From assembly GCA_023133295.1 (NCBI GenBank), contig JAGLWT010000037.1, positions 8,638 to 72,637 of the forward strand: a stretch of DNA of 64,000 nucleotides, read 5' to 3'. Positions within the stretch are counted from its first letter, which is position 1. Each line of letters begins with the position of its first letter. The position numbers and the translations under genes are program-made. Origin of the DNA: a bacterium (lineage in GTDB: Bacteria > AUK180). This document shows positions 1 to 64,000 of the stretch, one piece after another. The notes under the pieces are model-generated. The model saw nothing but the letters and a program-made list of their open reading frames with translations, did no database searches and had not been told where the DNA came from.

Positions 1-638
1 CAGGTCAAATCGCTCACGGCACCCCTCAGCCATGTCGGGGCGGTTGTTCTGCCCTGTGATCCATCGCTTCAATACATTGTACATGCATCGCGCGGTGGAG
101 AAGTCCAGATAGATTACCGTATCCGCCAGTTCCAGTCTGAGGTCAATGGTGGAGTTGAAATTGCCATCGATTATCCACTTCTCACCTTTAATGAGATCAC
201 GGACCTTTTTCTCCCACTCTTCAGTCGGAGTCTCCACCCAGCCGGGATTCCAGTAATGCTTGTCCAGATGTATTACCGGAAGATCCATGATATCTCCAAG
301 CGCCCTTGAAAGTGTTGACTTTCCGGCTCCGCTGGCAGTGTGCTGATCCATAAATACCATAACAATGGCTGATGCTATTTTTTTTTGTATTCAAGGAGCG
401 AGGAACGCCGCATACCCACAGCGGTATGCAAGCAACGATTAACGCAGAAGACAGAAAAATAGCTTCAGCCCGAAGGGAATATCATCTTTAGTAAATTTCT
501 TCCTCTCTCTTCGCTCACGGACCACAAAGGGTACGCCACGCTCATTGTTCGTTGGAATTAACTCAAATCTAAACATTCCATTGACATGGTATTTATGGAT
601 CAGTACACTAGAATTACTACTCTTTTTATATTTTTCAT
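1..638 (-). pseudogene. P-loop NTPase (adenylate-kinase / topology-modulation-like), split by a 272-bp MITE; C-terminus runs off the window
   Basis: Minus-strand translation of 1-336 gives ASGAGKSTLSRALGDIMDLPVIHLDKHYWNPGWVETPTEEWEKKVRDLIKGEKWIIDGNF... Codons 638-609 give MKNIKRVVIL. Deleting 337-608 joins them in frame as MKNIKRVVIL-ASGAGKST, an intact Walker A. Confidence 0.7.
337..608 (+). mobile_element. MITE-like element, copy 1 (272 bp, ~22-bp terminal inverted repeats)
   Basis: Left end is AGTGTGCTGATCCATAAATACC and right end is GGTATTTATGGATCAGTACACT, a near-perfect inverted pair. The whole element aligns with 44986-45258 on the opposite strand. It lies inside the P-loop NTPase gene. 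Confidence 0.75.
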
Positions 639-924
639 AGTGAAATATTATACCGCTTAGAACAGATTTTATTTCATTCCGACTATCTGCGTATCCCTCC
701 AAACGGCTATATCTTTGTTCTCATCCAGTTTCTAAGGTGACAAATTGGCACCTTAATCTCTCTTTCATTGTATTCTGTCATCCTGAGCGGATGTGAAGGA
801 TCCATCTCTCTCCATCTTTTAACCTTCTGGGTAATTGTTCATTGCATTCTGTGCGCTTGTCACTTGTGCACTTGTCACTTGTGCTCTGCGTAGCGTGTTC
901 AAGGTTGAAAGCAAAGAAGATCCG

Positions 925-1048
925 ATACCTTATTCCTATTTTTTGTAATATTTCCAACCAAGTAATTTGCCGTTACAATCATACATTGCGGTACTTACGA
1001 CATACGAGTAGTAGATCATGTCAACAATGTCAACCACCGTCCCCATAT
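925..1048 (-). repeat. GGGGACGGTG-anchored module C (GTTGACA doublet plus extended -10-like TGnTAT), reverse copy
   Basis: The reverse complement aligns with copies at 50614, 52254, 54123, 54613 and 59706. Confidence 0.7.
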
Positions 1049-1060
1049 CTCGCAGCATAA

Positions 1061-1091
1061 TTGTCCATTGTCAATTGTCCATTGTCAATTG
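1061..1091. repeat. Heptanucleotide tandem array (TTGTCCA/TTGTCAA)
   Basis: ttgtccattgtcaattgtccattgtcaattg. The same array recurs at 3419-3450, 49985-50015, 56135-56160, 59310-59335 and 62590-62635. Confidence 0.85.
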
Positions 1092-1173
1092 CGGTGAAGC
1101 CACCGTCCCCGATTTCCCCTTTTAAACCCATCAACCTCTTAGAAAGAGTATCTATTACTTTCTTCTCGATTTT

Positions 1174-3117
1174 TTATTTTGTTTTAAATTCATATATACC
1201 TTTCCACTGATTAAGATCAAAAATACCGGCATCCTTTTGCCTAATTATATTCTCACAGCGGTCTATATAAAAGTTAAGTGTTGGATCAGCACAAATATCT
1301 TCTAAATATCCGTGCTCTCCTATTTCTTTCCTTATTTCTTCATAAATCCTTAAAGCAGCACCAAACTCACCTTTTTGATAATGCTCAAATGCTTCTTTAA
1401 ACTTTTCTAAATGTTTATATTTCTTTTCTTTTATTTCATCAGGCTCAAAATCAAATACCTCATATATTTTTATAGGTTTCTTTTTTCCCTTTACTAACAC
1501 ATTATCCAACAATCTGGTATCGAATCCTTCATCAAGTTGTGCTTTGACATTTTCACCGATTATAATTCCTACCCCATAATGCCTGGTTAATCTTTCTAAT
1601 CTGGATGTCAGATTAACCACATCTCCAATTAATGTATAATCCAGCTTATCTGTTGACCCTATATTTCCCATTACACATGGGCCATGAGCAATTCCAACAC
1701 CATTACTCACTTTAAAGTAATCAACGCTTTGATCTGTCACTCCATTTTTCTGATATTCTTTTTTTCTCTCCCTGTTATAAATTCTCAGCTGTCTTTTTAT
1801 ATCTATTGCTGCACAGACAGCACTATCAACTGACTTTGAAGGATTTAATTCATCATAAAAAAAGGCCATTATGCAATCCCCCATTAACTTATCGATTTCT
1901 CCATTCCATTTTTTTATTGGTGCATTCATCTTATCGAAATAACTATTAAGAAATCTCACCAGTTCATCCGAATCCATTATTTCTGAAATATTTGTCATAT
2001 CCCTAATATCCGAGAACAATATTGTCGTATCTAATCGTTTTGATTTCTCCATTCTTGGATCCTGACCATTATCTACTCGCTCAACAAGTGATTTCTGAGT
2101 ATAGGACTGGAATATTTCAGATTTTCTTTTTGATTCTGTATATGCTATTTGCAGATTATCTTTTGTTTTTTCCAACTCAAAATGTTGCTTTCTTTGAATT
2201 GCCAATTCATCTTCCAAAGCTTCCAAATTTGATTTATCTCCGGCGATTAACCTTTTCCCTTTATTGATAATACTCCTTATTACTGATTTATTTTCTCTCC
2301 ATGATATTTTCTTAATGAAATATGGTGCGTTATATATCTGACCTTTTCTAACAATATTTTGATTATCCAATACAAGTTCTTTGGTTATTAAAATTCCTTT
2401 AACTTCCTCGGCTCCATATATTCGCCCATTATCTAATTCACAATATTTCCCCAGATAAATCGTTTTCCCGTCAATTATTTCTTTTTCTAGTAAAACTTCT
2501 TGCCCGTATACTTGTCCGTCGATATAAAATTTATTTTGTTTGTTTTCTGTTTCCAAGTTATATTTCGAATATTTATTATCTAGCAACTCTTTCAAATCAT
2601 ATTCTATAAGCGTTGTCTCTATTCTTCCTTCAGGTAAATTCCATATTAAAGGGATGCCTGCCAATATTCCATCAATAAATAACTCGCCATCAACATCTTC
2701 CGTTGGATTCACATCATCTTTAAATCTAATTTTTATTATACAGTTGCTTTTTGTAAGCCCATAAACCTCCCAATCGTTAGTGTCGTTAAACTGCGTATTA
2801 TACTTAGCAGCTTTTTTAAGAATTGCTCCGGGGGAGGCTACCATAGATACAATATTTTTGAATATACCCAAGGATTCTAAACTTCCTGAAGATAATCCAC
2901 ATTTATATAGGGCATCGGGATCATTTAATATTTTTTTAGTTTTTTTAGTTAATGTGACCCAAGTTTTGAGTGAAATCCAATTATGTGGATTGGTAAGAAA
3001 AGACTCCGAATATTCCAAACCATCTAATAACTCATCGACATTTTTGTTTTGTGCTTTGAGATATTTGATAACAATATTAGTACATTTACAATTTACGTTC
3101 TTTTTTTCTGTTTGCAT
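1174..3117 (-). CDS. Class III adenylate/guanylate cyclase domain protein with a large N-terminal domain of unknown function, a coiled coil and a C-terminal TPR-like tail
   Basis: 647-aa ORF. Cyclase core motifs are TILFSDIRDMTNISE...KLMGDCIMAFF...GIAHGPCVMGNIGS...DYTLIGDVVNLTSRLE. Confidence 0.85.
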   Translation of the reverse strand: MQTEKKNVNCKCTNIVIKYLKAQNKNVDELLDGLEYSESFLTNPHNWISLKTWVTLTKKTKKILNDPDALYKCGLSSGSLESLGIFKNIVSMVASPGAILKKAAKYNTQFNDTNDWEVYGLTKSNCIIKIRFKDDVNPTEDVDGELFIDGILAGIPLIWNLPEGRIETTLIEYDLKELLDNKYSKYNLETENKQNKFYIDGQVYGQEVLLEKEIIDGKTIYLGKYCELDNGRIYGAEEVKGILITKELVLDNQNIVRKGQIYNAPYFIKKISWRENKSVIRSIINKGKRLIAGDKSNLEALEDELAIQRKQHFELEKTKDNLQIAYTESKRKSEIFQSYTQKSLVERVDNGQDPRMEKSKRLDTTILFSDIRDMTNISEIMDSDELVRFLNSYFDKMNAPIKKWNGEIDKLMGDCIMAFFYDELNPSKSVDSAVCAAIDIKRQLRIYNRERKKEYQKNGVTDQSVDYFKVSNGVGIAHGPCVMGNIGSTDKLDYTLIGDVVNLTSRLERLTRHYGVGIIIGENVKAQLDEGFDTRLLDNVLVKGKKKPIKIYEVFDFEPDEIKEKKYKHLEKFKEAFEHYQKGEFGAALRIYEEIRKEIGEHGYLEDICADPTLNFYIDRCENIIRQKDAGIFDLNQWKGIYEFKTK

Positions 3118-3260
3118 AATTATATTACTGTTTATGTATGCAGAAAGATTCCGCCTTCAAAAAGTACATATCACTTACACCTGCATTCTCTTCTCATTTA
3201 CTTCCCCTATCCCTAATAATCGCCACAACACAACATCGTAACACCTTTCATTCCTCTTTT

Positions 3261-3289
3261 ATTATATAACTATTTTAGAATTTCTACAA
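3261..3289 (-). promoter_or_regulatory. Promoter module P2 (TTGTAG-17-TATAAT)
   Basis: On the minus strand, -35 TTGTAG is at 3289-3284 and -10 TATAAT at 3266-3261, with an exact 17-bp spacer. It lies 144 nt upstream of the cyclase start. The same module occurs at 27700-27728 and 20445-20473. Confidence 0.45.
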
Positions 3290-3505
3290 ATTCTGTATCG
3301 GGCATTTCCATTCTTTTTCTAAATCATCCCTCGTATCGTTCTGCTGCTTTGCAAAAGTATTATCAAATAATTGGATTTTGAACCTTGGTCATTGGGCTAC
3401 TGGGTCCACTTACTAATAATTGTCCATTGTCAATTGTCCATTGTCAATTGCGGTGAAGCCACCGCCCCCATATCTGTTGTACTGAGGATATCCGCCCTAG
3501 GAATT

Positions 3506-3542
3506 CTCAATTTAGGTAAAAAGTAAAGACACGCTACCCTAT
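3506..3542 (+). repeat. Module T core (CTCAATTTAGGTAAAAAGTAAAGACACGCTACCCTAT)
   Basis: One of six copies, all in the same orientation: 3506, 7024, 8049, 24355, 27902 and 35939. Confidence 0.8.
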
Positions 3543-3670
3543 TCAATTCAGACGCTCTACATTGCCTTGCTTTTTGTGTATATTTCCACATTTTTCAATG
3601 GATTATTGTGGTATTCTCCACATTTATCGAGGGAATTTGGATATTTTCTAAAATTAATGTATAATGCTGT

Positions 3671-4969
3671 ATGAAAAGAGACCTATACGAAAAACTAACT
3701 CTCTGGAAAGCTTCAACAAGAAGAAAGCCCCTTGTTCTATTGGGAGCCCGACAGGTAGGCAAGACATGGCTCCTTAGAAAATTTGGCGAAAATGAATATG
3801 AGAACACCGCCTATCTGAACTTTGAAGAAGATCCCGGACTGGCCGCTATTTTTTCAAAAGAGCTTGACCCTCTGATGCTTATACAGAAGATCTCCGCATA
3901 TCAGGGAATCAAGATAAGAAAAGATCTGGATTTGATAATATTTGACGAGATCCAGTTATGTAATAACGCTTTAAATTCTCTGAAATATTTCAATGAAAAG
4001 GCCAATGAATTTCATATTGTGTGTGCAGGTTCGACTTTGGGGATACAACACTCCGGAGATCATTCATTTCCTGTAGGCAAAGTCAATTTCCTTTCTCTGT
4101 TCCCATTGACATTTACCGAGTTTCTTAATGGATGCGATGCGAAATCCCTCGCGGAATTCGTGAAAACCGCAACGTTGGATGAATTTGTTGAGCCATTTTC
4201 AGGGAAATTATTTGACCATCTAAAAAAATATTACTTCGTTGGCGGAATGCCGGAAAGTGTTAAATATTTCATTGAATCCGGTGATCTGAATGAAGTCAGG
4301 AAGATCCAAAATGAGATAATACAGGGGTACCGGCTTGATTTTTCAAAACACGCAGAGAAAAAGGATATACCTAAGATCAATGAAGTATGGGACTCTATTC
4401 CGCGCCAGTTAGCAAAAGAAAATCATAAGTTTGTATTCCAAGTGATTAAGGAAAGTGCAAGAGGAAGAGAGTACCTTGATTCAATAAAATGGCTTGAGGA
4501 GGCAGGTTTTATAAATAGGGTTTTTGCATTGAAGGGAGTAAAGTTGCCTCTTATTTCTTACGCAAAGCGAAATTGCTTCAAAGTCTATGTTCTGGACACC
4601 GGTCTGCTTGGAGCTATGGTGAATCTCAGCGCAAAAGCCATCATCTTTGGAGAGGATAATTACAAAGACTACAAAGGGGCCTTTGTTGAGAACTATGTTG
4701 CTCAGCAGCTGAGAGCACAGCTTGATACTCAGCTTTTTTATTGGGAGAGCTCAGGAAATGCCGAAGTTGATTTTGTCATTCAAAACGATGAAGAAATCGT
4801 TCCTCTGGAAGTCAAAGCAGGTATCAATCCAAAGAGTAAAAGCCTGCGGGTATTTCAAAGCAAATTCAGTCCCCCGAAACTCTTAAGGACCACAATGCTT
4901 GATTACAGAAATGATGGTGGGATAATCAATATACCTCTTTACGCTATTTGTAGAATTGCAGATCTATAA
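3671..4969 (+). CDS. AAA+ ATPase with DUF4143-type C-terminal domain
   Basis: 432-aa ORF with Walker A LLGARQVGKTWLL and Walker B IIFDEIQ. A TTGGAT-17-TATAAT promoter ends about 5 nt before the ATG, so the mRNA may be leaderless. Confidence 0.85.
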   Translation: MKRDLYEKLTLWKASTRRKPLVLLGARQVGKTWLLRKFGENEYENTAYLNFEEDPGLAAIFSKELDPLMLIQKISAYQGIKIRKDLDLIIFDEIQLCNNALNSLKYFNEKANEFHIVCAGSTLGIQHSGDHSFPVGKVNFLSLFPLTFTEFLNGCDAKSLAEFVKTATLDEFVEPFSGKLFDHLKKYYFVGGMPESVKYFIESGDLNEVRKIQNEIIQGYRLDFSKHAEKKDIPKINEVWDSIPRQLAKENHKFVFQVIKESARGREYLDSIKWLEEAGFINRVFALKGVKLPLISYAKRNCFKVYVLDTGLLGAMVNLSAKAIIFGEDNYKDYKGAFVENYVAQQLRAQLDTQLFYWESSGNAEVDFVIQNDEEIVPLEVKAGINPKSKSLRVFQSKFSPPKLLRTTMLDYRNDGGIINIPLYAICRIADL

Positions 4970-5064
4970 CCCCTGATCAATTTTTCTTCTTAATACAAAT
5001 ACCTTCAGATCTTTATCGGTTAACTGTTAAAGGGTCTGGCGGACCGATTATGCAACTTTCGCAA

Positions 5065-5301
5065 CTACATCCCCGGATTTTCCCCAAGCTCATCTCTTAC
5101 TTTGAGAATTGCTCTCCCAGCATGGAACATTACTAAATATGATGAAATGATCGATGCATCAAAGGCATTGCCTTTCAAAGATCTTTCGGATTCTTCTATC
5201 CATTTTTCAGCTTTCTTAAATGACATTTCGGCATGCTCTTTGGATGGGGGCATTTTTCTCAATAATCCTTTTTTAATACAGTCACTAAATTTGAAGGCCA
5301 T
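5065..5301 (-). pseudogene. HEPN-domain protein, 3'-truncated (partner of the upstream MNT)
   Basis: MAFKFSDCIKKG...YLVMFHAGRAILKVRDELGENPGM*. The ORF leaves HEPN-like sequence before the expected R-x4-6-H histidine. Its last codons and stop lie inside repeat module G (5047-5085). The start overlaps the MNT stop by 17 nt. Confidence 0.55.
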
Positions 5302-5827
5302 CTTGATCTCCCATAAGGATAATTGAGCCAAAAACAAGTGAATGATAAAACATGACTTCATCATCCCGCAGTTTCATGATCTTGTCAGTAGTCAATAACA
5401 GTAGCTTACAGTTCGTATTCTTTTTCAAAATATCAGAAGTAAATTCAGCTATTTTTTCCTGATCTTCATCATCTATTCTCACCCAAATATCGATATCTGA
5501 ATCAATGTCATTATCGCCCTTTGCACAACTTCCGTATAGACCGACTGACTTTACAAAATCCATTTTGAAGGGTCGAAGGTCAACAGCATCGACATTGAGA
5601 AGAATTTTTATGCCTCTTGTAAGAGAAGATGCAATTATCATATATTTGGTATTTCGCTTTTCCAGTATTCCCTTTTTCGCTAGCAGTTCAAAATACTTGG
5701 ATACAAGTCCTTTGCTTAACTTCAATTCGGCAGCAGTACTGTTCACTCCAACCACATCGGTTCTGAAAATAATGTGCTTAAGAATCTTCATCCTTTGCTT
5801 TGTAGAAAATATGGCATCCATGTTCAC
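5285..5827 (-). CDS. Winged-helix plus minimal nucleotidyltransferase (MNT-type antitoxin-like)
   Basis: 180-aa ORF. It has the nucleotidyltransferase signature GLYGSCAKGDNDIDSDIDIWV and an N-terminal HTH-like region. Confidence 0.75.
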   Translation of the reverse strand: MNMDAIFSTKQRMKILKHIIFRTDVVGVNSTAAELKLSKGLVSKYFELLAKKGILEKRNTKYMIIASSLTRGIKILLNVDAVDLRPFKMDFVKSVGLYGSCAKGDNDIDSDIDIWVRIDDEDQEKIAEFTSDILKKNTNCKLLLLTTDKIMKLRDDEVMFYHSLVFGSIILMGDQDGLQI

Positions 5828-6114
5828 TCCCCGCGAACCAAGTGTTCACGCTACATAAACTCTTCGTTCACATTCTATAAACTTTTTACTGTTTTGTCAA
5901 GTACTTTTCCATATAAGGTTAACAGATGTCTCTTAATCTCTAACATGATTTGTCTGGCCTTTTTTCTTCTTATTCATAATTATCCCCTTCTCTCTTTCCT
6001 TCTTCACTATCTTCATTCTCCTCTGCACTTGTCCCTTGTACCTTGTGCACTTGTCACTTGTGCTCTGCGAAGCGTCATTTTGCAACAAACGCAACAACCG
6101 ACCCCTGTTTTCCC

Positions 6115-6618
6115 TTAATTAGGAAGCTGAAAAACATTCAGCCATAATATCACCATAATGGAGATACCGAATATCACAGTCACGACAGAAAATACTTTGA
6201 TCATGGATTCGGTCAACTGAATTTCACCGTTTAAGCCCTGTACTTTCGTAAGTAAATTACGATGCTTTATGAGAAATTCCGCTCCACTTTGAAAGAATAT
6301 GAAATAGAGTATATAAAGATAGATGACTAATGCTCCCACATAGAAAGGCACAACATAGGGATTCATCAGCCAGGGCTTAAAAAAGTCCAGCATATCGGTC
6401 ACATTACCAGTGAGACACCCGACAAGCATTATTATAAAAGGGATATTGAATCCAAAGGCAAAGAAATACGCCAATTTCTTGTACCCCTCTATCAATTCTG
6501 AATCGGGGTCCAGACCCTTCGTCCCTTTTGAATAAATAATATACGCATTAACAAAATTGATTATCACTGCCAAAGCAAAAAACACCACGGTCGGAAACAT
6601 CTGCGGCATAACACACAC
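6115..6618 (-). CDS. Multi-pass membrane protein, function unknown
   Basis: 167-aa ORF with about 5 hydrophobic helices. The real start is probably the ATG at 6609 (MPQMF...). Confidence 0.55.
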   Translation of the reverse strand: MCVMPQMFPTVVFFALAVIINFVNAYIIYSKGTKGLDPDSELIEGYKKLAYFFAFGFNIPFIIMLVGCLTGNVTDMLDFFKPWLMNPYVVPFYVGALVIYLYILYFIFFQSGAEFLIKHRNLLTKVQGLNGEIQLTESMIKVFSVVTVIFGISIMVILWLNVFQLPN

Positions 6619-6637
6619 CCCTTATAAACTCTACTTC

Positions 6638-6666
6638 ATTTTACTACTTTGCAAAAGCATTATCAA
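6638..6666 (-). promoter_or_regulatory. Promoter (TTGATA-17-TAAAAT)
   Basis: -35 is at 6666-6661 and -10 at 6643-6638, with a 17-bp spacer. It lies 20-29 nt upstream of the 6115-6618 gene. Confidence 0.5.
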
Positions 6667-7056
6667 ATAATTGGAGTTTGGACCTTGGAGACTGGAACAC
6701 TTGGCCCACTGGATTACTGCGTAGCATAACTTGTGCTCGTGTGCACTTGTCACTTGTGCTCTGCGAAGCATCATTTTGCAACAGATGCAACGACCGGCCC
6801 CGAGTTCTGCTTTTTGAACTTGTAAATAATCCTTACAAGTTGATTTTTCACTTAATTCCCCTCCCTGTCATGCAGAGCCACAGGCGTGGCATCCAGGTTT
6901 TCTTTTATTCTCTATTCAATATTTCTCAACCTGTGAACTTGGAACTTGCGAACATGGAACACTGCGTCTTAACTGTCAAACAGTCAAGCGACTGTTGTAC
7001 TGTGGAAATGCCTTCTCGGGGTTATCAATTTAGGTAAAAAGTAAAGATACGATACC

Positions 7057-7491
7057 CTATCCCGGTAGGGGGAAACATAATCCCAAATCAGTAAAACTGA
7101 ATTCCGCAGATGGTGTCTGCGATTTTTGGGATTTACGCGACGGTGTCGCGTATTTTAGCGTGACATCTTCAATCTCAGAAATATGCGACAGTGTCGCGGA
7201 TATTTTTTCAGGAGAATAAAGTTGATAAAATAGTCTCATTCTCTGTAAATTATCAACACCAAAACCGCGACCAAACTGTTGTCTTAGGTCCGCAGAAAGA
7301 ACTTTTAGTAACTCCTCACCGTATTCTGCCCTCTTTTTACCTTTTTGTTCATTCTCAACGATCATCCGGCCTATTTCCCAATAGGTTGCGGTCATTATTG
7401 AGTTAACTGTCTTTACAGTTGCACCACGGGCTTCATTTATTATTTGTGATACTCCAGAAAGCAAAGACGAATATTCTTTATCTTTAGCCAC
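7057..7491 (-). pseudogene. DUF1016/YhcG-type PD-(D/E)xK nuclease, N-terminal fragment only
   Basis: ...ATVKTVNSIMTATYWEIGRMIVENEQKGKKRAEYGEELLKVLSADLRQQFGRGFGVDNLQRMRLFYQLY matches the N-terminal domain of this family. The nuclease half is missing. The stop codon TAG lies inside the edge of module T. Confidence 0.55.
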
Positions 7492-7550
7492 GGCCTCTCC
7501 TATTCTTCCTTCAACTTGAGGTCACAATCTGTGATCTCATAAATCATGAT

Positions 7551-7655
7551 ATTTTACTACTTCGCAGATATATTTTCAAATTGAACTAATAACTCCGAGA
7601 ATTTCACCGGCATTTTGCAACTTGTGCAATTTATCCCGTAGTTACTTGTAAGCTT
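7551..7655 (-). promoter_or_regulatory. G+P promoter module (TTGAAA-17-TAAAAT preceded by a GTTGC-type doublet)
   Basis: -35 is at 7579-7574 and -10 at 7556-7551, 60 nt upstream of the start at 7491. Upstream sequence is AATTCTCGGAGTTATTAGTTCAATTTGAAAATAT, as in other copies. Confidence 0.55.
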
Positions 7656-7660
7656 ACCCT

Positions 7661-7696
7661 ATCTTCGTATCTTCGTATATACGAAGATACGAAGAT
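7661..7696. repeat. Perfect 36-bp palindrome
   Basis: atcttcgtatcttcgtat | atacgaagatacgaagat. The two 18-nt arms are exact reverse complements. Confidence 0.95.
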
Positions 7697-8100
7697 GCCA
7701 TTTTTCATTTACTCTACTGCCCTGGGGTGTTTATCTGCTTCACTAAGCACTGCTTTCATATGCTCTTGTATTGGCAGTTGTGGCATTTGCCGTAATTGTG
7801 ATGATTGCGCTTTATTGATCTTGGAGCGGAGGTTCGAGAGATTATTCCAAGATTTTGCACCTTTCGCAACGACCGTCCCCGAGTTTCCCCTCGTGAACGA
7901 CTGTCATCCAGAGGGAGTTGGCGACCGTGGGATCCAGTTGGTATCTGTTTCTTGTGCGTTCTTTCATTCTTCACTATTCACTGTTCACTGTTCATTTCTC
8001 AATTGTTCACTTACTACCGTTGTACTGTGGAAATGCAATCTCGGGATTCTCGATTTAGGTAAAAAGTAAAGATACGATACCCTATTCGGTACTTGTCACC

Positions 8101-8700
8101 TCATTTGTGCTTTAGCAGTTCCACAACAACTCTGTGAACTGTGGTTGAAGGATTATTTCCGAACGGATCAAATCTTTCATATTTCTTTAAAAGGTTTGTC
8201 GAGTTTGTGATTGCAATCTTCTGCCTATCGTTCAAAATTTGATACATATTAGGATCATTTTTTTCATATTTCTTTCCTAAATAAATATCTAATTTGCCAG
8301 GATATCGTTTTCTCGAAATTTCCGTATTTAGATATTCAAAATGCAATATATACCAAAGTTCAAATGATTCATTACTATAAACAATGTGAATGTTTTCATT
8401 TTTCGCTAAGGTTATTGCCTGATTTACATTGATCCTATCTGTATTGTCAATATCAAAAACACACCACAACTCGTCATACTTCTCACTATCCTTTTTCTTT
8501 ACGATATGCCTTATCATCCCGCATGGATCAACTGATTTAAATCGAATTTTGACATTGCTTAATCTTTCTATATTCTTCATCCCTTTAAAATAGTTCATTT
8601 CGGTTTCTTTCCCTTGACATACTACTAATATAGTTGGTTTTATTGTTCTCGTTTTAGATATTCTTTGATAATGTTTTCCTAATTTTCTTGTTTTACTCAT
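8101..8700 (-). CDS. RloB-like (Toprim-like) protein, AbiLii-like
   Basis: 199-aa ORF with motifs ILVVCQGKETEMNYF, LWCVFDIDNTD and IVYSNESFELWYILHF. It overlaps the upstream ATPase gene by 4 nt. Confidence 0.8.
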   Translation of the reverse strand: MSKTRKLGKHYQRISKTRTIKPTILVVCQGKETEMNYFKGMKNIERLSNVKIRFKSVDPCGMIRHIVKKKDSEKYDELWCVFDIDNTDRINVNQAITLAKNENIHIVYSNESFELWYILHFEYLNTEISRKRYPGKLDIYLGKKYEKNDPNMYQILNDRQKIAITNSTNLLKKYERFDPFGNNPSTTVHRVVVELLKHK

Positions 8701-9968
8701 TGAGTATTCTTTTTAGTAGGAAATATTTCCTCAATATTCTCTATATCATTCAATATTGGAATCCCTCCAAACTTCCCCAATAAATAATTCTTCTCAATAT
8801 TATAATCATTCCGGATATTAAATTCCTCCAATGAAAATAGCTTGGTCGCCTGATATTTATCTTTTTCAGCAAACCATATTTGATCTCTTCTCAGATTCTT
8901 CTGATTTAATAATGTCCTATCGTGTGCAACAAAAATACATTGCGCGTTTCGATTGTTTGCTTTTGAATTAAAAAGTTTTACTAAATGTGCTAAGAGCAAA
9001 GGATGAAGACTATTATCTAACTCATCAACAACCAATATCTTTCCATTTACCAGAGTATCCAATATTGGCCCTGATAATGAAAAGAATTTTCTTGTTCCTT
9101 CAGATTCTTCAGTATCCATATCTAATTCTACTTGACCAATGTGCTTTCCATCCTCATATTTCTTATGGGAAGTATTGAATTTTACGGCTCTAAGTTTACC
9201 ATCAGGCAATATTTCTACCCTCCGCCTAACGTTTGCCGGTAAAACATTGCCTTCAAGAATTTCTTCCTGAGTTTGCACATCTTCTATGAATAAATCCGCG
9301 GTCTTTAATAATTCGACAACACCTGTTTTCATTTCTCCGCTTTCCAGTAATTTTGATGTATATAATGAGAAATCTCCCATTCCTGAAATAACATTGAAAT
9401 TCTTTATCCATTTCATAATCTTATTGGAAATCACACCATTAAATTGGGCAGCTACAGAAAGAAATAGGGAATTCACTCTTGTTTTATCATCCAAATGCAA
9501 ACCTTCTTTAAATGTATTACCATTCACTTTTATATTTTTTTTCTTTCTATCAAATAGTAAATATTCCTTTTCAGCTCGTGAATAATATAGCCATTCTTTT
9601 GTCACCTCTGTAATAGTTACTTCAAAACCATAACGATAAATTATTTTGTCAATAACAAAGACAATTTCAAAAAATGAAGGTTTATTCTCTGTTTCGGCAG
9701 CCAATTTAAAGTTATTCACATTTAGTCGACTTTCATTTGAACCTAAAGAGGAAGTTGAAATCAGATCTCTAAAAAACTGCATTGCTTTGATTAAATTACT
9801 TTTACCACTCGCATTTGCACCGTATATCGCTGCGCTTTTCAATAATTTAATGTCCTTTAAAGCAGGAAATACATGTTCTTTGTTATCACGATAATTCGAA
9901 GCAACCATACTTAATGTCGCGTTATCCTTGAAAGATAGATAATTCCCTACTGTGAACTGTATTAACAT
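8697..9968 (-). CDS. AAA/ABC-type ATPase, AbiLi-like (OLD-family-type ATPase)
   Basis: 423-aa ORF with Walker A GANASGKSNLIKAM, Walker B ILVVDELDNSLHP and SD GGAG upstream. A paralogue lies at 18467-19726. Confidence 0.8.
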   Translation of the reverse strand: MLIQFTVGNYLSFKDNATLSMVASNYRDNKEHVFPALKDIKLLKSAAIYGANASGKSNLIKAMQFFRDLISTSSLGSNESRLNVNNFKLAAETENKPSFFEIVFVIDKIIYRYGFEVTITEVTKEWLYYSRAEKEYLLFDRKKKNIKVNGNTFKEGLHLDDKTRVNSLFLSVAAQFNGVISNKIMKWIKNFNVISGMGDFSLYTSKLLESGEMKTGVVELLKTADLFIEDVQTQEEILEGNVLPANVRRRVEILPDGKLRAVKFNTSHKKYEDGKHIGQVELDMDTEESEGTRKFFSLSGPILDTLVNGKILVVDELDNSLHPLLLAHLVKLFNSKANNRNAQCIFVAHDRTLLNQKNLRRDQIWFAEKDKYQATKLFSLEEFNIRNDYNIEKNYLLGKFGGIPILNDIENIEEIFPTKKNTQ

Positions 9969-10130
9969 ATTAACACTCCTGATGACTTAATTATAGCACT
10001 TTTAAATGCGAAGTCAAGGATGTAACGTGATATTATCTCGCTACACGGTCGCTTTATCCATTTTTCGGCCGCATATATCGCCTATAATTCCTATTATTCC
10101 CATTTGATCGATACTTTTTAGAAGTGCTTT

Positions 10131-10222
10131 TCTTGATTTAGAAAATATTTTCAAATTGAACTATTACTTCGAGAATTTCAGAGGCATTTTGCAACAAAAG
10201 CAACAACCGTTCCCGGATTTAC
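10131..10222 (-). promoter_or_regulatory. G+P module (degenerate -10) upstream of the AbiL-like operon
   Basis: ...cgagaatttcagaggcattttgcaacaaaagcaacaaccgttcccggattt. -35 TTGAAA is at 10154-10149. Confidence 0.4.
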
Positions 10223-10834
10223 ATGTGGCAGAAATAGCTCTTCTCATCAAGTCTTGCGCATCCTGATATATTGCATTATACAACAATCGTGCAACTCCTG
10301 CAACCACCGTCCCCATATTTTGCTCGAGAAAGAAGATGTGCTCGAGAAAGAAGATGTGAAAGAGACGAGATAGAAAAAGAGGAGATCCGAAAAACGAAGA
10401 TCAGAAATGCTCCAAGGAATATCTCTCCGGGATTTGCTGTGTGCTCCTGTGTTCATTCTTCACTTTACACTTCAGACTTCACACTTCACACTTGCTGAGC
10501 AAGCTCAGCATTGCTTGTGCTCTTGTGCTCTTGTGCACTGCGAAGCGTCATTTTGCAACAAATGCAACGACCTTCCACGAGTTACCTCAAGTCCGCATAA
10601 ACACACCAAAAAACAATCCTACCAATTGTATTGTAATCTGCATACACCCACCTACTACATATTTTACAGATTTTAGGATTGGATTGCAAATACAATGAAT
10701 ATTAATCGTATGAATAATCAACCACGGGTAGAACAGAGCTAAAAAGTCAACCTGGCACTCTATTCATGCTATTTCTCCGTAGCTGCTGCAGGTATAGGAA
10801 CTACCGACCACAAGTTTCAAATTTCTCCATAGAT

Positions 10835-12124
10835 TCAATTCCCATTAGTATTAGGTGCAAGCGCATATTCGAGCTTCGTTTCAGAAATCTTGAATTCCCA
10901 TGAAAACATGGCAACGTACGAATGATTCAAGAATGAATTCAAGGCTTTGATAGATATCTTATAATCACCATAAGGTAGTTCTTCTGAAAAGGAAAAAGAT
11001 AAAATGTCAGTTTTCTCATCATATGTGCTTTCAGAAAGCAAGTCCTTGTAGTATTTTCCTGAAATCTCATTAATCTGAAACTTGGATATTATTATATCCC
11101 CGGAACCCTCTATTTTGCATGAAATGTTTGGACTATTTATTGCTGAACGAGCTGCAGGCATCGGGTTTGAGAATTGCGGGAATATTGAGCGAAATATCCA
11201 CTTTTGCCCAGCTTCACCACATATCCATTGCGGATTATTATTATAGGATAGTTTCACATAAATATTATCTTGCGATTTGTACTTTATTTCCACTTCATCG
11301 GCTACTACATTTCTTACTGTTTTACAAGTTGAATATTTCTCCGGGGTAGCGTGAATTCCATAAAATGTTGCATGATAAAACCCATCACTGTTAAGTTTTG
11401 GTTTTGTTTTCCACCCTGTAAATAGGATTATATGTTTATCGTATCTGTTTAATATATCTCCCGGCTTTACGGCTTTAGTATCTATTTTGACAGTGAATTC
11501 AGGAAACTCTGTACTACCTTTATGACTATCAAAAAAAAGAGCCCGGGAGACCAAACCGGAACAATCTATTCCCGTGTATGCAGCATAGTCAAATCCATTA
11601 ATCGGCGTTGATGGATCACCCTCTCTTTTCCCTACAATATAGCTTTTATCTATATAAGCTCCTTGAGCATTCAACTTATCATTGAAATTATCATATGTAT
11701 TCCAGTATCCAAACGCATACGTAACTCCGGTAAAAATCCCTCCTACTTCGTAGGGCCATCTTCTTCTATTGGTTTCCGTTATATCAGCGGTTGTGATTTG
11801 TGAATCGTTGTTTGTATCTGAAATGATTACAACATCTGTATCATCCTTCGTATAAAATTGCATCCTATCGTCAATGCCATCCTGTCCTGTTCTATAAGGG
11901 TATCTTTTTATCTGTTCATTATTTGAACCAGTACTTGTTTCAACGTAATACTCCCTTATATCTAAAATATTTCTTTCTCTCACTTCCCAACCATAAGGTT
12001 TTTGAGTGTATTGTTCTGCTTCGGTTATTACTTCTTGGCGTGTAATTGAAAACGGGGATATACATATACTCAGTAGAATAATTAGGATAAATATCTTATC
12101 ATTTCTCATGTTAATTTTTCTCAA
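10835..12124 (-). CDS. Secreted NlpC/P60 (C40 peptidase)-like protein
   Basis: 429-aa ORF with an N-terminal signal-like helix. GIDCSGLVSRALFF is a catalytic-Cys-type motif, followed later by DKHIILFTG. Confidence 0.55.
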   Translation of the reverse strand: MRKINMRNDKIFILIILLSICISPFSITRQEVITEAEQYTQKPYGWEVRERNILDIREYYVETSTGSNNEQIKRYPYRTGQDGIDDRMQFYTKDDTDVVIISDTNNDSQITTADITETNRRRWPYEVGGIFTGVTYAFGYWNTYDNFNDKLNAQGAYIDKSYIVGKREGDPSTPINGFDYAAYTGIDCSGLVSRALFFDSHKGSTEFPEFTVKIDTKAVKPGDILNRYDKHIILFTGWKTKPKLNSDGFYHATFYGIHATPEKYSTCKTVRNVVADEVEIKYKSQDNIYVKLSYNNNPQWICGEAGQKWIFRSIFPQFSNPMPAARSAINSPNISCKIEGSGDIIISKFQINEISGKYYKDLLSESTYDEKTDILSFSFSEELPYGDYKISIKALNSFLNHSYVAMFSWEFKISETKLEYALAPNTNGN

Positions 12125-13305
12125 TTAGCCTTCTGATACTCATATTTTATTACCTTAAAACTGTCACCTTCATTATCAATTTCATATATGTTTCCTTCTG
12201 TATCTTGAAATTTAAGTCCAGTCCAAGATATTGTTCCATAGATACCTGTAATATTCCCATCATAATCCAAATACAGAATATACAGTCCTTTGTATTTTTG
12301 AAATAATTTAATATGTATTTCATCTTTTTCTTCAGGGATTAGAGGGGGATATATGGAAAGTTCCTTTTTGAATTTAATTCTTACTCTTTTGTTATTCATT
12401 TTCAGTTTAATATCTACCTCATTGTGATTTTCTTTCTTTATTTTCGTCCATTCCATGATTTCTTCTTCTCTTCTCTTTGTTCTTTCCTTTTTCTCTTTAT
12501 TATTTACTTTCTGTTCTTCCTTATATCTGGCAATATCAACTATTTTGTTTGATATTGGATTTATTATATTATCACCCATCCTGATAAAGATTGTCTCACC
12601 TATTCGATGTAATTTACTATCCTCCCACTTCTCCACTACCTTATCATCTATAAACTTCCATACCTCTCCCTTTGGATTATCGGTATTAAGATCTCGTTTC
12701 ATGTAATAATAAAGATTGTCCTCTGAATCAATAACGATATTGATACCTCGGAGATATACTTCACTATAGTTTACAGGCACCATATCTGAAGGGAGACTGG
12801 CTCTTTCCTTTCTCCAGGTCTCCTCTGAATAACCTTTGGGTAAACTACCTTTCAAGCTATCTACTTCAATACTCTTCAAATACTCACCGTCACCATTGAA
12901 TTTCTGTATTCTGTTATTTACTGTATCCAGGATGTAAATTTCTCCCTTACTATTCACAGCAAGGCTATCCGGCTTAATATCCATCCAGCTATCCGGCCCC
13001 AATTGTTTCAAATACTTAGCGAACACCCCTGGTTCATCACTTATCCACTTCAGAGGTGCTTCAATAACAATTTTCTCAACATACTCGTATACCGGCACAT
13101 TCATCTTATCAATATCGTCTATAACAATTTCTTTTACATCACCGGTATTATTCTGCTCTTCTACAACGACTTCCGGATATTTCACTGGTTCTTCTACCTT
13201 TATTTTCTTTTCTCCGATCGGGAGGACCCCACTCAACGCGAATGCTGCACCCGCTACCGCAATAATTCCAACTGTTACCAGCGTGATTGCCAGACCTTTT
13301 TTCAT
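12121..13305 (-). CDS. Membrane-anchored NHL/beta-propeller-repeat protein
   Basis: 394-aa ORF with an N-terminal TM helix and an NHL-like repeat, IYILDTVNNRIQKFNGDGEYL. It overlaps the downstream gene by 4 nt and has SD AGGAG. Confidence 0.5.
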   Translation of the reverse strand: MKKGLAITLVTVGIIAVAGAAFALSGVLPIGEKKIKVEEPVKYPEVVVEEQNNTGDVKEIVIDDIDKMNVPVYEYVEKIVIEAPLKWISDEPGVFAKYLKQLGPDSWMDIKPDSLAVNSKGEIYILDTVNNRIQKFNGDGEYLKSIEVDSLKGSLPKGYSEETWRKERASLPSDMVPVNYSEVYLRGINIVIDSEDNLYYYMKRDLNTDNPKGEVWKFIDDKVVEKWEDSKLHRIGETIFIRMGDNIINPISNKIVDIARYKEEQKVNNKEKKERTKRREEEIMEWTKIKKENHNEVDIKLKMNNKRVRIKFKKELSIYPPLIPEEKDEIHIKLFQKYKGLYILYLDYDGNITGIYGTISWTGLKFQDTEGNIYEIDNEGDSFKVIKYEYQKAN

Positions 13306-13404
13306 ACATGGCTCCTTATTTTTAATAATTTTATATTCCGCTCATCCCCCTAGAGAATTCGGATTTCTTATAGTTTGAGACCTCACAATAATTCCTCATG
13401 CTTA

Positions 13405-13433
13405 ATTTTACTACTTGTTGAGATTTATGTCAA
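13405..13433 (-). promoter_or_regulatory. Promoter (TTGACA-17-TAAAAT)
   Basis: -35 is at 13433-13428 and -10 at 13410-13405, 100 nt upstream of the start at 13305. Confidence 0.55.
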
Positions 13434-13895
13434 AAACAGAGATAGCCAAATAGTTAATTAACTGTTTGACTGTATGTTAATGCCGCAAGTCAAATATTTA
13501 AATCGAAATCTTTCCCGATATCCCTCACAAGATTGTAATCCTGAATCCCCTCTTTGTCAAATTTTGCCAGGATTTTAGTTACTTGCAAAATGTCTACTTT
13601 GTCTACCACCGTCCTAAGGGTTCCACAAAATAGTTTAATTAAGAAACTGGAATTTGTCAAGTTTTGCCAGGAATTTGTACCAAATGCAACTACTGTCCCC
13701 GAGTTTTAGAAGTAAGGTGTAACTGTTATCCTTTGCCATTATAACTCCAAGTGATTTCTTTTATTTTTATGCTCCTCGCAGAATGAGACAAGATCTCGAG
13801 CATTTGCTTCACCCCTCTAAACCATTCTACTGCTTTGCAAATATATCTTCAACTAATGTGATTTTGGACCTGTACACGGGATTACTGCGTAGCGT

Positions 13896-13989
13896 TACTT
13901 GATTTGCAAAGTATTTTCAAATTAATCTAATAACTTTGAGAATTTCAGAGGCATTTTGCAACTTTCGCAACAACCGTCCCCGAGTTTCC
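13896..13989 (-). repeat. G+P module copy (degenerate -10)
   Basis: ttacttgatttgcaaagtattttcaaattaatctaataactttgagaatttcagaggcattttgcaactttcgcaacaaccgtccccgagttt. Confidence 0.7.
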
Positions 13990-14088
13990 TATTTACAAGT
14001 GAAAGAAGTGAAACACCGTCCCCTATTCCTTACTAGATTTTTGAAAATGATGAAAGAAATGGTAAAATTGTATTGAATTACATATTGA

Positions 14089-15093
14089 ATGTTTTTTGAG
14101 GAGGTAATTGTGAATAGATATGTATCATGCACTTTAGTCCTGGCAATACTATTTCTCTCTCTATTTCATGTCAAAACGGATGCAGTTATTAACAAATACA
14201 CGGTTGAATTAATTAAATCAGTAGAAGATGCAAGAAACAACATTGTTGACATCAAAGTCGATGGTAATTATATATACTGCATTTTCGCAGAAGCAATAGG
14301 TAGATGTTCTTTGTATAGGTACGATACCTTGAATCAAACTTGGAAATATTTCTTTTCAGAAGAATCGTTAGAGTTTGACATAGATAGTCTTTACATTTAC
14401 ACTGGATATGCAGTATATAAAAAGGTAGACGGGAAAAAAATAAAAGAACTGAAGATGTTGTTTAACAATGATTATCACGAGGGAATATTAACTGTAGTAA
14501 AGGATGGACAATATCTCTGGGTGGGAACTGAGGATGGCGGTTTGTGCAAATATAATTTAGCTAATGATTTCTGTGTAAATTATTATGAACGGACAATTTT
14601 AGAGGCTGGAAAAGAGATTGGCGGGGAAGACATCTCAGTAGTTATACCATCAGACGAAGCTCTTTTTGTTGGTCGATGGGACGGGATGAGCATCTTATTT
14701 TATGAAGAAAACAAATGGATAAATACCTTATATACCAAATATGTTCTTAGTATGGGAATTTCAGAGAACATTTTTTGGATCGGGATTGGAAGAGAAGGTC
14801 TTCTGAGGATGGATTTCTCGCAAGAACCCGCCGGAATTAACTTTGTCAAGGAATTTGAAGGTAAATACCCAACTGATATAATTGCACTCCAAGAAGAAGT
14901 ACTTGTTCTAGGTGAAGGTTACGGTATTCTCAATATCTCTAATGATCTGAAAAATATTAAATACATTTCTAATGATGAAATATGTCAGAAACTTGAAGAA
15001 AAAGATAATTTCATTCGTTCTTTTGCTCTGGACGAAAACGTTTTATGGATCGGCACAAATAATGGCTTGATGAAATTATCTATTACTGATTAG
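14089..15093 (+). CDS. Secreted beta-propeller protein (two-component-regulator-propeller-like repeats)
   Basis: 334-aa ORF with repeats YLWVGTEDGGLCKYN, IFWIGIGREGLLRMD and VLWIGTNNGLMKLS. Confidence 0.5.
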   Translation: MFFEEVIVNRYVSCTLVLAILFLSLFHVKTDAVINKYTVELIKSVEDARNNIVDIKVDGNYIYCIFAEAIGRCSLYRYDTLNQTWKYFFSEESLEFDIDSLYIYTGYAVYKKVDGKKIKELKMLFNNDYHEGILTVVKDGQYLWVGTEDGGLCKYNLANDFCVNYYERTILEAGKEIGGEDISVVIPSDEALFVGRWDGMSILFYEENKWINTLYTKYVLSMGISENIFWIGIGREGLLRMDFSQEPAGINFVKEFEGKYPTDIIALQEEVLVLGEGYGILNISNDLKNIKYISNDEICQKLEEKDNFIRSFALDENVLWIGTNNGLMKLSITD

Positions 15094-15202
15094 TCTAGAG
15101 AGAAATAACTCATCAAAAGTTTATTAAAGTTCAGAAAATTAGATCCCATTAGTAATAATCCAAATTTCTTCCAAAGAGGTGTTGGACTACCGTCCCCGAT
15201 TT

Positions 15203-16189
15203 TCACTTTTTACTTCTTAATTTATTAATATAAACCCATTCTCCAGCATCATTTTTGTACTTCCATTTGGTCCACCCGTTTATTGTCTTTTGTTTAACTA
15301 TTGCTAATGCGGCTCTTGAGGGAGAATTGTAAATTGTATCGTTGTATTTAATTGACCCATTTTTCAGAATACATGCATAATATGTATTTCCCTTATAGCT
15401 CAATCTAATATTAATTGGCTTACTAATATACTTACTCAATTCATTGACCGTCCTCTTGCTGTTTACTTCTATTGGTTGACAAGATTTTGATTTTTTATTC
15501 AAATCCTTTTTCCCAAATAGTTGTTTCTCCTTTTTTTGACTTTCTTCCCGAAATCTTTGAATCAGTTTCCTTTTTAAATTATTAGCTGCAACGAATTTCC
15601 CTTTTTGTTTATTGCCTTTAGGGGTTGAAATCCTTAAGACAAGAGACTCCATCTCCTTTAAATAATCAGTATTTTCAGTCAAGTAAATATTGAACTTATT
15701 CCATTCGTCTTTATGCCGATCATTCAGATGTTGCTTTAATCTCTGGTGCATATAAGAAGCCAAACCAACATAGTAGAGTTTGTCTCCTTTATAGAGAGAG
15801 TAGATTCCTTGTTTACCCTTAATAAAATCTAGTATTATTTTGCTATTTGAACTAAGTAACTCCGAAGATAAATTCTCAACATATTCAATAACTAGTTTCC
15901 CTTGATATTTCTTTTGAACCTTTTTCTCCTTTGGATTCACCTCATCGGCCGAGATAGATGATTTAAGAAGAAATTTTCGCGGTTTAAATTCACTCAGCAA
16001 AAATGGACTATCCTCTTTATCGCGAATATTAACATATATCTGTGCTTGTATTGAATACCAAGGAGTTTTACCCTTTGAGTCAACGTGCTTAGAATATTTT
16101 TTACTTTCAGCGTATTTCCAAATCTCTTTTGTATTCATGGGAACACCAGTTTCTTTCAAAACCTTTAAAGCTAATTCTAAAAACGTCAT
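15203..16189 (-). CDS. HARE-HTH / GIY-YIG nuclease / RAMA-like C-terminal domain fusion protein
   Basis: 328-aa ORF. The N-terminus TFLELALKVLKETGVPMNTKEIW...GKTPWYSIQAQIY is HARE-HTH-like. The centre GIYSLYKGDKLYYVGLASYMHQRLKQH is GIY-YIG. The C-terminus YNSPSRAALAIVKQKTINGWTKWKY is RAMA-like. Confidence 0.65.
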   Translation of the reverse strand: MTFLELALKVLKETGVPMNTKEIWKYAESKKYSKHVDSKGKTPWYSIQAQIYVNIRDKEDSPFLLSEFKPRKFLLKSSISADEVNPKEKKVQKKYQGKLVIEYVENLSSELLSSNSKIILDFIKGKQGIYSLYKGDKLYYVGLASYMHQRLKQHLNDRHKDEWNKFNIYLTENTDYLKEMESLVLRISTPKGNKQKGKFVAANNLKRKLIQRFREESQKKEKQLFGKKDLNKKSKSCQPIEVNSKRTVNELSKYISKPINIRLSYKGNTYYACILKNGSIKYNDTIYNSPSRAALAIVKQKTINGWTKWKYKNDAGEWVYINKLRSKK

Positions 16190-16208
16190 CTGAATCTCCT
16201 ATATTGCT

Positions 16209-16307
16209 ATTTTACTGGATTTGGTATATATTTTCAAATTTAACCAATAACTCAGAGAATTTCAGAGGCATCTTGCAACAATTGCAGCGACCGTCCCCGA
16301 TTCTCCC
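16209..16307 (-). promoter_or_regulatory. G+P promoter module (TTGAAA-17-TAAAAT), archetypal copy
   Basis: -35 is at 16237-16232 and -10 at 16214-16209, 20 nt upstream of the start at 16189. The gene strand reads GGGAGAATCGGGGACGGTCGCTGCAATTGTTGCAAGATGCCTCTGAAATTCTCTGAGTTATTGGTTAAATTTGAAAATAT... Confidence 0.6.
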
Positions 16308-16330
16308 TTATTTTATTATCAGGTAAATTA

Positions 16331-17014
16331 TTATTTCTCTGTGAACTCCCCTTCCCCACTATCATAATAAAAATCCGTTAATCCGTACTCCATAGGGTTG
16401 GGACAATGTATAGAAAAAGCTTTGTATTTCTTAACATACTCATAATCCTTCTTACTAATTGGATCAACGATTCCCCTCTTTAAATAGCCAGTTTGCATAA
16501 GGAAACCTCCATTTTTTGCTGGTAGGTATTCATCGGGCATTTCACCTCTATTATCATCCATATACATTTCAATTGCATCTGCGATTTTCTCCATATTATC
16601 CTTTGACTTTTGCAGATATAATTTCGTTTTAACATTTTTACTCATTACTTTTTCAACAAACGCAATATCATATTCATTTTCGTCGTAGTAAAATATCGCC
16701 TTCTTCCCATCTTCCTTGAGGAATATATATGAGTACGTAACTCTATCATCTCCGAAACACAGTACCTTGTTATATGTTCGGTATTCAAGTACTGAATATT
16801 CCATGAATTCAATATCTGAAACATCTGAATCAAATATTACAATTTCATTTTGTGTAATATAAATATGTGAATCATTCTCCCATTTACCTGTACCCTTCCA
16901 ATGCCCCTGGACTTTTTCAAGATAAGAATAGTCTTTCTTAGAAAATGTCTTACCGACAAGCATTATCGCAATCACTAGAACCATAGTAAAGATGATATAC
17001 TTTTTCATATACAC
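16331..17014 (-). CDS. Secreted/lipoprotein-like hypothetical protein
   Basis: 227-aa ORF with an N-terminal hydrophobic signal, KKYIIFTMVLVIAIMLVG. Confidence 0.5.
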   Translation of the reverse strand: MYMKKYIIFTMVLVIAIMLVGKTFSKKDYSYLEKVQGHWKGTGKWENDSHIYITQNEIVIFDSDVSDIEFMEYSVLEYRTYNKVLCFGDDRVTYSYIFLKEDGKKAIFYYDENEYDIAFVEKVMSKNVKTKLYLQKSKDNMEKIADAIEMYMDDNRGEMPDEYLPAKNGGFLMQTGYLKRGIVDPISKKDYEYVKKYKAFSIHCPNPMEYGLTDFYYDSGEGEFTEK

Positions 17015-17025
17015 TCCTTAGAAAT

Positions 17026-17054
17026 ATTTTACTTGATTTGGAATACATTTGCAA
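17026..17054 (-). promoter_or_regulatory. Promoter (TTGCAA-17-TAAAAT), degenerate G+P module
   Basis: -35 is at 17054-17049 and -10 at 17031-17026, 12 nt upstream of the ATG at 17014, so the leader is very short. Confidence 0.5.
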
Positions 17055-17114
17055 ATTGACTTACTATTTAAGAAAACTCATCGGGATTTACACCAAATGC
17101 AACGACTGCATGTG

Positions 17115-17561
17115 TCAACTGTTCTTTAGTTTCCTAATCTCCTTTTCAAATTGAACAATCAATTTTTCATTTATGTGTTTTGTTATTAATACTCGGATAT
17201 CTTTTATATCTCCATCTGATCTAAACTCATCATTTGTGCAAAAATTTGTTATCATTATTCCTAATTTTCTATGTTTTCGGCTTCGGATTTGAATTGATAG
17301 ATAAATGAGATCAATAATCAACTGCCAGAACTTTTGTCTTGCTTCTATTTCATCGTTCGGCAACAATTCTTCCTCTGAAATCGACGTATTCCTACGGTAT
17401 TTCTCACTGGGGAAATTGCAGCGGTCAAGTTCTTTCATTATTTCAAGCATAATACCTCTTTCTTTGTTTTCAGTTTCTATCTTATCTTGCATCCATTGAC
17501 TGATAAGACCACCTAAGATAGCAAGAAAACCACCCAACAATACATAAAGGATTTCTTCCAT
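17115..17561 (-). CDS. Small membrane-anchored hypothetical protein
   Basis: 148-aa ORF with an N-terminal TM helix, ILYVLLGGFLAILGGLI. Confidence 0.45.
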   Translation of the reverse strand: MEEILYVLLGGFLAILGGLISQWMQDKIETENKERGIMLEIMKELDRCNFPSEKYRRNTSISEEELLPNDEIEARQKFWQLIIDLIYLSIQIRSRKHRKLGIMITNFCTNDEFRSDGDIKDIRVLITKHINEKLIVQFEKEIRKLKNS

Positions 17562-17874
17562 ATAAACTCCCTGAACTTAATACTATTTAAGATCTCTGCC
17601 TTAAGTAATTGCAATGCATTATAATTCTCATCTTAGTAATTAAACAATCTACTATTGTTTTTCTTTAACGGCTTCTCAAGTTTCTGTTTCGTTTTCTCAT
17701 CTTTCCTATTGTGTTTTCTATAGATTTTCCTTGAATTGCCTTATGCTTTCAAATTCTACAGTTTAATGCTTCAGAGGTTAGATAATACCGCACCTTTTTC
17801 AACCACAGTCCACGAAATCCCCGAAACAATCGTTTTGTCACAATGACCTCCCCGATACCCCTTATGTTTTAGAT

Positions 17875-18144
17875 TTAGATATCAAGGGTGTGTGTCCATT
17901 GAGGAACCCAGTTATCCTTTAAATATTTAACTAGCTTTTTGTCTCCAAAGAATTTCACTCGACCGCTGGATTGAAATACCAATGCTGATTGGTCGATTTT
18001 TAATCCATTTGCGCGAGCTTTCTGTGTCAATTGATCCAAAAGACCAGCATTGTCACCTGTTGTTGATTTAGCATCAAAAATAACGAAGTTAATCCACCCA
18101 CCTGTTGTTGAGCGCTCCCTGAGATGTGCCATATTAATTTTCAT
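17875..18144 (-). CDS. Hypothetical protein (89 aa)
   Basis: Uninterrupted ORF. I recognised no motif. Confidence 0.4.
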   Translation of the reverse strand: MKINMAHLRERSTTGGWINFVIFDAKSTTGDNAGLLDQLTQKARANGLKIDQSALVFQSSGRVKFFGDKKLVKYLKDNWVPQWTHTLDI

Positions 18145-18466
18145 GAATACCTCCGTAATTTCAAATTAAGGACTATATTTATAAAATACAGATCTTTCAT
18201 ATTGCTTTATTACACGCATATGGCGTGCCAGAAATACAACTCCATATATATTGGAAATCGTGTTGTTTTATAATATGTTGCAGTGTCGTATTTTGAACAC
18301 TCTAATGGAAATTTCCAGCATTATCTTTATTTTTCGCGATTTTTTCACACACACACACAACCTTTCCCCGGCATTAGCACTCCCAAAGCACTTATTCGTG
18401 ATTTTTTCACATTCTCCTTGATTTTTACTCATTTTTATGCTACTGTGAAAAGGATATGGAGGTTGT

Positions 18467-19726
18467 ATGTTAATCGAGTTTTCAGTATCTAACTGTTTTT
18501 CCTTTAAAGAAAAAGTTACCTTAAATATGGTTGCTGCGAGTTATAAGGATCTTAATGACCACAAATTTGATATTGGAAATGACATTTGTCTCCTTAAAAG
18601 CATCGCTATTTTTGGAAGTAATGCGAGTGGTAAAAGTAATTTGTTTAAAGCAATGTCTTTCTTCAGAAAATTTGTCATAAAATCTTCCGAGGGAAACAAA
18701 ACGACTGAAATTCCAATTAAGAAGTTTCGATTAGCAAAAGAAACAGTTAATTCCCCTTCTGAATTTGAAATTGTGGTAAATATTGAAGATGTATTCTATC
18801 GATACGGGTTTAAAATTAATAACCACGAAGTGATCGAAGAATGGCTATTGAGTGCCAAGAAGGAAAGAGAAACAAAGTTATTTGTTCGGAAAGATAAAAA
18901 TATTGATATTAAAAGTAAAAATTTTATTGAGGGAAAGGGGCTTGAAGAAAAAACAAGAAATAATTCATTATTTCTTTCAGTAGTTGCCCAATTTAATGGA
19001 GCGATTGCTAACAAACTTATGAATTGGTTCAATAATTTCAACCTAATCTCTGCAAGTAAAGAGGATTTTTCTGTTTACACATCAAGTTTATGCGAGAACG
19101 CTGAATTAAGAAAAGTTGTTGTACAATTCATGAAACAGGCAGATCTCCACATCGACGATATTCAAATTGAACAGGAAGTAGTAGAAGGAAACATCGGCAA
19201 ACATATACGCTCTCATAAATTACTTATGGAAAAGGATGGCTCACTTAAAATGTTAAAACTAAGTACCTTACACAAAGTATATGATAATGGGAAGATTTGT
19301 GGTAATGTCCATTTTGATATGGATACTGAAGAATCTGAAGGCACAAGGAAATTTTTCTCGCTTGTAGGACCAATTATTGACACATTAAGATATGGCAAAA
19401 CTTTGTTCATAGATGAGTTAGATAATAGTCTTCACCCTCTTCTTGTAGTATATCTTATAAAACTATTCAATTCTTCCGTTAACAAGAATAAGGCACAATT
19501 CATTTTTATCTCTCATGATAAAACACTATTTAATCAAGAGTATTTAAGAAGAGATCAGATTTGGATAACTGAAAAAGATAAGTTTCAGGCAACAAAACTA
19601 TTTTCATTGGAGGACTATAATCTCAGAAATGATTTGAAAATTGAAAAAAGTTACCTTGAAGGTCGTTTTGGTGGAATTCCTATTTTAGATAAACCTGAAA
19701 ATATAAAAAAACTTATATTCGGGTAA
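18467..19726 (+). CDS. AAA/ABC-type ATPase, AbiLi-like (second copy)
   Basis: 419-aa ORF with GSNASGKSNLFKAM and TLFIDELDNSLHP. It is collinear with the 8697-9968 product, at roughly half identical residues by eye. Confidence 0.8.
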   Translation: MLIEFSVSNCFSFKEKVTLNMVAASYKDLNDHKFDIGNDICLLKSIAIFGSNASGKSNLFKAMSFFRKFVIKSSEGNKTTEIPIKKFRLAKETVNSPSEFEIVVNIEDVFYRYGFKINNHEVIEEWLLSAKKERETKLFVRKDKNIDIKSKNFIEGKGLEEKTRNNSLFLSVVAQFNGAIANKLMNWFNNFNLISASKEDFSVYTSSLCENAELRKVVVQFMKQADLHIDDIQIEQEVVEGNIGKHIRSHKLLMEKDGSLKMLKLSTLHKVYDNGKICGNVHFDMDTEESEGTRKFFSLVGPIIDTLRYGKTLFIDELDNSLHPLLVVYLIKLFNSSVNKNKAQFIFISHDKTLFNQEYLRRDQIWITEKDKFQATKLFSLEDYNLRNDLKIEKSYLEGRFGGIPILDKPENIKKLIFG

Positions 19727-19729
19727 TGG

Positions 19730-20332
19730 ATGAATAAAAAACATACTCTACCTTACTTAAAAAAACGACCAGAAAGGAATGAAAGACTTAAAATTCTTAT
19801 CGTTACTCAAGGGGAAAAAACTGAATACAATTACTTTAATGATTTGAAAAGAATTGAACGGCTAACCAATGTTAGCGTTTCAATTAAACCAAAACCGAAA
19901 GATCCCAAGAAGATGATTCAAGCTATTTGTAAAATGAATGACATAGATTCTTATGATCGGATATGGTGTGTATTTGATATTGATGAATTTACAGAAAAAA
20001 ACATTGAAAAAGCCATCAGTGAAGCCGGAGAGAAGAAAATTAAAATTGTTTATAGCAATCAATGCTTTGAACTATGGTATCTTTTACATTATCATTTTTT
20101 CAACACTGCCATCTTGAGAAAGCAATATTTTTCTAAACTTAGTAAGCTCCTGGGAAATGAATACGAAAAGAATGCAGAGGATCTTTACGAAAAATTATCT
20201 AGCAAACAGCCAACCGCTATAAAAAACGCTAAGAGATTACTAAGTAAATATGCTTCAGATTCACCATTTAAGAATAATCCTTCCACAACTGTACACATTT
20301 TAGTAGAGGGATTAAAAAAGTATTCACCCTAA
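19730..20332 (+). CDS. RloB-like protein, AbiLii-like (second copy)
   Basis: 200-aa ORF with ILIVTQGEKTEYNYF, IWCVFDIDEF and IVYSNQCFELWYLLHY. Confidence 0.8.
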   Translation: MNKKHTLPYLKKRPERNERLKILIVTQGEKTEYNYFNDLKRIERLTNVSVSIKPKPKDPKKMIQAICKMNDIDSYDRIWCVFDIDEFTEKNIEKAISEAGEKKIKIVYSNQCFELWYLLHYHFFNTAILRKQYFSKLSKLLGNEYEKNAEDLYEKLSSKQPTAIKNAKRLLSKYASDSPFKNNPSTTVHILVEGLKKYSP

Positions 20333-20444
20333 TTCTGCTTAGGACTATGGTATATTGTTATTTTCCCCACACCTCATTAATTCGATCTATGATTTTTTGT
20401 TTAGGATTATTGCATAACATCGTAACAGCTTTCATTCTTGCTTC

Positions 20445-20473
20445 ATTATATAGTTATTTCAGAATTTCAACAA
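20445..20473 (-). promoter_or_regulatory. Orphan P2 promoter module (TTGTTG-17-TATAAT) pointing into the 3' end of the plus-strand RloB gene
   Basis: Same module as at 27700-27728 and 3261-3289. No minus-strand ORF follows it. Confidence 0.35.
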
Positions 20474-20525
20474 ATTCTGCATGGTATATTTCCATTCTTA
20501 TTCAAAATCCTCCCTGTTATCGTTC

Positions 20526-20619
20526 TACTACTTTGCAAAAACATTTTCAAATTGACTTAATAACTTGGAGAATTTTAAAAGGCATTTTGCAACAAATGCA
20601 ACTACCGCCCCCAAGTTCC
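20526..20619 (-). repeat. G+P module copy (-10 TAGAAC)
   Basis: ctactactttgcaaaaacattttcaaattgacttaataacttggagaattttaaaaggcattttgcaacaaatgcaactaccgcccccaagtt. Confidence 0.7.
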
Positions 20620-20633
20620 TTTGACAGTAATAG

Positions 20634-20915
20634 CTAGTCTTTCACAGGTACTAAATCGCTTTCCCAAGCCTCGAATACCTCCTCTTCCGGTTTGTTATTA
20701 CAGTCATAACACATTGGAAGTATATATTCCTTTCCCCCTTCACCTACTTTTATGACATGCCCTCCAACATCTGGAGATCCATCACATCCTTTAACTTCAC
20801 AAGTTGTAGCTTTCTTCCCTTTCTTCTTTTCCCAAAAATCCAACCAGCTTGTATACCCATCTGGTGGTTTTTTCCCTGCTGTTCCTTTTTTGTTCTTAAC
20901 TTCAATAAAACTCAT
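20634..20915 (-). CDS. Small Cys-rich (zinc-binding, HNH-like?) protein
   Basis: 93-aa ORF with C-x4-C...GGHV...C-x2-C spacing (TTCEVKGCDG...GGHVIKV...PMCYDCNN). Confidence 0.45.
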   Translation of the reverse strand: MSFIEVKNKKGTAGKKPPDGYTSWLDFWEKKKGKKATTCEVKGCDGSPDVGGHVIKVGEGGKEYILPMCYDCNNKPEEEVFEAWESDLVPVKD

Positions 20916-20924
20916 TTTTACCTC

Positions 20925-21065
20925 CTATCCTACTTTGACAAATTTTGTATTATTGCATATTGAGCATGGTGGAAGAGTATCTGTTCTATCATCCAAAACG
21001 ACAATTTTTCCGCATTTGGTACATTTGTACCTACCTTTCCCTGGCTTTTCACCTGTTGTTGGCAT
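20925..21065 (-). CDS. Zinc-ribbon mini-protein (46 aa), not in the ORF track
   Basis: My translation: MPTTGEKPGKGRYKCTKCGKIVVLDDRTDTLPPCSICNNTKFVKVG*. It has two CxxC pairs and 9-nt gaps to both neighbouring genes. Confidence 0.45.
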   Translation of the reverse strand: MPTTGEKPGKGRYKCTKCGKIVVLDDRTDTLPPCSICNNTKFVKVG

Positions 21066-21074
21066 AATTATCTC

Positions 21075-21440
21075 CTATATTAATGGCAATGATCTAGGAG
21101 TTGTTGAGTCAGATATCAAGTGCGTAGCATATCCCGCACCCAATCCATACAATGCCATTTTTATGCTTTCATTTTTAATATTACTAATTTTCAAACTCAT
21201 GCCTCCCAATGCACCAGAACAAGTAAGACTGTGAAAAAATTTTCTATGGTGCGGGTTTTTGGCTGGTTCGAGGATATCGGGTAATGCACTTCCAATGTAA
21301 GCAGTTACAATAAATAGCAACGCATTTCCAAAATCTTTTAGTGCGACATCTTCATCATTGATTAATTTGTTACCAATATATACCGCAGCACCTCCAAAAC
21401 CAGCGATTAATCCTAGTTGTAAGTGTTCTCTTCTATTCAT
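21075..21440 (-). CDS. YdjM/DUF457-type membrane-bound metal-dependent hydrolase
   Basis: 121-aa ORF with SALPDILEPAKNPHHRKFFHS and ATHLISDSTTPRSLPL. Confidence 0.65.
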   Translation of the reverse strand: MNRREHLQLGLIAGFGGAAVYIGNKLINDEDVALKDFGNALLFIVTAYIGSALPDILEPAKNPHHRKFFHSLTCSGALGGMSLKISNIKNESIKMALYGLGAGYATHLISDSTTPRSLPLI

Positions 21441-21455
21441 TGTTCCTTTTCAGAC

Positions 21456-21713
21456 TTACCCCTTATCATTTATATTATACTTGGGATTCTTACCTTTATG
21501 AGTTTGACGATATGTCGTTAAAGATTTTTCCTCCCACTGTTTTGCAGAGCCTCGAGTAACTTTAGATCCTACCTTGTTAACTGAAGAAAACTTCTTTCCA
21601 CCTGCTTCGTGCTCATTGACTCGTCTTTCAAGATCGTTAGTTATACCTCTATAGACTACTTTCCTTCCTTGCCTTAATTCATACTTTTCATAATCTCGCT
21701 TTTTATTAGCCAT
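21456..21713 (-). CDS. Minimal GIY-YIG-like protein
   Basis: 85-aa ORF with YELRQGRKVVYRGITNDLERRVNEHE. Confidence 0.5.
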   Translation of the reverse strand: MANKKRDYEKYELRQGRKVVYRGITNDLERRVNEHEAGGKKFSSVNKVGSKVTRGSAKQWEEKSLTTYRQTHKGKNPKYNINDKG

Positions 21714-22107
21714 TTTTCTTACCTCTGTGTTTATAATAACTTTCTATTCTGGCTCTATCCTCATTTTCCTGATCGCCTTTGAAATAGATCTGAATAAATT
21801 CGATTTTGTTCGCTTCTTTATAATATGCGTATATAACTCTAATACCGCTACTTGAGCCTCTTCCCTTCAATGATCTGCACGCAAATTTCCGTGCCTTATA
21901 TATTACAGGCGTGACAATTCCCAATCCTGAGATCTTTACAATCCCCCCATTATCCATATGATCATTGTGGAATAGTTTCAATTGCGTTTCTATGAATGTT
22001 TTAAAATCACTCGGGAGTGTTTTCTGCTTTCGTTTAAGTTTATTGAATTCTTTCGTAAATTCCGGTAGTTCCTTTACTTCATCAAATGTGTTCATCGTCG
22101 GAATCAT
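21706..22107 (-). CDS. RelE/ParE-superfamily-like toxin
   Basis: 133-aa ORF with ...KARKFACRSLKGRGSSSGIRVIYAYYKEANKIEFIQIYFKGDQEN. It overlaps the upstream antitoxin gene. Confidence 0.55.
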   Translation of the reverse strand: MIPTMNTFDEVKELPEFTKEFNKLKRKQKTLPSDFKTFIETQLKLFHNDHMDNGGIVKISGLGIVTPVIYKARKFACRSLKGRGSSSGIRVIYAYYKEANKIEFIQIYFKGDQENEDRARIESYYKHRGKKNG

Positions 22108-22906
22108 CTCTCACTGAAAATTCAGGTGTTCTATAAAACACTTTTTCATATTCAATAACTTCCTCATCTTCAGTAGTCAACCACGGTACATCTCTGTGTG
22201 ATATTTCTGAAAGTTGTTTTGCATTCATATCTGAATACTTGTCAAGCACTTCGTCAATAAGCTTAATTTCGTGAGCCATTAATTTTCTCAAGTTAGGTTT
22301 GCGTAAAGCAAGATACTTTTTCTGATTATATTTAGCATATTTAGATGGCAATTTGACTATCTCTTTTTGCTCTTCCATCATATCAACTATTTTCTTAAAC
22401 TCAATAGGCGTGGGTCCATATTTATTTTTCTGATAAATAGCTCCTATTAGTTGTTCCTCATATTTCTCGAAAAAGTTAAAATCTGCAAAATACAACAGTT
22501 TATATATTACTGTCTGCCCAACATTTTCTTTTGAGCCTACTTGATTCAAGATATATAACAGGACCTCTTTGAATTTGGCGACATTTTGAATTGGAATTTC
22601 TCGAATTTCCGGTTCATTCGATTTTTGATGCTTTTCTTCTTTTTGGAGAATGACTTGCGTTTCCCTAGCGAGATCAAGAATAATGTCAGTCGAAGTAAAG
22701 AATATTTCAGATAGCATCCTAAGTTCATTTGCGCAAACTTTACGCTTTCCCATCTCTAGTTGAGCCAGAGCCGAACGGCTTATATTAATTCTCTTTGCTA
22801 GCTCTTCTTGCGACATATCGTTCTCCTCACGCATCATTTTTATTTTCCGACCAAGGCTCTTATAGAATTTCTCCACTCTATCCTCCACTCTGGTGCAGTA
22901 TAACAT
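22082..22906 (-). CDS. XRE-HTH plus Panacea/SocA (DUF4065) domain antitoxin
   Basis: 274-aa ORF. The HTH is MSQEELAKRINISRSALAQLEMGKRK. The Panacea-like segment is YKLLYFADFNFFEKYEEQLIGAIYQKNKYGPTP. Confidence 0.7.
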   Translation of the reverse strand: MLYCTRVEDRVEKFYKSLGRKIKMMREENDMSQEELAKRINISRSALAQLEMGKRKVCANELRMLSEIFFTSTDIILDLARETQVILQKEEKHQKSNEPEIREIPIQNVAKFKEVLLYILNQVGSKENVGQTVIYKLLYFADFNFFEKYEEQLIGAIYQKNKYGPTPIEFKKIVDMMEEQKEIVKLPSKYAKYNQKKYLALRKPNLRKLMAHEIKLIDEVLDKYSDMNAKQLSEISHRDVPWLTTEDEEVIEYEKVFYRTPEFSVRDDSDDEHI

Positions 22907-23157
22907 ATGTTCGATAATAAATCAAGTAGTTGTTCTAATTTCCAACAACCGCTTTATTTAGTAAGTATTTGATAATCAAATCTATCGATTCTAAACGACT
23001 ACAGATATGTGGATTCTGGGATGATTGGAAGACTCAATCCGCTCTTCACCAAGTGAAAGAAGTGAAACACCGTCCCCCATCTCCAAAAAAAACTTGACAT
23101 TGGAAATAATAAAATGATAAAACGCTATATATGAAAAGGCATAAAATAGAAATAAGG

Positions 23158-23271
23158 AAAGGACAGATTGATATACAGGAATTATTGGGACATAAAATGG
23201 AGACAACAATGATTTATACACATGTGATTAATCAAGGAGGAAAAGGGGTAAGGAGCCCTGCAGATTTTTAG
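23158..23271 (+). pseudogene. intI: Integron-integrase-type tyrosine recombinase, C-terminal ~35 codons only
   Basis: Translation: [36 protein letters not shown]. This is the catalytic-Tyr box (LLGH...TTMIYTHV) plus the GG.GVRSP tail typical of IntI. Upstream sequence is unrelated repeat-module DNA. Confidence 0.65.
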
Positions 23272-23299
23272 TATATGTTGCTCAAGCGAGCAACATATA
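23272..23299. other. Perfect 12-bp stem hairpin immediately after the intI remnant stop
   Basis: tatatgttgctc-aagc-gagcaacatata. No U-tract follows, so a terminator role is uncertain. Confidence 0.5.
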
Positions 23300-23460
23300 C
23301 AAACTAAGAAAGAAGGAGGAAATATGTGTAATATAACTAATAATAAACAATTAAACAAAATAAGCGATATGAGTGTAGGTAGTCGGAAAGAGCAACATTT
23401 GCTATTTTCATTAGTACACCTAATCTTATGTTCGACGAAAATGATGATTAGAGGATAATT

Positions 23461-23886
23461 ATGAATATCTTTGTAAAAATACTGTCTCGGTTCAAGCCTT
23501 CTATCAGAATAGGCAGTGATGGGACTCCTGTCTTTTCCATTGACTTCCAAGAATCTCTCACTGCTGTCAAGGTCGACGAAAGAATTGCCAATCTGTCTAA
23601 GGTACATCACGACCTCCTTGAAGCTGCCCAAGCGACAGAGCAGCTTCATCAGGAGGCTATTGCAACAAAAGAAGATCTCTCCACTCTGAGAGATAGAGTC
23701 GAGCGCCTAAATAAAGACAAGAAAACATCTGAAACTGTATTGAGTCTTGACCAGGAGTCCCTCGCACGGCTGTTGGCTGATGCGAACAAACTACTAAAAG
23801 GAAGAAGCGTACTCGTTGGTATCCTCATTGGTCTTATAACGGGATTCCTCTCTAGTTGGGCAGTCTGGTATTTGACTTCTCAGTGA
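23461..23886 (+). CDS. Integron cassette ORF: coiled-coil protein with a C-terminal TM helix, function unknown
   Basis: 141-aa ORF, visibly more GC-rich than its surroundings, followed 4 nt later by a canonical attC. Confidence 0.55.
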   Translation: MNIFVKILSRFKPSIRIGSDGTPVFSIDFQESLTAVKVDERIANLSKVHHDLLEAAQATEQLHQEAIATKEDLSTLRDRVERLNKDKKTSETVLSLDQESLARLLADANKLLKGRSVLVGILIGLITGFLSSWAVWYLTSQ

Positions 23887-23889
23887 AAC

Positions 23890-23962
23890 ATCTAACAATG
23901 GCATTCACTCGGACGGCCATTCCGCTACGCTTCATGTCCGCCTGTGATGCCAAGCGTTAGGC
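23890..23962 (+). other. attC recombination site (73 nt)
   Basis: R'' is ATCTAAC (23890-23896) and R' is GTTAGGC (23956-23962). L'' AATGGCATTCAC pairs with L' GTGATGCCAAGC, leaving one unpaired T. There is a central CGGAC...GTCCG stem. Confidence 0.7.
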
Positions 23963-24354
23963 TTCGAGATCAAGATATAAATGTGAATGATTTTTAACCT
24001 GATAAAATATCATGGAAATCCGGGGACGATTGTCCCATACCATGCAAGTAGCTACGGGATAAATTGCATTTGTTGCATTTTTAGTGTTCAAATCTCAAAT
24101 ACCTCCATTCTCAACCGTTTTATTATATCACACATTGAATTGAAATCAAATCCAATTTTCTTGGCTGATCGAAATGTTCTCTCCCCACACCTTATGCCCT
24201 ATGCATAGTTATTTATTGAAAGGAAACAATCAATTTTGAAACTTCTGCAACGTCCCAATTTTCCCCAAGTGACAGAAGTGAAACACCGTCCCAGATTTTC
24301 TCCCAGTCAAACAGTCAAACGACTGTCGTACTATGGAAATGCCCTTTCTGAATT

Positions 24355-24396
24355 CTCAATTTAGGTAAAAAGTAAAGATCCGATACCATATCCCTA
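24355..24396 (+). repeat. Module T copy, 3 nt beyond the stop of the KAP NTPase gene
   Basis: ctcaatttaggtaaaaagtaaagatccgataccatatccctat. Confidence 0.8.
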
Positions 24397-24398
24397 TT

Positions 24399-27300
24399 CT
24401 ATCCTTTTGCTTGATTTTCGTCACTTTTCGCTTTTTTCCTTCTATATTTGAATTTATAGGTCTTCTCAAGGAAGTTTTGAAGATCTTTCCTTCTTACATT
24501 GTCATTAATCAATTTAGGTAATTCTTTTAGTCTAATCCTCTGTCTTTGACCAAAATATTTCTTTTGAATACTGTCCAAAATCGCTTGTACGCTTTTAATA
24601 TATGTACCATCATTAATACTTATTAACCCTTCCAATGCTGATAATAACAATCCATTAATTTCAGGCTCGAATAGCGACTGATATTCTAGAAAGGCATCCG
24701 TTGTTTCAACATAAAGAATAATTTCTCTAGCTGGCTTAGTGAAAACTTCCTGTATTTTAATATTGATTTTTGTCTTGAATAGTGCCTCTCCCAATATATT
24801 TTGAATAAAGGATAATGCCTTTCCACCTGCCTTTCTTAAATAGATATTTGAGTGAGTCGACAAATTAAAAATATAATCTGCTACAACTGTTTCGTCACCG
24901 AAGAGTTTAGATTTTTTAGATAGAAGTCCTAGGAAATGATTGACTTTTTGAGGCTCTGTTTGACTGATGCTATTCACAATGCTGTATACCTTGCTCTTAT
25001 ACCAATTATACATTTGTTCATTGTCAATTAAATCATTAAGGATCAATTCAAGTTCCATAATCTTGTTGAAACTCAGATTGATACTAGCATTAATAATTGC
25101 TTGTTTTTGTTGGTCTGAAAACGGAAAGTGATTTGTTATTAATGTATCGATCTTGTGAGTAAATGTATCGTTGTTAATATTCGCAATAAACCTGTTCACT
25201 GTATATTTGACCATAGAACTATTCAATCGATCCCACCAACTATCTTCCTTTATTTTTTGCATATTTAGTATAAATCTAATGCTCTCTTCAAAAGTTTCAT
25301 TTGAACTAAGAGAAATTAAGTTTCCCGAATCATCATATCGCCTATCATTATCACTAGAATAGTAGCACGCTATGAGAAAGGGAATAATAATTATATTTCT
25401 ATCAATTTCCTTAAATTTATTATAAATTTTCTGGAGGTTCTCAGAGATATTAGAAAATTCCTTGTGAGAATTGAAAGAAAAGGCTCCTATCAATGTAAAA
25501 TAATTATTAATATTTTCATTTGGTTCAGTATTCTGTTTAGCTGACCAGTATTGAAATGCTAATGCCATTTGAGAAATAACGGCTTGCTCAATGCTATCAT
25601 CCCAATATTTTTTCATAACAATCACCCTCTTTCTAAAATTCTTCATAGGAGTGCTGTCTGTCTTTAAATATTCTTTTATACATCTTACAATCATATCCTG
25701 ATCAAATATCCTGTGTTTGCTCTCAATCCACTTTTCATTGGCATTAATTTCTGTTCCAACGAGAACATCCATTAACCATTCATTGTCATCAATAAGCACC
25801 AAAGTTTCATCAATTCTAGTAGCTACGCTTTTTCTAAAATGCATAGCATGATTAGAATAAAATAAAGATAGAAATTCTGCGATAGTCTCGGGAAAGATAT
25901 CGGGCGTAATAAGAGAAATGCCCTTATTAAGATACTCCTCTAGAAAGTTTTGGTTTTCTGAATTTTCGGCTAAACTAATAATATCTTTTATCATAAACTC
26001 GAATATTTTATCGCTCTCCAATATACTACTAACAATTAGTTTTGAATACATTTTCTTAAGACTATAATCAGATACTTGTTCTTTGTATACGTATATTGCT
26101 GATTGTAATAAATTCAGAAGCAAAGTTCCTACAGGTTTTTTATAAAACTGGTCTTGAAATACATTTAGGATACTTCGCAGAATCGGTATGTTTTTTATAT
26201 CCAGCAACTTAAGCACTTCAATTGAATATGATCTGATTGCTTCTAATAAATTAGTATAATCAGGAATCATCAGGGCATATTTGGGATATTTTTGGAAGAT
26301 GAGAGAATTCAAGTCTTTGACATTAATAGTTCTAGTTTCCCAAAGGAACTTGTTGAAACTCCTTTCAGTCTTCGTAAATTTTCCACCCAGAAATCCCTTT
26401 GATTTAATCGCTCTAGCTTGATAGTTTTCCATAATCGTATGCTCATCTATGATTTCTTGATAGAATGTTGGAAAAACGAATTCAATTACTTTAAGTTTAG
26501 CAATTTCATCAACGATTTCAAAAGGATCATGAGCAAAAACCTGTTGCTCTTCCCTTTCCGTCAACATAAATAATGTCGTTTTAATGTTATTCAAATAGTG
26601 TTTGAGTTTTCTGGGAGTGTCAAACCCTCCATAGTAGGCGATATTCATTACTTCTTCTGGTAATCCTATTTTTGTAGATATTTCCCTTCCGTAGTCAATT
26701 AAATCCGAATTTGTTATTACATTCATTCTAAGAAATACATCAAAGAATTTTGTCAATTCTTGAATATTATCATATTTACCGGAACGCTCTTTACTTAGGA
26801 TATCTGCTACTGCGTGACCATCCATAGTAATAATGAAAAAACATCTTTTATATGTTTCAAGATCAGAGTCATTTGAAGCAAGGAATGTCTTAATCGAATC
26901 CAGAACATTCAATATCATTTCATGAGAACACCTATCTATATCGTCAATGACAAAGATATATTTCTCACTGTCGCTTCCCGTATCTTCAATAATACGAATA
27001 AATTCCTCCTCAAAGTGTTCAGGTAAGATAATCTGAGGATCTACTTTCAGCTCAAATAACTTTGGGAATATTTTTCCTATGAGAGTGTTTAATACAAAAC
27101 TACCAGATAATAATGGAAGAAAGGATAACATTAACGCCCAGAAAGACTTATTTATAAAACCGTAAATCATAAAACCAGGTATTAAAGCAATGCAAACAGC
27201 AATAAAAACAACAGCGATAAATGCCACTAACGATTTAGTACTTGATTTAATGGTTTCAAAGCTATCTGTTAGGTGGAACTCCTTTTCTAATTCCCTGATG

Positions 27301-27683
27301 AATCTTAGATTGAGTTGTTTTGTATATTGTTCTCTCTTCTTTCCTTTTAAGATATCGTTCGCAGCTTGAATCAAGAATTGTCTACGAAAACAATCATCAG
27401 CATATTTCCATGCATTGAAATATGATAATGTAAATTGCCTACCAAAACTATCTTCTTGCTTAGCGTATTGTTTAAACTTGTTAATAACAGAAGATTTCCC
27501 ACTTCCCCACGGACCCAATAATCCAATCACGAACGGAGCATTATTGGAATTGTCTAAAATTATGGATTTTAAAGTACTTGCGATAGCTTCATGATCAAAT
27601 GGATCCGTTTCATTATCTGCCCCGTGAAAAGCCGGGACATCTTTAAGTAAGTTTAAATCAAAACCATTTTTCTTCTTTGACAT
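24399..27683 (-). CDS. KAP-family P-loop NTPase
   Basis: 1094-aa ORF with Walker A GLLGPWGSGKSSVINKF, two or more TM helices inserted after the P-loop (VAFIAVVFIAVCIALIPGFMIYGF...) and Walker B IFVIDDIDRC. Confidence 0.8.
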   Translation of the reverse strand: MSKKKNGFDLNLLKDVPAFHGADNETDPFDHEAIASTLKSIILDNSNNAPFVIGLLGPWGSGKSSVINKFKQYAKQEDSFGRQFTLSYFNAWKYADDCFRRQFLIQAANDILKGKKREQYTKQLNLRFIRELEKEFHLTDSFETIKSSTKSLVAFIAVVFIAVCIALIPGFMIYGFINKSFWALMLSFLPLLSGSFVLNTLIGKIFPKLFELKVDPQIILPEHFEEEFIRIIEDTGSDSEKYIFVIDDIDRCSHEMILNVLDSIKTFLASNDSDLETYKRCFFIITMDGHAVADILSKERSGKYDNIQELTKFFDVFLRMNVITNSDLIDYGREISTKIGLPEEVMNIAYYGGFDTPRKLKHYLNNIKTTLFMLTEREEQQVFAHDPFEIVDEIAKLKVIEFVFPTFYQEIIDEHTIMENYQARAIKSKGFLGGKFTKTERSFNKFLWETRTINVKDLNSLIFQKYPKYALMIPDYTNLLEAIRSYSIEVLKLLDIKNIPILRSILNVFQDQFYKKPVGTLLLNLLQSAIYVYKEQVSDYSLKKMYSKLIVSSILESDKIFEFMIKDIISLAENSENQNFLEEYLNKGISLITPDIFPETIAEFLSLFYSNHAMHFRKSVATRIDETLVLIDDNEWLMDVLVGTEINANEKWIESKHRIFDQDMIVRCIKEYLKTDSTPMKNFRKRVIVMKKYWDDSIEQAVISQMALAFQYWSAKQNTEPNENINNYFTLIGAFSFNSHKEFSNISENLQKIYNKFKEIDRNIIIIPFLIACYYSSDNDRRYDDSGNLISLSSNETFEESIRFILNMQKIKEDSWWDRLNSSMVKYTVNRFIANINNDTFTHKIDTLITNHFPFSDQQKQAIINASINLSFNKIMELELILNDLIDNEQMYNWYKSKVYSIVNSISQTEPQKVNHFLGLLSKKSKLFGDETVVADYIFNLSTHSNIYLRKAGGKALSFIQNILGEALFKTKINIKIQEVFTKPAREIILYVETTDAFLEYQSLFEPEINGLLLSALEGLISINDGTYIKSVQAILDSIQKKYFGQRQRIRLKELPKLINDNVRRKDLQNFLEKTYKFKYRRKKAKSDENQAKG

Positions 27684-27699
27684 CTTTCATTCTTGCTTC

Positions 27700-27728
27700 A
27701 TTATATAGTTATTTCAGAATTTCTACAA
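27700..27728 (-). promoter_or_regulatory. Promoter module P2 (TTGTAG-17-TATAAT)
   Basis: -35 is at 27728-27723 and -10 at 27705-27700, only 17 nt upstream of the KAP ATG at 27683. Confidence 0.55.
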
Positions 27729-27989
27729 ATTCTGCATAGTATATATCCATTCTTTTTCTAAATCACCCTTATTATCGTTCTACTGCTTTGCAAATATATT
27801 TTCAACTAATTGGACTTTGGACCTGAGAGACTGGGACACTGGGCTACTGGATCACTGGGCTACTTACTACCGTTGTACTGTTGAAATGCCCTCTCAGAAT
27901 TCTCAATTTAGGTAAAAAGGAAAGACACGGTACCCTATCGGCACCCTATTCTCCGATTCGCGCTCATTGTTAAAACAAAATGCACTGGA

Positions 27990-29000
27990 TCAGCTTTTAT
28001 CCTCATTTTCGTTCTCATTTGGATCAGCTCCACTATCATCTATATTATCTAAATCATTTACATCTTCCAATGGTTCTTTTTCAGTAATACTCTCTGATTC
28101 ATCCTGAGGTAGTTCAGATTCTTCTTTTTGTTCAGCTGTCTCTTCAATTACCTCTTCAGGGACTTTCTCCGCTTCAGCGCCTTCTGTTTGGTCAGCTTTC
28201 TCTTCAATTACCTCTTCAGGGACTTTCTCCGCTTCAGCGCCTTCTGTTTGGTCAGCTGTCTCTTCAAATACCACTTCAGGGGCTTTCTCCGCTTCAGCGC
28301 CTTCTGTTTGGTCAGCTGTCTCTTCAATTACCTCTTCAGGGACTTTCTCCGTTTCAGCTCCTTCTGTTTGGTCAGGAATCTTTCTAGTTTCCTTCTCTTT
28401 ACTTCTTGTCGTCAAGAATTGAAATATTAAACATATGATAAATGAAACTACAAATACATAATGAATGAAATGTATCGAATACATAAGGGCCGCTGCTCCA
28501 TCTTCCAGAATGGACATAAAGAGCCAATCCAAATTGAAAAGGAAATTCCCGATACTCCCGGAAGATATTGCAGAAATCGCTAATGTCAGACAAAATGATC
28601 CTACGATAGAGGTATTACATATTGTTGCAATCCTACCCCCTTTGGCACCCCAGATGGAAAGACCTATAATCCCGGCAATACTTAATAATATAAGCATGGC
28701 ATTGGCAGTTGCAAGTTCCATTTCAGGATTGATATGTATCATAATAAGAGTAATACTGGTTGCTAAGAATCCTCCGGCGACCATACCAATAACTATCCGG
28801 GTTATCTTATGAAGAAGAAAGCTTAGTCCGACTCCGATTACTATGAAGATCAAAACTATAATTGTTCCTTGCTCACTATTATGAAACAAAGCAGCTCCCA
28901 GGAACATGAATACAAATCCCCAGATCAAGGCATTAGTAAGCTTGAATACTTTATGTCCAAAAAGTCCAAGCATGACACCAAGGAATAGTAAATAAATCAT
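27990..29000 (-). CDS. Polytopic membrane protein with an acidic 20-aa tandem-repeat C-terminal tail
   Basis: 336-aa ORF with about 7 hydrophobic helices, then 4 repeats of ADQTEGAEAEKVPEEVIEET. Confidence 0.6.
   Translation of the reverse strand: MIYLLFLGVMLGLFGHKVFKLTNALIWGFVFMFLGAALFHNSEQGTIIVLIFIVIGVGLSFLLHKITRIVIGMVAGGFLATSITLIMIHINPEMELATANAMLILLSIAGIIGLSIWGAKGGRIATICNTSIVGSFCLTLAISAISSGSIGNFLFNLDWLFMSILEDGAAALMYSIHFIHYVFVVSFIICLIFQFLTTRSKEKETRKIPDQTEGAETEKVPEEVIEETADQTEGAEAEKAPEVVFEETADQTEGAEAEKVPEEVIEEKADQTEGAEAEKVPEEVIEETAEQKEESELPQDESESITEKEPLEDVNDLDNIDDSGADPNENENEDKS
28131..28374. repeat. Four tandem 60-bp repeats (coding)
   Basis: Sequence lines 28141, 28201, 28261 and 28321 are near-identical with an exact 60-nt period. 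Confidence 0.9.
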
Positions 29001-29253
29001 AATAGCCCCCTAATCTTATTTATTGTAAGTATATCACTAAATACAAATAATCCTAAATATGAATTCCATAATATCACTGTCATCATTTTTTGCTCATCAG
29101 TGAAAGAAGTGAAACCCCGTCTTCCTGTGCATGCTATCACCTTCCCCTTGCTCCACTGGGTCCACTGGGTTACTGGGCTACTGCCGAAGGCTTCTTTTGC
29201 AACAAATTCAACAACCGTCCCCAAATTCCTGATACATTTTCTCATTATACTTC

Positions 29254-29706
29254 TTACGATTTAAATTTGACATTATTCCATATTATCCCTGCACATGCAA
29301 CCACACAAGCAACAATAAATAGTGTACACGACTGCTTTGAAAAATGTCTAAAAACACACCCAAGAGCTACTAAACTCTCTATTGAACCTATAAACATGAT
29401 CAAAACCATTAAGCAAGAAGGAGATGACTCTTTCTTAATCATCTCGGCATTATAGGCTAAAACAGTCGCTGCAAGAAAAGGAATCGCAATGGAGAGATGA
29501 ATAACAGCCATTTCAAGATACTCATCTAGCGAATTTACCATTACCAGTTGGATTAGTACATATGCGGAAATTGCCAGTAATCCTAAAGCAGATAAACGAT
29601 TTTGCAGGTTCATCATGAAATCAAATTTCTCTTCTTTCTTTCCTTCATCAACAGTCATATCTCCTCCGTTAGAAGTCTCAAATGACACACTAAAACACAT
29701 TATCAT
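29254..29706 (-). CDS. Membrane protein, function unknown
   Basis: 150-aa ORF with 3-4 hydrophobic helices. Confidence 0.45.
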   Translation of the reverse strand: MIMCFSVSFETSNGGDMTVDEGKKEEKFDFMMNLQNRLSALGLLAISAYVLIQLVMVNSLDEYLEMAVIHLSIAIPFLAATVLAYNAEMIKKESSPSCLMVLIMFIGSIESLVALGCVFRHFSKQSCTLFIVACVVACAGIIWNNVKFKS

Positions 29707-29949
29707 TTTTAATGTTCGCCTGATTGTTTTTAGGCGTAACTCCTTTGCCCTTTTCCGCTTGTGATTTTTTCATCTGAGCCTCCTTTAGCAACTAATGATT
29801 ACTTAGCATTTTGTATGCCATCTAAGGCTTTCCATATAATATTTCGCGATTGAATATTTGATTAATCTACACTTGACTGATAGTAACAAATAAGCAACAT
29901 TTGGGATATATTTTCAAATTGAATAATAAAATGAATTATTCAATGCTGC

Positions 29950-30756
29950 TTATTTGATGTACCTACTCATCTCAGAAAATTTCTCTAGTAGATTCTCTGC
30001 CAAAGTGGTTTTCTTAATAATATATTTTGCCCAACGACCTCTTGAATTGGATAATCTAGTACTTATTCTAAAACGTGGATTATTCTTATTGACAACATTC
30101 CCATTGAGAACCTTCTCGCTAGGTAGAAATATCAGATTCTCATCGATTTCAATTGTTTTAGGATCAAAATATGCACCTACAACAAAAAATGAGTGGTGGG
30201 GATTAAATGTTTTTTTCCTTACATCTATAATAAACGAGCCAGTTTCATGTAGCTTAAATCTGCTTTTGACCTGTAAAAATATCGGTTGATATATACCATT
30301 CTTTACGACGATTAAATCAATTCCTTCGGTATCTGTTACTGGTTTATAAACACTAAGAAGTCCTTGACCATATAATAAAATGAGATCCTTTATTCTATCT
30401 TCAACAATATCCCCTTTTGTAGAACTGGTTAATCCTGATGTGTCAATAATATTATCTGGTCGATGATCTATCAGTTCCTTTTCCTCAAATCCAGCCAGTT
30501 CAAGTCTATAAGTATTATTTTCCATTGATAGACCAACTTCATCTCCTGCTTCAACTTTGTTTCTTTTATACCATTGAGTTAAACCAAATATTCTCCTGTA
30601 CTGATAATTGTAAGTTAGTTTGTTAATCTTCCCATCCATTTTACATTCTATTTTACCTTTTGTATCTGGCATGAATTCTACACCTTTTGATGGAATATAT
30701 AGAAATCCCCCTTTGACCTCCACCTGTATTAATCTTCTTTTAAATATCTCTTTCAT
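29950..30756 (-). CDS. PD-(D/E)xK-like (DUF4365-like) nuclease with an N-terminal beta-barrel DNA-binding-like domain
   Basis: 268-aa ORF with a TDTEGIDLIVVKNGIYQPIFLQVKSR motif (D...QVK). The N-terminal segment RIFGLTQWYKRNKVEAGDEVGLS resembles B3/pseudobarrel domains, but only weakly. Confidence 0.5.
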   Translation of the reverse strand: MKEIFKRRLIQVEVKGGFLYIPSKGVEFMPDTKGKIECKMDGKINKLTYNYQYRRIFGLTQWYKRNKVEAGDEVGLSMENNTYRLELAGFEEKELIDHRPDNIIDTSGLTSSTKGDIVEDRIKDLILLYGQGLLSVYKPVTDTEGIDLIVVKNGIYQPIFLQVKSRFKLHETGSFIIDVRKKTFNPHHSFFVVGAYFDPKTIEIDENLIFLPSEKVLNGNVVNKNNPRFRISTRLSNSRGRWAKYIIKKTTLAENLLEKFSEMSRYIK

Positions 30757-30806
30757 TAATACACCTCCTTGAATTACAAATGTTAATCACATAATTACTA
30801 TGATAT

Positions 30807-30905
30807 ATATTACTTGATTTAAGAAATATTTTCAAATTAAACTAAGAACTCTGAGAATTTCAGCGTCATTTTGCAACTTTCGCAATTACCGGCCCCGAAT
30901 TGGCT
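30807..30905 (-). promoter_or_regulatory. G+P promoter module (TTGAAA-17-TAATAT)
   Basis: -35 is at 30835-30830 and -10 at 30812-30807, 51 nt upstream of the start at 30756. Confidence 0.55.
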
Positions 30906-30921
30906 TTCTTGCCAAATGTTA

Positions 30922-32463
30922 TTACCCATTCAATTGTCTGATGAGTATTTTTAAAACTTGAATTGCAATATTGGCTTCTTCGGAAGCAATAGTAAGTTTA
31001 TCCCGAATCTCTTTTCCAGGATGTATTAGATTTCTGTAATGCCTTAAAGAGTGAGAAAAGCCTTTAACTCCAAAATCTATTAATCCTAGTTCTTCCGATA
31101 CATCAATCAAATTTTCGAGAGTCCAAACTTCCAATTTTGTGCTCTTTTTCGTTTTTGCATCCCTCATTTTGGTAGAGTTCTTCATTAATAAATCCAGTAA
31201 TATTGCCTCAATTATAGAGCCTGTGAGAATTAATATTCCTTTGCAACAGTTCAATGAAATCATTTTATTTAATTCTGAAATATCTCTCTGAACTATTTCT
31301 TTAATACTTTCATCTTGAATGAACTCAACCGCGACACTAATTGTATTTACGGGAGAATTCTTATTCTGTCCCATTATTTCTTCCCATATAGTGCTTTCAG
31401 CTTCACCAGAGCGAGAGGATTTTTTCTTCTTCAGGAGATTGTCTAAATATGTCAACAGAAAATCACATACATTTTTCGTTTCATTTAGATCTTCAATCAT
31501 AGATGGAATCTCATATTTCCATTGAGAATAGTCAGTAGCATGATTTCCACTTCCTGTGAAATAGTAGCTAATATTTAACAGTAATCCAAGTTCTTTTATA
31601 TCTTCTTGTGATAATGAAAATAAATATCTCAACTCCTCGGACTCAATCTCAAATTTGCTTTCAATCACCCTGAATTTTCCCTTCATATAATAGAGATACA
31701 GAAGGAGGTTTTTAATATTCCTGCTCTTCAACCCTCCAATAGCAAAAATCCCAAGGAGCGTTAATTGATATTTATCATCTGGGGATTGATTGTTGTGAAT
31801 AATAAATCTTGGAGCTAATTCTTTCAGTGCATTATTTACCATTTCCCTTCCATGTTCTGTTCTAAATGGTAGCCCCGTTGGCCATTCCAACATAACTATG
31901 TATCTACTCCAAATGCTAGCTACTAGCTTCAAGTATTCCGAACTTATTTTGTTAATAGTTCTAACTATGTTATATGAAATTGAGGATTGATTTCGTATAA
32001 GTTCATCACACAATTTTTCATACTCATCCTCACTAACTATAAATATGTTTGAATCATACACAATGCTTTCGACTCGTTTTTTCATTTCAGAGAACACGTA
32101 TTTCAGTTCAGCCTTTTGAGAACCTGAGTTCATTCCTAAGTATACGGGAATGGAGATTTCATATTCCCGTATTAATTGGTCAGAAAAACCCTTAATTCGA
32201 GCTCGAACTTGATTCTTCTGATCTTCTGGAGTTTTTGATTTGCCAAGAGCTTCAATATCCAGTCTCAATTTATTACTAAGTAAATATTCTGTGCTGCCTA
32301 GGATTAAGTAAATAAGTGCGTCTTTGTGTTTTTTTGAAAACAATTGTTTTCTACCCGAATACGATGTATAGAGTTTGTTCACCTCATTTTCAAGAGCTTC
32401 TTTATGTTTCTGTGACACACCTTGAAATTGTTCATCACTTTCTTTAAATAGATTTGTATTCAC
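30922..32463 (-). CDS. Large hypothetical protein with a HEPN-like C-terminal motif
   Basis: 513-aa ORF with a GTG start. Near the C-terminus, GFSHSLRHYRNLIHPGKE has R-x(4-6)-H spacing. Confidence 0.45.
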   Translation of the reverse strand: MNTNLFKESDEQFQGVSQKHKEALENEVNKLYTSYSGRKQLFSKKHKDALIYLILGSTEYLLSNKLRLDIEALGKSKTPEDQKNQVRARIKGFSDQLIREYEISIPVYLGMNSGSQKAELKYVFSEMKKRVESIVYDSNIFIVSEDEYEKLCDELIRNQSSISYNIVRTINKISSEYLKLVASIWSRYIVMLEWPTGLPFRTEHGREMVNNALKELAPRFIIHNNQSPDDKYQLTLLGIFAIGGLKSRNIKNLLLYLYYMKGKFRVIESKFEIESEELRYLFSLSQEDIKELGLLLNISYYFTGSGNHATDYSQWKYEIPSMIEDLNETKNVCDFLLTYLDNLLKKKKSSRSGEAESTIWEEIMGQNKNSPVNTISVAVEFIQDESIKEIVQRDISELNKMISLNCCKGILILTGSIIEAILLDLLMKNSTKMRDAKTKKSTKLEVWTLENLIDVSEELGLIDFGVKGFSHSLRHYRNLIHPGKEIRDKLTIASEEANIAIQVLKILIRQLNG

Positions 32464-32481
32464 AATATCCTCTCTCTGGAT

Positions 32482-32575
32482 ATTTTACTTGATTTGCAAT
32501 AAATTTTCAAATTGAACTAAAAACCTCGTGAATTTCAGAGGCATTTTACAACAAGTTCCTGAGTTCTCCTCGGCA
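32482..32575 (-). promoter_or_regulatory. G+P promoter module (TTGAAA-17-TAAAAT)
   Basis: -35 is at 32510-32505 and -10 at 32487-32482, 19 nt upstream of the start at 32463. Confidence 0.55.
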
Positions 32576-32587
32576 AACTGCCGAGAA

Positions 32588-33217
32588 TTATTCTATTAAC
32601 TTAAGCGTATTTACTCTATCCTCACAACTAGTACACAACATGCAATGGTGACTTCCAATTGAATTACATGAAAATGTCTTTTTGTAAGGAATATCCTTCG
32701 TTGTAATATTAGCAATTACTTCTTCCCTATCTTTCTCCATAAATGGTGCTATTATTTTAAATTTTCTATCTCCCTTGTTCAATAATTTCTCAATAGCGCT
32801 AACATATTCTTTCTTTGTATCGTAATATGACTCTTTTCCAATAACCCCAATGGCTATTTCATATATATCTTTTCTATAACCATAGTTAGAGGCTAAAGTT
32901 AGCAATAAGAGGTTTCTATTTGGAAAGCATTCTTTCTGGTACCATTCACTTCTAATATAATCTTTCTCAGGAAACTCTCCTATTAGAGTACCACTACCTA
33001 TAGTTCCCATATTTTTAATATTTAATTCGTATAACCGGTCTTTGAATTTTTTATCTAGAATATTATGTATAGCTTTCTGTTCTCCCTCATATGATTTTTG
33101 TCCATAGTTTATGAAAAGGTGGTATATATCATAATTTTTCTTTAATAACCAATAATGCAGTATCGTAGAATCAATACCCCCAGAATATAGAAGGATAGCT
33201 TTTTTATTGATCACCAA
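32588..33217 (-). CDS. QueC-like PP-loop ATPase (7-cyano-7-deazaguanine-synthase family)
   Basis: 209-aa ORF with PP-loop ILLYSGGIDST, then INYGQ, FPNRNLLLLTLAS and a C-terminal C-x7-C-x2-C-x2-C zinc motif (FSCNSIGSHHCMLCTSCEDR). Confidence 0.75.
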   Translation of the reverse strand: MVINKKAILLYSGGIDSTILHYWLLKKNYDIYHLFINYGQKSYEGEQKAIHNILDKKFKDRLYELNIKNMGTIGSGTLIGEFPEKDYIRSEWYQKECFPNRNLLLLTLASNYGYRKDIYEIAIGVIGKESYYDTKKEYVSAIEKLLNKGDRKFKIIAPFMEKDREEVIANITTKDIPYKKTFSCNSIGSHHCMLCTSCEDRVNTLKLIE

Positions 33218-34481
33218 TTTCCTTTACTAACTCTTCTAAGGAATTTACTATTGAATCACAACCATGCTCTATCATATTGTTAAGTTTTACACTATTTGTC
33301 TTCAAACCAATAACTGATATACCTTTGGATTTTGCATACCCTATTTCAAAAAACGTACCAGGATCATAGACATCCACAACAGCAACAACACAATCTGCAC
33401 AGCATATTTTTTCTATGTCTTGTTTTACAATAGCTTCTTTTTCAGTTTTATCCATCCCTTCATTGATAGGGCCAATGTCTCTTACTGGAGAAATTACTTT
33501 ATAACCAGAAGCTTCTAGAACATTACATACTTTTGTTATCCAATCATACTCAGATTCAGAAAAAAACGGGCCAGCTAAATAAATAGTTTTCTCTATATGT
33601 AGATATTTTTTTCTTTCTTCCATCTCTTTTATTACTTTGTCTTCAGAAATAATATTTTCAATATTTTTTTGCTCGATAAAATTAGCGGCTACACAGGAAG
33701 CGATTTCCGCACTCTTAAAAACATTAATTCCCTTACAATAATTTGCAACTAAAGCTCCGTCATAAACATCCCCTGAGCCTAATGTGCAAAACACTTGAGA
33801 TTCGTATGAGCTTATCTTTTCCTCTTTCGTTGTATCGCATACTATACTACCTTTAATGCCTTGTTTAAGAATAATTATTTCAACATTTTTTTCTTTCAAA
33901 ATTCTAAATGCCCGTTCGGTTTCTACTTGTTCAGTAAGAAGATATAATTCCTCTTCATTAATAAGGAGTATTTTTATTTTATAATCCGTTATTATTTTTT
34001 TTGCCTGTGCAATTGAAAATTCATTCGGTTTTGGATCTAAAATTACTGGAATATTATTTTTATTTGCTTGTTTTATTGTTTTATTTGGAAAAGAATGGTC
34101 GATTGGGAAAATTACAAGTGCATCATATTTTTTGTTAAGCTTAGGTTCATAATCTATACCAATCCTACTAGTATTTGTTGGAATGCTATCTTTTTTTCCA
34201 TATTTACTATATCCGGTTACTAAATAATTTGGTAATAAGTATTTTTCGTCCATTTTTGCTTTGCTAAAATCTATTCCCATTCCACGCCATACCGACAAAC
34301 TATATTCATCTACCTTTGGGGCATATACAGTAAAAAAATCTACTTTAGCACCTTGTTTCGCTGCACTAATTGCAGAATATAACCCTGCTCCCCCCATTCT
34401 CCAAACAATTTTGTTATCATCAATTAACCAATCGGTTGCTATTTCTCCATATATTGCAAGTTCTATTTTCTCACTTTGCAT
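33204..34481 (-). CDS. Fusion protein: PfkB-family (ribokinase-like) kinase plus nucleoside 2-deoxyribosyltransferase-like domain
   Basis: 425-aa ORF. N-terminal motifs are GGAGLYSAISAAKQGAKV and GSGDVYDGALVA. C-terminal motifs are IYLAGPFFSESEYDW...CADCVVAVVDVYDPGTFFEIGYAKSKG. Confidence 0.7.
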   Translation of the reverse strand: MQSEKIELAIYGEIATDWLIDDNKIVWRMGGAGLYSAISAAKQGAKVDFFTVYAPKVDEYSLSVWRGMGIDFSKAKMDEKYLLPNYLVTGYSKYGKKDSIPTNTSRIGIDYEPKLNKKYDALVIFPIDHSFPNKTIKQANKNNIPVILDPKPNEFSIAQAKKIITDYKIKILLINEEELYLLTEQVETERAFRILKEKNVEIIILKQGIKGSIVCDTTKEEKISSYESQVFCTLGSGDVYDGALVANYCKGINVFKSAEIASCVAANFIEQKNIENIISEDKVIKEMEERKKYLHIEKTIYLAGPFFSESEYDWITKVCNVLEASGYKVISPVRDIGPINEGMDKTEKEAIVKQDIEKICCADCVVAVVDVYDPGTFFEIGYAKSKGISVIGLKTNSVKLNNMIEHGCDSIVNSLEELVKEIGDQ

Positions 34482-35184
34482 AACTTATAAATCCATTTCT
34501 ACCCAATTCCCAAATTAGAAAATCCAGCTTACCAAGACTAATTTTAATATCATCACATATTCTTTTTAATTCGTTTTCAATCTCGATGTATATTTTCTTT
34601 GTTATGGTTTTGGGTATATCAAATCCGTTATGCTTTAAGAATCGTAAAATATGAACATCTAAAACAGCTATCCTATCTGAAATATTAGTATTTCTTATGT
34701 ACCAACTTGCCGATTTCATCCCAAATCCCGGACATTCACATAACCACTCTCTTAAGTCATCAATATTTTTTGCAAACACAACCTCCTCAATCTCCCAATC
34801 ACATTCATCAAATAACCAATATCCTGCATTTGTAATTGTTCTTGGCTTAGTATTAAGGAAGCGATATTTTCGTAATTCATTGTTAATTGTTTTAGGTTCA
34901 AACTGTTTTTTTGAAAGTTCCCTTTCAATTAAGGCAAGAGTATCATTTAAAGAACTTGGAGATTTAAATAAATCCTTTTTTAAAATCCTTTTCTTGTTCA
35001 AAACTTTAAGTGCAGATTGATTCAGTTCAAAACTTATACCATAACCACCTAATATCACAAAAAAGAATTCTTTTATTAATACATCATTTGAAATCTTGCC
35101 AATAGAGTTGTTTACGCACATGCTTTCCGCATATTTACCATAACTATCCCATATTTTAAGAACTGCTTCTTTAGTCTTGTTCAA
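34471..35184 (-). CDS. OGG-like HhH-GPD DNA glycosylase (archaeal Ogg2-type)
   Basis: 237-aa ORF with ...LREWLCECPGFGMKSASWYIRNTNISDRIAVLDVHILRFL. The Lys and Asp sit at the positions of the glycosylase/lyase catalytic pair. Confidence 0.65.
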   Translation of the reverse strand: MNKTKEAVLKIWDSYGKYAESMCVNNSIGKISNDVLIKEFFFVILGGYGISFELNQSALKVLNKKRILKKDLFKSPSSLNDTLALIERELSKKQFEPKTINNELRKYRFLNTKPRTITNAGYWLFDECDWEIEEVVFAKNIDDLREWLCECPGFGMKSASWYIRNTNISDRIAVLDVHILRFLKHNGFDIPKTITKKIYIEIENELKRICDDIKISLGKLDFLIWELGRNGFISYAK

Positions 35185-35192
35185 TATTAGAT

Positions 35193-35606
35193 TTAATGAA
35201 TACCTTTTACTTCAACTTGTATTGTAGGATTATTTGCTGATCCTTGTATAGAGGTGATTTTGCCTTCATATTGCCAGCCTTTTTTAATACATTCTAAAAT
35301 AACACCTTTGCTTGGAGGGACTAATCCAATCTTAAAACTATCTTCCTTTTTTAAAACACTTAATTGTGAAACTCCGCCTTCTTCACTTAATACTATTAGA
35401 ACTTCATCATCAATGTGACATTTTTCCCATACTTCTTGCTCATTATTTTCAATTACAACATCAAATATCTGTGTTCTTGCACATTTATCATCGTTGTCTC
35501 CAGACTGGCCGGCGCCTTGAGAACCGCCTGCTCCTGCGCTTCCATTATTATCACTTTTGTTTCTATAACCACCTGAACCATAACCGGATCCTGATCCTCC
35601 GCCCAT
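35193..35606 (-). CDS. Small protein with a Gly/Ser-rich N-terminal tail (MGGGSGSGYGSGGY...) and an unknown ~90-aa C-terminal domain
   Basis: 137-aa ORF with a strong SD (AAGGAGG) 4 nt upstream of the ATG and an extended -10 TGTTATAAT about 40 nt upstream. First gene of the operon. Confidence 0.55.
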   Translation of the reverse strand: MGGGSGSGYGSGGYRNKSDNNGSAGAGGSQGAGQSGDNDDKCARTQIFDVVIENNEQEVWEKCHIDDEVLIVLSEEGGVSQLSVLKKEDSFKIGLVPPSKGVILECIKKGWQYEGKITSIQGSANNPTIQVEVKGIH

Positions 35607-35938
35607 AAGTCCTCCTTATCAATTATTCAACTATGTTTATTATAACACAAAAATAAGATTATTTCTATTTTTTTTTACCTACATATCATTTCAAAACAAA
35701 AATTAATCTTAACAGTTCGCTACGCTCACAGCTACGCCGTTCACTCCGCTATTATATTCCCTTTCGAACCCCACAAAATACCTACCCGCAACCATTCATC
35801 CACAAAGCGGCTTCCCCCTACTCTCCTACCCAAAAGAATCCATCACGCATTAACGTGATACGTGAATCCTTGTCCCTGGGTCAATGGGTTACAGGGACAC
35901 TTACTATCGTTGTCCTGTGGAAATGCCTTCTCAGGGTT

Positions 35939-35975
35939 CTCAGTTTAGGCAATAAGTAAAACCACGGTACCCTAT
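35939..35975 (+). repeat. Module T copy (divergent), 36 nt beyond the stop of the 36011-38113 gene
   Basis: ctcagtttaggcaataagtaaaaccacggtaccctat. Confidence 0.7.
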
Positions 35976-36010
35976 GTTTCTAGGAATATATTAACTATCC
36001 GTGTCAATCG

Positions 36011-38113
36011 CTAGTCTTTATTTTTTTTAAGAATCCTTTTCAAGAAACCAAGCTGTTCTTTGCAATTCCTTCCCAAAACGAAATTTACTATTATGATCCA
36101 CGAACTAGTTACGACAACAAAGAATGGCCAAAAATTACATACTTTTTGTATAATATTCTCTCCTCCGGCAAATAAATATGAAAGAAAAACCAGTACAATG
36201 TATAACAAAACTAATATAGTTATCCACATTATAAACTTTTCCTTACAATCCCTCTTCTTTTCTTTTTCCCTTTCACTTTTATCAATCTCCCTATCTTCTT
36301 CAATGCCGAAGAGCTTATTTTTTAATTTTTCTATTTGCTCATTCAAGGCTTTATTAGTGCTTGTCGTTTCTTTCAAGGTTTCATCCTTTTGGTCTATTTG
36401 ATCAATATAATTCTTGTTCTCTTCCTCTACTGATTGAACTTTTTCTTCAAGTATATATTTTTTCTCAGACAATTCTAGAACTTGTTCCTCCAACTCCTCT
36501 TCTCGTTTAGCTTCTAATTTTGCAAAAACATTTCTTAGCTTAGAAATATTGTCTGGGTTATGAATATCATATCCATGATTGAACTTAATATCATCAAGAA
36601 AATCTTCTATTTGTTCTTCTGACAATTTATCCGCATTTACTCCTATTTTTTCAAATATTTTGAAGTCCTCCAGCTCAAATATTTTTTCATTTGGCAAAAA
36701 TCTTTTCCGGATCATATCAGAAAATATCTCTTCAACTTCTCCCTTCTTACTCTTCTTCATATACGGAGAAAACCATTGTAGCAAAGTGTCCAGAGATAAG
36801 GCAATAGACTTAACATCCTTAGCACTATATAGAATTCCTGGAAGCGAGTGATCAAGTGTTAATACCCATGTTTTTTCTTTGCCTGTTTCTCTTACCTTAT
36901 CAACCCATTTCAGCATAAGAGAATCATGCAATGCACTTGTACTACTTTTCTCCCTAATACTTAAAACACTATACTTCTTTTGAAGCACCTCAGCTAATCT
37001 TGTAATATCTTTAGCTATTTTATTATCATTAAACCAGCTATTGTTTATTTTATTATCATAATCTATTAAGCTAGCAACATCCAAATATCTCTCGCAAAAC
37101 TTTTTAATATTTCCACTATTCTTTCTTTTCCAATCTAAATACTCCAAGTAAATCTCATCATCAATTTTATGGGACATGTCAGCAATTGTTTTTTGCATGT
37201 CAGAGCTCATGTCTGAGTAGATATTTTGAAACTGTTGCATTTTGCCATCTAAGAGCCGTTGTAATTCTTTAATAGATATTTCCAAAACAGTAAATTTCAC
37301 ATTGAGGGATTTAACTGAGTCAGTGAAAAATTCAAAACTTAAATGATTACGAGAATGCATAAATATTTGATTATAAATAATATTTGTATCTAAAATGAAC
37401 TCTGCGTCTTTAAAAATATCAACATTTAACGCATGTCCATTTGGATCTAAACCCAAAACCTTAGTAATATAGTAGTTTTGCGTAACTGTCCACTTTATAT
37501 AATCATATTCCGGATCTGTCACCGAAATAAATGTTGACAAACCTTTCTTAAGAATTTTCTCATTCAAATGGTTATATTTAGCGATAACATTATTAACACA
37601 AGTCTTATAATGATGGCTAGTAACAAAGTCTTTTTTCCCATCTTTTCCAGTAATGGATGCTACGTATTCTCCAGCAATTCTTGAGAAAAAATGTCCAAGA
37701 AAATCAAAAAAAGCGTCCTTATACTTTCCTGGGTGGGATGCTAAATCAAACAGTTTATTTATGATTTTCTCATATTTATAATTATGTTCTTTGTTGGTTC
37801 TGTCAATTTCATCATACCCCTTTCTTAATAGTTTAATGTTTTTACGATCAACACTTTCGATGTATCCACAATTGATTAATGATTGAAACAATCTTTTCAC
37901 TTCCTTTATTGTTAGATGTACCTGGAAATATTCTCTGACTTTTTTTTGTATTTCGTTGATTGTGAATTCTCTTTCTAAAGAAGTTTTTTCGAAATAGATT
38001 GCCTGCATTATGAACCTTTCTAAAGCATAGTCTTTCAAAGCAATAGTGGTAGGCGATAATTTAACTAAATGTGCCAACAATATTTCTCTTTTCAAATTCG
38101 AATCCGAATTCAC
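36011..38113 (-). CDS. wHTH / PIN-like / coiled-coil / C-terminal 2-TM protein, function unknown
   Basis: 700-aa ORF. AEFILDTNIIYNQIF is a PIN-type N-terminal acidic motif. It also has a long E/K coiled coil and two terminal hydrophobic helices (FIMWITILVLLYIVLVFLSYLF; FWPFFVVVTSSWIIIVNFVLG). Confidence 0.5.
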   Translation of the reverse strand: MNSDSNLKREILLAHLVKLSPTTIALKDYALERFIMQAIYFEKTSLEREFTINEIQKKVREYFQVHLTIKEVKRLFQSLINCGYIESVDRKNIKLLRKGYDEIDRTNKEHNYKYEKIINKLFDLASHPGKYKDAFFDFLGHFFSRIAGEYVASITGKDGKKDFVTSHHYKTCVNNVIAKYNHLNEKILKKGLSTFISVTDPEYDYIKWTVTQNYYITKVLGLDPNGHALNVDIFKDAEFILDTNIIYNQIFMHSRNHLSFEFFTDSVKSLNVKFTVLEISIKELQRLLDGKMQQFQNIYSDMSSDMQKTIADMSHKIDDEIYLEYLDWKRKNSGNIKKFCERYLDVASLIDYDNKINNSWFNDNKIAKDITRLAEVLQKKYSVLSIREKSSTSALHDSLMLKWVDKVRETGKEKTWVLTLDHSLPGILYSAKDVKSIALSLDTLLQWFSPYMKKSKKGEVEEIFSDMIRKRFLPNEKIFELEDFKIFEKIGVNADKLSEEQIEDFLDDIKFNHGYDIHNPDNISKLRNVFAKLEAKREEELEEQVLELSEKKYILEEKVQSVEEENKNYIDQIDQKDETLKETTSTNKALNEQIEKLKNKLFGIEEDREIDKSEREKEKKRDCKEKFIMWITILVLLYIVLVFLSYLFAGGENIIQKVCNFWPFFVVVTSSWIIIVNFVLGRNCKEQLGFLKRILKKNKD

Positions 38114-38184
38114 TTGCTCCTCCTAATACATATTTTGTCTATTGTGAAAGTCAACATAGTTTCACTGCTATCAATATTTTCATA

Positions 38185-39645
38185 TTAAGTTTCTAGCTTT
38201 TTCGTGATTTCTCTGATGCTTTCAAGAGCCGATTCGAGGGAAACGGCGATTTCGGCAGCTAAGATATCTGGATCGGGAAGATTATCAAGATCCATTAAAC
38301 TTTTATCTTTGAGCCAGAAAATGTCAAGGGATGTTTTATCTCGTTCCATGATCTCATCATAAGTGAATTTTTTAAAGCGCTCTGTTTCCTTTCTATCGTG
38401 CCTATTTACGGGATTGTAACAGTCAATAAAATCCTGCAAGTCAGCAAGTCGCATCGGGCTCTTTTTAAGAGTAAAATGGATATTAGTCCTAAAATCATAA
38501 ATCCATACTTCTTTAGTCCATGGCTTTTTACTCGCGGGATGATTATCAAAGAAGATCACATTTGCTTTAACTCCCTGTTTGTAGAATATTCCTGTCGGAA
38601 GTCGAAGTATTGTATGAAGGTCAGTAGTTTCCAGAAGTTTCTTCCTTACTATCTCTGCAGCTTTGCCCTCAAATAAAACATTATCGGGAACAACAACAGC
38701 AGCTTTGCCATCTGTTTTCAAAATTGCCCTTATATGCTGAACAAAATTCAGCTGCTTATTGGATGTAGTAGTCCAGAAATCTTGCCGATTATACACGAGA
38801 TCTTCCTTTTCCTGTTTACCTTCTTCGTTGGTAAACGTCATACTGCTTTTCTTTCCAAATGGCGGGTTGGTCAGCACATAGTCGAAGCGGTCTCCAGGGT
38901 CAGCAATAAGTGAATCGTTCCTTGTAACAGGAGGATCAGCATCCATACTACCTATATTATGCAGAAATAGATTCATCAAACATAGGCGATAGGTGTTTGC
39001 CACAAGCTCACAACCTCTAAAAGTACTGAGTTTCAGAAATTTTTTCTGTTCCTGATCAAGACTATAGTTATCAGTATTAGATAGGTATTCATATGCAGCT
39101 AAAAAGAACCCACCTGTCCCGCAAGCTGGGTCTGATATAGTTTTATTGGGCTCGGGCTTTACACACTCTACCATGGCTTTTATTAATGCTCTGGGAGTGA
39201 AGTACTGCCCGGCTCCACTTTTTACATCTTCAGCATTCTTCTCAAGCAATCCTTCATAAATAGTTCCTTTTACATCAGTACCCATCATAGCCCAGTTTTC
39301 AGAATCTATCATCTTGACTATTCGAAACAATTTAGCAGGGTCTTGAATCTGATTCTGAGCCTTTACAAATATCTGACCTATCAATCCCTTCTCCTTTCCA
39401 AGAGTTTGAAGCAATTTCACATAATGTGTTTCCAGTTCTGCGCCTTTTCTATCGGTAAGGGACTCCCAGTTATAGTCTTCTGGTATATTGAGTTTCCTGT
39501 TATATGGAGGCTTTGAATATTCATTCGCCATTTTCAAAAAGATGAGATATGTCAATTGTTCCAGATAATCTCCGTAACCCACTCCATCATCACGAAGGGT
39601 TGTGCTGAAGCTCCACACTTTCGATATTATCGTTTCTGTATTCAT
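38185..39645 (-). CDS. hsdM: Type I restriction-modification system, methyltransferase subunit
   Basis: 486-aa ORF with DPACGTGGFF (SAM binding) and the NPPFG catalytic motif. It overlaps hsdS by 4 nt. Confidence 0.9.
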   Translation of the reverse strand: MNTETIISKVWSFSTTLRDDGVGYGDYLEQLTYLIFLKMANEYSKPPYNRKLNIPEDYNWESLTDRKGAELETHYVKLLQTLGKEKGLIGQIFVKAQNQIQDPAKLFRIVKMIDSENWAMMGTDVKGTIYEGLLEKNAEDVKSGAGQYFTPRALIKAMVECVKPEPNKTISDPACGTGGFFLAAYEYLSNTDNYSLDQEQKKFLKLSTFRGCELVANTYRLCLMNLFLHNIGSMDADPPVTRNDSLIADPGDRFDYVLTNPPFGKKSSMTFTNEEGKQEKEDLVYNRQDFWTTTSNKQLNFVQHIRAILKTDGKAAVVVPDNVLFEGKAAEIVRKKLLETTDLHTILRLPTGIFYKQGVKANVIFFDNHPASKKPWTKEVWIYDFRTNIHFTLKKSPMRLADLQDFIDCYNPVNRHDRKETERFKKFTYDEIMERDKTSLDIFWLKDKSLMDLDNLPDPDILAAEIAVSLESALESIREITKKLET

Positions 39646-40970
39646 TTTTTCCTCTTTTTACTACTTACAGCAAGTTTTTCTTTCTTAATCCTCTCAAGAA
39701 GTTTTTCTGCTGATTCATCATTCGGATCTTGTGGAACGAGCTTTCCTTCAAATGCCTGTTTTAAAATACTCTGCCGAAGATATTCAATCTTTTTCAAACT
39801 CTGCCTGACTGTTTCTTCCAGTTTATCGCACACCGAAAGACGAGATTCTATTTCTCCAATAATTAGTATCTGTTTATTAATACTTTTCGGAATATAAATA
39901 TACAGATTTTTAATAATTCTTAAGTTGAGGTTGGGCTGCACCCCACCTGATGCTTTCTGACGCATTTGTTCATATTCTTTCTTCAAATAGTACTTTAAAT
40001 ACTCTTTAACTACTTTCGATGCCTTTTGAAAAGTAATTACAGCACATGCCTGATTCGTAGCTGCATCTATTCCTAATTCAGAAGTTTTTCCTCTGGTTTT
40101 TCCTTCGCCATATAAGGCAATAAGCAAACTACCTTTAACAAATATTTTACAATTTGTTTCTTTTATGGCAGCGGTTGTAATTTTTTCTTTAGATGTCATT
40201 ACTAATTCATCATTAACACAGGAACTAGTAACCCAAGGGATAGTCCCGTTCTCATAGTATTTCCTAACTCCCCTCTTAGGAGTAGAGCCCGTCCCTACAT
40301 CTGCAAAATCCTTGATTTGGCAAGTAAACATTTCCCTTTCACTAATTGTTATTAATTTCCCCTCAAAAGCAGCCTTAAGAACTGATGAGCGATAGATTAC
40401 TAACTGTTCTTGAGTTTTCTTTAAAACTCCAACGGCCTTATCTAAAGATGAAAACAATTCTTCAATTTTTTCTACAATTCGTGTTTGTTCATTAAATGGG
40501 CATAATGGAAAAGGGAAATTTCTCGTTTCAGCTAAAGGTAGTGTTTTCCTTCCTGTACCATTTGCTTTATTGTAAGAAAGTAAAAATATGTCTAAAGTAT
40601 TCATATAGCTTTCCAGATACTTCGAATTGATATATTTTCTAATAGGTTTCAGCAGTCCTAATCCTACAAAAATTGATACTTCTTCTTCAAAATCTATTCT
40701 TTTTGCAAACCCCAATGTGCCAATTCGTGGAAATAATATATCATCAATTTCTGGATTACATCTTCTGATAAGTTTTTTATGCTCTTCAATTGATATATAC
40801 TTCTCATATACTTTCCAATTTATTCGGGCAAAGGGTCTAATATTTTTTATTGAAATAAACCGAATTCCATTCTCTTTATAATTGGGTGTTTTATGTGTAC
40901 CATCTGTTATTTTAGAGCACACTTCATTTAATTTAACCTCTACCCATTCTTTTGGAATTGATAAACTCAT
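39642..40970 (-). CDS. hsdS: Type I restriction-modification system, specificity subunit
   Basis: 442-aa ORF with two target-recognition halves separated by conserved coiled-coil spacers (...EEQTRIVEKIEELFSSLD... / ...LIIGEIESRLSVCDKLEE...). Confidence 0.85.
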   Translation of the reverse strand: MSLSIPKEWVEVKLNEVCSKITDGTHKTPNYKENGIRFISIKNIRPFARINWKVYEKYISIEEHKKLIRRCNPEIDDILFPRIGTLGFAKRIDFEEEVSIFVGLGLLKPIRKYINSKYLESYMNTLDIFLLSYNKANGTGRKTLPLAETRNFPFPLCPFNEQTRIVEKIEELFSSLDKAVGVLKKTQEQLVIYRSSVLKAAFEGKLITISEREMFTCQIKDFADVGTGSTPKRGVRKYYENGTIPWVTSSCVNDELVMTSKEKITTAAIKETNCKIFVKGSLLIALYGEGKTRGKTSELGIDAATNQACAVITFQKASKVVKEYLKYYLKKEYEQMRQKASGGVQPNLNLRIIKNLYIYIPKSINKQILIIGEIESRLSVCDKLEETVRQSLKKIEYLRQSILKQAFEGKLVPQDPNDESAEKLLERIKKEKLAVSSKKRKK

Positions 40971-40971
40971 T

Positions 40972-43725
40972 CTATGCTACCAGCACCTCATTCAATTCTT
41001 CAATAAGATATCCGTAGTTCTGTCCAAATACTTGGAAGAATTTCCCTAATCCACCTAAAGCATCAAATGGAGTATAATCAAAATTTTCCGGGGTAATTCT
41101 CATTGAAGTTATCACATGGTCTTTAATCATTCTCAGCCATTCCATCTGTTCCTCTGTAAATTGGACATTTCCTGCATTTTTCTTAAATACCCACTCCTTG
41201 AAATTCCTATTGACAACATCTGAAAATGGAGTTATTTTATTATCTCTATTTAACTCGTACTTGATAAGTGATACGATATCCGTAAGCATGCGTTTCGTGC
41301 CAATTCCCTTCACCTTCTTATTATCTAATTGATAGTACGCACTCCATAACTTCTCAACTGTTAGCGAATAGGGGGTCGAATTCAATACTTCATACAGTTC
41401 TTTTATCATCTTGAAAGTGATCTCTCTTAGCCTTCGAGGCTGAGTGTAAAATATTTTCAGAACTGCAATCTCATCTTTATTTTGACTCAGGAATTCCTTG
41501 AATGTCTTCACTGTTTCCTCTGCCTGATCCTGGGACTGAGTATCCCAACCTGCATTAATAACTGTATCGATATTTACGGTATCAATTATTTGTTCATGAT
41601 TTCTTCTTACATTTTCTATGTAATCTCTTAAATCCGGTTTATCAAATATCTTACAGGCAGTGTCTTGTATTTCTTTTTTGGTTGTTTCTATTTGTTCGTC
41701 ACTAATTTTTTCTGTTCCATATTTCTCTTTGGTCTTTTCACTAATAAAATCCAGGTCATTAGAGTTGAGCAAGTCTTTTACAATTTGTGAAATAGATTTA
41801 CCGGAAGACAGAGAAACAAACTTCTCCTTTTCATTTGGCGATACTGCCCTATCTATTCGGGTAAGACGACTTGCAGTAGATATTAGTACATCTTCATCCC
41901 TGTTGCCCATAGCAATATTCATCATTAGATCCTTTAGGGAAATAGTTGGCTTTCGTTCAAGTGATCTACTATCTGTTTTTAGTGACTTACTCACTCCTAC
42001 TGCGTCTACTATTACGAAATGTGTTTTATTACCAGTCGCAGATGGAGAAACCTGCTTTAGATCTTCTTTTGAAAGCGTCCTTGTTCCTCGACCTTTCATT
42101 TGCTCAAAATAGTTTTTTGATCTGACATCACGCATAAAAAACACACATTCAATCGGTTTAACATCTGTTCCGGTAGCAATCATATCAACAGTCACCGCGA
42201 TTCTGGGATTATAGTCATTCCTAAAAGATGAAAGAATTGATTTTGGATCTTCTTCTGATTTATAGGTTACCTTTTTACAGAAATCATTGCCTTGAGCAAA
42301 TTCTTCTCTTACAATCTGAATAATGTCATCAGCATGACTATCGGATTTAGCAAATATAAGGGTTTTGGGAACTTCTTTTCTATTAGGGAATATTTCCGTT
42401 AGAAGTTTTTCTTTGAATGCTTTTATAATATTTCTGATCTGACTTGGATTTACTACATCTTTATCAAGTTGAGTCGGTGAATATTCAATTTCTTCATCAA
42501 GCTGTTCCCAACGCTGCTCCCTTGTCAGTTTATCTCTAACATCAATAAATTCCTTTGCCTCGATAACAGAACCTTGCTTGGTAATTTCTGTTTCAATAAC
42601 ATAGGTATCAAATCCCACATTAACACCATCTGCTACCGCTTGTTCGTGCGAATATTCACTTACAATATTTTCGTGGAAAAATGCAAATGTTCTTGTATCA
42701 GGCGTTGCAGTAAGTCCGATAAGAAAAGCATCAAAGTATTCTATTACTTGTCTCCATAAATTATAAATCGAGCGATGACATTCATCTATCACGATAAAAT
42801 CGAAAAATTCCGGAGGATATTTTTCATTATATACTACTTCTTTAAACTTCCCGACTACTTTCTGCTCATTTAGAGATGTCTCCTCAAGGCTTTCATCAAG
42901 GTCTTCACCTTTCAGTATTGAAAACATCCGCTGAATCGTACTTATGCAAACCTGACTATCTTCCGAAATATAACTAGAAGAAAGTCTCTGAACATTATAC
43001 AACTCAGGGAAATTTCTCGGATCGTCTTTAGGTGAATATCCTATAAACTCCTGCTCTGCTTGCTCTCCCAGATTTTTTGTATCAACAAGAAACAGTACCC
43101 GCTTCGCCTTAGCAAATTTCAGTAATCTATAAACAGAAGTAATAGATGTAAAGGTCTTTCCGCTACCTGTGGCCATCTGCACTAATGCTCTTGGACGAGA
43201 TTCCTTGAAAGATTTTTCAAGTTTAGTAATCGCGTTAATCTGACATTCTCTGAGCCCTTCGTTGTCAAGTTCTGGTATTTGAGTAAGCAAGTTTCTTAAT
43301 GTATCTTCTTGTTTTAGCCAATTTTTTAAAGTCGAGGGCTTCTGAAAAGAAAAGATCAATCTTGATCGAGATATATTATCATTAAAATCCGTGAAGCGTG
43401 TTAATACTCCTGTGCTTTCATACCTGAATCGCAAAGGGTTTTTGTCAATACACCATTTGAGCTTACTTTCTGCATATTTAGAAGTCTGCCCTTCAACAAC
43501 GGTCAGATGGACACCTTCTTCCTTTCTCTTTGCTTCAATGACACCGACAGGAGTTTTATCCACAAATAGAATATAGTCAGCCGGACCGGAATCGGTCGGG
43601 AACTCTCTAACAGCAACACCTAAACCGGCAGATAGATTTACTGAATCTCTGTCCTGAATCAGCCAACCTGTTTCTTCAAGCATCTTATCAATAATTAGGC
43701 GAGCTTTATCTTCTGGACGTATCAT
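40972..43725 (-). CDS. hsdR: Type I restriction enzyme, R (helicase/endonuclease) subunit
   Basis: 917-aa ORF with an N-terminal PD-(D/E)xK region (ADYILFVDKTPVGVIEAKR) and helicase motifs QMATGSGKT, VIDECHRS and LTATP. Confidence 0.9.
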   Translation of the reverse strand: MIRPEDKARLIIDKMLEETGWLIQDRDSVNLSAGLGVAVREFPTDSGPADYILFVDKTPVGVIEAKRKEEGVHLTVVEGQTSKYAESKLKWCIDKNPLRFRYESTGVLTRFTDFNDNISRSRLIFSFQKPSTLKNWLKQEDTLRNLLTQIPELDNEGLRECQINAITKLEKSFKESRPRALVQMATGSGKTFTSITSVYRLLKFAKAKRVLFLVDTKNLGEQAEQEFIGYSPKDDPRNFPELYNVQRLSSSYISEDSQVCISTIQRMFSILKGEDLDESLEETSLNEQKVVGKFKEVVYNEKYPPEFFDFIVIDECHRSIYNLWRQVIEYFDAFLIGLTATPDTRTFAFFHENIVSEYSHEQAVADGVNVGFDTYVIETEITKQGSVIEAKEFIDVRDKLTREQRWEQLDEEIEYSPTQLDKDVVNPSQIRNIIKAFKEKLLTEIFPNRKEVPKTLIFAKSDSHADDIIQIVREEFAQGNDFCKKVTYKSEEDPKSILSSFRNDYNPRIAVTVDMIATGTDVKPIECVFFMRDVRSKNYFEQMKGRGTRTLSKEDLKQVSPSATGNKTHFVIVDAVGVSKSLKTDSRSLERKPTISLKDLMMNIAMGNRDEDVLISTASRLTRIDRAVSPNEKEKFVSLSSGKSISQIVKDLLNSNDLDFISEKTKEKYGTEKISDEQIETTKKEIQDTACKIFDKPDLRDYIENVRRNHEQIIDTVNIDTVINAGWDTQSQDQAEETVKTFKEFLSQNKDEIAVLKIFYTQPRRLREITFKMIKELYEVLNSTPYSLTVEKLWSAYYQLDNKKVKGIGTKRMLTDIVSLIKYELNRDNKITPFSDVVNRNFKEWVFKKNAGNVQFTEEQMEWLRMIKDHVITSMRITPENFDYTPFDALGGLGKFFQVFGQNYGYLIEELNEVLVA

Positions 43726-43795
43726 GCCTCTTCCACGAGTCGATTAATTTTGATCTGTGCTTGCGCTTTTTAGACATCTTTTCCCACCATGTGAA

Positions 43796-43824
43796 ATTAT
43801 ACATCTTTTTGTATTTGCTTTCAA
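43796..43824 (-). promoter_or_regulatory. Promoter (TTGAAA-17-TATAAT) upstream of hsdR
   Basis: -35 is at 43824-43819 and -10 at 43801-43796, 71 nt upstream of the hsdR start. Confidence 0.5.
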
Positions 43825-43870
43825 GAAATAATAATTGTATTAAGGGGACGGTGTTTCACTTCTTTCACTT

Positions 43871-44112
43871 TCAAAAAGAAGGAGTTTTAAAAAAGGCGTA
43901 GCGGAGTCCAATTGTTATCTGCTGATTTTTCCAGACCCAACTGTCAAATTTCAAAATATTTGAAACTCCATAATAATAGTTTCCCTCAATTTGGAATCGG
44001 TCCGTCAGGTCAAATATCAATCCTATTCTGACACCGAAATCAAAACAGTCAATATTCAGTTTATCAAATGTATTATCCCACCAGAGTATGTCGTCTTTAT
44101 AGCCCAAATATA
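43871..44112 (-). pseudogene. Outer-membrane beta-barrel gene, C-terminal remnant (duplicate of the 3' end of 46452-47156)
   Basis: ...DKLNIDCFDFGVRIGLIFDLTDRFQIEGNYYYGVSNILKFDSWVWKNQQITIGLRYAFFKTPSF is near-identical to the C-terminus of the intact paralogue. Homology stops about 44112, where a GGTGGTTGAAAGTGTTGAATA repeat module begins. Confidence 0.65.
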
Positions 44113-44440
44113 GGGTGGTTGAAAGTGTTGAATATAAACAGCACGAATTCACATGTAATTTAACTAATGTTCGAATTTCTTTCTGCGAGCCACCTCTAAT
44201 GCGACATGGGGACGGTCGTTGAATAAGATTGTTCGCAAGTTCACAGGTTCCAGGTTCGCAAGTTGAGAAGGAGGGGACACTATTCGCAGAGTCCTTATTC
44301 CAGTCCTTCTGGAATTTTCCTTTCTCCTCTTTCTCGTATCTCCTCTCTCCTTCGCCTGATATTTTGTCAACCAAAATAGGGACGGAGGTATATTTTGTTG
44401 CATTTTGAGTTTATTTTTAGTATATAGAACAATTACACCA

Positions 44441-45626
44441 TCATTCCCAAGAAGATTTCTTAGTGTTCCACTTCACCCCGATAGTTGATTTCGTTTTAAT
44501 CGAATTAATGAGAGGTTCAAGAAAAAGGACGATTTCCTGCATGACTTCCCTAAAAGTGATATCCCCGGCATTAATATGTGATTTTCTCAAAAACGCTCGC
44601 CACATCTCCTCCCTTTTCTTATCTGCAGAGAATTCCTCCTTGAATATCGGATGGTTTTCAGGTATTGCTGTTTGCCTATTCCCAAAAGTTGCTTTAATTG
44701 CCTTTTTAAGAATGCCGCTTGATAGAGCGCGGTTTTTGGAAATATAATAAACATCATAGAAATCCTTCATCCGGCTATTCGCAATAGATAATCTTACCAT
44801 TGCTTCGAATTTTTCGGAAATAACACTTTCCACAGAATACCCGCTCACCTGAAAAGCCCCTTCAAGCAGGACCGGGAATTCTGTTTTTACCGTGCGAGGT
44901 ATAACCACATCTCCGAATCCGATATCGACCTGCAATCTTTTGCGTGCATTTTCCAAATGCGCATCGATCTTTATACGAATTCATAGGTGTTCTGATTCAT
45001 AAATACGATGACAATGGAATGCTTAGATTTGAGGTAATTCCAACGAACAATGAGTGCAGCGTACCCTTTGTGGTCCGCAAGCGAAGAGAGAGGAAGAAAT
45101 TGACCAAAGATGAGATTCCCTTCGGGCTGAAGCTCTTTTTCTGTCTTCTGCGTTGCTCGTCTCTTACATACCGCTGCGGGTATGCAGCGCTCCTCGCGTC
45201 TTGAATACGTAGCAAAATAGCGTCAGCCATTGTTACAGTCTTTATGAATCAGATCACTAGATACTCCGCATCAGACATTAAATTCTCTACTGTAATAGAG
45301 GAAGAAATAAACTCAACTCCATCATTCACATGATAGTCAGCTATTTGCTGAAATATTTCTTTGATCCTACCGAGATCATTGGGTATTTTCTTTGCCAGAA
45401 AATCGATATCTTTAGTCGAACGGCTCCTTGGCATATTTAGACATATCAGGAAAAGACCTCCTTTCAGTATGAAATTATCAGAGTACTCCGAGTTGAAAAT
45501 ACGATAAAGAAGCCTTTCCTGAAAATAGCGCAAGAGAAGTGTGTCAAAGTCCACTGATAACGACAATGCGGTATTCATAAGTTTTGCTCTGACCGACGCC
45601 GCTTTATTCTTGATTTCTCTTTCCAT
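44441..45626 (-). pseudogene. AbiEii-type nucleotidyltransferase toxin (DUF1814), interrupted by MITE copy 2
   Basis: The N-half (45626-45259) and C-half (44985-44441) each align with the intact paralogue 49030-49944, for example IRIKIDAHLENARKRLQVDIGFGD versus IRVKLKAKLGNSIISTQLDIGFGD. About 273 bp of MITE lies between them. Confidence 0.8.
44986..45258 (-). mobile_element. MITE-like element, copy 2 (~273 bp)
   Basis: The minus strand aligns end-to-end with 337-608. The terminal inverted repeats are AGTGATCTGATTCATAAA / TTTATGAATCAGAACACC. Boundaries are good to about 5 bp. Confidence 0.75.
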
Positions 45627-45641
45627 ATATTATTCCCTCGT

Positions 45642-46253
45642 TCAAACTATTATTTCAAGCCACTTTCTGAGGAGAGATCCAATCCTACATATCTCAGCAC
45701 ATCTCATAAGCTCTTCCAGATCTCTATCCCTCGTTTTCAGATACGCAGTCAGCCCTTCTTTTGCCATATCGAGTCCCAGCTTATTCCGGTATCGGATACA
45801 GTCGCAAACTGTTTTCTCAGGAGAGTAAATACGGATCTTTTGCTTATTTATTAGAACCACATCAATACATTCTTCGAACTGATGCAGGGAGAATAGATAA
45901 AACTCGACAGGTGGGTATTTGATCATCGGTTTCCAAGACTCGCGATAGATCGCAACCGAGATCACTTCAGGAGTGTAAGTAGTCAGGTCATAATATGAGA
46001 GCGCAGAAAGAAGGCAAATAACACCTTCAGGCACCGCACGGGCGATATCTATAAAACTGCGATTAGATACAGCGGGAGAATCAGAAAGCCTGTAAAGGCC
46101 ATTTTTAACCTTAATTATAATTCCATCATCCAGCATTGAACGGATTTCCCTCTGATGCATTCCTTGAGCAAGTATATCATTTGTTATAGCATAACCATTA
46201 TTAGCTTTAAACAGTTTTATTATCTTTTTTCTCTTCTTATCCATTTCCTTCAC
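45642..46253 (-). CDS. AbiEi-type antitoxin/transcriptional regulator
   Basis: 203-aa ORF with NGYAITNDILAQGMHQREIRSMLDDGIIIKVKNGLYRL. It is collinear with 48437-49033. Confidence 0.8.
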   Translation of the reverse strand: MKEMDKKRKKIIKLFKANNGYAITNDILAQGMHQREIRSMLDDGIIIKVKNGLYRLSDSPAVSNRSFIDIARAVPEGVICLLSALSYYDLTTYTPEVISVAIYRESWKPMIKYPPVEFYLFSLHQFEECIDVVLINKQKIRIYSPEKTVCDCIRYRNKLGLDMAKEGLTAYLKTRDRDLEELMRCAEICRIGSLLRKWLEIIV

Positions 46254-46330
46254 CCTTTGGTTTTTATCCTCGGCACATTATAACATATGATGAGGAATTA
46301 ATCCACTCCTTTCTCAAAGAAGAGCTTGAT

Positions 46331-46359
46331 TTGAAAAACGAGCATAAATCAAGTAAAAT
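46331..46359 (+). promoter_or_regulatory. Orphan promoter plus leader fragment (TTGAAA-17-TAAAAT), duplicate of 61564-61592
   Basis: 46325-46415 aligns with 61558-61648, including the hairpin CCGGTTTC-gagt-GAAACCGG. Here it points into the 3' end of a minus-strand gene. Confidence 0.45.
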
Positions 46360-46451
46360 GATATGAGAGGCCGGTTTCGAGTGAAACCGGAGATAGATTT
46401 TGATTTGCCGGCAAAATGTATTATGGGGACGGTGTTTCACTCCTTTCACTT

Positions 46452-47156
46452 TTAAAAGGAAGGAGATGTAAAAAAGGTGTAGCGGAGTCCAATTGTTATC
46501 TGCTGATTTTTCCAGACCCAACTGTCAAATTTCAAAATATTTGAAACTCCATAATAATAGTTTCCCTCAATTTGGAATCGGTCCGTCAGGGCAAATATCA
46601 ATCCTATTCTGACACCGAAATCAAACCAGTCAATATTCAGTTTATCAGATTTATTATCCCACAAGACTTCATCTCCTGTATATAATAGATCCCTTGTGCC
46701 ACTAAATAATGCAAACGATGTCTGAAATCCTATATTTATCATAAGCCTTTTGAATTTTATGCCATAATATATTGGTAATCCGATGTATGAAATATGTCTC
46801 CACACCTCTGATGTATATATTATACCTGAGGGATCTCCGTTAGCTAAGGTCCCCTCAAATTCTGTCAGCTCAAGGCCTTCGATCTGTAGGAAAAGCAATT
46901 CCGCTCCAAAAACTGATCTGTCATTAATTTTTACACTATAATAGATGCCTGCATTACCCGATAATGTAAATTTGTCATCAGGGAAAGAACTGGAAATTTT
47001 ACTCATACCGGGATTGATTTTTACTCCGAAACTATGCTGCACAAAAGCTACAGGATAGGTGTTAAGAAGAACCATTAAGGTCAGTATGATTGCCAGTTGT
47101 TTCAATCTCATTTTAGATTCATTAATTCTTATCCGTGCTTTGGCTTCTTTAGACAT
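46452..47156 (-). CDS. Outer-membrane beta-barrel (porin-family-like) protein
   Basis: 234-aa ORF with a signal-like LAIILTLMVLLNTYPVAFV, alternating beta-strand pattern and a C-terminal aromatic residue (..FFTSPSF). Confidence 0.65.
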   Translation of the reverse strand: MSKEAKARIRINESKMRLKQLAIILTLMVLLNTYPVAFVQHSFGVKINPGMSKISSSFPDDKFTLSGNAGIYYSVKINDRSVFGAELLFLQIEGLELTEFEGTLANGDPSGIIYTSEVWRHISYIGLPIYYGIKFKRLMINIGFQTSFALFSGTRDLLYTGDEVLWDNKSDKLNIDWFDFGVRIGLIFALTDRFQIEGNYYYGVSNILKFDSWVWKNQQITIGLRYTFFTSPSF

Positions 47157-47558
47157 CTAATCCTCGACCTTTTTCACAAATATCGTAGATAGGCGGAGGG
47201 CGCCTATGACAAGAGGGATCGAGGCCAGCCAGGTTGATACAAAGAGATGGTATTCAGGATTGAAATTAGTACTGCCCAAGAGAACAAATATCGCAGCTGC
47301 GATAATAAGAAGACCCAAACACATCAGCAGCACCCAGAAGATCTTTGAAAATATATTTCTCTCATCCCGATTGGTCTTTACTAAACCTATGCATACTGCA
47401 ATAAATACAAAGGTTAATATTACATTATCAGAACCCTCGGGAATGACACCCAACTTATTAAGGATCACAATGATAGAAAACGGAACAATAGTATAGGCTA
47501 ATACAATAGCGATCCACATCTTTGATTTCCAGACCCACTTGACTTTTTCTTTAACCAT
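47157..47558 (-). CDS. Small 4-TM membrane protein, function unknown
   Basis: 133-aa ORF, directly abutting the downstream beta-barrel gene. Confidence 0.5.
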   Translation of the reverse strand: MVKEKVKWVWKSKMWIAIVLAYTIVPFSIIVILNKLGVIPEGSDNVILTFVFIAVCIGLVKTNRDERNIFSKIFWVLLMCLGLLIIAAAIFVLLGSTNFNPEYHLFVSTWLASIPLVIGALRLSTIFVKKVED

Positions 47559-47768
47559 AGCTTACTCCTGAATAGTCGTGGGAAGAGGTTACGCTTCGCA
47601 GTGGGCCCAGTGACCCAGTGGACCCAGTGGAACAGGGGGGAAGGGACAAGTGCAAGTGAATAGTGTATAGTGATGAGTGAAGAGATAAAGAAGAGGGTAG
47701 TTGAGAAAAGATACCGTGTAAACTCATCTCTAATTTCGCTTCTTTAATCATCTTTTCCAGCATGCGTT

Positions 47769-47797
47769 AGTATACAGTATTCAGGTGCGATTTGCAA
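47769..47797 (-). promoter_or_regulatory. Promoter module P3 (TTGCAA-17-TATACT) embedded in a 9-bp-stem hairpin
   Basis: -35 is at 47797-47792 and -10 at 47774-47769. ATTCAGGTG...CACCTGAAT flanks the -35. Copies lie at 51918-51946 and 59238-59266. Confidence 0.5.
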
Positions 47798-47809
47798 AGC
47801 AAACACCTG

Positions 47810-48215
47810 AATATAGAGGTTGGAGGCTGGAGGCCTATAGAGAAGTGAACAGTGAACAATGAATAGTGAACAATTACATATAGAGGTTGGAGGCTGGAGG
47901 TTAGAGGTTGGTGCAGAAGGGAAGAGTGAAGAGTGAAGAATGAAGAGTGAAGAATGAAGAATGAAGAAGTGAATAGTGAAGAGTGAACAATTACATATAG
48001 AGGTTGGAGGCTGGAGGTTGGAGGTTGGTGCAGAAGGGAAGAGTGAAGAGTGAAGAGTGAAGAATGAAGAGTGAAGAATGAAGAATGATGCTTCGCAGAG
48101 TTTGGAGGCTGGAGGTTGGAGGTTGGTGCAGAAGGGAATAATACGGACTGCTGCGCAGAGCCTATAGAGAAATGGAGAATGAAGAATGAATAATGGGTGA
48201 AGGTAGAGAAAGTAA
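47810..48215. repeat. Heptanucleotide arrays (GGAGGTT/GGAGGCT, GAAGAAT/GAAGAGT, GTGAACA/GTGAATA) organised as a ~117-bp higher-order tandem duplication
   Basis: Units start at 47876 and 47993 (acatatagaggttggaggctggagg...), with a partial third unit from 48101. Confidence 0.85.
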
Positions 48216-48436
48216 ATGGGGGATGGATCCTTCACATCCGTTCAGAGCCTGCCCTGAGCGTATCGAAGGGATGACACGCATGGAAAAGCAAACACACAGA
48301 TTCGCCTATATCGGTGAGTCATCTTCTAAATGCGGTAAAAGTGGGCAACCTCTTGATTTTATGCTGATTTAATGATAAAGTTTAGTACAAAACCTCGGCA
48401 TATATTCACAGTTGCCGAGAGTTTGTTGGAGTACAA

Positions 48437-49033
48437 ATGAGCAGAAAGGAAGATAAGGTTCTGAAAATAGTTGAAAAAGAAGGGATGATCACACCCAAGG
48501 AAATTGAAAAGAGAAATATTTCCCGGCAATACATTTATCAACTATATAGGAAAGGAAAACTGGAGAAAGTAAGTAGAGGGCTTTATAAACTTGCTAATAG
48601 CCTGTTTTCTCAGAATGAGATGCTTATAGCGGTAGCAAATAGCATCCCCGCTGCTACTATATGTCTTCTAACTGCTCTTAGATTTCATGATATGACCGTT
48701 CAGAATTCATATAGAATATGGATATCCATTCACCACAAGAGTCATTCTCCCAGGGCTAGTATTCCCCTAAAGATCATTAGGATGACAGGAAAATCACTGA
48801 CAGAAGGACGCGAAGAATATGTTATTGATAATACCAAGATATTTGTATATAATCCCGCTAAAACCGTTGCTGATTGTTTCAAATTTAGGAATAAGATCGG
48901 GATCGACGTAGCTCTTGAAGCCCTCCGAGAATTTATTGATCAGAAGAAGGGAACAATAGACGAGCTATGGAGATATGCGAAAATAGATCGTGTTCAGAAT
49001 ATTATTAGACCATACCTTGAGGTGCAGCTTTGA
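48437..49033 (+). CDS. AbiEi-type antitoxin
   Basis: 198-aa ORF with MITPKEIEKRNISRQYIYQLYRKGKLEKVSRGLYKL. It overlaps the toxin gene by 4 nt. Confidence 0.85.
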   Translation: MSRKEDKVLKIVEKEGMITPKEIEKRNISRQYIYQLYRKGKLEKVSRGLYKLANSLFSQNEMLIAVANSIPAATICLLTALRFHDMTVQNSYRIWISIHHKSHSPRASIPLKIIRMTGKSLTEGREEYVIDNTKIFVYNPAKTVADCFKFRNKIGIDVALEALREFIDQKKGTIDELWRYAKIDRVQNIIRPYLEVQL

Positions 49034-49944
49034 AGGATATGGATCTTATTCAATCTATTAAGCAACGCCTTCTGAATCTAGCAAGGAGCAACGGCGAAGA
49101 TTATAACCATGTATTGGTTCTTTATGGTATAGAGCGCTTTTTATATAGATTAAGCCTATCAAAATATGCCAATCTCTTCATTTTGAAAGGTGCGTTACTA
49201 CTGTATTGTTTAAAAGGAAACACACATCGAATGACTTCCGATATAGACCTATTATGCTCAAGGAAATTCAATTCTGAGGAATTGGAAAGTATTATCAAAG
49301 AAATTTGTAATGTTAATGGCCAGAGTGACGGATTAGTTTTTCAAACGGAAACTTTAAAAATCTCAGCAATAAAGAAAGAGGATGATTATGGTGGAATTCG
49401 AGTAAAATTAAAGGCCAAATTGGGTAATTCCATTATATCGACACAATTGGATATTGGTTTTGGAGATTATGTATTCCCCAAACCTCATGAGTGCAAATAC
49501 CCAACACTGCTTAATCTTTCTGCTCCGCAAATAATTGCCTATTCTCTTGAAACAAGCATAGCTGAAAAATTTCACGCAATGGTAAAAAATGGAATGTTTA
49601 ACAGCAGATTGAAAGACTTCTATGATATCTGGATAATGAGTAGTAATTATGATTTTCAAGGAAATCTATTACAAACCGCAATTGCGGGGACTTTTAAAAG
49701 GAGAAGGACTCAACTTCCATCTAATACCCCGGTCGCTCTGAGTGATGAATTCGCCCAAGACCAGAATAAAAATAAGCAGTGGAAAGGATTTTGTAATAGG
49801 ATCGGCGTGGAGAAGAATTTGTTACTTGAAGACATTATTGGAGAAATTAGTATATTTTTAATGCCTATTATTAAAGCTATCAAAGATAATTGTGATATCA
49901 ATAAGAAATGGTCCCACGATAAGAATAAGTGGATAGAAGAATGA
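49030..49944 (+). CDS. AbiEii-type nucleotidyltransferase toxin (DUF1814), intact
   Basis: 304-aa ORF with FILKGALLLY...TSDIDLL...QLDIGFGD...SIAEKFHAMV...RLKDFYDIW. Confidence 0.85.
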   Translation: MKDMDLIQSIKQRLLNLARSNGEDYNHVLVLYGIERFLYRLSLSKYANLFILKGALLLYCLKGNTHRMTSDIDLLCSRKFNSEELESIIKEICNVNGQSDGLVFQTETLKISAIKKEDDYGGIRVKLKAKLGNSIISTQLDIGFGDYVFPKPHECKYPTLLNLSAPQIIAYSLETSIAEKFHAMVKNGMFNSRLKDFYDIWIMSSNYDFQGNLLQTAIAGTFKRRRTQLPSNTPVALSDEFAQDQNKNKQWKGFCNRIGVEKNLLLEDIIGEISIFLMPIIKAIKDNCDINKKWSHDKNKWIEE

Positions 49945-50613
49945 AGAATGAATAGTGAAGAATGAATAGTGGCTAAATATAATTGACAATGGACAATTGA
50001 CAGTTGACAATTAAGGAATAGAAAACAGAGAGGATGGATTCCCGATCCCCGATGTAATCGGGGTTCCCAAGGTCACAAGCCCAATAACGGGAATGACTAA
50101 TGCGATGGATCCTTCGCCGAAAAGCTCAGGATGACAGGGAATCCGGAGGAATCCTCTTTCTCATGTCTCTTCTTTTTCTCATCTCCTCTTTCTCCTGTCT
50201 CTTCTCCTTCTCATCCCCTCTTTCTTCTTGTCCCCTCTTTCTCATTCCCCGCGATTGGCAACCAGACATGGGGACGGTGGTTGAAAGTGTTGAATAAAAG
50301 CAGCGTGTTTTTGCAAGTAATTCATGTATTGTTCGATTTTCTTTCTGCGAGCTGCCTCTAATGCGACATGGGGACGGTCGTTGAATAAGATTGTTCAAAG
50401 GTTCAAAAGTTCAAGGTTCAAAGTGGTGAAATAGGTGATCGGTAAAACGGGAAAGCACAAGAGGTAAATACCAGATGGATTCTTCGGTCGCTATCGCTCT
50501 TTCAGAATGACAAACAGCTAAACAAGTGGACCCAGTGGGACACGATTTGCAGAGTCCTTATTCCAGTCCTTCTGGAATTTTCCTTTCTCCCATTCCCCGC
50601 GATTGGCAACCAG

Positions 50614-50737
50614 ATATGGGGACGGTGGTTGACATTGTTGACATGATTCACCACTCGACAGCCGTAAGTATTGCTATAATAGACTGTAACGGCGATTCAC
50701 TCATTTAGAAATATTTCAAGAAAATGGGGCCAGAAGT
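50614..50737 (+). repeat. Module C copy
   Basis: atatggggacggtggttgacattgttgacatgattc...attgctataatagactgtaacggcgattcactcatttagaaatatttcaagaaaatggggccagaagt. Confidence 0.8.
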
Positions 50738-50978
50738 TAGGAATGATGCTGCGAAAAGACGCAGCGTTCAAAGTTCAAGGTTTAAAGGAGGGAAATAACG
50801 GATGGATCCTTCAATCACTAAGGCTCACTCAGGATGACACGATAGGATAGATGATAGGTTCCGAGGTGTGATATAAAGAGGTTATAGATTTCCGCTTTCG
50901 CGGGAATGACGAAATGTAATGAAGAATCGAGAAATGAAGGATGAAGAAAAGATAATGTACGAGAGAAAAGTGGTTATT

Positions 50979-51899
50979 TTAATCTACATTCTTGTTCAAT
51001 TTTTCTATTATTTCAAAAGAACTACTATCAAATTTAGAAAATGCAAACCATTTTTTACCTAAATCCTTTAGCGATGCTCCAAAATGATAAAGATTTTCTT
51101 GGTCAATAATCAAAAACCTATCGTGTGCTTTCTTAAATTCCCTTATTTTAATTGATGGATATTGGGTATTGTACTTTTTCAAATCAAGTTCAAGTTGTTT
51201 TGTAATTTTCTTTGTGTAAATAATTACTTGTACCTTCTTCTTTCTTTTTGTTAGTAAGGTTAAAACCGAATCATCAATATAGTTATCTACTAAAATAATG
51301 GTGTTTCTTGCTGAGCGAATTAAATCAGACACAAATTTGTAGGCATCAAATATCTGTCCATCAAAAAATATTCCCTGTTTTGGAAAGTTATCCTTATTTT
51401 CTAATGCTTTGAATATACTCTCAAATTTTTTATCATATTCAAGATGCTTGTGTTCGATCCTATCCAGTTTTTGGAACATTTCTGCATTTTTGATAATAAA
51501 TTTACGCATGGCTATAAATGCTTTTATTATTTGCACGCTCATTTTAACTGCGGTATCACTTTTCAAAACAGCAGAAAGCATTGCAACGCCTTGCTCTGTA
51601 AAAACATAGGGGAGCTTTCTTCTCCCTCCATGTTGCTTTGATGTCACAGTTTGTGATATCAAGTCAGAATTTATTGAAGTGCCATTTTGGAACCTCAAAT
51701 GCTCGAACTCGGCTTTTGTCAATTGAAACATAAAATCTTCTGGAAACCTATCGATATTCCTTTTGACTGCTTGATTCAATACTCTTGTTTCTACGCCATA
51801 CAACTCAGCTAGATCACTATCCAACATAATCTGTGAACCTCTGATAGTAAAAATTAAATTTTGTAATTCATCGGCTTTTTTAATTTGATCTTTATTCAT
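50979..51899 (-). CDS. ORF6N/KilA-N-type DNA-binding domain protein
   Basis: 306-aa ORF with IFTIRGSQIMLDSDLAELYGVETRVLNQAVKRNIDRFPEDFMFQLTKAEF. Confidence 0.75.
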   Translation of the reverse strand: MNKDQIKKADELQNLIFTIRGSQIMLDSDLAELYGVETRVLNQAVKRNIDRFPEDFMFQLTKAEFEHLRFQNGTSINSDLISQTVTSKQHGGRRKLPYVFTEQGVAMLSAVLKSDTAVKMSVQIIKAFIAMRKFIIKNAEMFQKLDRIEHKHLEYDKKFESIFKALENKDNFPKQGIFFDGQIFDAYKFVSDLIRSARNTIILVDNYIDDSVLTLLTKRKKKVQVIIYTKKITKQLELDLKKYNTQYPSIKIREFKKAHDRFLIIDQENLYHFGASLKDLGKKWFAFSKFDSSSFEIIEKLNKNVD

Positions 51900-51917
51900 C
51901 TAATCCCCACATGGGAA

Positions 51918-51946
51918 ATTATACAATATTCAGGTACAATTTGCAA
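51918..51946 (-). promoter_or_regulatory. Promoter module P3 (TTGCAA-17-TATAAT)
   Basis: -35 is at 51946-51941 and -10 at 51923-51918, 19 nt upstream of the ATG at 51899. Confidence 0.55.
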
Positions 51947-52253
51947 AGCAAACACCTGAATATAGAGGTTGGAGGTTGGTGCAGAAGGGAATAATACGGA
52001 CTGCTGCACAGGGCCACAAGAGCACAAGTGACAAGTGCACAAGTGTACAAGGTACAAGGCACAGGGGACAAGGCACAAGTGCAGAAGTAAGTGTGAAGCG
52101 TAAAGTGGGAACGCACAAGAGGTAAATACAAGATGGATCCTTCGCCGAAAAGCTCAGGATGACAGGGAATCCGGAGGGATTCTCTTTCTCATGTCTCTTC
52201 TCTTTCTCATCCCCTCTTTTCCCTCCTTCCCATTCCCTGCGATTGGCAACCAG

Positions 52254-52379
52254 ATATGGGGACGGTGGTTGGCATAGTTGGCATAATTCGTCTCTATATT
52301 CCCCTGTAAGTAATGTTATAATAGACTGTAACGCCGATTTCCTCATTTAGAAATATTTCAAAAATACGGGGCCAGAAGT
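52254..52379 (+). repeat. Module C copy
   Basis: atatggggacggtggttggcatagttggcataattcg...aatgttataatagactgtaacgccgatttcctcatttagaaatatttcaaaaatacggggccagaagt. Confidence 0.8.
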
Positions 52380-52408
52380 GTGAGGAAGGTAGTTGCATCC
52401 CGGGATAA

Positions 52409-53215
52409 CTACTTCTCTGACAACTCCCCGAACAGGTCCATTATCCACCCCCAAGTGAAATCGCTCATCTCCACGTCGGGAAGGATACGGGAATTCGACA
52501 TACTGCTGAGACAGAGATTGTTCCAGAGTTTTCGGACCTTCACCTTCTTTATAGAATATTTTCGAAATACGCTTGCTATGACACTAGCATGCTGACCAGC
52601 CGCCTTCTCAATAGTTGCATCAAAATCTGCTGCAGCCATCTCGATGTTGTCGAGAACCCTATTTTCGATGCCTCTTATGAGTATAGCAGGAGCAAATCCC
52701 TTTCCCGAATCAATGATAGTGGTAAGATCTGCTATGGCTTTCTCCTTTTCTCCTTTTCTTGAATATAGATGGGCTCTTCGGAACAATGCTTCCGTTTTAA
52801 ACTCATCGGCTTCACTTGCTTTTGTAAAATCCTGGATCGCTTTCTCTTTATCCTTCTTTCTCCAATGGCATTTGCCTCTGTACAAATAGAGTACAGCTTT
52901 ATCGGGGTCAAGCTCTATTGCTTTGTCAAGTTCTGCAATTGCTTTTTCATAATCTCTAAGTATCGTATAGCATATCCCCTGTATCATGTGTACTTCTGAA
53001 TTCTCCAAATCCATTTTGAGAAACTTGTCGCATATTCCGACCGCCTGCAAATACACGTTTATTTCCGCATTCTTTCGGGCGCTTTCCACTAATGTCTTCA
53101 AATTAGCATTTTCTGCGCCCAATGCATATGCAGGAAGCACCACAATTGTAAGCAGAACGAAAAGGATGAACCTAATAGTTGAACTGTGAAACGAATTACC
53201 ATTTTTCTTAAGCAT
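52409..53215 (-). CDS. Secreted TPR-repeat protein
   Basis: I chose the start at 53215 (MLKKNG...) because AGGAGG lies upstream. It has signal peptide FILFVLLTIVVLPAYALG and several TPR units (...AIAELDKAIELDPDKAVLYLYRGKCH...). Confidence 0.7.
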   Translation of the reverse strand: MLKKNGNSFHSSTIRFILFVLLTIVVLPAYALGAENANLKTLVESARKNAEINVYLQAVGICDKFLKMDLENSEVHMIQGICYTILRDYEKAIAELDKAIELDPDKAVLYLYRGKCHWRKKDKEKAIQDFTKASEADEFKTEALFRRAHLYSRKGEKEKAIADLTTIIDSGKGFAPAILIRGIENRVLDNIEMAAADFDATIEKAAGQHASVIASVFRKYSIKKVKVRKLWNNLCLSSMSNSRILPDVEMSDFTWGWIMDLFGELSEK

Positions 53216-54122
53216 AATCTCCTCCTGTGGTATTATAACACAACAATTGGATATTGTCAATCAGACATTCCGAGCTGAAAAGTTGAAACACGTCCTTAGA
53301 AAGAACTTCGAAATCCAATAGTAAATATTGGAGACGGAGGCCTATAGGGAAGTGAATAGTGAACAGTGAACAATGAATAATGAATAATGAGAGAACGCAC
53401 AAGAAACAGATACCAACTGGATCCTTCGGTCGCTACCGCTCCTTCAGAATGACAAAAAGCTAAACAAGTGGACCCAGTGGGACACGATTTGCAGAGTCCT
53501 TATTCCAGTCCTTCTGGAATTTTCCTTTCTCCTCTTTCTCGGATCTCCTCTCTCCTTCGCCTGATATTTTGTCAACCAAAATAGGGACGGAGGTATATTT
53601 TGTTGCATTTTGAGTTTATTTTTAGTATGAGAGTGGATTGATTCCCGATCAAGTCGGGAATGACCCCGCATCTTAGTAAAAGTGCGGGGTAAACTCCATA
53701 GGAGATGGAGCCTTCGCCGAAAAGCTCAGGATGACAGGGAATCCGGAGGGATCCTCTTTCTCTTGTCTCTTCTCTTTCTCATCCCCTCTTTCCCCTTCCC
53801 ATCGCCTGACAACCATAATGGGGACGGTGGTTGAAAAGTTGAATATTGCATGTTCAAAAGTTCAAAGTGGAGCGAGATGGATCCTTCGCGCTGCTCAGGA
53901 TGACAGAATACAGTGAAAAGTGAAAAGTGAAAAATGAAGGAGGGAAAAGATGGATTATCGGGTCCCCGAAAATATCCGGGATTTCCGCTTCGCTACAACA
54001 AGCCCGATAATGACGGATTCCGGGATCTGGATGTATTCTCTTTCTGGAGTATTTCTGATCTCCTTCTCTATTAGTCTCCTCTTTCTGGTATTTCCCGGCC
54101 CCTTCGGGCATATTGGAAGCAG

Positions 54123-54246
54123 ATATGGGGACGGTGGTTGGCATAGTTGGCATAATTTGCCTCTATATTTTCCTGTAAGTATTGTTATAATAGACCGTAA
54201 CGGCGATTCACTCGTTTCGAAATATTTCAAGAAAAATGGGACCAGC
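54123..54246 (+). repeat. Module C copy
   Basis: Aligns with 50614, 52254, 54613 and 59706. Confidence 0.8.
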
Positions 54247-54612
54247 AATGCTGAGCTTGCTCAGCAAGTCTGAAGTGTGAGGTGTGAAGTGTCAAGTAGG
54301 GAAAAAGACGGGATGAAATAAAAACTGGATCCCACGGTCGCAAACTCCCTCTGGATGACACTCTTCAATTGTTCATTGTTCATTTCTGAATTGTTGACTG
54401 AATTTATCAACCTTGAACACGCTGCGCAGTGGACCCAGGGACAAGTGGACCCAGTGGAACACGCTTCGCAGAGCACAAGTGACAAGTGCACACGAGCACA
54501 AGCAGCAAATCCCGGAGGGATATTCCTCTGGAGTATTTCTGATATCCTCTTCTCTCTGTTCCCTCTCCTTCTGGTATTTCTCTCTTTCTCATTCCCCGCG
54601 ATTGGCAACCAG

Positions 54613-54737
54613 ACATGGGGACGGTGGTTGGCATAGTTGACATGATTCGCCACTCGGTAGCCGTATGTATTGCGTTATACGATTAATTCGGAGATTCGCT
54701 CATTTAGAAATATTTCAAAAATACGGGGCCAGAAGTT
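54613..54737 (+). repeat. Module C copy (degenerate centre)
   Basis: acatggggacggtggttggcatagttgacatgattcgccactcgg...catttagaaatatttcaaaaatacggggccagaagt. Confidence 0.75.
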
Positions 54738-54963
54738 AGTAATGATGCTGCGAAAAAACGCAGCGTTCAAAAGTTCAAAGTTGAGTGAGATGGATGTTTC
54801 GCGTTGCTCAGGATGACAGAATACAGTTAATAATGGAAGAAATCCTGGATGCCACGCCTGTGGCTCTGCATGACAGGGATGGGAACTGATAGAAGATATG
54901 GAACAATGGGTAGTAAGTTGCCCAGTGAAACACGCTTCGCGGAGCATCGGCAATGCTGTGTTT

Positions 54964-55425
54964 CTATTTTTTCTCTATCAGATATGAAATGAAATCTAAC
55001 CTCTCTTTTTTAAACATATTTTTTGCTTCGTTAAGTTTTTTTGCCAGGGGTTCTAATTCTTCCCACTCCAAACGAAATGAATATGAATGCCTAAAAAAAT
55101 GTCTGAAGGCAAGGAATTCGGATAAAACAGCTTTCAATCCTTCAGATATGACAGGAATACGGTCATCGGTTTCAATCACCATCTGCCTTAATAGATTTTT
55201 ATGCCAATTTTTGTTATCAAGATCTACTTTTTCATAAGCTTTTGATATGGACAATAAGGTGTTTTCTACCCCGTTATAGAAAGAATGTATAACAGTAGCG
55301 AATGCTGCTAATTCAATTTCATTAGGGGAACTGCTGTCTACCTTCTCAATTAATTTGCTATATATCTTGAATATTTCATTTATTTCTTCGATTTCGAATC
55401 GGATTTTACTTATTAATTCATTCAT
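54964..55425 (-). CDS. HEPN-domain (HepT-like) toxin
   Basis: 153-aa ORF with an R-x4-H-x-Y motif in FLAFRHFFRHSYSF. It lies 5 nt downstream of the MNT gene. Confidence 0.65.
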   Translation of the reverse strand: MNELISKIRFEIEEINEIFKIYSKLIEKVDSSSPNEIELAAFATVIHSFYNGVENTLLSISKAYEKVDLDNKNWHKNLLRQMVIETDDRIPVISEGLKAVLSEFLAFRHFFRHSYSFRLEWEELEPLAKKLNEAKNMFKKERLDFISYLIEKK

Positions 55426-55430
55426 ACTTC

Positions 55431-55730
55431 TTAAACATCAAGCCTTTTAAGCTGATTAATGCTAATCAGCAATTTTTCAAATTTTACATTCTTATCTAAA
55501 TCAATTAAATCGATTGAATGCTTTAACCTGCTAATTAACTTGCTGAAAATCCTGAAGAATTTACCTTTTGGACAACCCTTGATCGCGATATCTATATCTG
55601 AGTGATCTGTACATGTACCATTAGATAGAGAACCAAAAACATATATTTCAGAGCATCCTTCGCTCTTCAAAATCTTTAATGCCTCTGACACATCTTCCTG
55701 ATAACTTGTTGGTATGTTCATTTTCCTCAT
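55431..55730 (-). CDS. Minimal nucleotidyltransferase (MntA-like antitoxin)
   Basis: 99-aa ORF with IYVFGSLSNGTCTDHSDIDIAIKG. Confidence 0.8.
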   Translation of the reverse strand: MRKMNIPTSYQEDVSEALKILKSEGCSEIYVFGSLSNGTCTDHSDIDIAIKGCPKGKFFRIFSKLISRLKHSIDLIDLDKNVKFEKLLISINQLKRLDV

Positions 55731-56167
55731 CTTTTTAACCTAACCCTCACATTATACTACTATTTGTCAATAATTCAAGAATTCTATTCGTCAAGGGAAC
55801 GGTGACTTCAACCAGTCAACAATTCAGAAATGAACAATGGACACGCGGCGCAGAGCACAAGCGACAAGTGCAGAAGTAAGTGTGAAGTGTCAAGTAGGGA
55901 AAAAGACGGGATGAAATAAAAACTGGATCCCACGGTCGCAAACTCCCTCTGGATGACACTCTTCAATTGTTCATTTCTGAATTGTTGACTGAATTTATCA
56001 ACCTTGAACACGCTTCGTAGAGCACAAGCGACAAGTGCACAAGGCACAAGTGTGTAAGGGAAAAGGAAACACATCCGTAACCGGAAAATTGTTTAGGATA
56101 AGAATATATTTGTATTCTATCTTTTATAATTGTCAACTGTCAATTGTCCATTGTCAATTCTATTCCA

Positions 56168-57682
56168 CTAGAATCTCAAATTCAGTGTCAGGTAATGATT
56201 ATTTCGCTCGTCCATCATAATTGAGAGATAGGGGTCATTCCAGTCAAAGAATGCAGCGTCTATCATATTGTATGACCAGAAGAGAATGTGTGCAGCCAGA
56301 ACATAGTAGTAATCCATCTCAGCTTGCTCATAAGCAGATTTCAGATCCGGATCTTCTTTGTTGGCTTCATAGAGGTCTTTCTTATCAAGATAGACTATCA
56401 GATTATTTATATTGGCACCATCGAAGATCAATGTGGCTGTAATAAATGTCCACCCCTTCATTGTTTTGCCTTTGTAGAGCTGTCCCCAGCCGGGAAGTAG
56501 CGCTGAGCGCCATACAGCTCCAAACCTGGTGGCTCTTCCAATCTGTGTATTTGGGACGATCTCACCCGAAAAGCCTCTCAGATTGGATCTGCGGCGAAAT
56601 TCATCTTTGTACTTTCTGCCGGCTTCATAATCTCTGACACCCTCTATATGACCGCCTTTATCCCGGTCCTTATCTTTCTCGTGGCCGTAATGATTACCCT
56701 TGTCGCCTTTGTCCTTATCCTTGCCGTATTGGTTTCCGCTATTTTCCTTGTCATCCTTATCCTTCTTGTCTTTATCTTTGCCTTTTTCTTTATCTTCTTT
56801 CTCTTTCTTATCCTTCTTTTCTTTATCCTTGCCTTTCTCTTTATCTTCCTTGTCTTTCTTATCCTTCTTTTCTTTGTCTTTTCCCTGTTCCTTATCTTCC
56901 TTATCCTTCTTGTCCTTGTCCTCTTTATCTTTCTTTTCCTTATCTTCTTTGTCCTTCTTTTCCTTATCCTTGCCCTGTTCTTTATCTTCCTTCTCTTTCT
57001 TTTCCTTTTCCTCTTTTGCCTTCCTGTCCTTCTCTTCCTTCTCTTTCTTTTCCTTTTCTTCTTTTGCCTTCCTGTCCTTCTCTTTCTTTTCCTTTTCCTC
57101 TTTTGCTTTCCTGTCCTTCTCTTCCTTCTCTTTCTTGGCCTTTTCCTCTTTTGCCTTTTTGTCCTTCTCTTCCTTTTCTTTCTTTTCCTTTTCCTCTTTT
57201 GCTTTCTTGTCCCTTTCCTCCTTCTCTTTCTTTTCCTTTTCTTCCTTTGCCTTCTTGTCCTTTTCTTCCTTCTCTTTCTTTTCCTTTTCTTCTTTTGCCT
57301 TCTGATCCTTTTCCTCTTTATCTTTCTTTTCTTTTTCCTCTTTTACTTTCTTGTCCTTCTCTTTCTTCTCTTTCTTGGCCTTTTCTTCTTTTGCTTTCTT
57401 TTCCTTTTCTTCCTTTGCTTTTTTGTCCTTCTCTTTCTTATCTTTCTTGTCCTCTTTATCTTTCTTGTCTTCCTTATCCTTTTTGTCCTCCTTTTCTTTC
57501 TTTTCCTCCTCTTCTCTATCCTTCTTGGAGGAATCGTCCTCTTTTTTCGAATCGGATTCCTGAGCAAGCAGCATATGATCTCCGCTGAAGAGATCCTCAC
57601 CATTACCAGTAGCAGACATCTCTGTCCAAACACTTGTTACTGCGAATAAAATAATTACAATGCCTATGAGCTTCTTCATCAT
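56168..57682 (-). CDS. Secreted/membrane protein with a ~300-aa K/E/D low-complexity region and a C-terminal LPGWGQ-type membrane domain
   Basis: 504-aa ORF with signal KLIGIVIILFAVTSVW, a long (KEKEEKDKKAKEE)n region and a C-terminal WRSALLPGWGQLYKGKTMKGWTF. Confidence 0.6.
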   Translation of the reverse strand: MMKKLIGIVIILFAVTSVWTEMSATGNGEDLFSGDHMLLAQESDSKKEDDSSKKDREEEEKKEKEDKKDKEDKKDKEDKKDKKEKDKKAKEEKEKKAKEEKAKKEKKEKDKKVKEEKEKKDKEEKDQKAKEEKEKKEKEEKDKKAKEEKEKKEKEERDKKAKEEKEKKEKEEKDKKAKEEKAKKEKEEKDRKAKEEKEKKEKDRKAKEEKEKKEKEEKDRKAKEEKEKKEKEDKEQGKDKEKKDKEDKEKKDKEDKDKKDKEDKEQGKDKEKKDKKDKEDKEKGKDKEKKDKKEKEDKEKGKDKDKKDKDDKENSGNQYGKDKDKGDKGNHYGHEKDKDRDKGGHIEGVRDYEAGRKYKDEFRRRSNLRGFSGEIVPNTQIGRATRFGAVWRSALLPGWGQLYKGKTMKGWTFITATLIFDGANINNLIVYLDKKDLYEANKEDPDLKSAYEQAEMDYYYVLAAHILFWSYNMIDAAFFDWNDPYLSIMMDERNNHYLTLNLRF

Positions 57683-58072
57683 GGCCTCCTGTTTCGTGTA
57701 TTATGGCAATATATATGCCAGTTTGCAAGAGCAACAGAGCACACGAGCACAAGGCACAAGTGGACCCAGTGGAACAACAGACAAGAGAGAATGAAGAATG
57801 GAAGAAATCCTGAATGCCACGCCTGTGGCTCTGCATGACAGGGAGGAAAACTGGATTCCCGATCTAGTCGGGAATGACAGAGTGGATGGATCCTTCGCAA
57901 AAACCTCAGGATGACACGCAAGAGAGGACAGGTCCCCGATGTAATCGGGGTTTCCAAGGTCACAAGCCCTGTCCCTACGATCATTCTCTGTTGTATTTAT
58001 TTCCCTCTCCAATTATTCATTGTATTTACGCACTTGTCACTTGTGCTCGTGTGCACTTGTGCGCCTATCACC

Positions 58073-59053
58073 CTATTCCGTGCGTTTTCCGAGCATCGGG
58101 CCTTCCTTGTAGAGGATGTAGAGGACGACCGCCATGAAGATCACAGACACAATCGCGGTATAGGCGAAATCGTTAATATCCATGGTCGTTTCATTGAAGA
58201 TCCATTTCACTGCCGCGGAATCATTCACCATGCCGTGGATGGCGATACCGATCAGGATGCTTCCGCCGAGGCGGTTGTAGAAGTAGGTGATCACAATGGT
58301 GTACATTATACAGAGCATCGTGAAGATAAAATAGAAGAATACAAAATTCGCCATGCCGGTAAAGGGATTGACCTGTGTGATCTTGACGGGAATATGCCAG
58401 AGCGCCCACATAATGCCCAGGATGATACTGGCCTTGAGGGGTGTCATTTTCTTTTGAAGCCGGGGAAGGGCGAAGCCTCTCCAGCCGACCTCTTCCATCA
58501 GTCCCCCGCCGTCGAAAAAGAGGCCTGTGAGGAAGATGAATATGATCTGACCGATCGAATAAAAGGACTTGAACTCAAATAAAGCGCCGGTCGGTACATC
58601 GGTAATAAAGTTCTTCGTCACCGAGACGGCGATATTGATAAATGCGATGAGTACGATAGCCTGCATCCAGATCTTTAGGCCCTTTCTGGCGGAAATATCC
58701 GGTGCCCAGAAGCGGAATCTTGAAAAGAGCTCCTTAACACCAGCCTTTCCCTTGGTTATCGCGGAGATTATGATACCTGATAAAGTTGCTGTGAACGGCA
58801 GAGCCAAAAGGATGAAGAGGAACCACCATCCGCCCGCTACCTTTGCAACAATGGGCGCGGAATACAGTATATTGGTATTGTATCCCTTGCCGCCGGTTAT
58901 CTTGTCAACATCATCAACGAAGTTGGGGTAGTTAGTGAAGATGATCACCGCCAACGGCAAAAGCACGATTGAAAGAAGTCCCGCCAGTAGCCAGAATGAC
59001 AGTAGGTCGTGCTTTGTAATGTACGCTGCAAATTTTCCTTTTTCTTTAGGCAT
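58073..59053 (-). CDS. CPBP-family (CAAX/Abi) intramembrane protease
   Basis: 326-aa polytopic ORF with EEVGWRGFALPRL, MWALWHIP and AIHGMVN motifs. Confidence 0.8.
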   Translation of the reverse strand: MPKEKGKFAAYITKHDLLSFWLLAGLLSIVLLPLAVIIFTNYPNFVDDVDKITGGKGYNTNILYSAPIVAKVAGGWWFLFILLALPFTATLSGIIISAITKGKAGVKELFSRFRFWAPDISARKGLKIWMQAIVLIAFINIAVSVTKNFITDVPTGALFEFKSFYSIGQIIFIFLTGLFFDGGGLMEEVGWRGFALPRLQKKMTPLKASIILGIMWALWHIPVKITQVNPFTGMANFVFFYFIFTMLCIMYTIVITYFYNRLGGSILIGIAIHGMVNDSAAVKWIFNETTMDINDFAYTAIVSVIFMAVVLYILYKEGPMLGKRTE

Positions 59054-59237
59054 TTTTTGCTCCTCTTAAAATAGTTGATAGGGTGATAAGGTGATAGGTT
59101 GACAGGTGGGGAGTTATAGAGAAGTGAATAGTGTATAGTGAAGAGTTAAGAGATAAAGAAGAGGGTAGTTGAGAGAAGACAGCGAGTAAATCTATCTCTA
59201 ATTTCGCTTCTTTAGTCATCTATTCCCCGCATGGTTC

Positions 59238-59266
59238 AGTATACAGTATTCAGGTGCGATTTGCAA
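59238..59266 (-). promoter_or_regulatory. Promoter module P3 (TTGCAA-17-TATACT)
   Basis: -35 is at 59266-59261 and -10 at 59243-59238, 185 nt upstream of the start at 59053. The roughly 190 bp at 59110-59300 aligns with 47640-47830. Confidence 0.5.
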
Positions 59267-59705
59267 AGCAAACACCTGAATATAGAGGTTAGAGGCCTAT
59301 AGAGAAATTGACAATGGACAATTGACAATTAAAAGATCAAACACAATGAGATTTTTCTCAACTTTTGAACTTTTGAACATTTGAACATGCTTCGCAGTGA
59401 ACAATTACAGATAGAGGTTAGTGGGGAAGTGAAAAGTGAATAGTGAATAGTGAAAAATAAAAGAGGGAAAAGATGGATGTTTCGCGTTGCTCAACATGAC
59501 AAAGGACGGGTCCAGCCCGATAATGACGGGATACAGTGAATAGTGAACAGTGAACAATGAACAGTGAATAGTGAAAGAAATCCTGGATGCCACGCCTGTG
59601 GCTCTGCATGACAGGGAGGAAAACTGGATTCCCGATCCCCGATGTAATCGGGGTCTCCTCTTTTCCGTCTTTCCCTCTCCCCTTGCCTGATATTTCATTC
59701 AACAG

Positions 59706-59831
59706 ATATGGGGACGGTGGTTGGCATAGTTGGCATAATCCGCCTCTATATTCCCCTGTAAGTATTGTTATGATAGACTGTAACGGCGATTTACTCATTT
59801 AGAATTATTTCAAGAAAATGGGGCCAGAAGT
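59706..59831 (+). repeat. Module C copy
   Basis: atatggggacggtggttggcatagttggcataatccg...attgttatgatagactgtaacggcgatttactcatttagaattatttcaagaaaatggggccagaagt. Confidence 0.8.
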
Positions 59832-60238
59832 GAGTAGTAAGTGCCCCAGTGAACCAGTGGACCCAGTTGAACAAAAGTAAGTGCGCCAGTGACCTAGTCT
59901 TCCAGGTTCGAAAGCCGGAGGGATTCTCTTTTCCACCTCCTTGCTCTTTCTCGGATCTCTCTTATTCCCATCTTCTCCCTCCCATATTTCCCCCTCCTTC
60001 GCCTGTTATTTATTCAACAAATATGGGGACGGTGGTTGAAAGTGTTGAATAAAAACAGCGTGTTTTCGGAAGTAATTCACGCATTGTTCGACTTTCTTTC
60101 TGCTGTCTGCTTCAAATATGACATGGGGACGGAGGTTGAATAAGATTGTTCAAAGGTTCAAGGTTCCAAGTTGAGAAACAGGGAGGAGATTTTCACCGTA
60201 CAACAGTCGTTTGACTGTTTGATTGAAAGGATGAAAGC

Positions 60239-61399
60239 TTACCTAAATAGATTCAGATACGCAGTTAGCTCAAATAATCTGTTCCTTGAATGCCCGGTGA
60301 GTTCGGTCAGAAACCCGAAATCTATGAAATCTTGTATCGCCCTGGAAGCAGCAGGGAAACTCACTCCGAGGTATTGCGCTGTTTGAGTGATAGAAACTAC
60401 AGGATTGGAAAATAGAAATAATAAGAGCTTGTGTGCTTGGTTTGCTTTCTTACCCATAGATAGAATTCTTTCATCGTACTTTTGACGCAACAACAATATC
60501 GATCCGAGTGTTTCCTTTGCCTTTCTCGAAGATTCTATCATTCCGGAGAGAAAGAAATTGATCCATTGATCAAGATCATTTCCATTTCTAACCGTTGTCA
60601 AAGACGTATAGTACAAGCTTCTGTTCCTTTCGAAATAGTCGGACAGATACAAACTCGGTTTGGAAAGAATCTTTTGTTGAACAAGCTGCAGCGTGATCAG
60701 TAGGCGACCCATCCTGCCATTGCCATCGAGAAAAGGATGGATGGTCTCGAACTGATAGTGACTTATTGCTATCTTGATCAGATTTGGAGTAGAAAGATGC
60801 TTGTTGTGCCAGAATTTTTCCAGATCAGTCAGCAAATCCGGAAGATCTTCAGGATGAGGTGGAATAAATATAGCATCTTTCAGACTTGACCCGCCGATCC
60901 AATTCTGACTCCGTCTGATTTCTCCGGGATCTTTATAGTGTCCACGAACTCCAGATAGAAGAATTTTATGAGCTTCCTTAAGAAGCCGCATTGACAATGG
61001 AAGTGACTTAAGTTCAGTAACGGCATAATTCATCGCTCGGATATAATTATGCACCTCTTCCCAATCATTCCTGCTTTCAGGTGATATTTCATTAACAGGC
61101 ATTACGGCATCAATTATACTTGTCTTTGTACCTTCTATTTTACTGGAAGTTGTCGCCTCCTTCGTCACATGCATTTTAATAATGAAATCCACATCCGGAA
61201 TAAGTTCCGCATAAGCGTTCAATTCACCAAGACAATGCACCGCTTTTTCAACAAGAATTGGGATTTGCATGTCCGACCAGATGTATTCTCGGTTAACCAG
61301 AGTTGGTAAAAAACTCTGATACTCATAATTCTGACGATAATTGCCTGAATCATAAGAACTTCTCTTTTTCATATTTCCTCTCTCGATATATATTAACAC
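60239..61399 (-). CDS. Fic-family protein (AMPylase-type) with a C-terminal wHTH
   Basis: 386-aa ORF with the Fic motif HPFLDGNGRMGRLL. The real start may be the MKKRSS codon at 61372. Confidence 0.85.
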   Translation of the reverse strand: MLIYIERGNMKKRSSYDSGNYRQNYEYQSFLPTLVNREYIWSDMQIPILVEKAVHCLGELNAYAELIPDVDFIIKMHVTKEATTSSKIEGTKTSIIDAVMPVNEISPESRNDWEEVHNYIRAMNYAVTELKSLPLSMRLLKEAHKILLSGVRGHYKDPGEIRRSQNWIGGSSLKDAIFIPPHPEDLPDLLTDLEKFWHNKHLSTPNLIKIAISHYQFETIHPFLDGNGRMGRLLITLQLVQQKILSKPSLYLSDYFERNRSLYYTSLTTVRNGNDLDQWINFFLSGMIESSRKAKETLGSILLLRQKYDERILSMGKKANQAHKLLLFLFSNPVVSITQTAQYLGVSFPAASRAIQDFIDFGFLTELTGHSRNRLFELTAYLNLFR

Positions 61400-61563
61400 A
61401 TAATGAGAATGTAGTCAATACGCGACACGGTATTAACGAATTTTATACTTTGCGTTAATATAAGTGTTAATAAGTGGCATTGCTATTAACACTTCAAAGG
61501 TTAAGTATTGACAAGTAAATAAAGTATCGGCTCTTTACCTTTTACTTTCTCAAGTGCTGCAAT

Positions 61564-61592
61564 TTGAAAAACGAGCATAAATCAAGTAAAAT
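61564..61592 (+). promoter_or_regulatory. Promoter (TTGAAA-17-TAAAAT) with a hairpin-containing leader
   Basis: -35 is at 61564-61569 and -10 at 61587-61592, 82 nt upstream of the ATG at 61674. The leader hairpin is CCGGTTTC-gagt-GAAACCGG. Confidence 0.55.
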
Positions 61593-61673
61593 GATACGAG
61601 AGGCCGGTTTCGAGTGAAACCGGAGATAGATTTTGATTTGCCGGCAAAACGCGCTTTCCGGCAAGGAGGAAAA

Positions 61674-62540
61674 ATGAAAAAATTATTAATGCTCTTACTT
61701 TTGACCGTCCTGATATCCTTTAGTACAGATTCAGCAGAATTCAACTACGGAGTAAACATAGATCTCGGCGGCAGTACTCTTACCTGTAGCAACCTTAAGG
61801 ACGCTTTGGAATTTTATCAACTTGGTGATATGGATATAAAAGAATACACGACAAAAGCCACACCTGGATTTGGATTTGAGCTTGGAGGATATTTTGAATA
61901 TCTTATTTCCGAAGCTATGAATCTTCGCTTTTCAATCAATTACCTCTCAATCAGGTCCACCATCTCCATCGACAGGATCGAAGATGACTCCCATACTGAC
62001 CTCACCTGGAGGAAAGATATACAATCCAAAGCAACTTTCAGTCTCAATTTTATCAATATACCCATAGTGTGTAAATTCAAGCTCGGAGAGACAGGAAAGG
62101 TTTTTCTTCTTGGGGGATTAGAATTCAAATTTCCCATGAATGCTGAGATGTCTTCGGAAGAGATCGTATTGGACGAAACCTATACTTTGGGAGAACTCAC
62201 CGATTCACAAATCGTTACAGTCAAATATGACTCAAATATTGATTCCATCTATACTACGATGACGGACCTGATATTGGGAGCGGGGATGGAATTCCCCTTT
62301 GGCAGCTCTGTGATGGAGATCTTGATCAATATTAACATACCCCTGTCTAAGCAACAATTGTACACTTCAAATCCTTGGTTCCACGATATAGCGGAGAACA
62401 ATGAGGCATTTACATTTAACGGGAAAAATGACATCTATAAAGATACCGGCAAATTGCTGGATGACTTCACTAACTGGTCATTATTTATTACCGCCACATA
62501 TAGGCTTGGGAGTATTGGCGGAAGCAAAACCGAGCACTAG
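61674..62540 (+). CDS. Outer-membrane beta-barrel protein
   Basis: I chose the start at MKKLLMLLLLTVLISF (signal peptide). It has alternating beta-strand pattern and a C-terminal ...ITATYRLG. Confidence 0.6.
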   Translation: MKKLLMLLLLTVLISFSTDSAEFNYGVNIDLGGSTLTCSNLKDALEFYQLGDMDIKEYTTKATPGFGFELGGYFEYLISEAMNLRFSINYLSIRSTISIDRIEDDSHTDLTWRKDIQSKATFSLNFINIPIVCKFKLGETGKVFLLGGLEFKFPMNAEMSSEEIVLDETYTLGELTDSQIVTVKYDSNIDSIYTTMTDLILGAGMEFPFGSSVMEILININIPLSKQQLYTSNPWFHDIAENNEAFTFNGKNDIYKDTGKLLDDFTNWSLFITATYRLGSIGGSKTEH

Positions 62541-62937
62541 AGCACAAGCGACAAGTGCACAAGGCACAAGTGCAGAGGGGAATAAATACAATTGACAATG
62601 GACAATTGACAATGGACAATTGACAGTTGACAATTACTAAGAAATGTTCACAAGTTGAGAAATATTAATAACATTAAAAGATGTGTGGGGGATGTTTCCG
62701 TTTGATTCTAACGGGGCGAAGAGTGTACAATTGCTTCACAATTTTCAACTCTCCGCTTGGTCCTTTTACACCCGGACAGACGAACGCCTATGGCGTACGA
62801 CATGTCCCATATCTTGTTTGGGGTACGGCGTGATATGATTGTAACAGGAAGATTAGTGGGTTAATCGAAATAACGATTTTCCGGTTACGGATGTGCTTTT
62901 TTCCTTCCCCGCTAATTTCTGTTTGTTGTATCAAGTG

Positions 62938-63741
62938 TTATTTTTGGTAACGTTTGGGATTTATAAGGTTTTCACCTTTTCTTATCTTACCGGATTGCCA
63001 GACATGCCAAGTACCATTGATCTTTCCTTTTATCCCCCAATATTTATATCCGCCTTTTGGGGGTCGAGGGCCGCTGAAACTAGTCATTGTTATTAAAGCC
63101 GCATCCTTCATATTATATTTTTCAGCAATGATCTTTATAACTCTCTGCTGAAACTCCTTTGATTCCAAAATGTATTTGGGATGAATTCCCGTAATAGGCT
63201 CAAGGAATGTTTCAAGCTCTTTATCTGTGTATTCTTTATTTGGATCGTAGCATTCCCTCTTATTTTTATCAGAAGCACGAACAGCAACGGGTTTTACTAT
63301 ATTCTCCTTGACAGGTACTTGAGGGGTATAGGTTGATTGAAAATCTATTAATGTGTAAAGCGGATTCTCTCCGGAAAGATAAAATATACCACGCTCTTTG
63401 ATCTTAAGGGCGCGAAAACTCAGCAATAATTCTCTTCCTTTTACGGAAATAGAGATAGTTTCCCCATTTTTAATGGATTTTCCTTCTAAAACTGCTATAA
63501 TTTTTACTGTATAAATGATCTCTTCTAAAATGTCCGGCCTGCCCATTAAAGGATTGGACCGCCTATCCCATATTTCTTTTTTATTAAGGATCTCTCCTTT
63601 TAAAATTGCATTGGAATCTTTTGCACATTCCTTATTTATAATAGTGCCTGAATTACTCTCTTGCTTTCTCAGGTTCATGGCAAATAGGTTGTTAAATAAT
63701 AGGCAAATAGTAAGAATTTTTAAAAACATGATGTTTTTCAT
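62938..63741 (-). CDS. Secreted hypothetical protein
   Basis: 267-aa ORF with signal FLKILTICLLFNNLFA. Confidence 0.5.
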   Translation of the reverse strand: MKNIMFLKILTICLLFNNLFAMNLRKQESNSGTIINKECAKDSNAILKGEILNKKEIWDRRSNPLMGRPDILEEIIYTVKIIAVLEGKSIKNGETISISVKGRELLLSFRALKIKERGIFYLSGENPLYTLIDFQSTYTPQVPVKENIVKPVAVRASDKNKRECYDPNKEYTDKELETFLEPITGIHPKYILESKEFQQRVIKIIAEKYNMKDAALITMTSFSGPRPPKGGYKYWGIKGKINGTWHVWQSGKIRKGENLINPKRYQK

Positions 63742-63769
63742 TACTTTCTCTCTTCGTACTTCGCACTGT

Positions 63770-63925
63770 ATTTTTCATTTTTCATTCTTCATTTCTCATT
63801 CTTCATTTCTCAATTGTTCATTATTCATTCTTCATTGTACCCTGTGCTTTATCCCTTGTGCCTTGTGCCTTGTACCCTGTCCCTTGTGCTCTTGTCACTT
63901 GTGCACTTGTCCCTGGGTCACTTAC
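63770..63925. repeat. Heptanucleotide arrays (TTCATTC/TTCATTT then CCTTGTG/CCTTGTA/CACTTGT)
   Basis: tttttcatttttcattcttcatttctcattcttcatttctc... then ccttgtgccttgtgccttgtaccctgtcccttgtgctcttgtcacttgtgcacttgtccc. Confidence 0.8.
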
Positions 63926-64000
63926 TACTGACTATTTTCTTGTAGTACTCGTAGGTATCCGCGACGGTTTTCGCCACAGAGAATTTTTCGCGCACAAGCT
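63918..64000 (-). CDS. 3' end of a gene whose start lies beyond the window (tail resembles glycosyltransferase C-termini, weak)
   Basis: Minus-strand frame gives ...LVREKFSVAKTVADTYEYYKKIVSSK*. Only 27 codons are visible. Confidence 0.3.
   Translation of the reverse strand, partial: LVREKFSVAKTVADTYEYYKKIVSSK

Follow-up and report, generated by a model that had tools for sequence, protein, structure and literature searches.

Terminal inverted repeats (TIRs) with the motif GGGGWSAS characterize the TIRtrons, whose TIR families are dispersed (Di Nocera 2013, PMC3733652). The TIRYT transposases make up TnpA-Y1 subclass 2.1, with the domain set HTH_23/HTH_28/Bac_DnaA_C, and what their DnaA-like C-terminal domain does was left open, the GGGG motif being unlike a DnaA box (Quentin 2018, PMC6006769). 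Published CGTC REPs are palindromic and lack an associated transposase (PMC3733652), and single genes among housekeeping genes are the pattern of domesticated RAYTs (Bertels 2017, PMC5581495). In the 64-kb window analyzed here (the whole stretch of DNA, by whose positions all coordinates are given), about 30 solo, head-to-tail ends lie between genes, and the transposase gene is absent. Judged by sequence, these ends match the TIRtron/TIRYT class, and the element is built around a RAYT relative, TnpA-Y1 subclass 2.1 with a C-terminal helix-turn-helix (HTH). Taken as a whole, the best explanation, which we consider very probable, is that the motif forms the outer ~28 nt of the TIR of a TIRYT element and is handled by the mechanism proposed below.

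Several features are shared with TIRtron/TIRYT elements. The enzyme of the related loci is a RAYT-like Y1/HUH protein with a C-terminal Bac_DnaA_C, HTH_23, or HTH_28 domain, its gene lies between non-REP TIRs that open with a GGGG motif, and TIR copies are spread over the genome as a repeat family. However, the head here is GGGGACGG(T), with G rather than A at position 7, a one-base variant of GGGGWSAS, and it is followed by two tandem 9-nt words that are absent from the text of PMC3733652 and PMC6006769. The density in this island is ~1 copy per 2 kb, compared with "moderately abundant" in the literature, and the window copies are mosaic with other modules, all solo, and of strict regional polarity. 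What is new relative to published TIRYT elements is thus the tandem-word end without a hairpin, the covariation of the words with the recognition helix, and an orientation set by region.

The REP/REPIN system of RAYTs also combines short intergenic repeats with a usually single-copy Y1 transposase flanked by them in inverted orientation; the catalytic-domain fold is that of TnpA-REP (4ER8), and a conserved short head stands beside a variable part. In contrast to REPs, the GTAG head is absent and the head is GGGGACGGT, whose complement contains CGTC; the tandem-word ends are non-palindromic (fold z −1.3 to +0.9), the TIRYT protein is larger by ~120 aa and has an HTH, and REPIN doublets are absent from the window, two inverted pairs being present in the relatives L072 and L077. 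IS200/IS605 elements (IS608, ISDra2) share the Y1/HUH transposase, and their strand-specific insertion into the lagging-strand template, which produces an orientation bias relative to replication, currently offers the best model for the observed polarity. Their ends, however, are subterminal hairpins without inverted repeats, whereas TIRs without a hairpin are found here, and they occur as multi-copy elements with a transposase of their own, whereas nearly all copies here lack the gene. As in BIME/BOX-type repeats, several short repeat types are nested as modules in intergenic DNA, but the module sequences differ and one conserved head is common to several module families here.

The preliminary description had counted about 30 copies of the motif. 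With at most one mismatch, GGGGACGGTG gave 28 matches against 0.73 expected, which recovered all the coordinates listed there and bore out the enrichment over background; exact GGGGACGGWG gave 16 matches against 0.03 expected in shuffles of the 64-kb window. Measured against an inclusive gene list that occupies 74% of the window, 21 of the 22 exact GGGGACGGT 9-mers were intergenic (P ~1e-13). The remaining exact copy (head GGGGACGGTC with GTTGAATAA/GATTGTTCG, module D10, 44208..44235, plus strand) falls in a 167-aa TTG-start ORF at 43871-44374, which looks like a remnant in which the duplicated 3′ end of an OMP gene is fused to repeat modules, and a one-mismatch match to GGGGACGGTG at 12894, probably due to chance, falls within a real coding sequence. 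At another one-mismatch match, 29147, the words are absent after the head. The doubled word itself was confirmed: at a fixed offset of +10, two 9-nt tandem words with at least 6/9 identical positions follow 16 of the 22 exact heads (null rate 3.9%), and after the other exact heads come heptamer arrays (1110, 3469, and 55795) or GTTGAATAA-GATTGTTC variants. At least five word subtypes occur among the ~30 solo ends, and the head is, as had been noted, an anchor common to otherwise different module families. Heads are absent from the gene-dense 30.9-43.8 kb (13 kb) and from 60.2-69 kb, and no convergent or divergent head pairs were found in the window.

All copies in the right half are on the plus strand. 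The first head of the 153-nt module D10 (50270..50297, GGGGACGGTG with words GTTGAAAGT/GTTGAATAA) lies in the interval flagged by the preliminary description, and the second D10 head (50370..50397, GGGGACGGTC with GTTGAATAA/GATTGTTCA and then a GTTCAAR array) follows in direct orientation 100 nt after it. The same module is found at 60025..60052 (GTTGAAAGT/GTTGAATAA) and at 60125..60152 (head variant GGGGACGGAG with GTTGAATAA/GATTGTTCA), the latter being the last plus-strand copy. Long solo TIRs of ~125 nt, designated G+P, are located at 50618..50740 (family D9, a head with GTTGACATT/GTTGACATG and the P region; alignment A1), 52258..52380 (GTTGGCATA twice; 84% identical to L188 3364-3488), 54127..54249 (GTTGGCATA twice), 54617..54740 (GTTGGCATA/GTTGACATG), and 59710..59832 (GTTGGCATA twice). 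The first plus-strand copy (43844..43871, TTTCACTTC/TTTCACTTT) lies in the 269-nt duplication D12 and is also present on an independent contig. The copy at 46425..46452 (TTTCACTCC/TTTCACTTT) abuts the stop codon (46452-46454) of a minus-strand OMP gene, to which it is antisense; that at 53820..53847 has GTTGAAAAG/TTGAATATT in an 8-nt register, and that at 55795..55822 (head variant GGGAACGGTG, ACTTCAACCA, and a heptamer array) is of a subtype shared with a minus copy 5.3 kb left of the window.

All copies in the left half are on the minus strand. The sole G+P copy there is at 915..1044 (GTTGACATT/GTTGACATG). Heptamer arrays follow the heads at 1083..1110 (GCTTCACCGC, then TTGACAA/TGGACAA) and 3442..3469 (head variant GGGGGCGGTG, same subtype), and degenerate heads are found at 6078..6105 (GGGGTCGGTT with GTTGCGTTT/GTTGCAAAA, D5), 6774..6801 (GGGGCCGGTC with GTTGCATCT/GTTGCAAAA), and 13673..13700 (GGGGACAGTA with GTTGCATTT/GGTACAAAT). 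The head GGGGACGGTC with GTTGCGAAA/GGTGCAAAA opens a ~330-nt noncoding block (7548..7880). Module D8 has its reference copy at 13954..13981 (GGGGACGGTT with GTTGCGAAA/GTTGCAAAA) and recurs at 10187..10214 (head variant GGGAACGGTT with GTTGCTTTT/GTTGCAAAA), 16271..16298 (GGGGACGGTC with GCTGCAATT/GTTGCAAGA), and 30869..30896 (head variant GGGGCCGGTA with ATTGCGAAA/GTTGCAAAA), the last minus-strand copy. The remaining heads carry GTTGCAGGA/GTTGCACGA (10287..10314), TTTCACTTC/TTTCACTTG (13996..14023 and 23050..23077), GTTGCATTT/GTTGCAAAA (20585..20612, head variant GGGGGCGGTA), TTTCACTTC/TGTCACTTG (24266..24293, head variant TGGGACGGTG), and GTTGAATTT/GTTGCAAAA (29195..29222, head GGGGACGGTT, also on the independent contig L191); the exact head GGGGACGGTA at 15170..15197 lacks a word doublet and lies 6 nt past a stop codon.

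The regional strand switch reported in the preliminary description was reproduced: all heads are on the minus strand from −5.3 kb in the left flank to 30896 and on the plus strand from 43844 to 60125, giving ~16 minus and then 14 plus heads with one switch in 78 kb, and genes are predominantly minus-strand on both sides of it. The imperfect exception noted near 24030 is a real plus-strand match (24022-24030), though part of another element, the hairpin-type GGGGACGATTGTCCC. The source scaffold contains a 100-N gap at approximately position 28253. An independent Logan contig (L191), identical to the window over 28322-43927, carries the minus heads 29222 and 30896 and the plus head 43844, and a scaffolding artefact is therefore ruled out. 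Four word subtypes each change strand between the window halves, plus-strand genes of the left half have no plus-strand heads, and right-half heads are antisense to the adjoining genes, some abutting stop codons or sitting a few nucleotides past them. Head orientation is thus set by region, independently of gene strand and of subtype.

We also compared this polarity with strand asymmetry. The cumulative GC-skew curve reaches its lowest point close to the strand switch; because the G-rich repeats themselves drive intergenic skew, whole-window GC skew is circular as evidence for an origin and was set aside. For minus-strand genes, the GC3 skew was 0.188 on the left and 0.086 on the right (P = 0.028), a change in the expected direction without a change of sign, and the GC3-based replication component of the right half was approximately zero rather than positive. 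No DnaA-box cluster or oriC was found in the window (TTWTNCACA, 12 matches against 8.2 expected). Of 9 related loci, 8 have solo heads oriented in agreement with GC3-based strand asymmetry. A replication-coupled single-strand mechanism behind the polarity is plausible, with weak support; the missing DnaA-box cluster and the near-zero GC3 component of the right half count against it.

The preliminary description had listed a recombination or transposition end among the possible roles and proposed to look for a co-occurring recombinase family, and both suggestions were borne out in ten related metagenome loci, where the head and doubled word form the TIRs of Y1 tyrosine-transposase genes. In these loci (L088, L059, L187 with two genes, L188, L192/L193, L194, L195, L196, L197, and L198), convergent TIRs consisting of the head GGGG(A/C)CG(G/C)T and two tandem words lie on both sides of the transposase gene, with 33-155 nt between the left copy and the ATG; the right copy abuts the stop codon. 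A Logan contig of run SRR13892600 encodes the P0005 transposase; contigs of the window come from that run as well, and P0005 and the window are likely from the same genome. Both P0005 TIRs align to the G+P module over ~125 nt at 75-84% identity, including the copy at 50618..50740, so that on sequence grounds the G+P module is the ~125-nt TIR of an element found in the same sequencing run. No TIRYT gene was found in the window or in 14 kb of flank, nor were transposase genes found for the other four word types. In L188, three heads occur in 20 kb of housekeeping DNA, two of which flank the transposase.

A protein-profile scan of metagenomes returned distant relatives at 27-44% identity and missed the close family; in this wider clade, 13 of 80 distant metagenome relatives had a gene flanked by convergent GGGGACGGT(TC) heads in hairpins, and heads with GGGGACAG were found in metagenome loci L118 and L123. 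The motif pattern scan of genome contigs gave mostly chance singletons and five MAGs with several matches. The ~330-nt block, which opens exactly at the head, is ~95% identical in the window and MAG RS_10_39, with different neighboring genes. Near-identical modules stand at non-orthologous sites in different genomes, indicating recent movement. MITE-like convergent head pairs without a gene were present in L072 and L077, two transposase gene copies lie 3 kb apart in RS_10_39, and an Atribacteria-labelled MAG has an extra, truncated copy. TIRYT genes stand singly among housekeeping genes (YajC, NifU/TusA, alaS, and RNase HII) in five different lineages, and in related MAGs many solo heads lie 2-80 nt past a co-oriented stop codon. 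The AlaRS of L188 has three relatives at 53-55% identity, all labelled "bacterium", followed by matches of ~43% across many phyla, a distribution that supports no phylum-level placement.

The transposase of the related loci is a 276-293-aa Y1/HUH tyrosine transposase with a C-terminal HTH (Pfam Y1_Tnp, E = 2e-16 to 6e-13). Its best NCBIfam match was REP_Tyr_transpos, and transpos_IS200 scored 17-25 bits, far under the cutoff of 55. An alignment of 24 members shows conserved catalytic HUH and Tyr columns, and the AF2 model (pLDDT 87.5) best matched 4ER8, the E. coli TnpA-REP (TM 0.75 on target). HTH_23 was detected in 18, HTH_28 in 10, and Bac_DnaA_C in 3 of the 24 members (best E for the last, 9.5e-7). 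The words followed the recognition helix: STVGRILK pairs with GTTGCAAAA in P0001, P0002, and P0022, the last having the most divergent catalytic domain in the close family (43-45% identity), SWVT-type helices pair with GTTG(G/A)CAT words, and S-ISKILK helices with TTGAAAA words. The pairs of gene and TIR that underlie this covariation number 10 and are in part related by common descent. The preliminary suggestion of a protein-binding site with an address doublet is plausible and partly supported, in that the words differ by transposase lineage and covary with the recognition helix; binding itself we only infer. Single-strand folding of six tandem-word ends gave z = −1.3 to +0.9, with no significant hairpin in any of them, compared with −3.2 and −4.4 for hairpin-type relatives.

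Three other explanations were weighed. A host cis-regulatory role for the motif seems highly unlikely, be it as a promoter module whose words serve as −35 boxes or as an operator through which a transcription factor would control the island's defence and toxin-antitoxin genes. Most words do resemble −35 hexamers (TTGACA, TTGGCA, TTGCAA, and TTGAAA), in the transposase loci a TATAAT-like hexamer immediately preceding the ATG follows word 1 at a distance of 17 nt, and module D8 ends 10-60 nt ahead of several start codons. However, although a −10-like hexamer is correctly spaced in the solos 10314 (word 1 being 17 nt before TATAAT), 7880, and 20612, these are the only 3 of 32 solos with such a hexamer 16-18 nt after the word, at a null rate of 12%, and a canonical TTGACT-N17-TATAAT adjoining the gene 8697-9968 is separate from the repeats and downstream of them. 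The orientation of the heads also argues against promoters, since left-half plus-strand genes lack plus heads, right-half heads are antisense and in some cases at stop codons, and the same sequence stands in both orientations around transposase genes. A sigma-54 promoter (TGGCA-N-TGGCA) was rejected on inspection, the GG/GC spacing being 2 nt too short. The small-ORF reading (ATGGGGACGGTG...) was likewise rejected; many copies lack an ATG, and after 6-20 codons the frames are closed by a stop. Searches against Rfam (gathering thresholds) and for tRNAs returned nothing, and since the module stands in either orientation beside the transposase gene, it is unlikely to be an RNA gene. A literature search with the motif string gave unrelated primer matches only.

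A host-selected chromosome-architecture signal, directional like KOPS (FtsK) or Chi (RecBCD), would explain the strand switch and had also been proposed. The motif is G-rich, its regional polarity is perfect and independent of gene strand, and both the cumulative GC-skew minimum and the GC3 difference between the halves point in this direction. KOPS and Chi, however, function through density and location within genes, whereas the copies here are kept out of coding DNA, are missing from the gene-dense stretches, and number three in the 20 kb of L188, two of them at the transposase. The motif moreover belongs to 28-130-nt modules that travel between genomes and form transposase TIRs, and as a function for the motif this reading is disfavoured, being the least probable of the three. 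We regard as improbable, though less so, the view that these are immobile relics of a domesticated system, in which the TIRYT gene and its sites are kept for a host function (nucleoid organisation, mRNA 3′-end processing, or fork handling) and the polarity would be a consequence of that function rather than of insertion bias. The single TIRYT genes in five lineages resemble domesticated RAYTs (PMC5581495), and the many solos just past co-oriented stop codons fit this view, but the paired gene copies of RS_10_39, the truncated extra copy, and the evidence for recent movement speak against it. Two further candidates were rejected: an integron attC, prompted by the one-directional, cassette-like left half, because the R″/L″-L′/R′ palindrome is absent and the motif is associated with a transposase; and the P region as the transposase 5′UTR and first codons, which was wrong, P being part of the ~125-nt TIR at both ends.

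For the TIRYT-element reading, we propose the following mechanism. The HTH would read both words as a lineage-specific "address" and thereby place the HUH domain so that the G-rich strand is nicked at the outer GGGG edge. By strand transfer to a second head, the DNA between heads would then be moved or shuffled, leaving solo ends and mosaic modules between genes. Y1 enzymes use one strand of single-stranded DNA at replication forks, and every copy would therefore be deposited in a single orientation relative to fork direction, which could give rise to the regional polarity. A more specific version, which we offer tentatively and consider somewhat doubtful, is that the DnaA-domain-IV-like HTH of TIRYT targets the tandem 9-nt words, which would match each transposase to its own ends, that GGGGACGGT is the catalytic site, and that orientation records replication direction; since the enzyme acts on one strand at the fork, solo ends within a replichore would all come to face the same way.

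Although widespread, the TIRYT/subclass 2.1 transposases have been little studied. Words that vary by lineage and track the recognition helix provide a concrete hypothesis for the target of the DnaA-like C-terminal domain, and the ten gene-end pairs with different words form a natural test set. Once the repeat is recognized, the greater part of the unusual intergenic sequence of this uncultured, deep-branching lineage is accounted for, and misannotation of the copies as promoters, small ORFs, or architecture motifs should be averted. If the polarity is linked to replication, the fork-coupled behavior of IS200/IS605 would extend to RAYT-like elements, and a new marker of replichore structure would be available. 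If the word-address reading is true, head orientation would be a record of replication direction and later inversions where GC skew is weak.

The head, a short G-rich motif starting GGGG, was strongly enriched over background: exact GGGGACGGWG occurred 16 times in the window (0.03 expected) and GGGGACGGTG with at most one mismatch 28 times (0.73 expected), and every position listed in the preliminary description was recovered. With a deliberately generous gene list covering 74% of the window, 21 of the 22 exact GGGGACGGT copies were intergenic (P about 1e-13); the sole genic copy, at 44208, falls in a TTG-start ORF in which the duplicated tail of a gene is joined to repeats. A one-mismatch match at 12894 lies within a real CDS, one such match being the chance expectation. 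With the word register fixed to start 10 nt from the head's first G, the doubled word reported previously was evident after 16 of the 22 exact heads as two 9-nt words at least 6/9 identical (null rate, 3.9%). The word types were GTTGCAnnn, GTTGACAtt, GTTGGCAta, GTTGAAnnn, and TTTCACTTC, and heptamer arrays came next after the other exact heads. Within the 4 nt directly 5' of GGGG, (A/C)AT was almost always present in the GTTG(G/A)CA and GTTGAA types and (A/T)TC mostly in GTTGCA-type heads; a preference for certain target or cleavage sites, linked to the word type, could lie behind this.

When one genome per species was scanned for the pattern, most hits were chance singletons, and five low-GC MAGs (labeled 'bacterium', 'WOR-3', and 'Atribacteria') held several head plus tandem-word copies each. 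In two of the five, convergent copies ~0.9 kb apart surrounded a 281- to 285-aa ORF, a Y1/HUH IS200-like transposase (Pfam Y1_Tnp) whose best NCBIfam match was 'REP-associated tyrosine transposase'. Homology searching yielded a family of 276 to 293 aa in which the HUH and Tyr motifs are conserved and an HTH lies at the C terminus. Flanks were read for each close member with a fetchable contig, and every one carried head plus words at both ends in convergent orientation. Heads and words were GGGGACGGTC with GTTGCATTT/GTTGCAAAA for transposase P0001 (locus L059), GGGGACGGT(C/T) with GTTGCATTT/GTTGCAAAA for P0002 (two genes, L187), GGGGACGGTG with GTTGGCATA twice for P0005 (L188), GGGGACGGTG with GTTGAAAAT/GTTGAAAAA for P0007 (L088), AGGGACGGTG with GTTGACATT twice for P0013 (L197), GGGGCCGGTG with CTTGAAAAA twice for P0017 (L192/L193), GGGGACGGTT with GTTGAGTTT/GTTGACTTT for P0020 (L198), GGGGACGGTG with GTTGATTTT/GTTGAGTTT for P0021 (L196), GGGGACGCTG with TTTAAAAAA/GTTGCAAAA for P0022 (L194), and GGAACCGGT with TGTATAGT twice for the more distant P0025 (L195). 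The left end lies 33 to 155 nt upstream of the ATG and the right end directly at the stop codon. The suggestion of a recombination or transposition end was supported by these related loci.

No transposase gene was found in the window or in 14 kb of its flanks. The Logan contig that encodes P0005 was assembled from run SRR13892600, which also yields window contigs. Both of its ~125-nt terminal inverted repeats (TIRs) align with the window's G+P module (head, words, and P region) at 75 to 76% identity, and its NCBI contig also has a solo copy, lacking partner end and transposase, that shares 84% identity with the copy at 52256 in the window. Because these TIRs align, the G+P copies (five in the right half and 915-1044) are read as solo long TIRs of the P0005 element.

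An AlphaFold model from the family alignment was confident (pLDDT 87.5); its best structural match was E. coli TnpA-REP in complex with a REP hairpin (4ER8; TM 0.75 on the target), and the ISDra2 and IS608 transposases came next. Helices make up the last 80 residues, which matched HTH_23 in 18/24 members, HTH_28 in 10/24, and Bac_DnaA_C in 3/24, the same domain set as that of TnpA-Y1 subclass 2.1, which has been equated with the proteins that Di Nocera 2013 calls TIRYT (Quentin 2018, PMC6006769). On either side of TIRYT genes ('TIRtrons') are TIRs with GGGG[AT][CG]A[CG], which are able to form dispersed repeat families (Di Nocera 2013, PMC3733652; Quentin 2018, PMC6006769); in the literature searched, only these two papers use the terms. 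TIRYT genes here stood singly among housekeeping genes (L188 9846-11920; L192, L194, and L196), with RNase HII/PTPS and alaS, YajC, NifU and TusA, or radical SAM and glycosyltransferase genes as neighbors; in L188, a metallo-beta-lactamase-fold gene also lies inside the TIR pair.

When metagenomes were scanned with the protein profile, only distant relatives were found (27-44% identity). In 13/80 of these loci, GGGGACGGT(TC) stood in the correct orientation on both sides of the gene, and a further 5 had it on one side; the head there lies between complementary arms, as in GCAGGCAA-GGGGACGGTTCTG-TTGCCTGC. Folding was significant for arm-flanked heads (z = -3.2 and -4.4) and not for the close family's tandem-word ends (z = -1.3 to +0.9). 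The head is therefore conserved over a broad clade, its variable part taking the form of a palindrome in some lineages and, in this one, of two tandem words.

Across ten gene-end pairs, the second HTH helix tracked the word: STVGRILK accompanied GTTGCAAAA; SWVT(K/Q)(L/V)L, GTTG(G/A)CAT; S(A/L)ISKILK, TTGAAAA; SWVNKIV, GTTGATTTT; and SIISRLL, GTTGA(G/C)TTT. P0022 is the informative case. Within the close family, no catalytic domain diverges further from those of P0001/P0002 than its own (43-45% identity), yet its HTH region is the closest to theirs (49-56%); the recognition helix is identical, and the word GTTGCAAAA is common to them. Judged from these alignments, the pattern suggests that the HTH reads the words. 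The proposal of a protein-binding site with a variable address gains from this co-variation, which does not by itself prove binding. Earlier work left the target of the DnaA-like domain open, given that GGGG does not resemble a DnaA box (Quentin 2018, PMC6006769).

Other readings were weighed against solo TIRs. The words look like -35 boxes since, at several transposase loci, a TATAAT-like hexamer follows word 1 by 17 nt, a few nt from the start codon. A promoter regulon was rejected: a -10-like hexamer at the right spacing occurred in only 3/32 solos against a 12% null, left plus-strand genes lack plus heads, and right-half heads are antisense to their neighbors. An RNA family was rejected as well, with nothing matching Rfam at gathering scores. 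A polar architecture motif like KOPS or Chi, as initially considered, was rejected, as copies are kept out of coding DNA and missing from gene-dense stretches.

The strand switch noted previously was confirmed: all heads from 5.3 kb left of the window (fetched flank) through 30896 are on the minus strand, and all from 43844 to 60125 on the plus strand. The reported plus-strand exception exists, at 24022, but belongs to a different element with the palindromic variant GGGGACGATTGTCCC (24022-24091, plus strand, then ...AGCTACGGGATAAATTGCATTTGTTGCATTTT), which is conserved in another MAG (L077 7306-7376) and may mark an end of a second Y1 element, one of the hairpin type. The source is a 146-kb metagenome scaffold with a 100-N gap at about 28253 (inside 28053-28412), within 60-nt tandem repeats of the gene at 27990-29000; the window was joined across it, so that positions beyond it differ by 100 from those in the record. 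A Logan contig from an independent assembly matches the window exactly over 28322-43927 and holds the minus heads 29222 and 30896 and the plus head 43844; the switch is not an assembly artefact. A simple inversion carrying genes and repeats together fails to account for it because genes are mostly minus-strand on either side, and descent of a single subtype fails because four (G+P, heptamer type, GTTGAA, and TTTCAC) each change from minus to plus. The best model would be strand-specific, fork-coupled transposition, as known for IS200/IS605 (Quentin 2018, PMC6006769); we found no demonstration of it for RAYT or TIRYT elements in the literature searched. GC3 skew of minus-strand genes was 0.188 on the left (n = 21) and 0.086 on the right (n = 18; Mann-Whitney P = 0.028), the replication component estimated for the right half was about zero, not positive, and the window has no DnaA-box cluster. 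In related loci, solo-head orientation matched GC3-derived strand asymmetry in 8/9, including L188, where a plus head lies amid minus genes on a plus-skewed contig. Independent support for a replication link is weak.

A ~330-nt noncoding block at 7548-7888 opens exactly at a head and is ~95% identical to a locus in the related MAG RS_10_39 (L080 5423-5766) with unrelated neighboring genes. Convergent pairs of 160 to 200 bp without a gene occurred in two MAGs, and short tandem head duplications were frequent (e.g., GAAATTCGGGGACC-GAAATTCGGGGACGG). Together these are evidence for movement. Inside the block are also CATCTTCGTATCTTCGTATATACGAAGATACGAAGATAG, which is perfectly palindromic, and another, different word anchor, CTACGGGATAA-ATTGCACAA-GTTGCAAAA; the block might encode a small RNA or be a nested mobile module. 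A GATGGATCCTTCGCCGAAAAGCTCAGGATGACAGGGAATCCGGAGG module with a polypyrimidine heptamer tract after it regularly precedes plus-strand heads (50098-50196, 52126-52224, and 53698-53796), which suggests composite units larger than the TIR. Tandem heptamer arrays of AGTGAAN, TTGACAA/TGGACAA, and CAAGTGC types, often directly after a head, occupy intergenic DNA (47655-48200, 53351-53395, and 59123-59579; 1052-1090, 3411-3449, 49974-50012, 56121-56159, 59299-59337, and 62583-62635; 52018-52077, 56018-56062, and 62538-62582); the arrays are similar in kind to the STRR heptamer repeats found in heterocystous cyanobacteria. A 100-nt module ending ...CTCAATTTAGGTAAAAAGTAAAGATACGATACCCTAT has six copies in one orientation (6961-7060, 7986-8085, 24292-24391, 27839-27938, 35876-35975, and 3443-3542), five of them 0 to 52 nt past stop codons of minus-strand genes, and might either act at 3' ends or represent a further repeat family.

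The surroundings (~36% GC) form a defence and toxin-antitoxin island with RloB/AAA_21 pairs, AbiEi/AbiEii, a type I R-M system, KAP NTPase, Fic, HEPN/MNT-like genes, and a QueC/deoxyribosyltransferase cluster. QueC, a PfkB-kinase/nucleoside 2-deoxyribosyltransferase fusion, and an Ogg-like glycosylase lie beside the complete R-M system (32588-35184 and 38185-43725); together these may be a DNA-modification (7-deazaguanine-type) defence cluster. A 504-aa ORF (56168-57682, minus strand) consists almost wholly of 9- and 15-nt periodic repeats, with 42 overlapping copies of a repeat family; its composition is strongly skewed, and it had no confident match to a Pfam domain. Shine-Dalgarno sites and canonical TTGACT-N17-TATAAT promoters are in use in the organism, and its intergenic regions are long and dense in mosaic repeats. 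AlaRS from a probably conspecific contig had no relative above 55% identity and none with a phylum name above 43%, indicating a deep, unclassified host lineage.

The window repeats are very probably solo ends (terminal repeats) of TIRYT (RAYT-like) elements, whose kind is known but has received little study; the roles proposed in binding and cleavage, and the link to replication, are far less certain. What appears to be undescribed is the pairing of the head with tandem words, the co-variation of word and HTH recognition helix, and the strict regional polarity.

Follow-up and report, generated by a model that had tools for sequence, protein, structure and literature searches.

A non-coding, one-directional pile-up of short repeats in a bacterial defence island, with box elements that flank a Y1 transposase gene

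The 1.7-kb block at positions 53261–54963 of the window (the whole 64-kb stretch of DNA that was analysed) is a non-coding, one-directional pile-up of short repeats, and it represents a densely packed case of a type of bacterial repeat that is known but has been little studied, rather than a new gene or RNA. The explanation that we favour, with a probability of roughly 0.65, is that several short interspersed repeat families are stacked in the block head-to-tail and one way, the boxes linked to a TIRYT-type transposase gene being the best defined of them. One of these box elements, module C, forms a terminal inverted repeat of ~125 nt on each side of the TIRYT-type gene.

Repeat content, coding status and assembly of the block

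Self-BLAST of the window showed that 86% of the block is repeated at least once at another position (mean, 2.8 copies per base) and that the six other gene-free blocks listed in the original prediction are 72–95% covered by repeats, compared to 0% in seven coding controls. The 14-mer GGGGACGGTNGTTG was found 15 times in the window (0.00 expected from shuffles), and box elements number ~30 in 64 kb. Word depth in Logan was ~30–38x for genes vs. 100–1500x for the blocks, and the modules are therefore multi-copy in the genome or in the community; for module C, the word depth is ~10–16 times the gene depth. These results bear out the claim that the block is built from recurring modules, and all the module coordinates of the original prediction were reproduced. 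However, the repeats are not limited to 47.5–60.2 kb, as had been described: heptamer arrays and box elements span all 64 kb plus 5.6 kb past the left end.

That the 1.7-kb stretch holds no credible gene was confirmed as well. Among ten ORFs of 61–138 aa from the block and two neighbouring blocks, there was no credible Pfam match, the sole match (E = 0.048) being chance-level and under the family cut-off. Rfam searches yielded 0 matches at the gathering score over the whole window and, at E ≤ 1 on 47–61 kb, one chance-level lncRNA match (E = 0.14). It is very improbable that the block consists of decayed coding sequence or of real small genes, although public annotation has ORFs at 53950–54273 (107 aa) and 54794–54889 (31 aa), and the ATG of the box could start a 17-aa hydrophobic peptide (MGTVVGIVGII...) in several copies. 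Apart from the missing Pfam matches, the ORFs cross module boundaries, a 2-nt indel distinguishes copies of module C, and the peptide itself was rejected given that many boxes have CG or TT instead of ATG and one copy, in locus L007, has an early in-frame stop. A literature search with the box sequence found nothing relevant. Among viral contigs there was a single match, which falls in a GC-rich coding region and is unrelated.

The original prediction had named assembly collapse or chimera as a possible flaw. Two assemblies agree at 100% over 54322–64000. The NCBI MAG contig ends at 54322, within the longest exact repeat found (96 nt, 54282–54377); therefore, the module order in 53261–54322 rests on one short-read scaffold, and the exact order given below for that part is a presumptive one. 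The modules could be real and their order or number in 53261–54322 the product of chimeric joining of reads from more than one locus or strain, which would be consistent with the position of the contig break in an exact repeat, with Logan unitigs that break all through the blocks (many alternative joints are present in the source run) and with a 100-N gap elsewhere in the scaffold. We consider such an artefact quite unlikely: the longest exact repeats are shorter than 100 nt and would be bridgeable by ordinary paired short reads, 54322–54963 is identical in the two assemblies, and independent MAGs (L027 and L009) contain mosaics of a similar kind.

Order, orientation and setting of the modules

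All oriented repeats of the block lie on the plus strand. From the left, a heptamer array of AGTGAAT, AGTGAAC and AATGAAT (53328–53395) is followed by an open-loop variant of the framed hairpin, GGATCC...CAGAATGAC, with a weak fold (53419–53453), and by module B (53479–53628), which consists of the R motif ACACGATTTGCAGAG, a CT-rich tract and the degenerate box AGGGACGGAGG (53583–53593). Next come the canonical 26-nt hairpin TGATTCCCGATCAAGTCGGGAATGAC with an 8-bp stem (53639–53664; z = −3.3, with covariation in the family) and a hairpin with no assigned strand, CCCCGCA-N12-TGCGGGG (53664–53689). Module A (53698–53811), with a framed hairpin (53707–53735), the small hairpin AATCCGGAGGGAT (53740–53752) and a CT-rich tract (53748–53811), leads into a box element that consists of ATGGGGACGGTGG and then GTTGAAAAGTTGAATATTG (53817–53850). 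A GTTCAAA array with a framed hairpin at 53879–53904 occupies 53852–53925 and is 88% identical to 54765–54838; an AGTGAAA heptamer array (53905–53949) and a framed hairpin, GGATTATCGGG...CCCGATAATGAC, whose loop is longer by ~37 nt (53952–54014), come after it, the uninterrupted 28-mer form of this hairpin being present in L006 and L019. Beyond a CT-rich tract (54022–54112) lies the first module C copy of the block (54114–54250), with an outer box at 54127–54137 (ATG at 54125), two 9-mers GTTGGCATA at 54137–54154, TGTTATAAT at 54183–54191 and the inner box GGGACCAGCAA at 54238–54248.

The right part of the block begins with the hairpin GCTGAGCTTGCTCAGC and a heptamer array of AAGTGTG (54250–54297), followed by a segment 91% identical to 55880–56040 that includes a framed hairpin at 54327–54359 (54282–54450), by two R motifs ACACGCTKCGCAG with CAGTGGACC 9-mers and a GCACAAGTGACAAGT array (54417–54504), and by the small hairpin CCGGAGGGATATTCCTCTGG with a CT-rich tract after it (54505–54600). 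The second module C copy (54604–54744) has its outer box at 54617–54627 and its inner box, GGGGCCAGAAG, at 54725–54735 and contains no exact −10. It is succeeded by the hairpin GCTGCGAAAAAACGCAGC, a GTTCAAA array and a framed hairpin at 54792–54817 (together 54747–54838), the module D hairpin GGATGCCACGCCTGTGGCTCTGCATGAC in its GG-AT...AT-GAC frame (54847–54874) and an R motif (54930–54944) located 20 nt before the stop codon of the minus-strand HepT gene (54964–55425). The left edge of the block adjoins the promoter of the TPR gene (52409–53215), which lies on the minus strand at 53232–53260 and reads TTGACA-17-TATAAT with TG, then the SD GGAGGAG, a 12/12 match; a Bacteroidetes-type promoter was rejected on account of this perfect TTGACA-17-TATAAT and SD.

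The modules follow a fixed order, i.e. framed hairpin, small GGAGG hairpin, CT-rich tract, a box of ATGGGGACGGTGG plus two tandem 9-mers, and tail. Oriented modules outside genes (boxes, framed hairpins and R motifs) are all on the plus strand at 43.8–60.2 kb and all on the minus strand from about −5.6 to 29.3 kb. The strand switch is located within a single 15.6-kb unitig and is therefore no scaffolding artefact. GC skew tracks the strand of the genes, and a stretch of 64 kb is too short for placing a replication origin.

The whole window is a defence or accessory island, with two AAA_21-RloB pairs, a KAP NTPase, a type I R-M system, two AbiE pairs, two MNT genes (one paired with HepT), Fic and SocA. 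Elsewhere in this genome, heptamer arrays are absent from a 20.9-kb housekeeping stretch, where module C occurs just three times. The repeat density, which the original prediction fairly described as unusual for a bacterium, is thus a property of the accessory or defence island.

Modules A (copies at 50098, 52126 and 53698), D (6867 on the minus strand, 54847 and 59585, with a related copy at 57794) and E (50048, 57935 and 59638) make up a second, REP-like family of hairpins in the frame GG-AT...AT-GAC, the stems of which differ among three lineages. Ten distinct 26-mers from the three lineages have seven different stems and one frame; the covariation set was chosen for pairing, and therefore only this stem diversity, not the percentage paired, counts as evidence. 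Stable folds were found for the canonical 26-mers only, most open-loop hairpins of modules A and D being thermodynamically weak. The heptamer arrays and the CT-rich tracts have the appearance of filler that is prone to slippage and would travel with these elements. The kit of hairpin, box and GTTCAAA is common to the window's lineage, a WOR-3 MAG and the MAG AUK180. For AlaRS, the nearest relatives are labelled 'bacterium' and are only 53–55% identical; a sister MAG bears a provisional Atribacteria label.

Box elements and the Y1 transposase gene

The 'GGGGACGG-box' elements, the best-defined family, comprise modules C and F and the end of module B. Module C is about 125 nt long with a GGGG box at each end; outside the block, it has plus-strand copies at 50605–50745, 52245–52387 and 59697–59839 and a sixth, minus-strand copy in the left half of the window (925–1057). 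Module F (50263–50415, plus strand, with further copies at 44101 and 60018) contains two ATGGGGACGG boxes that point the same way, at a distance of 100 nt. Module B has copies at 44274, 50451 and 53479, and 53479–53628 is 98% identical to 44274–44423. The outer box (GGGGACGG) agrees with GGGGWSAS at 7/8 positions, and so does the inner box (GGGGCCAG); the inner box of a close relative (L021) is GGGGTCAG, with an 8/8 match, and GGGGTCAG is also found in the sediment family. The tandem 9-mers of the box differ in sequence between sub-families.

The window's own MAG (GCA_030631245.1) encodes, on contig DAOVLN010000012, a Y1/HUH transposase (P0001) of 290 aa with the motifs NHIH, FQGRY and YIHLNP and a C-terminal HTH. 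The protein matches Y1_Tnp and, faintly, HTH_23 in Pfam; it scores 57 bits against NCBIfam REP_Tyr_transpos, under the 80-bit equivalog cut-off, and 22 bits against the IS200 model. Together with an MBL-fold gene, P0001 is enclosed by inverted full copies of module C (L111 9843–9967 on the plus strand and 11798–11924 on the minus strand), and a solo copy lies at L111 3364–3496. Only module C flanks the gene; hairpins, CT tracts, heptamers and the R motif are absent around it. The protein was found on one contig of the MAG and one unitig from the same run, so that 'single copy' here means one MAG contig with this protein, and distant paralogues could lie in the unsampled part of the genome.

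The same layout of transposase and module C is present in a close relative (MAG L021; 93–96% nucleotide identity), and in two close relatives the bounded units differ in the presence of a CPBP gene. At a WOR-3 locus (L017), inverted GGGGACGG boxes lie on both sides of the gene for a protein with 50% identity, and in sediment metagenomes, a ~35% identical gene is bracketed by inverted TGGGGTCAGACTTGTTTATTG ~1 kb apart in 15 of the 19 loci checked. This is the arrangement that has been published for TIRYT genes ('TIRtrons'), which are flanked by TIRs that share GGGGWSAS, and some TIRs form repeat families in dimers or clusters (Di Nocera et al. 2013, PMC3733652); TnpA_Y1 subclass 2.1 combines a C-terminal HTH with the motifs NH[VYF]H, FQ and Y[IV]HLNP and has no REP hairpins (Quentin et al. 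2018, PMC6006769). As judged from its sequence, P0001 is of TIRYT type, belonging to TnpA_Y1 subclass 2.1, and is a relative of RAYT. An IS200/IS605 element or a miniature derivative was rejected: P0001 has 290 aa vs. ~150 aa for TnpA and the low IS200 score, its ends are not hairpins, and it is represented by a single MAG contig and one unitig, not by multiple near-identical copies.

The suggestion of proliferating small elements in the original prediction is supported by these observations, i.e. by modules that are multi-copy, common to related MAGs and, in the case of module C, present as the inverted flank of the genome's Y1 transposase gene. The dispersed solo copies of module C would most likely derive from the transposase-bounded unit. 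The transposase may have copied or moved the elements via single-stranded DNA, or else local duplication and recombination among copies may have multiplied them; orientation would be preserved in both cases, which would account for the arrays as well as for the strict strand polarity. Target duplications are not generated by HUH transposition, and movement of the elements is something that we infer from sequence comparison. Accumulation in this part of the genome is probably due to the accessory or defence island, with its long, weakly constrained intergenic spacers. A point against this explanation is that the array copies run in direct orientation rather than as inverted pairs. By the account of the two studies, TIRYT action on TIRs lacks an experimental demonstration, and TIR families are only moderately abundant (PMC3733652, PMC6006769).

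Some box elements carry sigma-70-like promoters and can therefore affect neighbouring genes; under the favoured explanation, this effect would be secondary, not the defining feature of the boxes. An alternative, which we regard as unlikely, is that the modules are mainly regulatory, with the boxes acting as portable promoters or operators and module C driving antisense or small RNAs into the 3' ends of convergent toxin and defence genes (ORF6N, TPR, HepT-MNT and Fic) in this half of the island. Three of the five plus-strand copies of module C have an exact TGnTATAAT, and all five face the 3' end of a minus-strand gene; in the left half, a 92-nt relative of the box ends in TTGAAA-17-TAAAAT just 5' of the SD and start of the genes at 16189 and 32463; the second 9-mer serves as the −35 of the WOR-3 transposase promoter; and promoter-like sites number 44 compared to 26.6 ± 4.9 in shuffles. 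However, the extended −10 (TGnTATAAT) that had been assigned to module C is missing in both transposase-flanking copies and in L004, L006 and L029 and is not conserved in the family. In addition, the −35-like 9-mers lie 31–40 nt from the −10, the wrong spacing by our reading of the sequence, and hairpins, CT tracts and heptamers are left unexplained. A sigma-54 reading of TGGCAT-N-TTGGCA was likewise rejected, the GG-to-GC spacing in the sequence being 10 nt, not 12.

Folding of module C, module F and six composite units, as DNA or RNA, gave none better than shuffles (z from −1.7 to +1.9), and RNAalifold on 14 module C copies found only a trivial invariant stem and no conserved structure. A structured RNA was rejected on these results and on the lack of a covariance-model match at the gathering score; neither the regulatory alternative nor the production of non-coding RNA that had been proposed for these blocks finds support in them, given z values of about 0 for module C and the composite units.

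We also considered, and hold to be improbable, that the repeats are recombination scaffolds, linkers that let defence cassettes swap by homologous or site-specific exchange like integron attC or the NIME/dRS3 arrays of Neisseria. Consistent with such a role are the island character of the whole window, a segmental duplication of the 3' end of an OMP gene together with a box (43833–44101 and 46414–46682), the presence or absence of the CPBP gene in the TIR-bounded unit and the occurrence of the same modules next to other defence-type genes in L027. Against it, there is no integrase or other recombinase in the 64 kb (Phage_integrase had no match in 29 scanned ORFs or in public gene calls over 44–64 kb of the window), the elements are without attC-like symmetry, module C is also found in housekeeping DNA, and the exchange event is not seen directly. 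Integron cassette arrays resemble the window in having many small accessory, toxin-antitoxin and defence genes with recurring non-coding spacers. An integron with attC sites (RYYYAAC...GTTRRRY, 57–141 nt, one per cassette) was nevertheless rejected, as no IntI was found and the blocks are polar, mostly non-palindromic and, at 0.4–1.7 kb, many times the length of attC rather than one site per gene; the modules also occur outside the island. The idea of decayed cassette linkers whose genes were lost is not supported. The same modules were found in related MAGs and, in L027 and L009, between unrelated genes, and the modules are strand-polar and non-palindromic apart from the hairpins.

Relation to known repeats and significance

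The arrangement found here resembles TIRtron/TIRYT elements in the RAYT-like Y1/HUH protein with NHxH, FQ, Y[IV]HLNP and a C-terminal HTH, in the location of the gene between non-palindromic inverted repeats that begin with a GGGG box, in the extra repeat copies dispersed in intergenic DNA and often clustered, and in the few gene copies (one found here). It differs from them in several respects: the ends are long (~125 nt), have two GGGG boxes that match 7/8 of GGGGWSAS and carry, after the outer box, two tandem 9-mers whose sequence varies by sub-family; the elements are densely spaced (in 64 kb, 15 exact 14-mers and ~30 boxes); the copies are co-oriented over tens of kb, in fixed order with other repeats; and the unit has passenger genes (MBL-fold, with or without CPBP).

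Similarly to the REP/BIME and REPIN-RAYT systems of Proteobacteria, a low-copy transposase relative is flanked by a repeat that populates intergenic regions, mosaic blocks are made from a small motif set, as in BIMEs, and a short hairpin family has a conserved frame and variable stems. In contrast to these systems, whose REPs are imperfect palindromes of 20–40 nt with a GT[AG]G or CGTC tag at the foot, module C has no palindrome and no such tag, the 26-nt hairpins are framed GG...GAC and none occurs around P0001, and the copies are direct, unlike the inverted pairs of REPINs. In heterocystous cyanobacteria, STRR heptamers form intergenic arrays of 3–7 varied heptamers, with small dispersed repeats nested inside larger ones. 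The blocks share the intergenic heptamer arrays and nested small repeats with these genomes and differ from them in sequence, in lineage and in having arrays tied to a fixed module order on one strand.

A more ambitious interpretation is that the composite unit (framed hairpin GG-AT...AT-GAC, CT tract, GGGGACGG box and twin 9-mers) is a single-strand substrate of a subclass 2.1 Y1 protein, that the polarity records replication-coupled head-to-tail insertion beside existing copies, and that a domesticated TIRYT builds polar arrays structuring defence islands in several deep-branching sediment lineages; we rate it as speculative and doubtful.

For annotation, these blocks should be masked as repeats, given that spurious gene calls and contig breaks occur there. 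TIRYT proteins of subclass 2.1 are widespread, and the dense one-way multiplication of TIRs with sub-families and co-travelling hairpins makes this lineage a useful natural test case that bears on a possible action of TIRYT proteins at the replication fork, with single-stranded DNA as the substrate. The positions of some box elements are exactly those expected of promoters, and the repeats may therefore influence the expression or shuffling of toxin-antitoxin and restriction genes.

A gene-free block of ordered modules

The 1.7-kb block at 53261-54963 lies between a TPR-repeat gene (52409-53215, minus strand), whose perfect TTGACA-17-TATAAT promoter (53260-53232, minus strand) forms its left border, and a HepT toxin gene (54964-55425, minus strand), the stop codon of which is its right border; the HepT gene is paired with an MNT gene (55431-55730). 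In a self-BLAST of the window, 86% of the block had at least one further copy within the window, compared with 0% repeat coverage for coding controls of similar size (n = 7), and the six other blocks of the original prediction were 72-95% repeat-covered. The ORFs of the block had no Pfam match, and no Rfam match reached the gathering score. The block is non-coding repeat DNA, as originally predicted, and all module coordinates of that prediction were reproduced. The repeats had been placed between 47.5 and 60.2 kb but are present throughout the window and past its left edge. The extended −10 (TGnTATAAT) attributed to module C is exact in three of the five plus-strand copies, whereas the remaining two have no exact match; a 2-nt indel separates module C copies.

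Pattern mapping revealed a fixed module order, in which a hairpin framed GGAT...ATGAC is followed by a small hairpin (AATCCGGAGGGAT), a CT-rich tract of 60-100 nt, a box (ATGGGGACGGTGG) with two tandem 9-mers, and a tail; between units lie an R motif (ACACGCTTCGCAGAG) and arrays of heptamers to nonamers. The block accommodates about four and a half units, and the order in 53261-54322 depends on a single short-read assembly because the contig of an independent MAG ends at 54322, within a 96-nt exact repeat. The twin 9-mers are near-identical inside one element and different from element to element (for example, GTTGGCATA twice, GTTGACATT twice, GTTGAAAGT/GTTGAATAA, and TTTCACTTC twice). Module C extends from the outer box to an inner box (GGGGCCAGAAG) that follows after about 110 nt, and module F spans a pair of outer-type boxes with a spacing of 100 nt.

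Modules A, D and E are built on a common frame, i.e. GG, an AT-starting stem, a loop, the complementary AT-ending stem and GAC. The window lineage, the WOR-3 MAG and MAG AUK180 all contain canonical 26-mers (GGAT-N5-ATCARGT-N5'-ATGAC). Across this set, seven different stems occur, always complementary, although the percentage paired is circular because the set was picked for pairing. By our own estimate, about 0.02 canonical hairpins are expected by chance in the searched DNA, and 11 were found. Only canonical copies have a stable fold (z = −3.3 and −5.0), and the open-loop hairpins of modules A and D fold weakly; one canonical hairpin in the block (53952-54014) carries about 37 additional loop nucleotides. 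In MAG AUK180, a 940-nt intergenic mosaic (L009 1682-2622) contains the same kit as the window, with GGATTCC...GGAATGAC hairpins, GGGACGG boxes as an inverted pair, and GGTTCAAA arrays.

Strand polarity and genomic setting

The modules are polar as well as ordered. Outside genes, all oriented modules (boxes, framed hairpins and R motifs) are on the plus strand at 43.8-60.2 kb, and all are on the minus strand between a point 5.6 kb beyond the left edge of the window and 29.3 kb; exact GGGGACGGTNGTTG matches obey this rule in 15 of 15 cases, with a chance expectation of none. This polarity is independent of gene orientation, as the minus strand holds most genes in both halves. The switch falls between 29.3 and 43.8 kb, in an interval with the QueC/deoxyribosyltransferase/Ogg cluster, a 700-aa protein without a Pfam match and type I hsdMSR, and lies within a single 15.6-kb unitig, so that it is not a scaffolding artefact.

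The window belongs to a 146-kb scaffold from a cold-seep metagenome, and MAG GCA_030631245.1 represents the same organism. The nearest relatives of its AlaRS (alaS, L111 11961-14555) are only 53-55% identical and labelled only "bacterium", followed by sequences 41-43% identical across many phyla; the lineage is thus deep and poorly sampled. Shared DNA is 93-96% identical in a sister MAG (JAIVYW01), labelled Candidatus Atribacteria by its submitters. All 64 kb of the window is accessory or defence DNA (adenylate cyclase; DUF4143 ATPase; two AAA_21/RloB pairs; KAP NTPase; SocA/Panacea protein; QueC-deoxyribosyltransferase-Ogg cluster; type I R-M; two AbiEi/AbiEii pairs, one broken; ORF6N, MNT/HepT, CPBP protease and Fic). 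In the source run, genes have a word depth of about 30-38x and blocks one of 100-1500x, indicating that the modules are multi-copy in the genome or community.

Several local features were also observed. The AbiEii toxin gene beside the AbiEi gene at 45642-46253 is split into two ORFs (44441-44956 and 45249-45626) and is probably a pseudogene; the intact AbiEi/AbiEii pair is at 48437-49944. A 269-nt duplication (43833-44101 and 46414-46682, 93-95% identity) spans the 3' end of an outer-membrane beta-barrel gene and a TTTCAC-type box, the 43.8-kb copy being a gene fragment. In the public scaffold, a gap of 100 Ns lies at window position 28253/28254, within the 60-nt tandem-repeat region of the gene at 27990-29000; in the window, the Ns were removed and both sides joined directly. 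A 504-aa protein (56168-57682, minus strand) has an N-terminal hydrophobic segment, a long Lys/Glu/Asp-rich repeat with DNA periods of 9, 24 and 48, and a C-terminal domain without annotation on record; long opposite-strand ORFs over the gene are artefacts of this repeat.

Module C and a TIRYT-type transposase gene

The 19-mer ATGGGGACGGTGGTTGRMA was found again in a few MAGs. In the WOR-3 MAG (L017), a 285-aa Y1_Tnp gene lies between two inverted box copies; in the sister MAG (L021), a module C copy is immediately followed by the gene for a protein 50% identical to that transposase, and the 95%-identical orthologue of this protein in the window's MAG is the Y1 (HUH) tyrosine transposase P0001. 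On a 63.8-kb contig, amid housekeeping genes (queD-like, rnhB, xerC-like integrase, rlmN, alaS and recG), P0001 and an MBL-fold gene lie between two full-length module C copies in inverted orientation (L111 9843-9967, plus strand, and 11798-11924, minus strand), the left of which stops exactly at the TTGACA-17-TAGCAT promoter of the P0001 gene; a third copy is solo (L111 3364-3496). Module C is therefore the inverted flanking repeat of a gene of the TIR-associated tyrosine transposase (TIRYT) type in the same genome. The 20.9-kb L111 housekeeping stretch lacks framed hairpins, CT tracts and heptamer arrays, and, with framed hairpins absent beside the transposase gene, their link to it is by co-occurrence only.

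More distant Y1 transposase relatives (about 35% identity) are present in sediment metagenomes, where inverted TGGGGTCAGACTTGTTTATTG about 1 kb apart brackets the transposase gene in 15 of the 19 loci checked. At loci L031-L054, this family is organized in compact, about 1-kb units with inverted TGGGGTCAGACTTGTTTATTG ends, the left end incorporating a TTGACA promoter. Separately, an about 1.05-kb difference carrying a CPBP protease gene distinguishes the sister MAG (L021 1851-2903) from the window's MAG (L111 11712-11791); it sits within a module C-bounded unit, and the two genomes are 93-96% identical there.

P0001 contains the motifs NHIH, FQGRY and YIHLNP as well as a helix-turn-helix at its C terminus. 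Its score with the NCBI REP-associated tyrosine transposase model is 57 bits, short of the 80-bit cut-off of that model; with the IS200 model, it reaches only 22 bits. Judged from the protein sequence, these features are signatures of TnpA_Y1 subclass 2.1, which has a C-terminal HTH, lacks REP hairpins and was equated with the TIRYTs of Di Nocera et al. 2013 (Quentin et al. 2018, PMC6006769). TIRtrons comprise tyrosine transposase genes surrounded by terminal inverted repeats (TIRs) that share GGGGWSAS, and some TIRs form moderately abundant repeat families, in dimers or clusters (Di Nocera et al. 2013, PMC3733652). Module C fits this description, with caveats on motif and end length: its boxes agree with GGGGWSAS at 7 of 8 positions, and its ends have an unusual length and a bipartite structure. 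Module C does not qualify as a REP, as it has neither a palindrome nor a GTAG or CGTC tag, nor as an integron element, given no integrase among the scanned ORFs and gene calls of the window and no attC symmetry. The block is a mosaic repeat, the core family of which is a new, unusually dense, polar variant of TIRYT/TIRtron.

Possible origin, spread and regulatory effect

The solo box elements would derive from TIRtron ends and may have spread via a transposase acting on one DNA strand, via local duplication and recombination, or both; orientation would be kept either way. Elements may have piled up in the island because they are tolerated in its intergenic spacers, and the heptamer and CT tracts could be slippage-prone sequence that travelled together with the elements.

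Box elements may plausibly influence gene regulation as a side effect. A 92-nt box-type element with a terminal TTGAAA-17-TAAAAT occurs in minus orientation in the left half of the window (7554-7645, 10128-10219, 13895-13986, 16212-16303, 30810-30901 and 32485-32576). Two copies immediately precede the SD and start codon of minus-strand genes starting at 16189 and 32463, and a third is 53 nt from a start at 30756; from its sequence and placement, the element looks like a portable promoter. Unlike this element, those in the block are oriented against the genes, and the family as a whole does not conserve the −10 of module C. A 100-nt element (...GGTAAAAAGTAAAGACACGGTACCCTAT; 3443-3542, 6961-7060, 7986-8085, 24292-24391, 27839-27938 and 35876-35975) lies 8-52 nt past the stop codon of a minus-strand gene in four of six copies, and directly after a stop codon in the MAG of another species (L027, about 1650-1700).

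The mosaic block is of practical relevance to annotation and assembly, and of moderate interest for research on HUH transposases and REP-like repeats.
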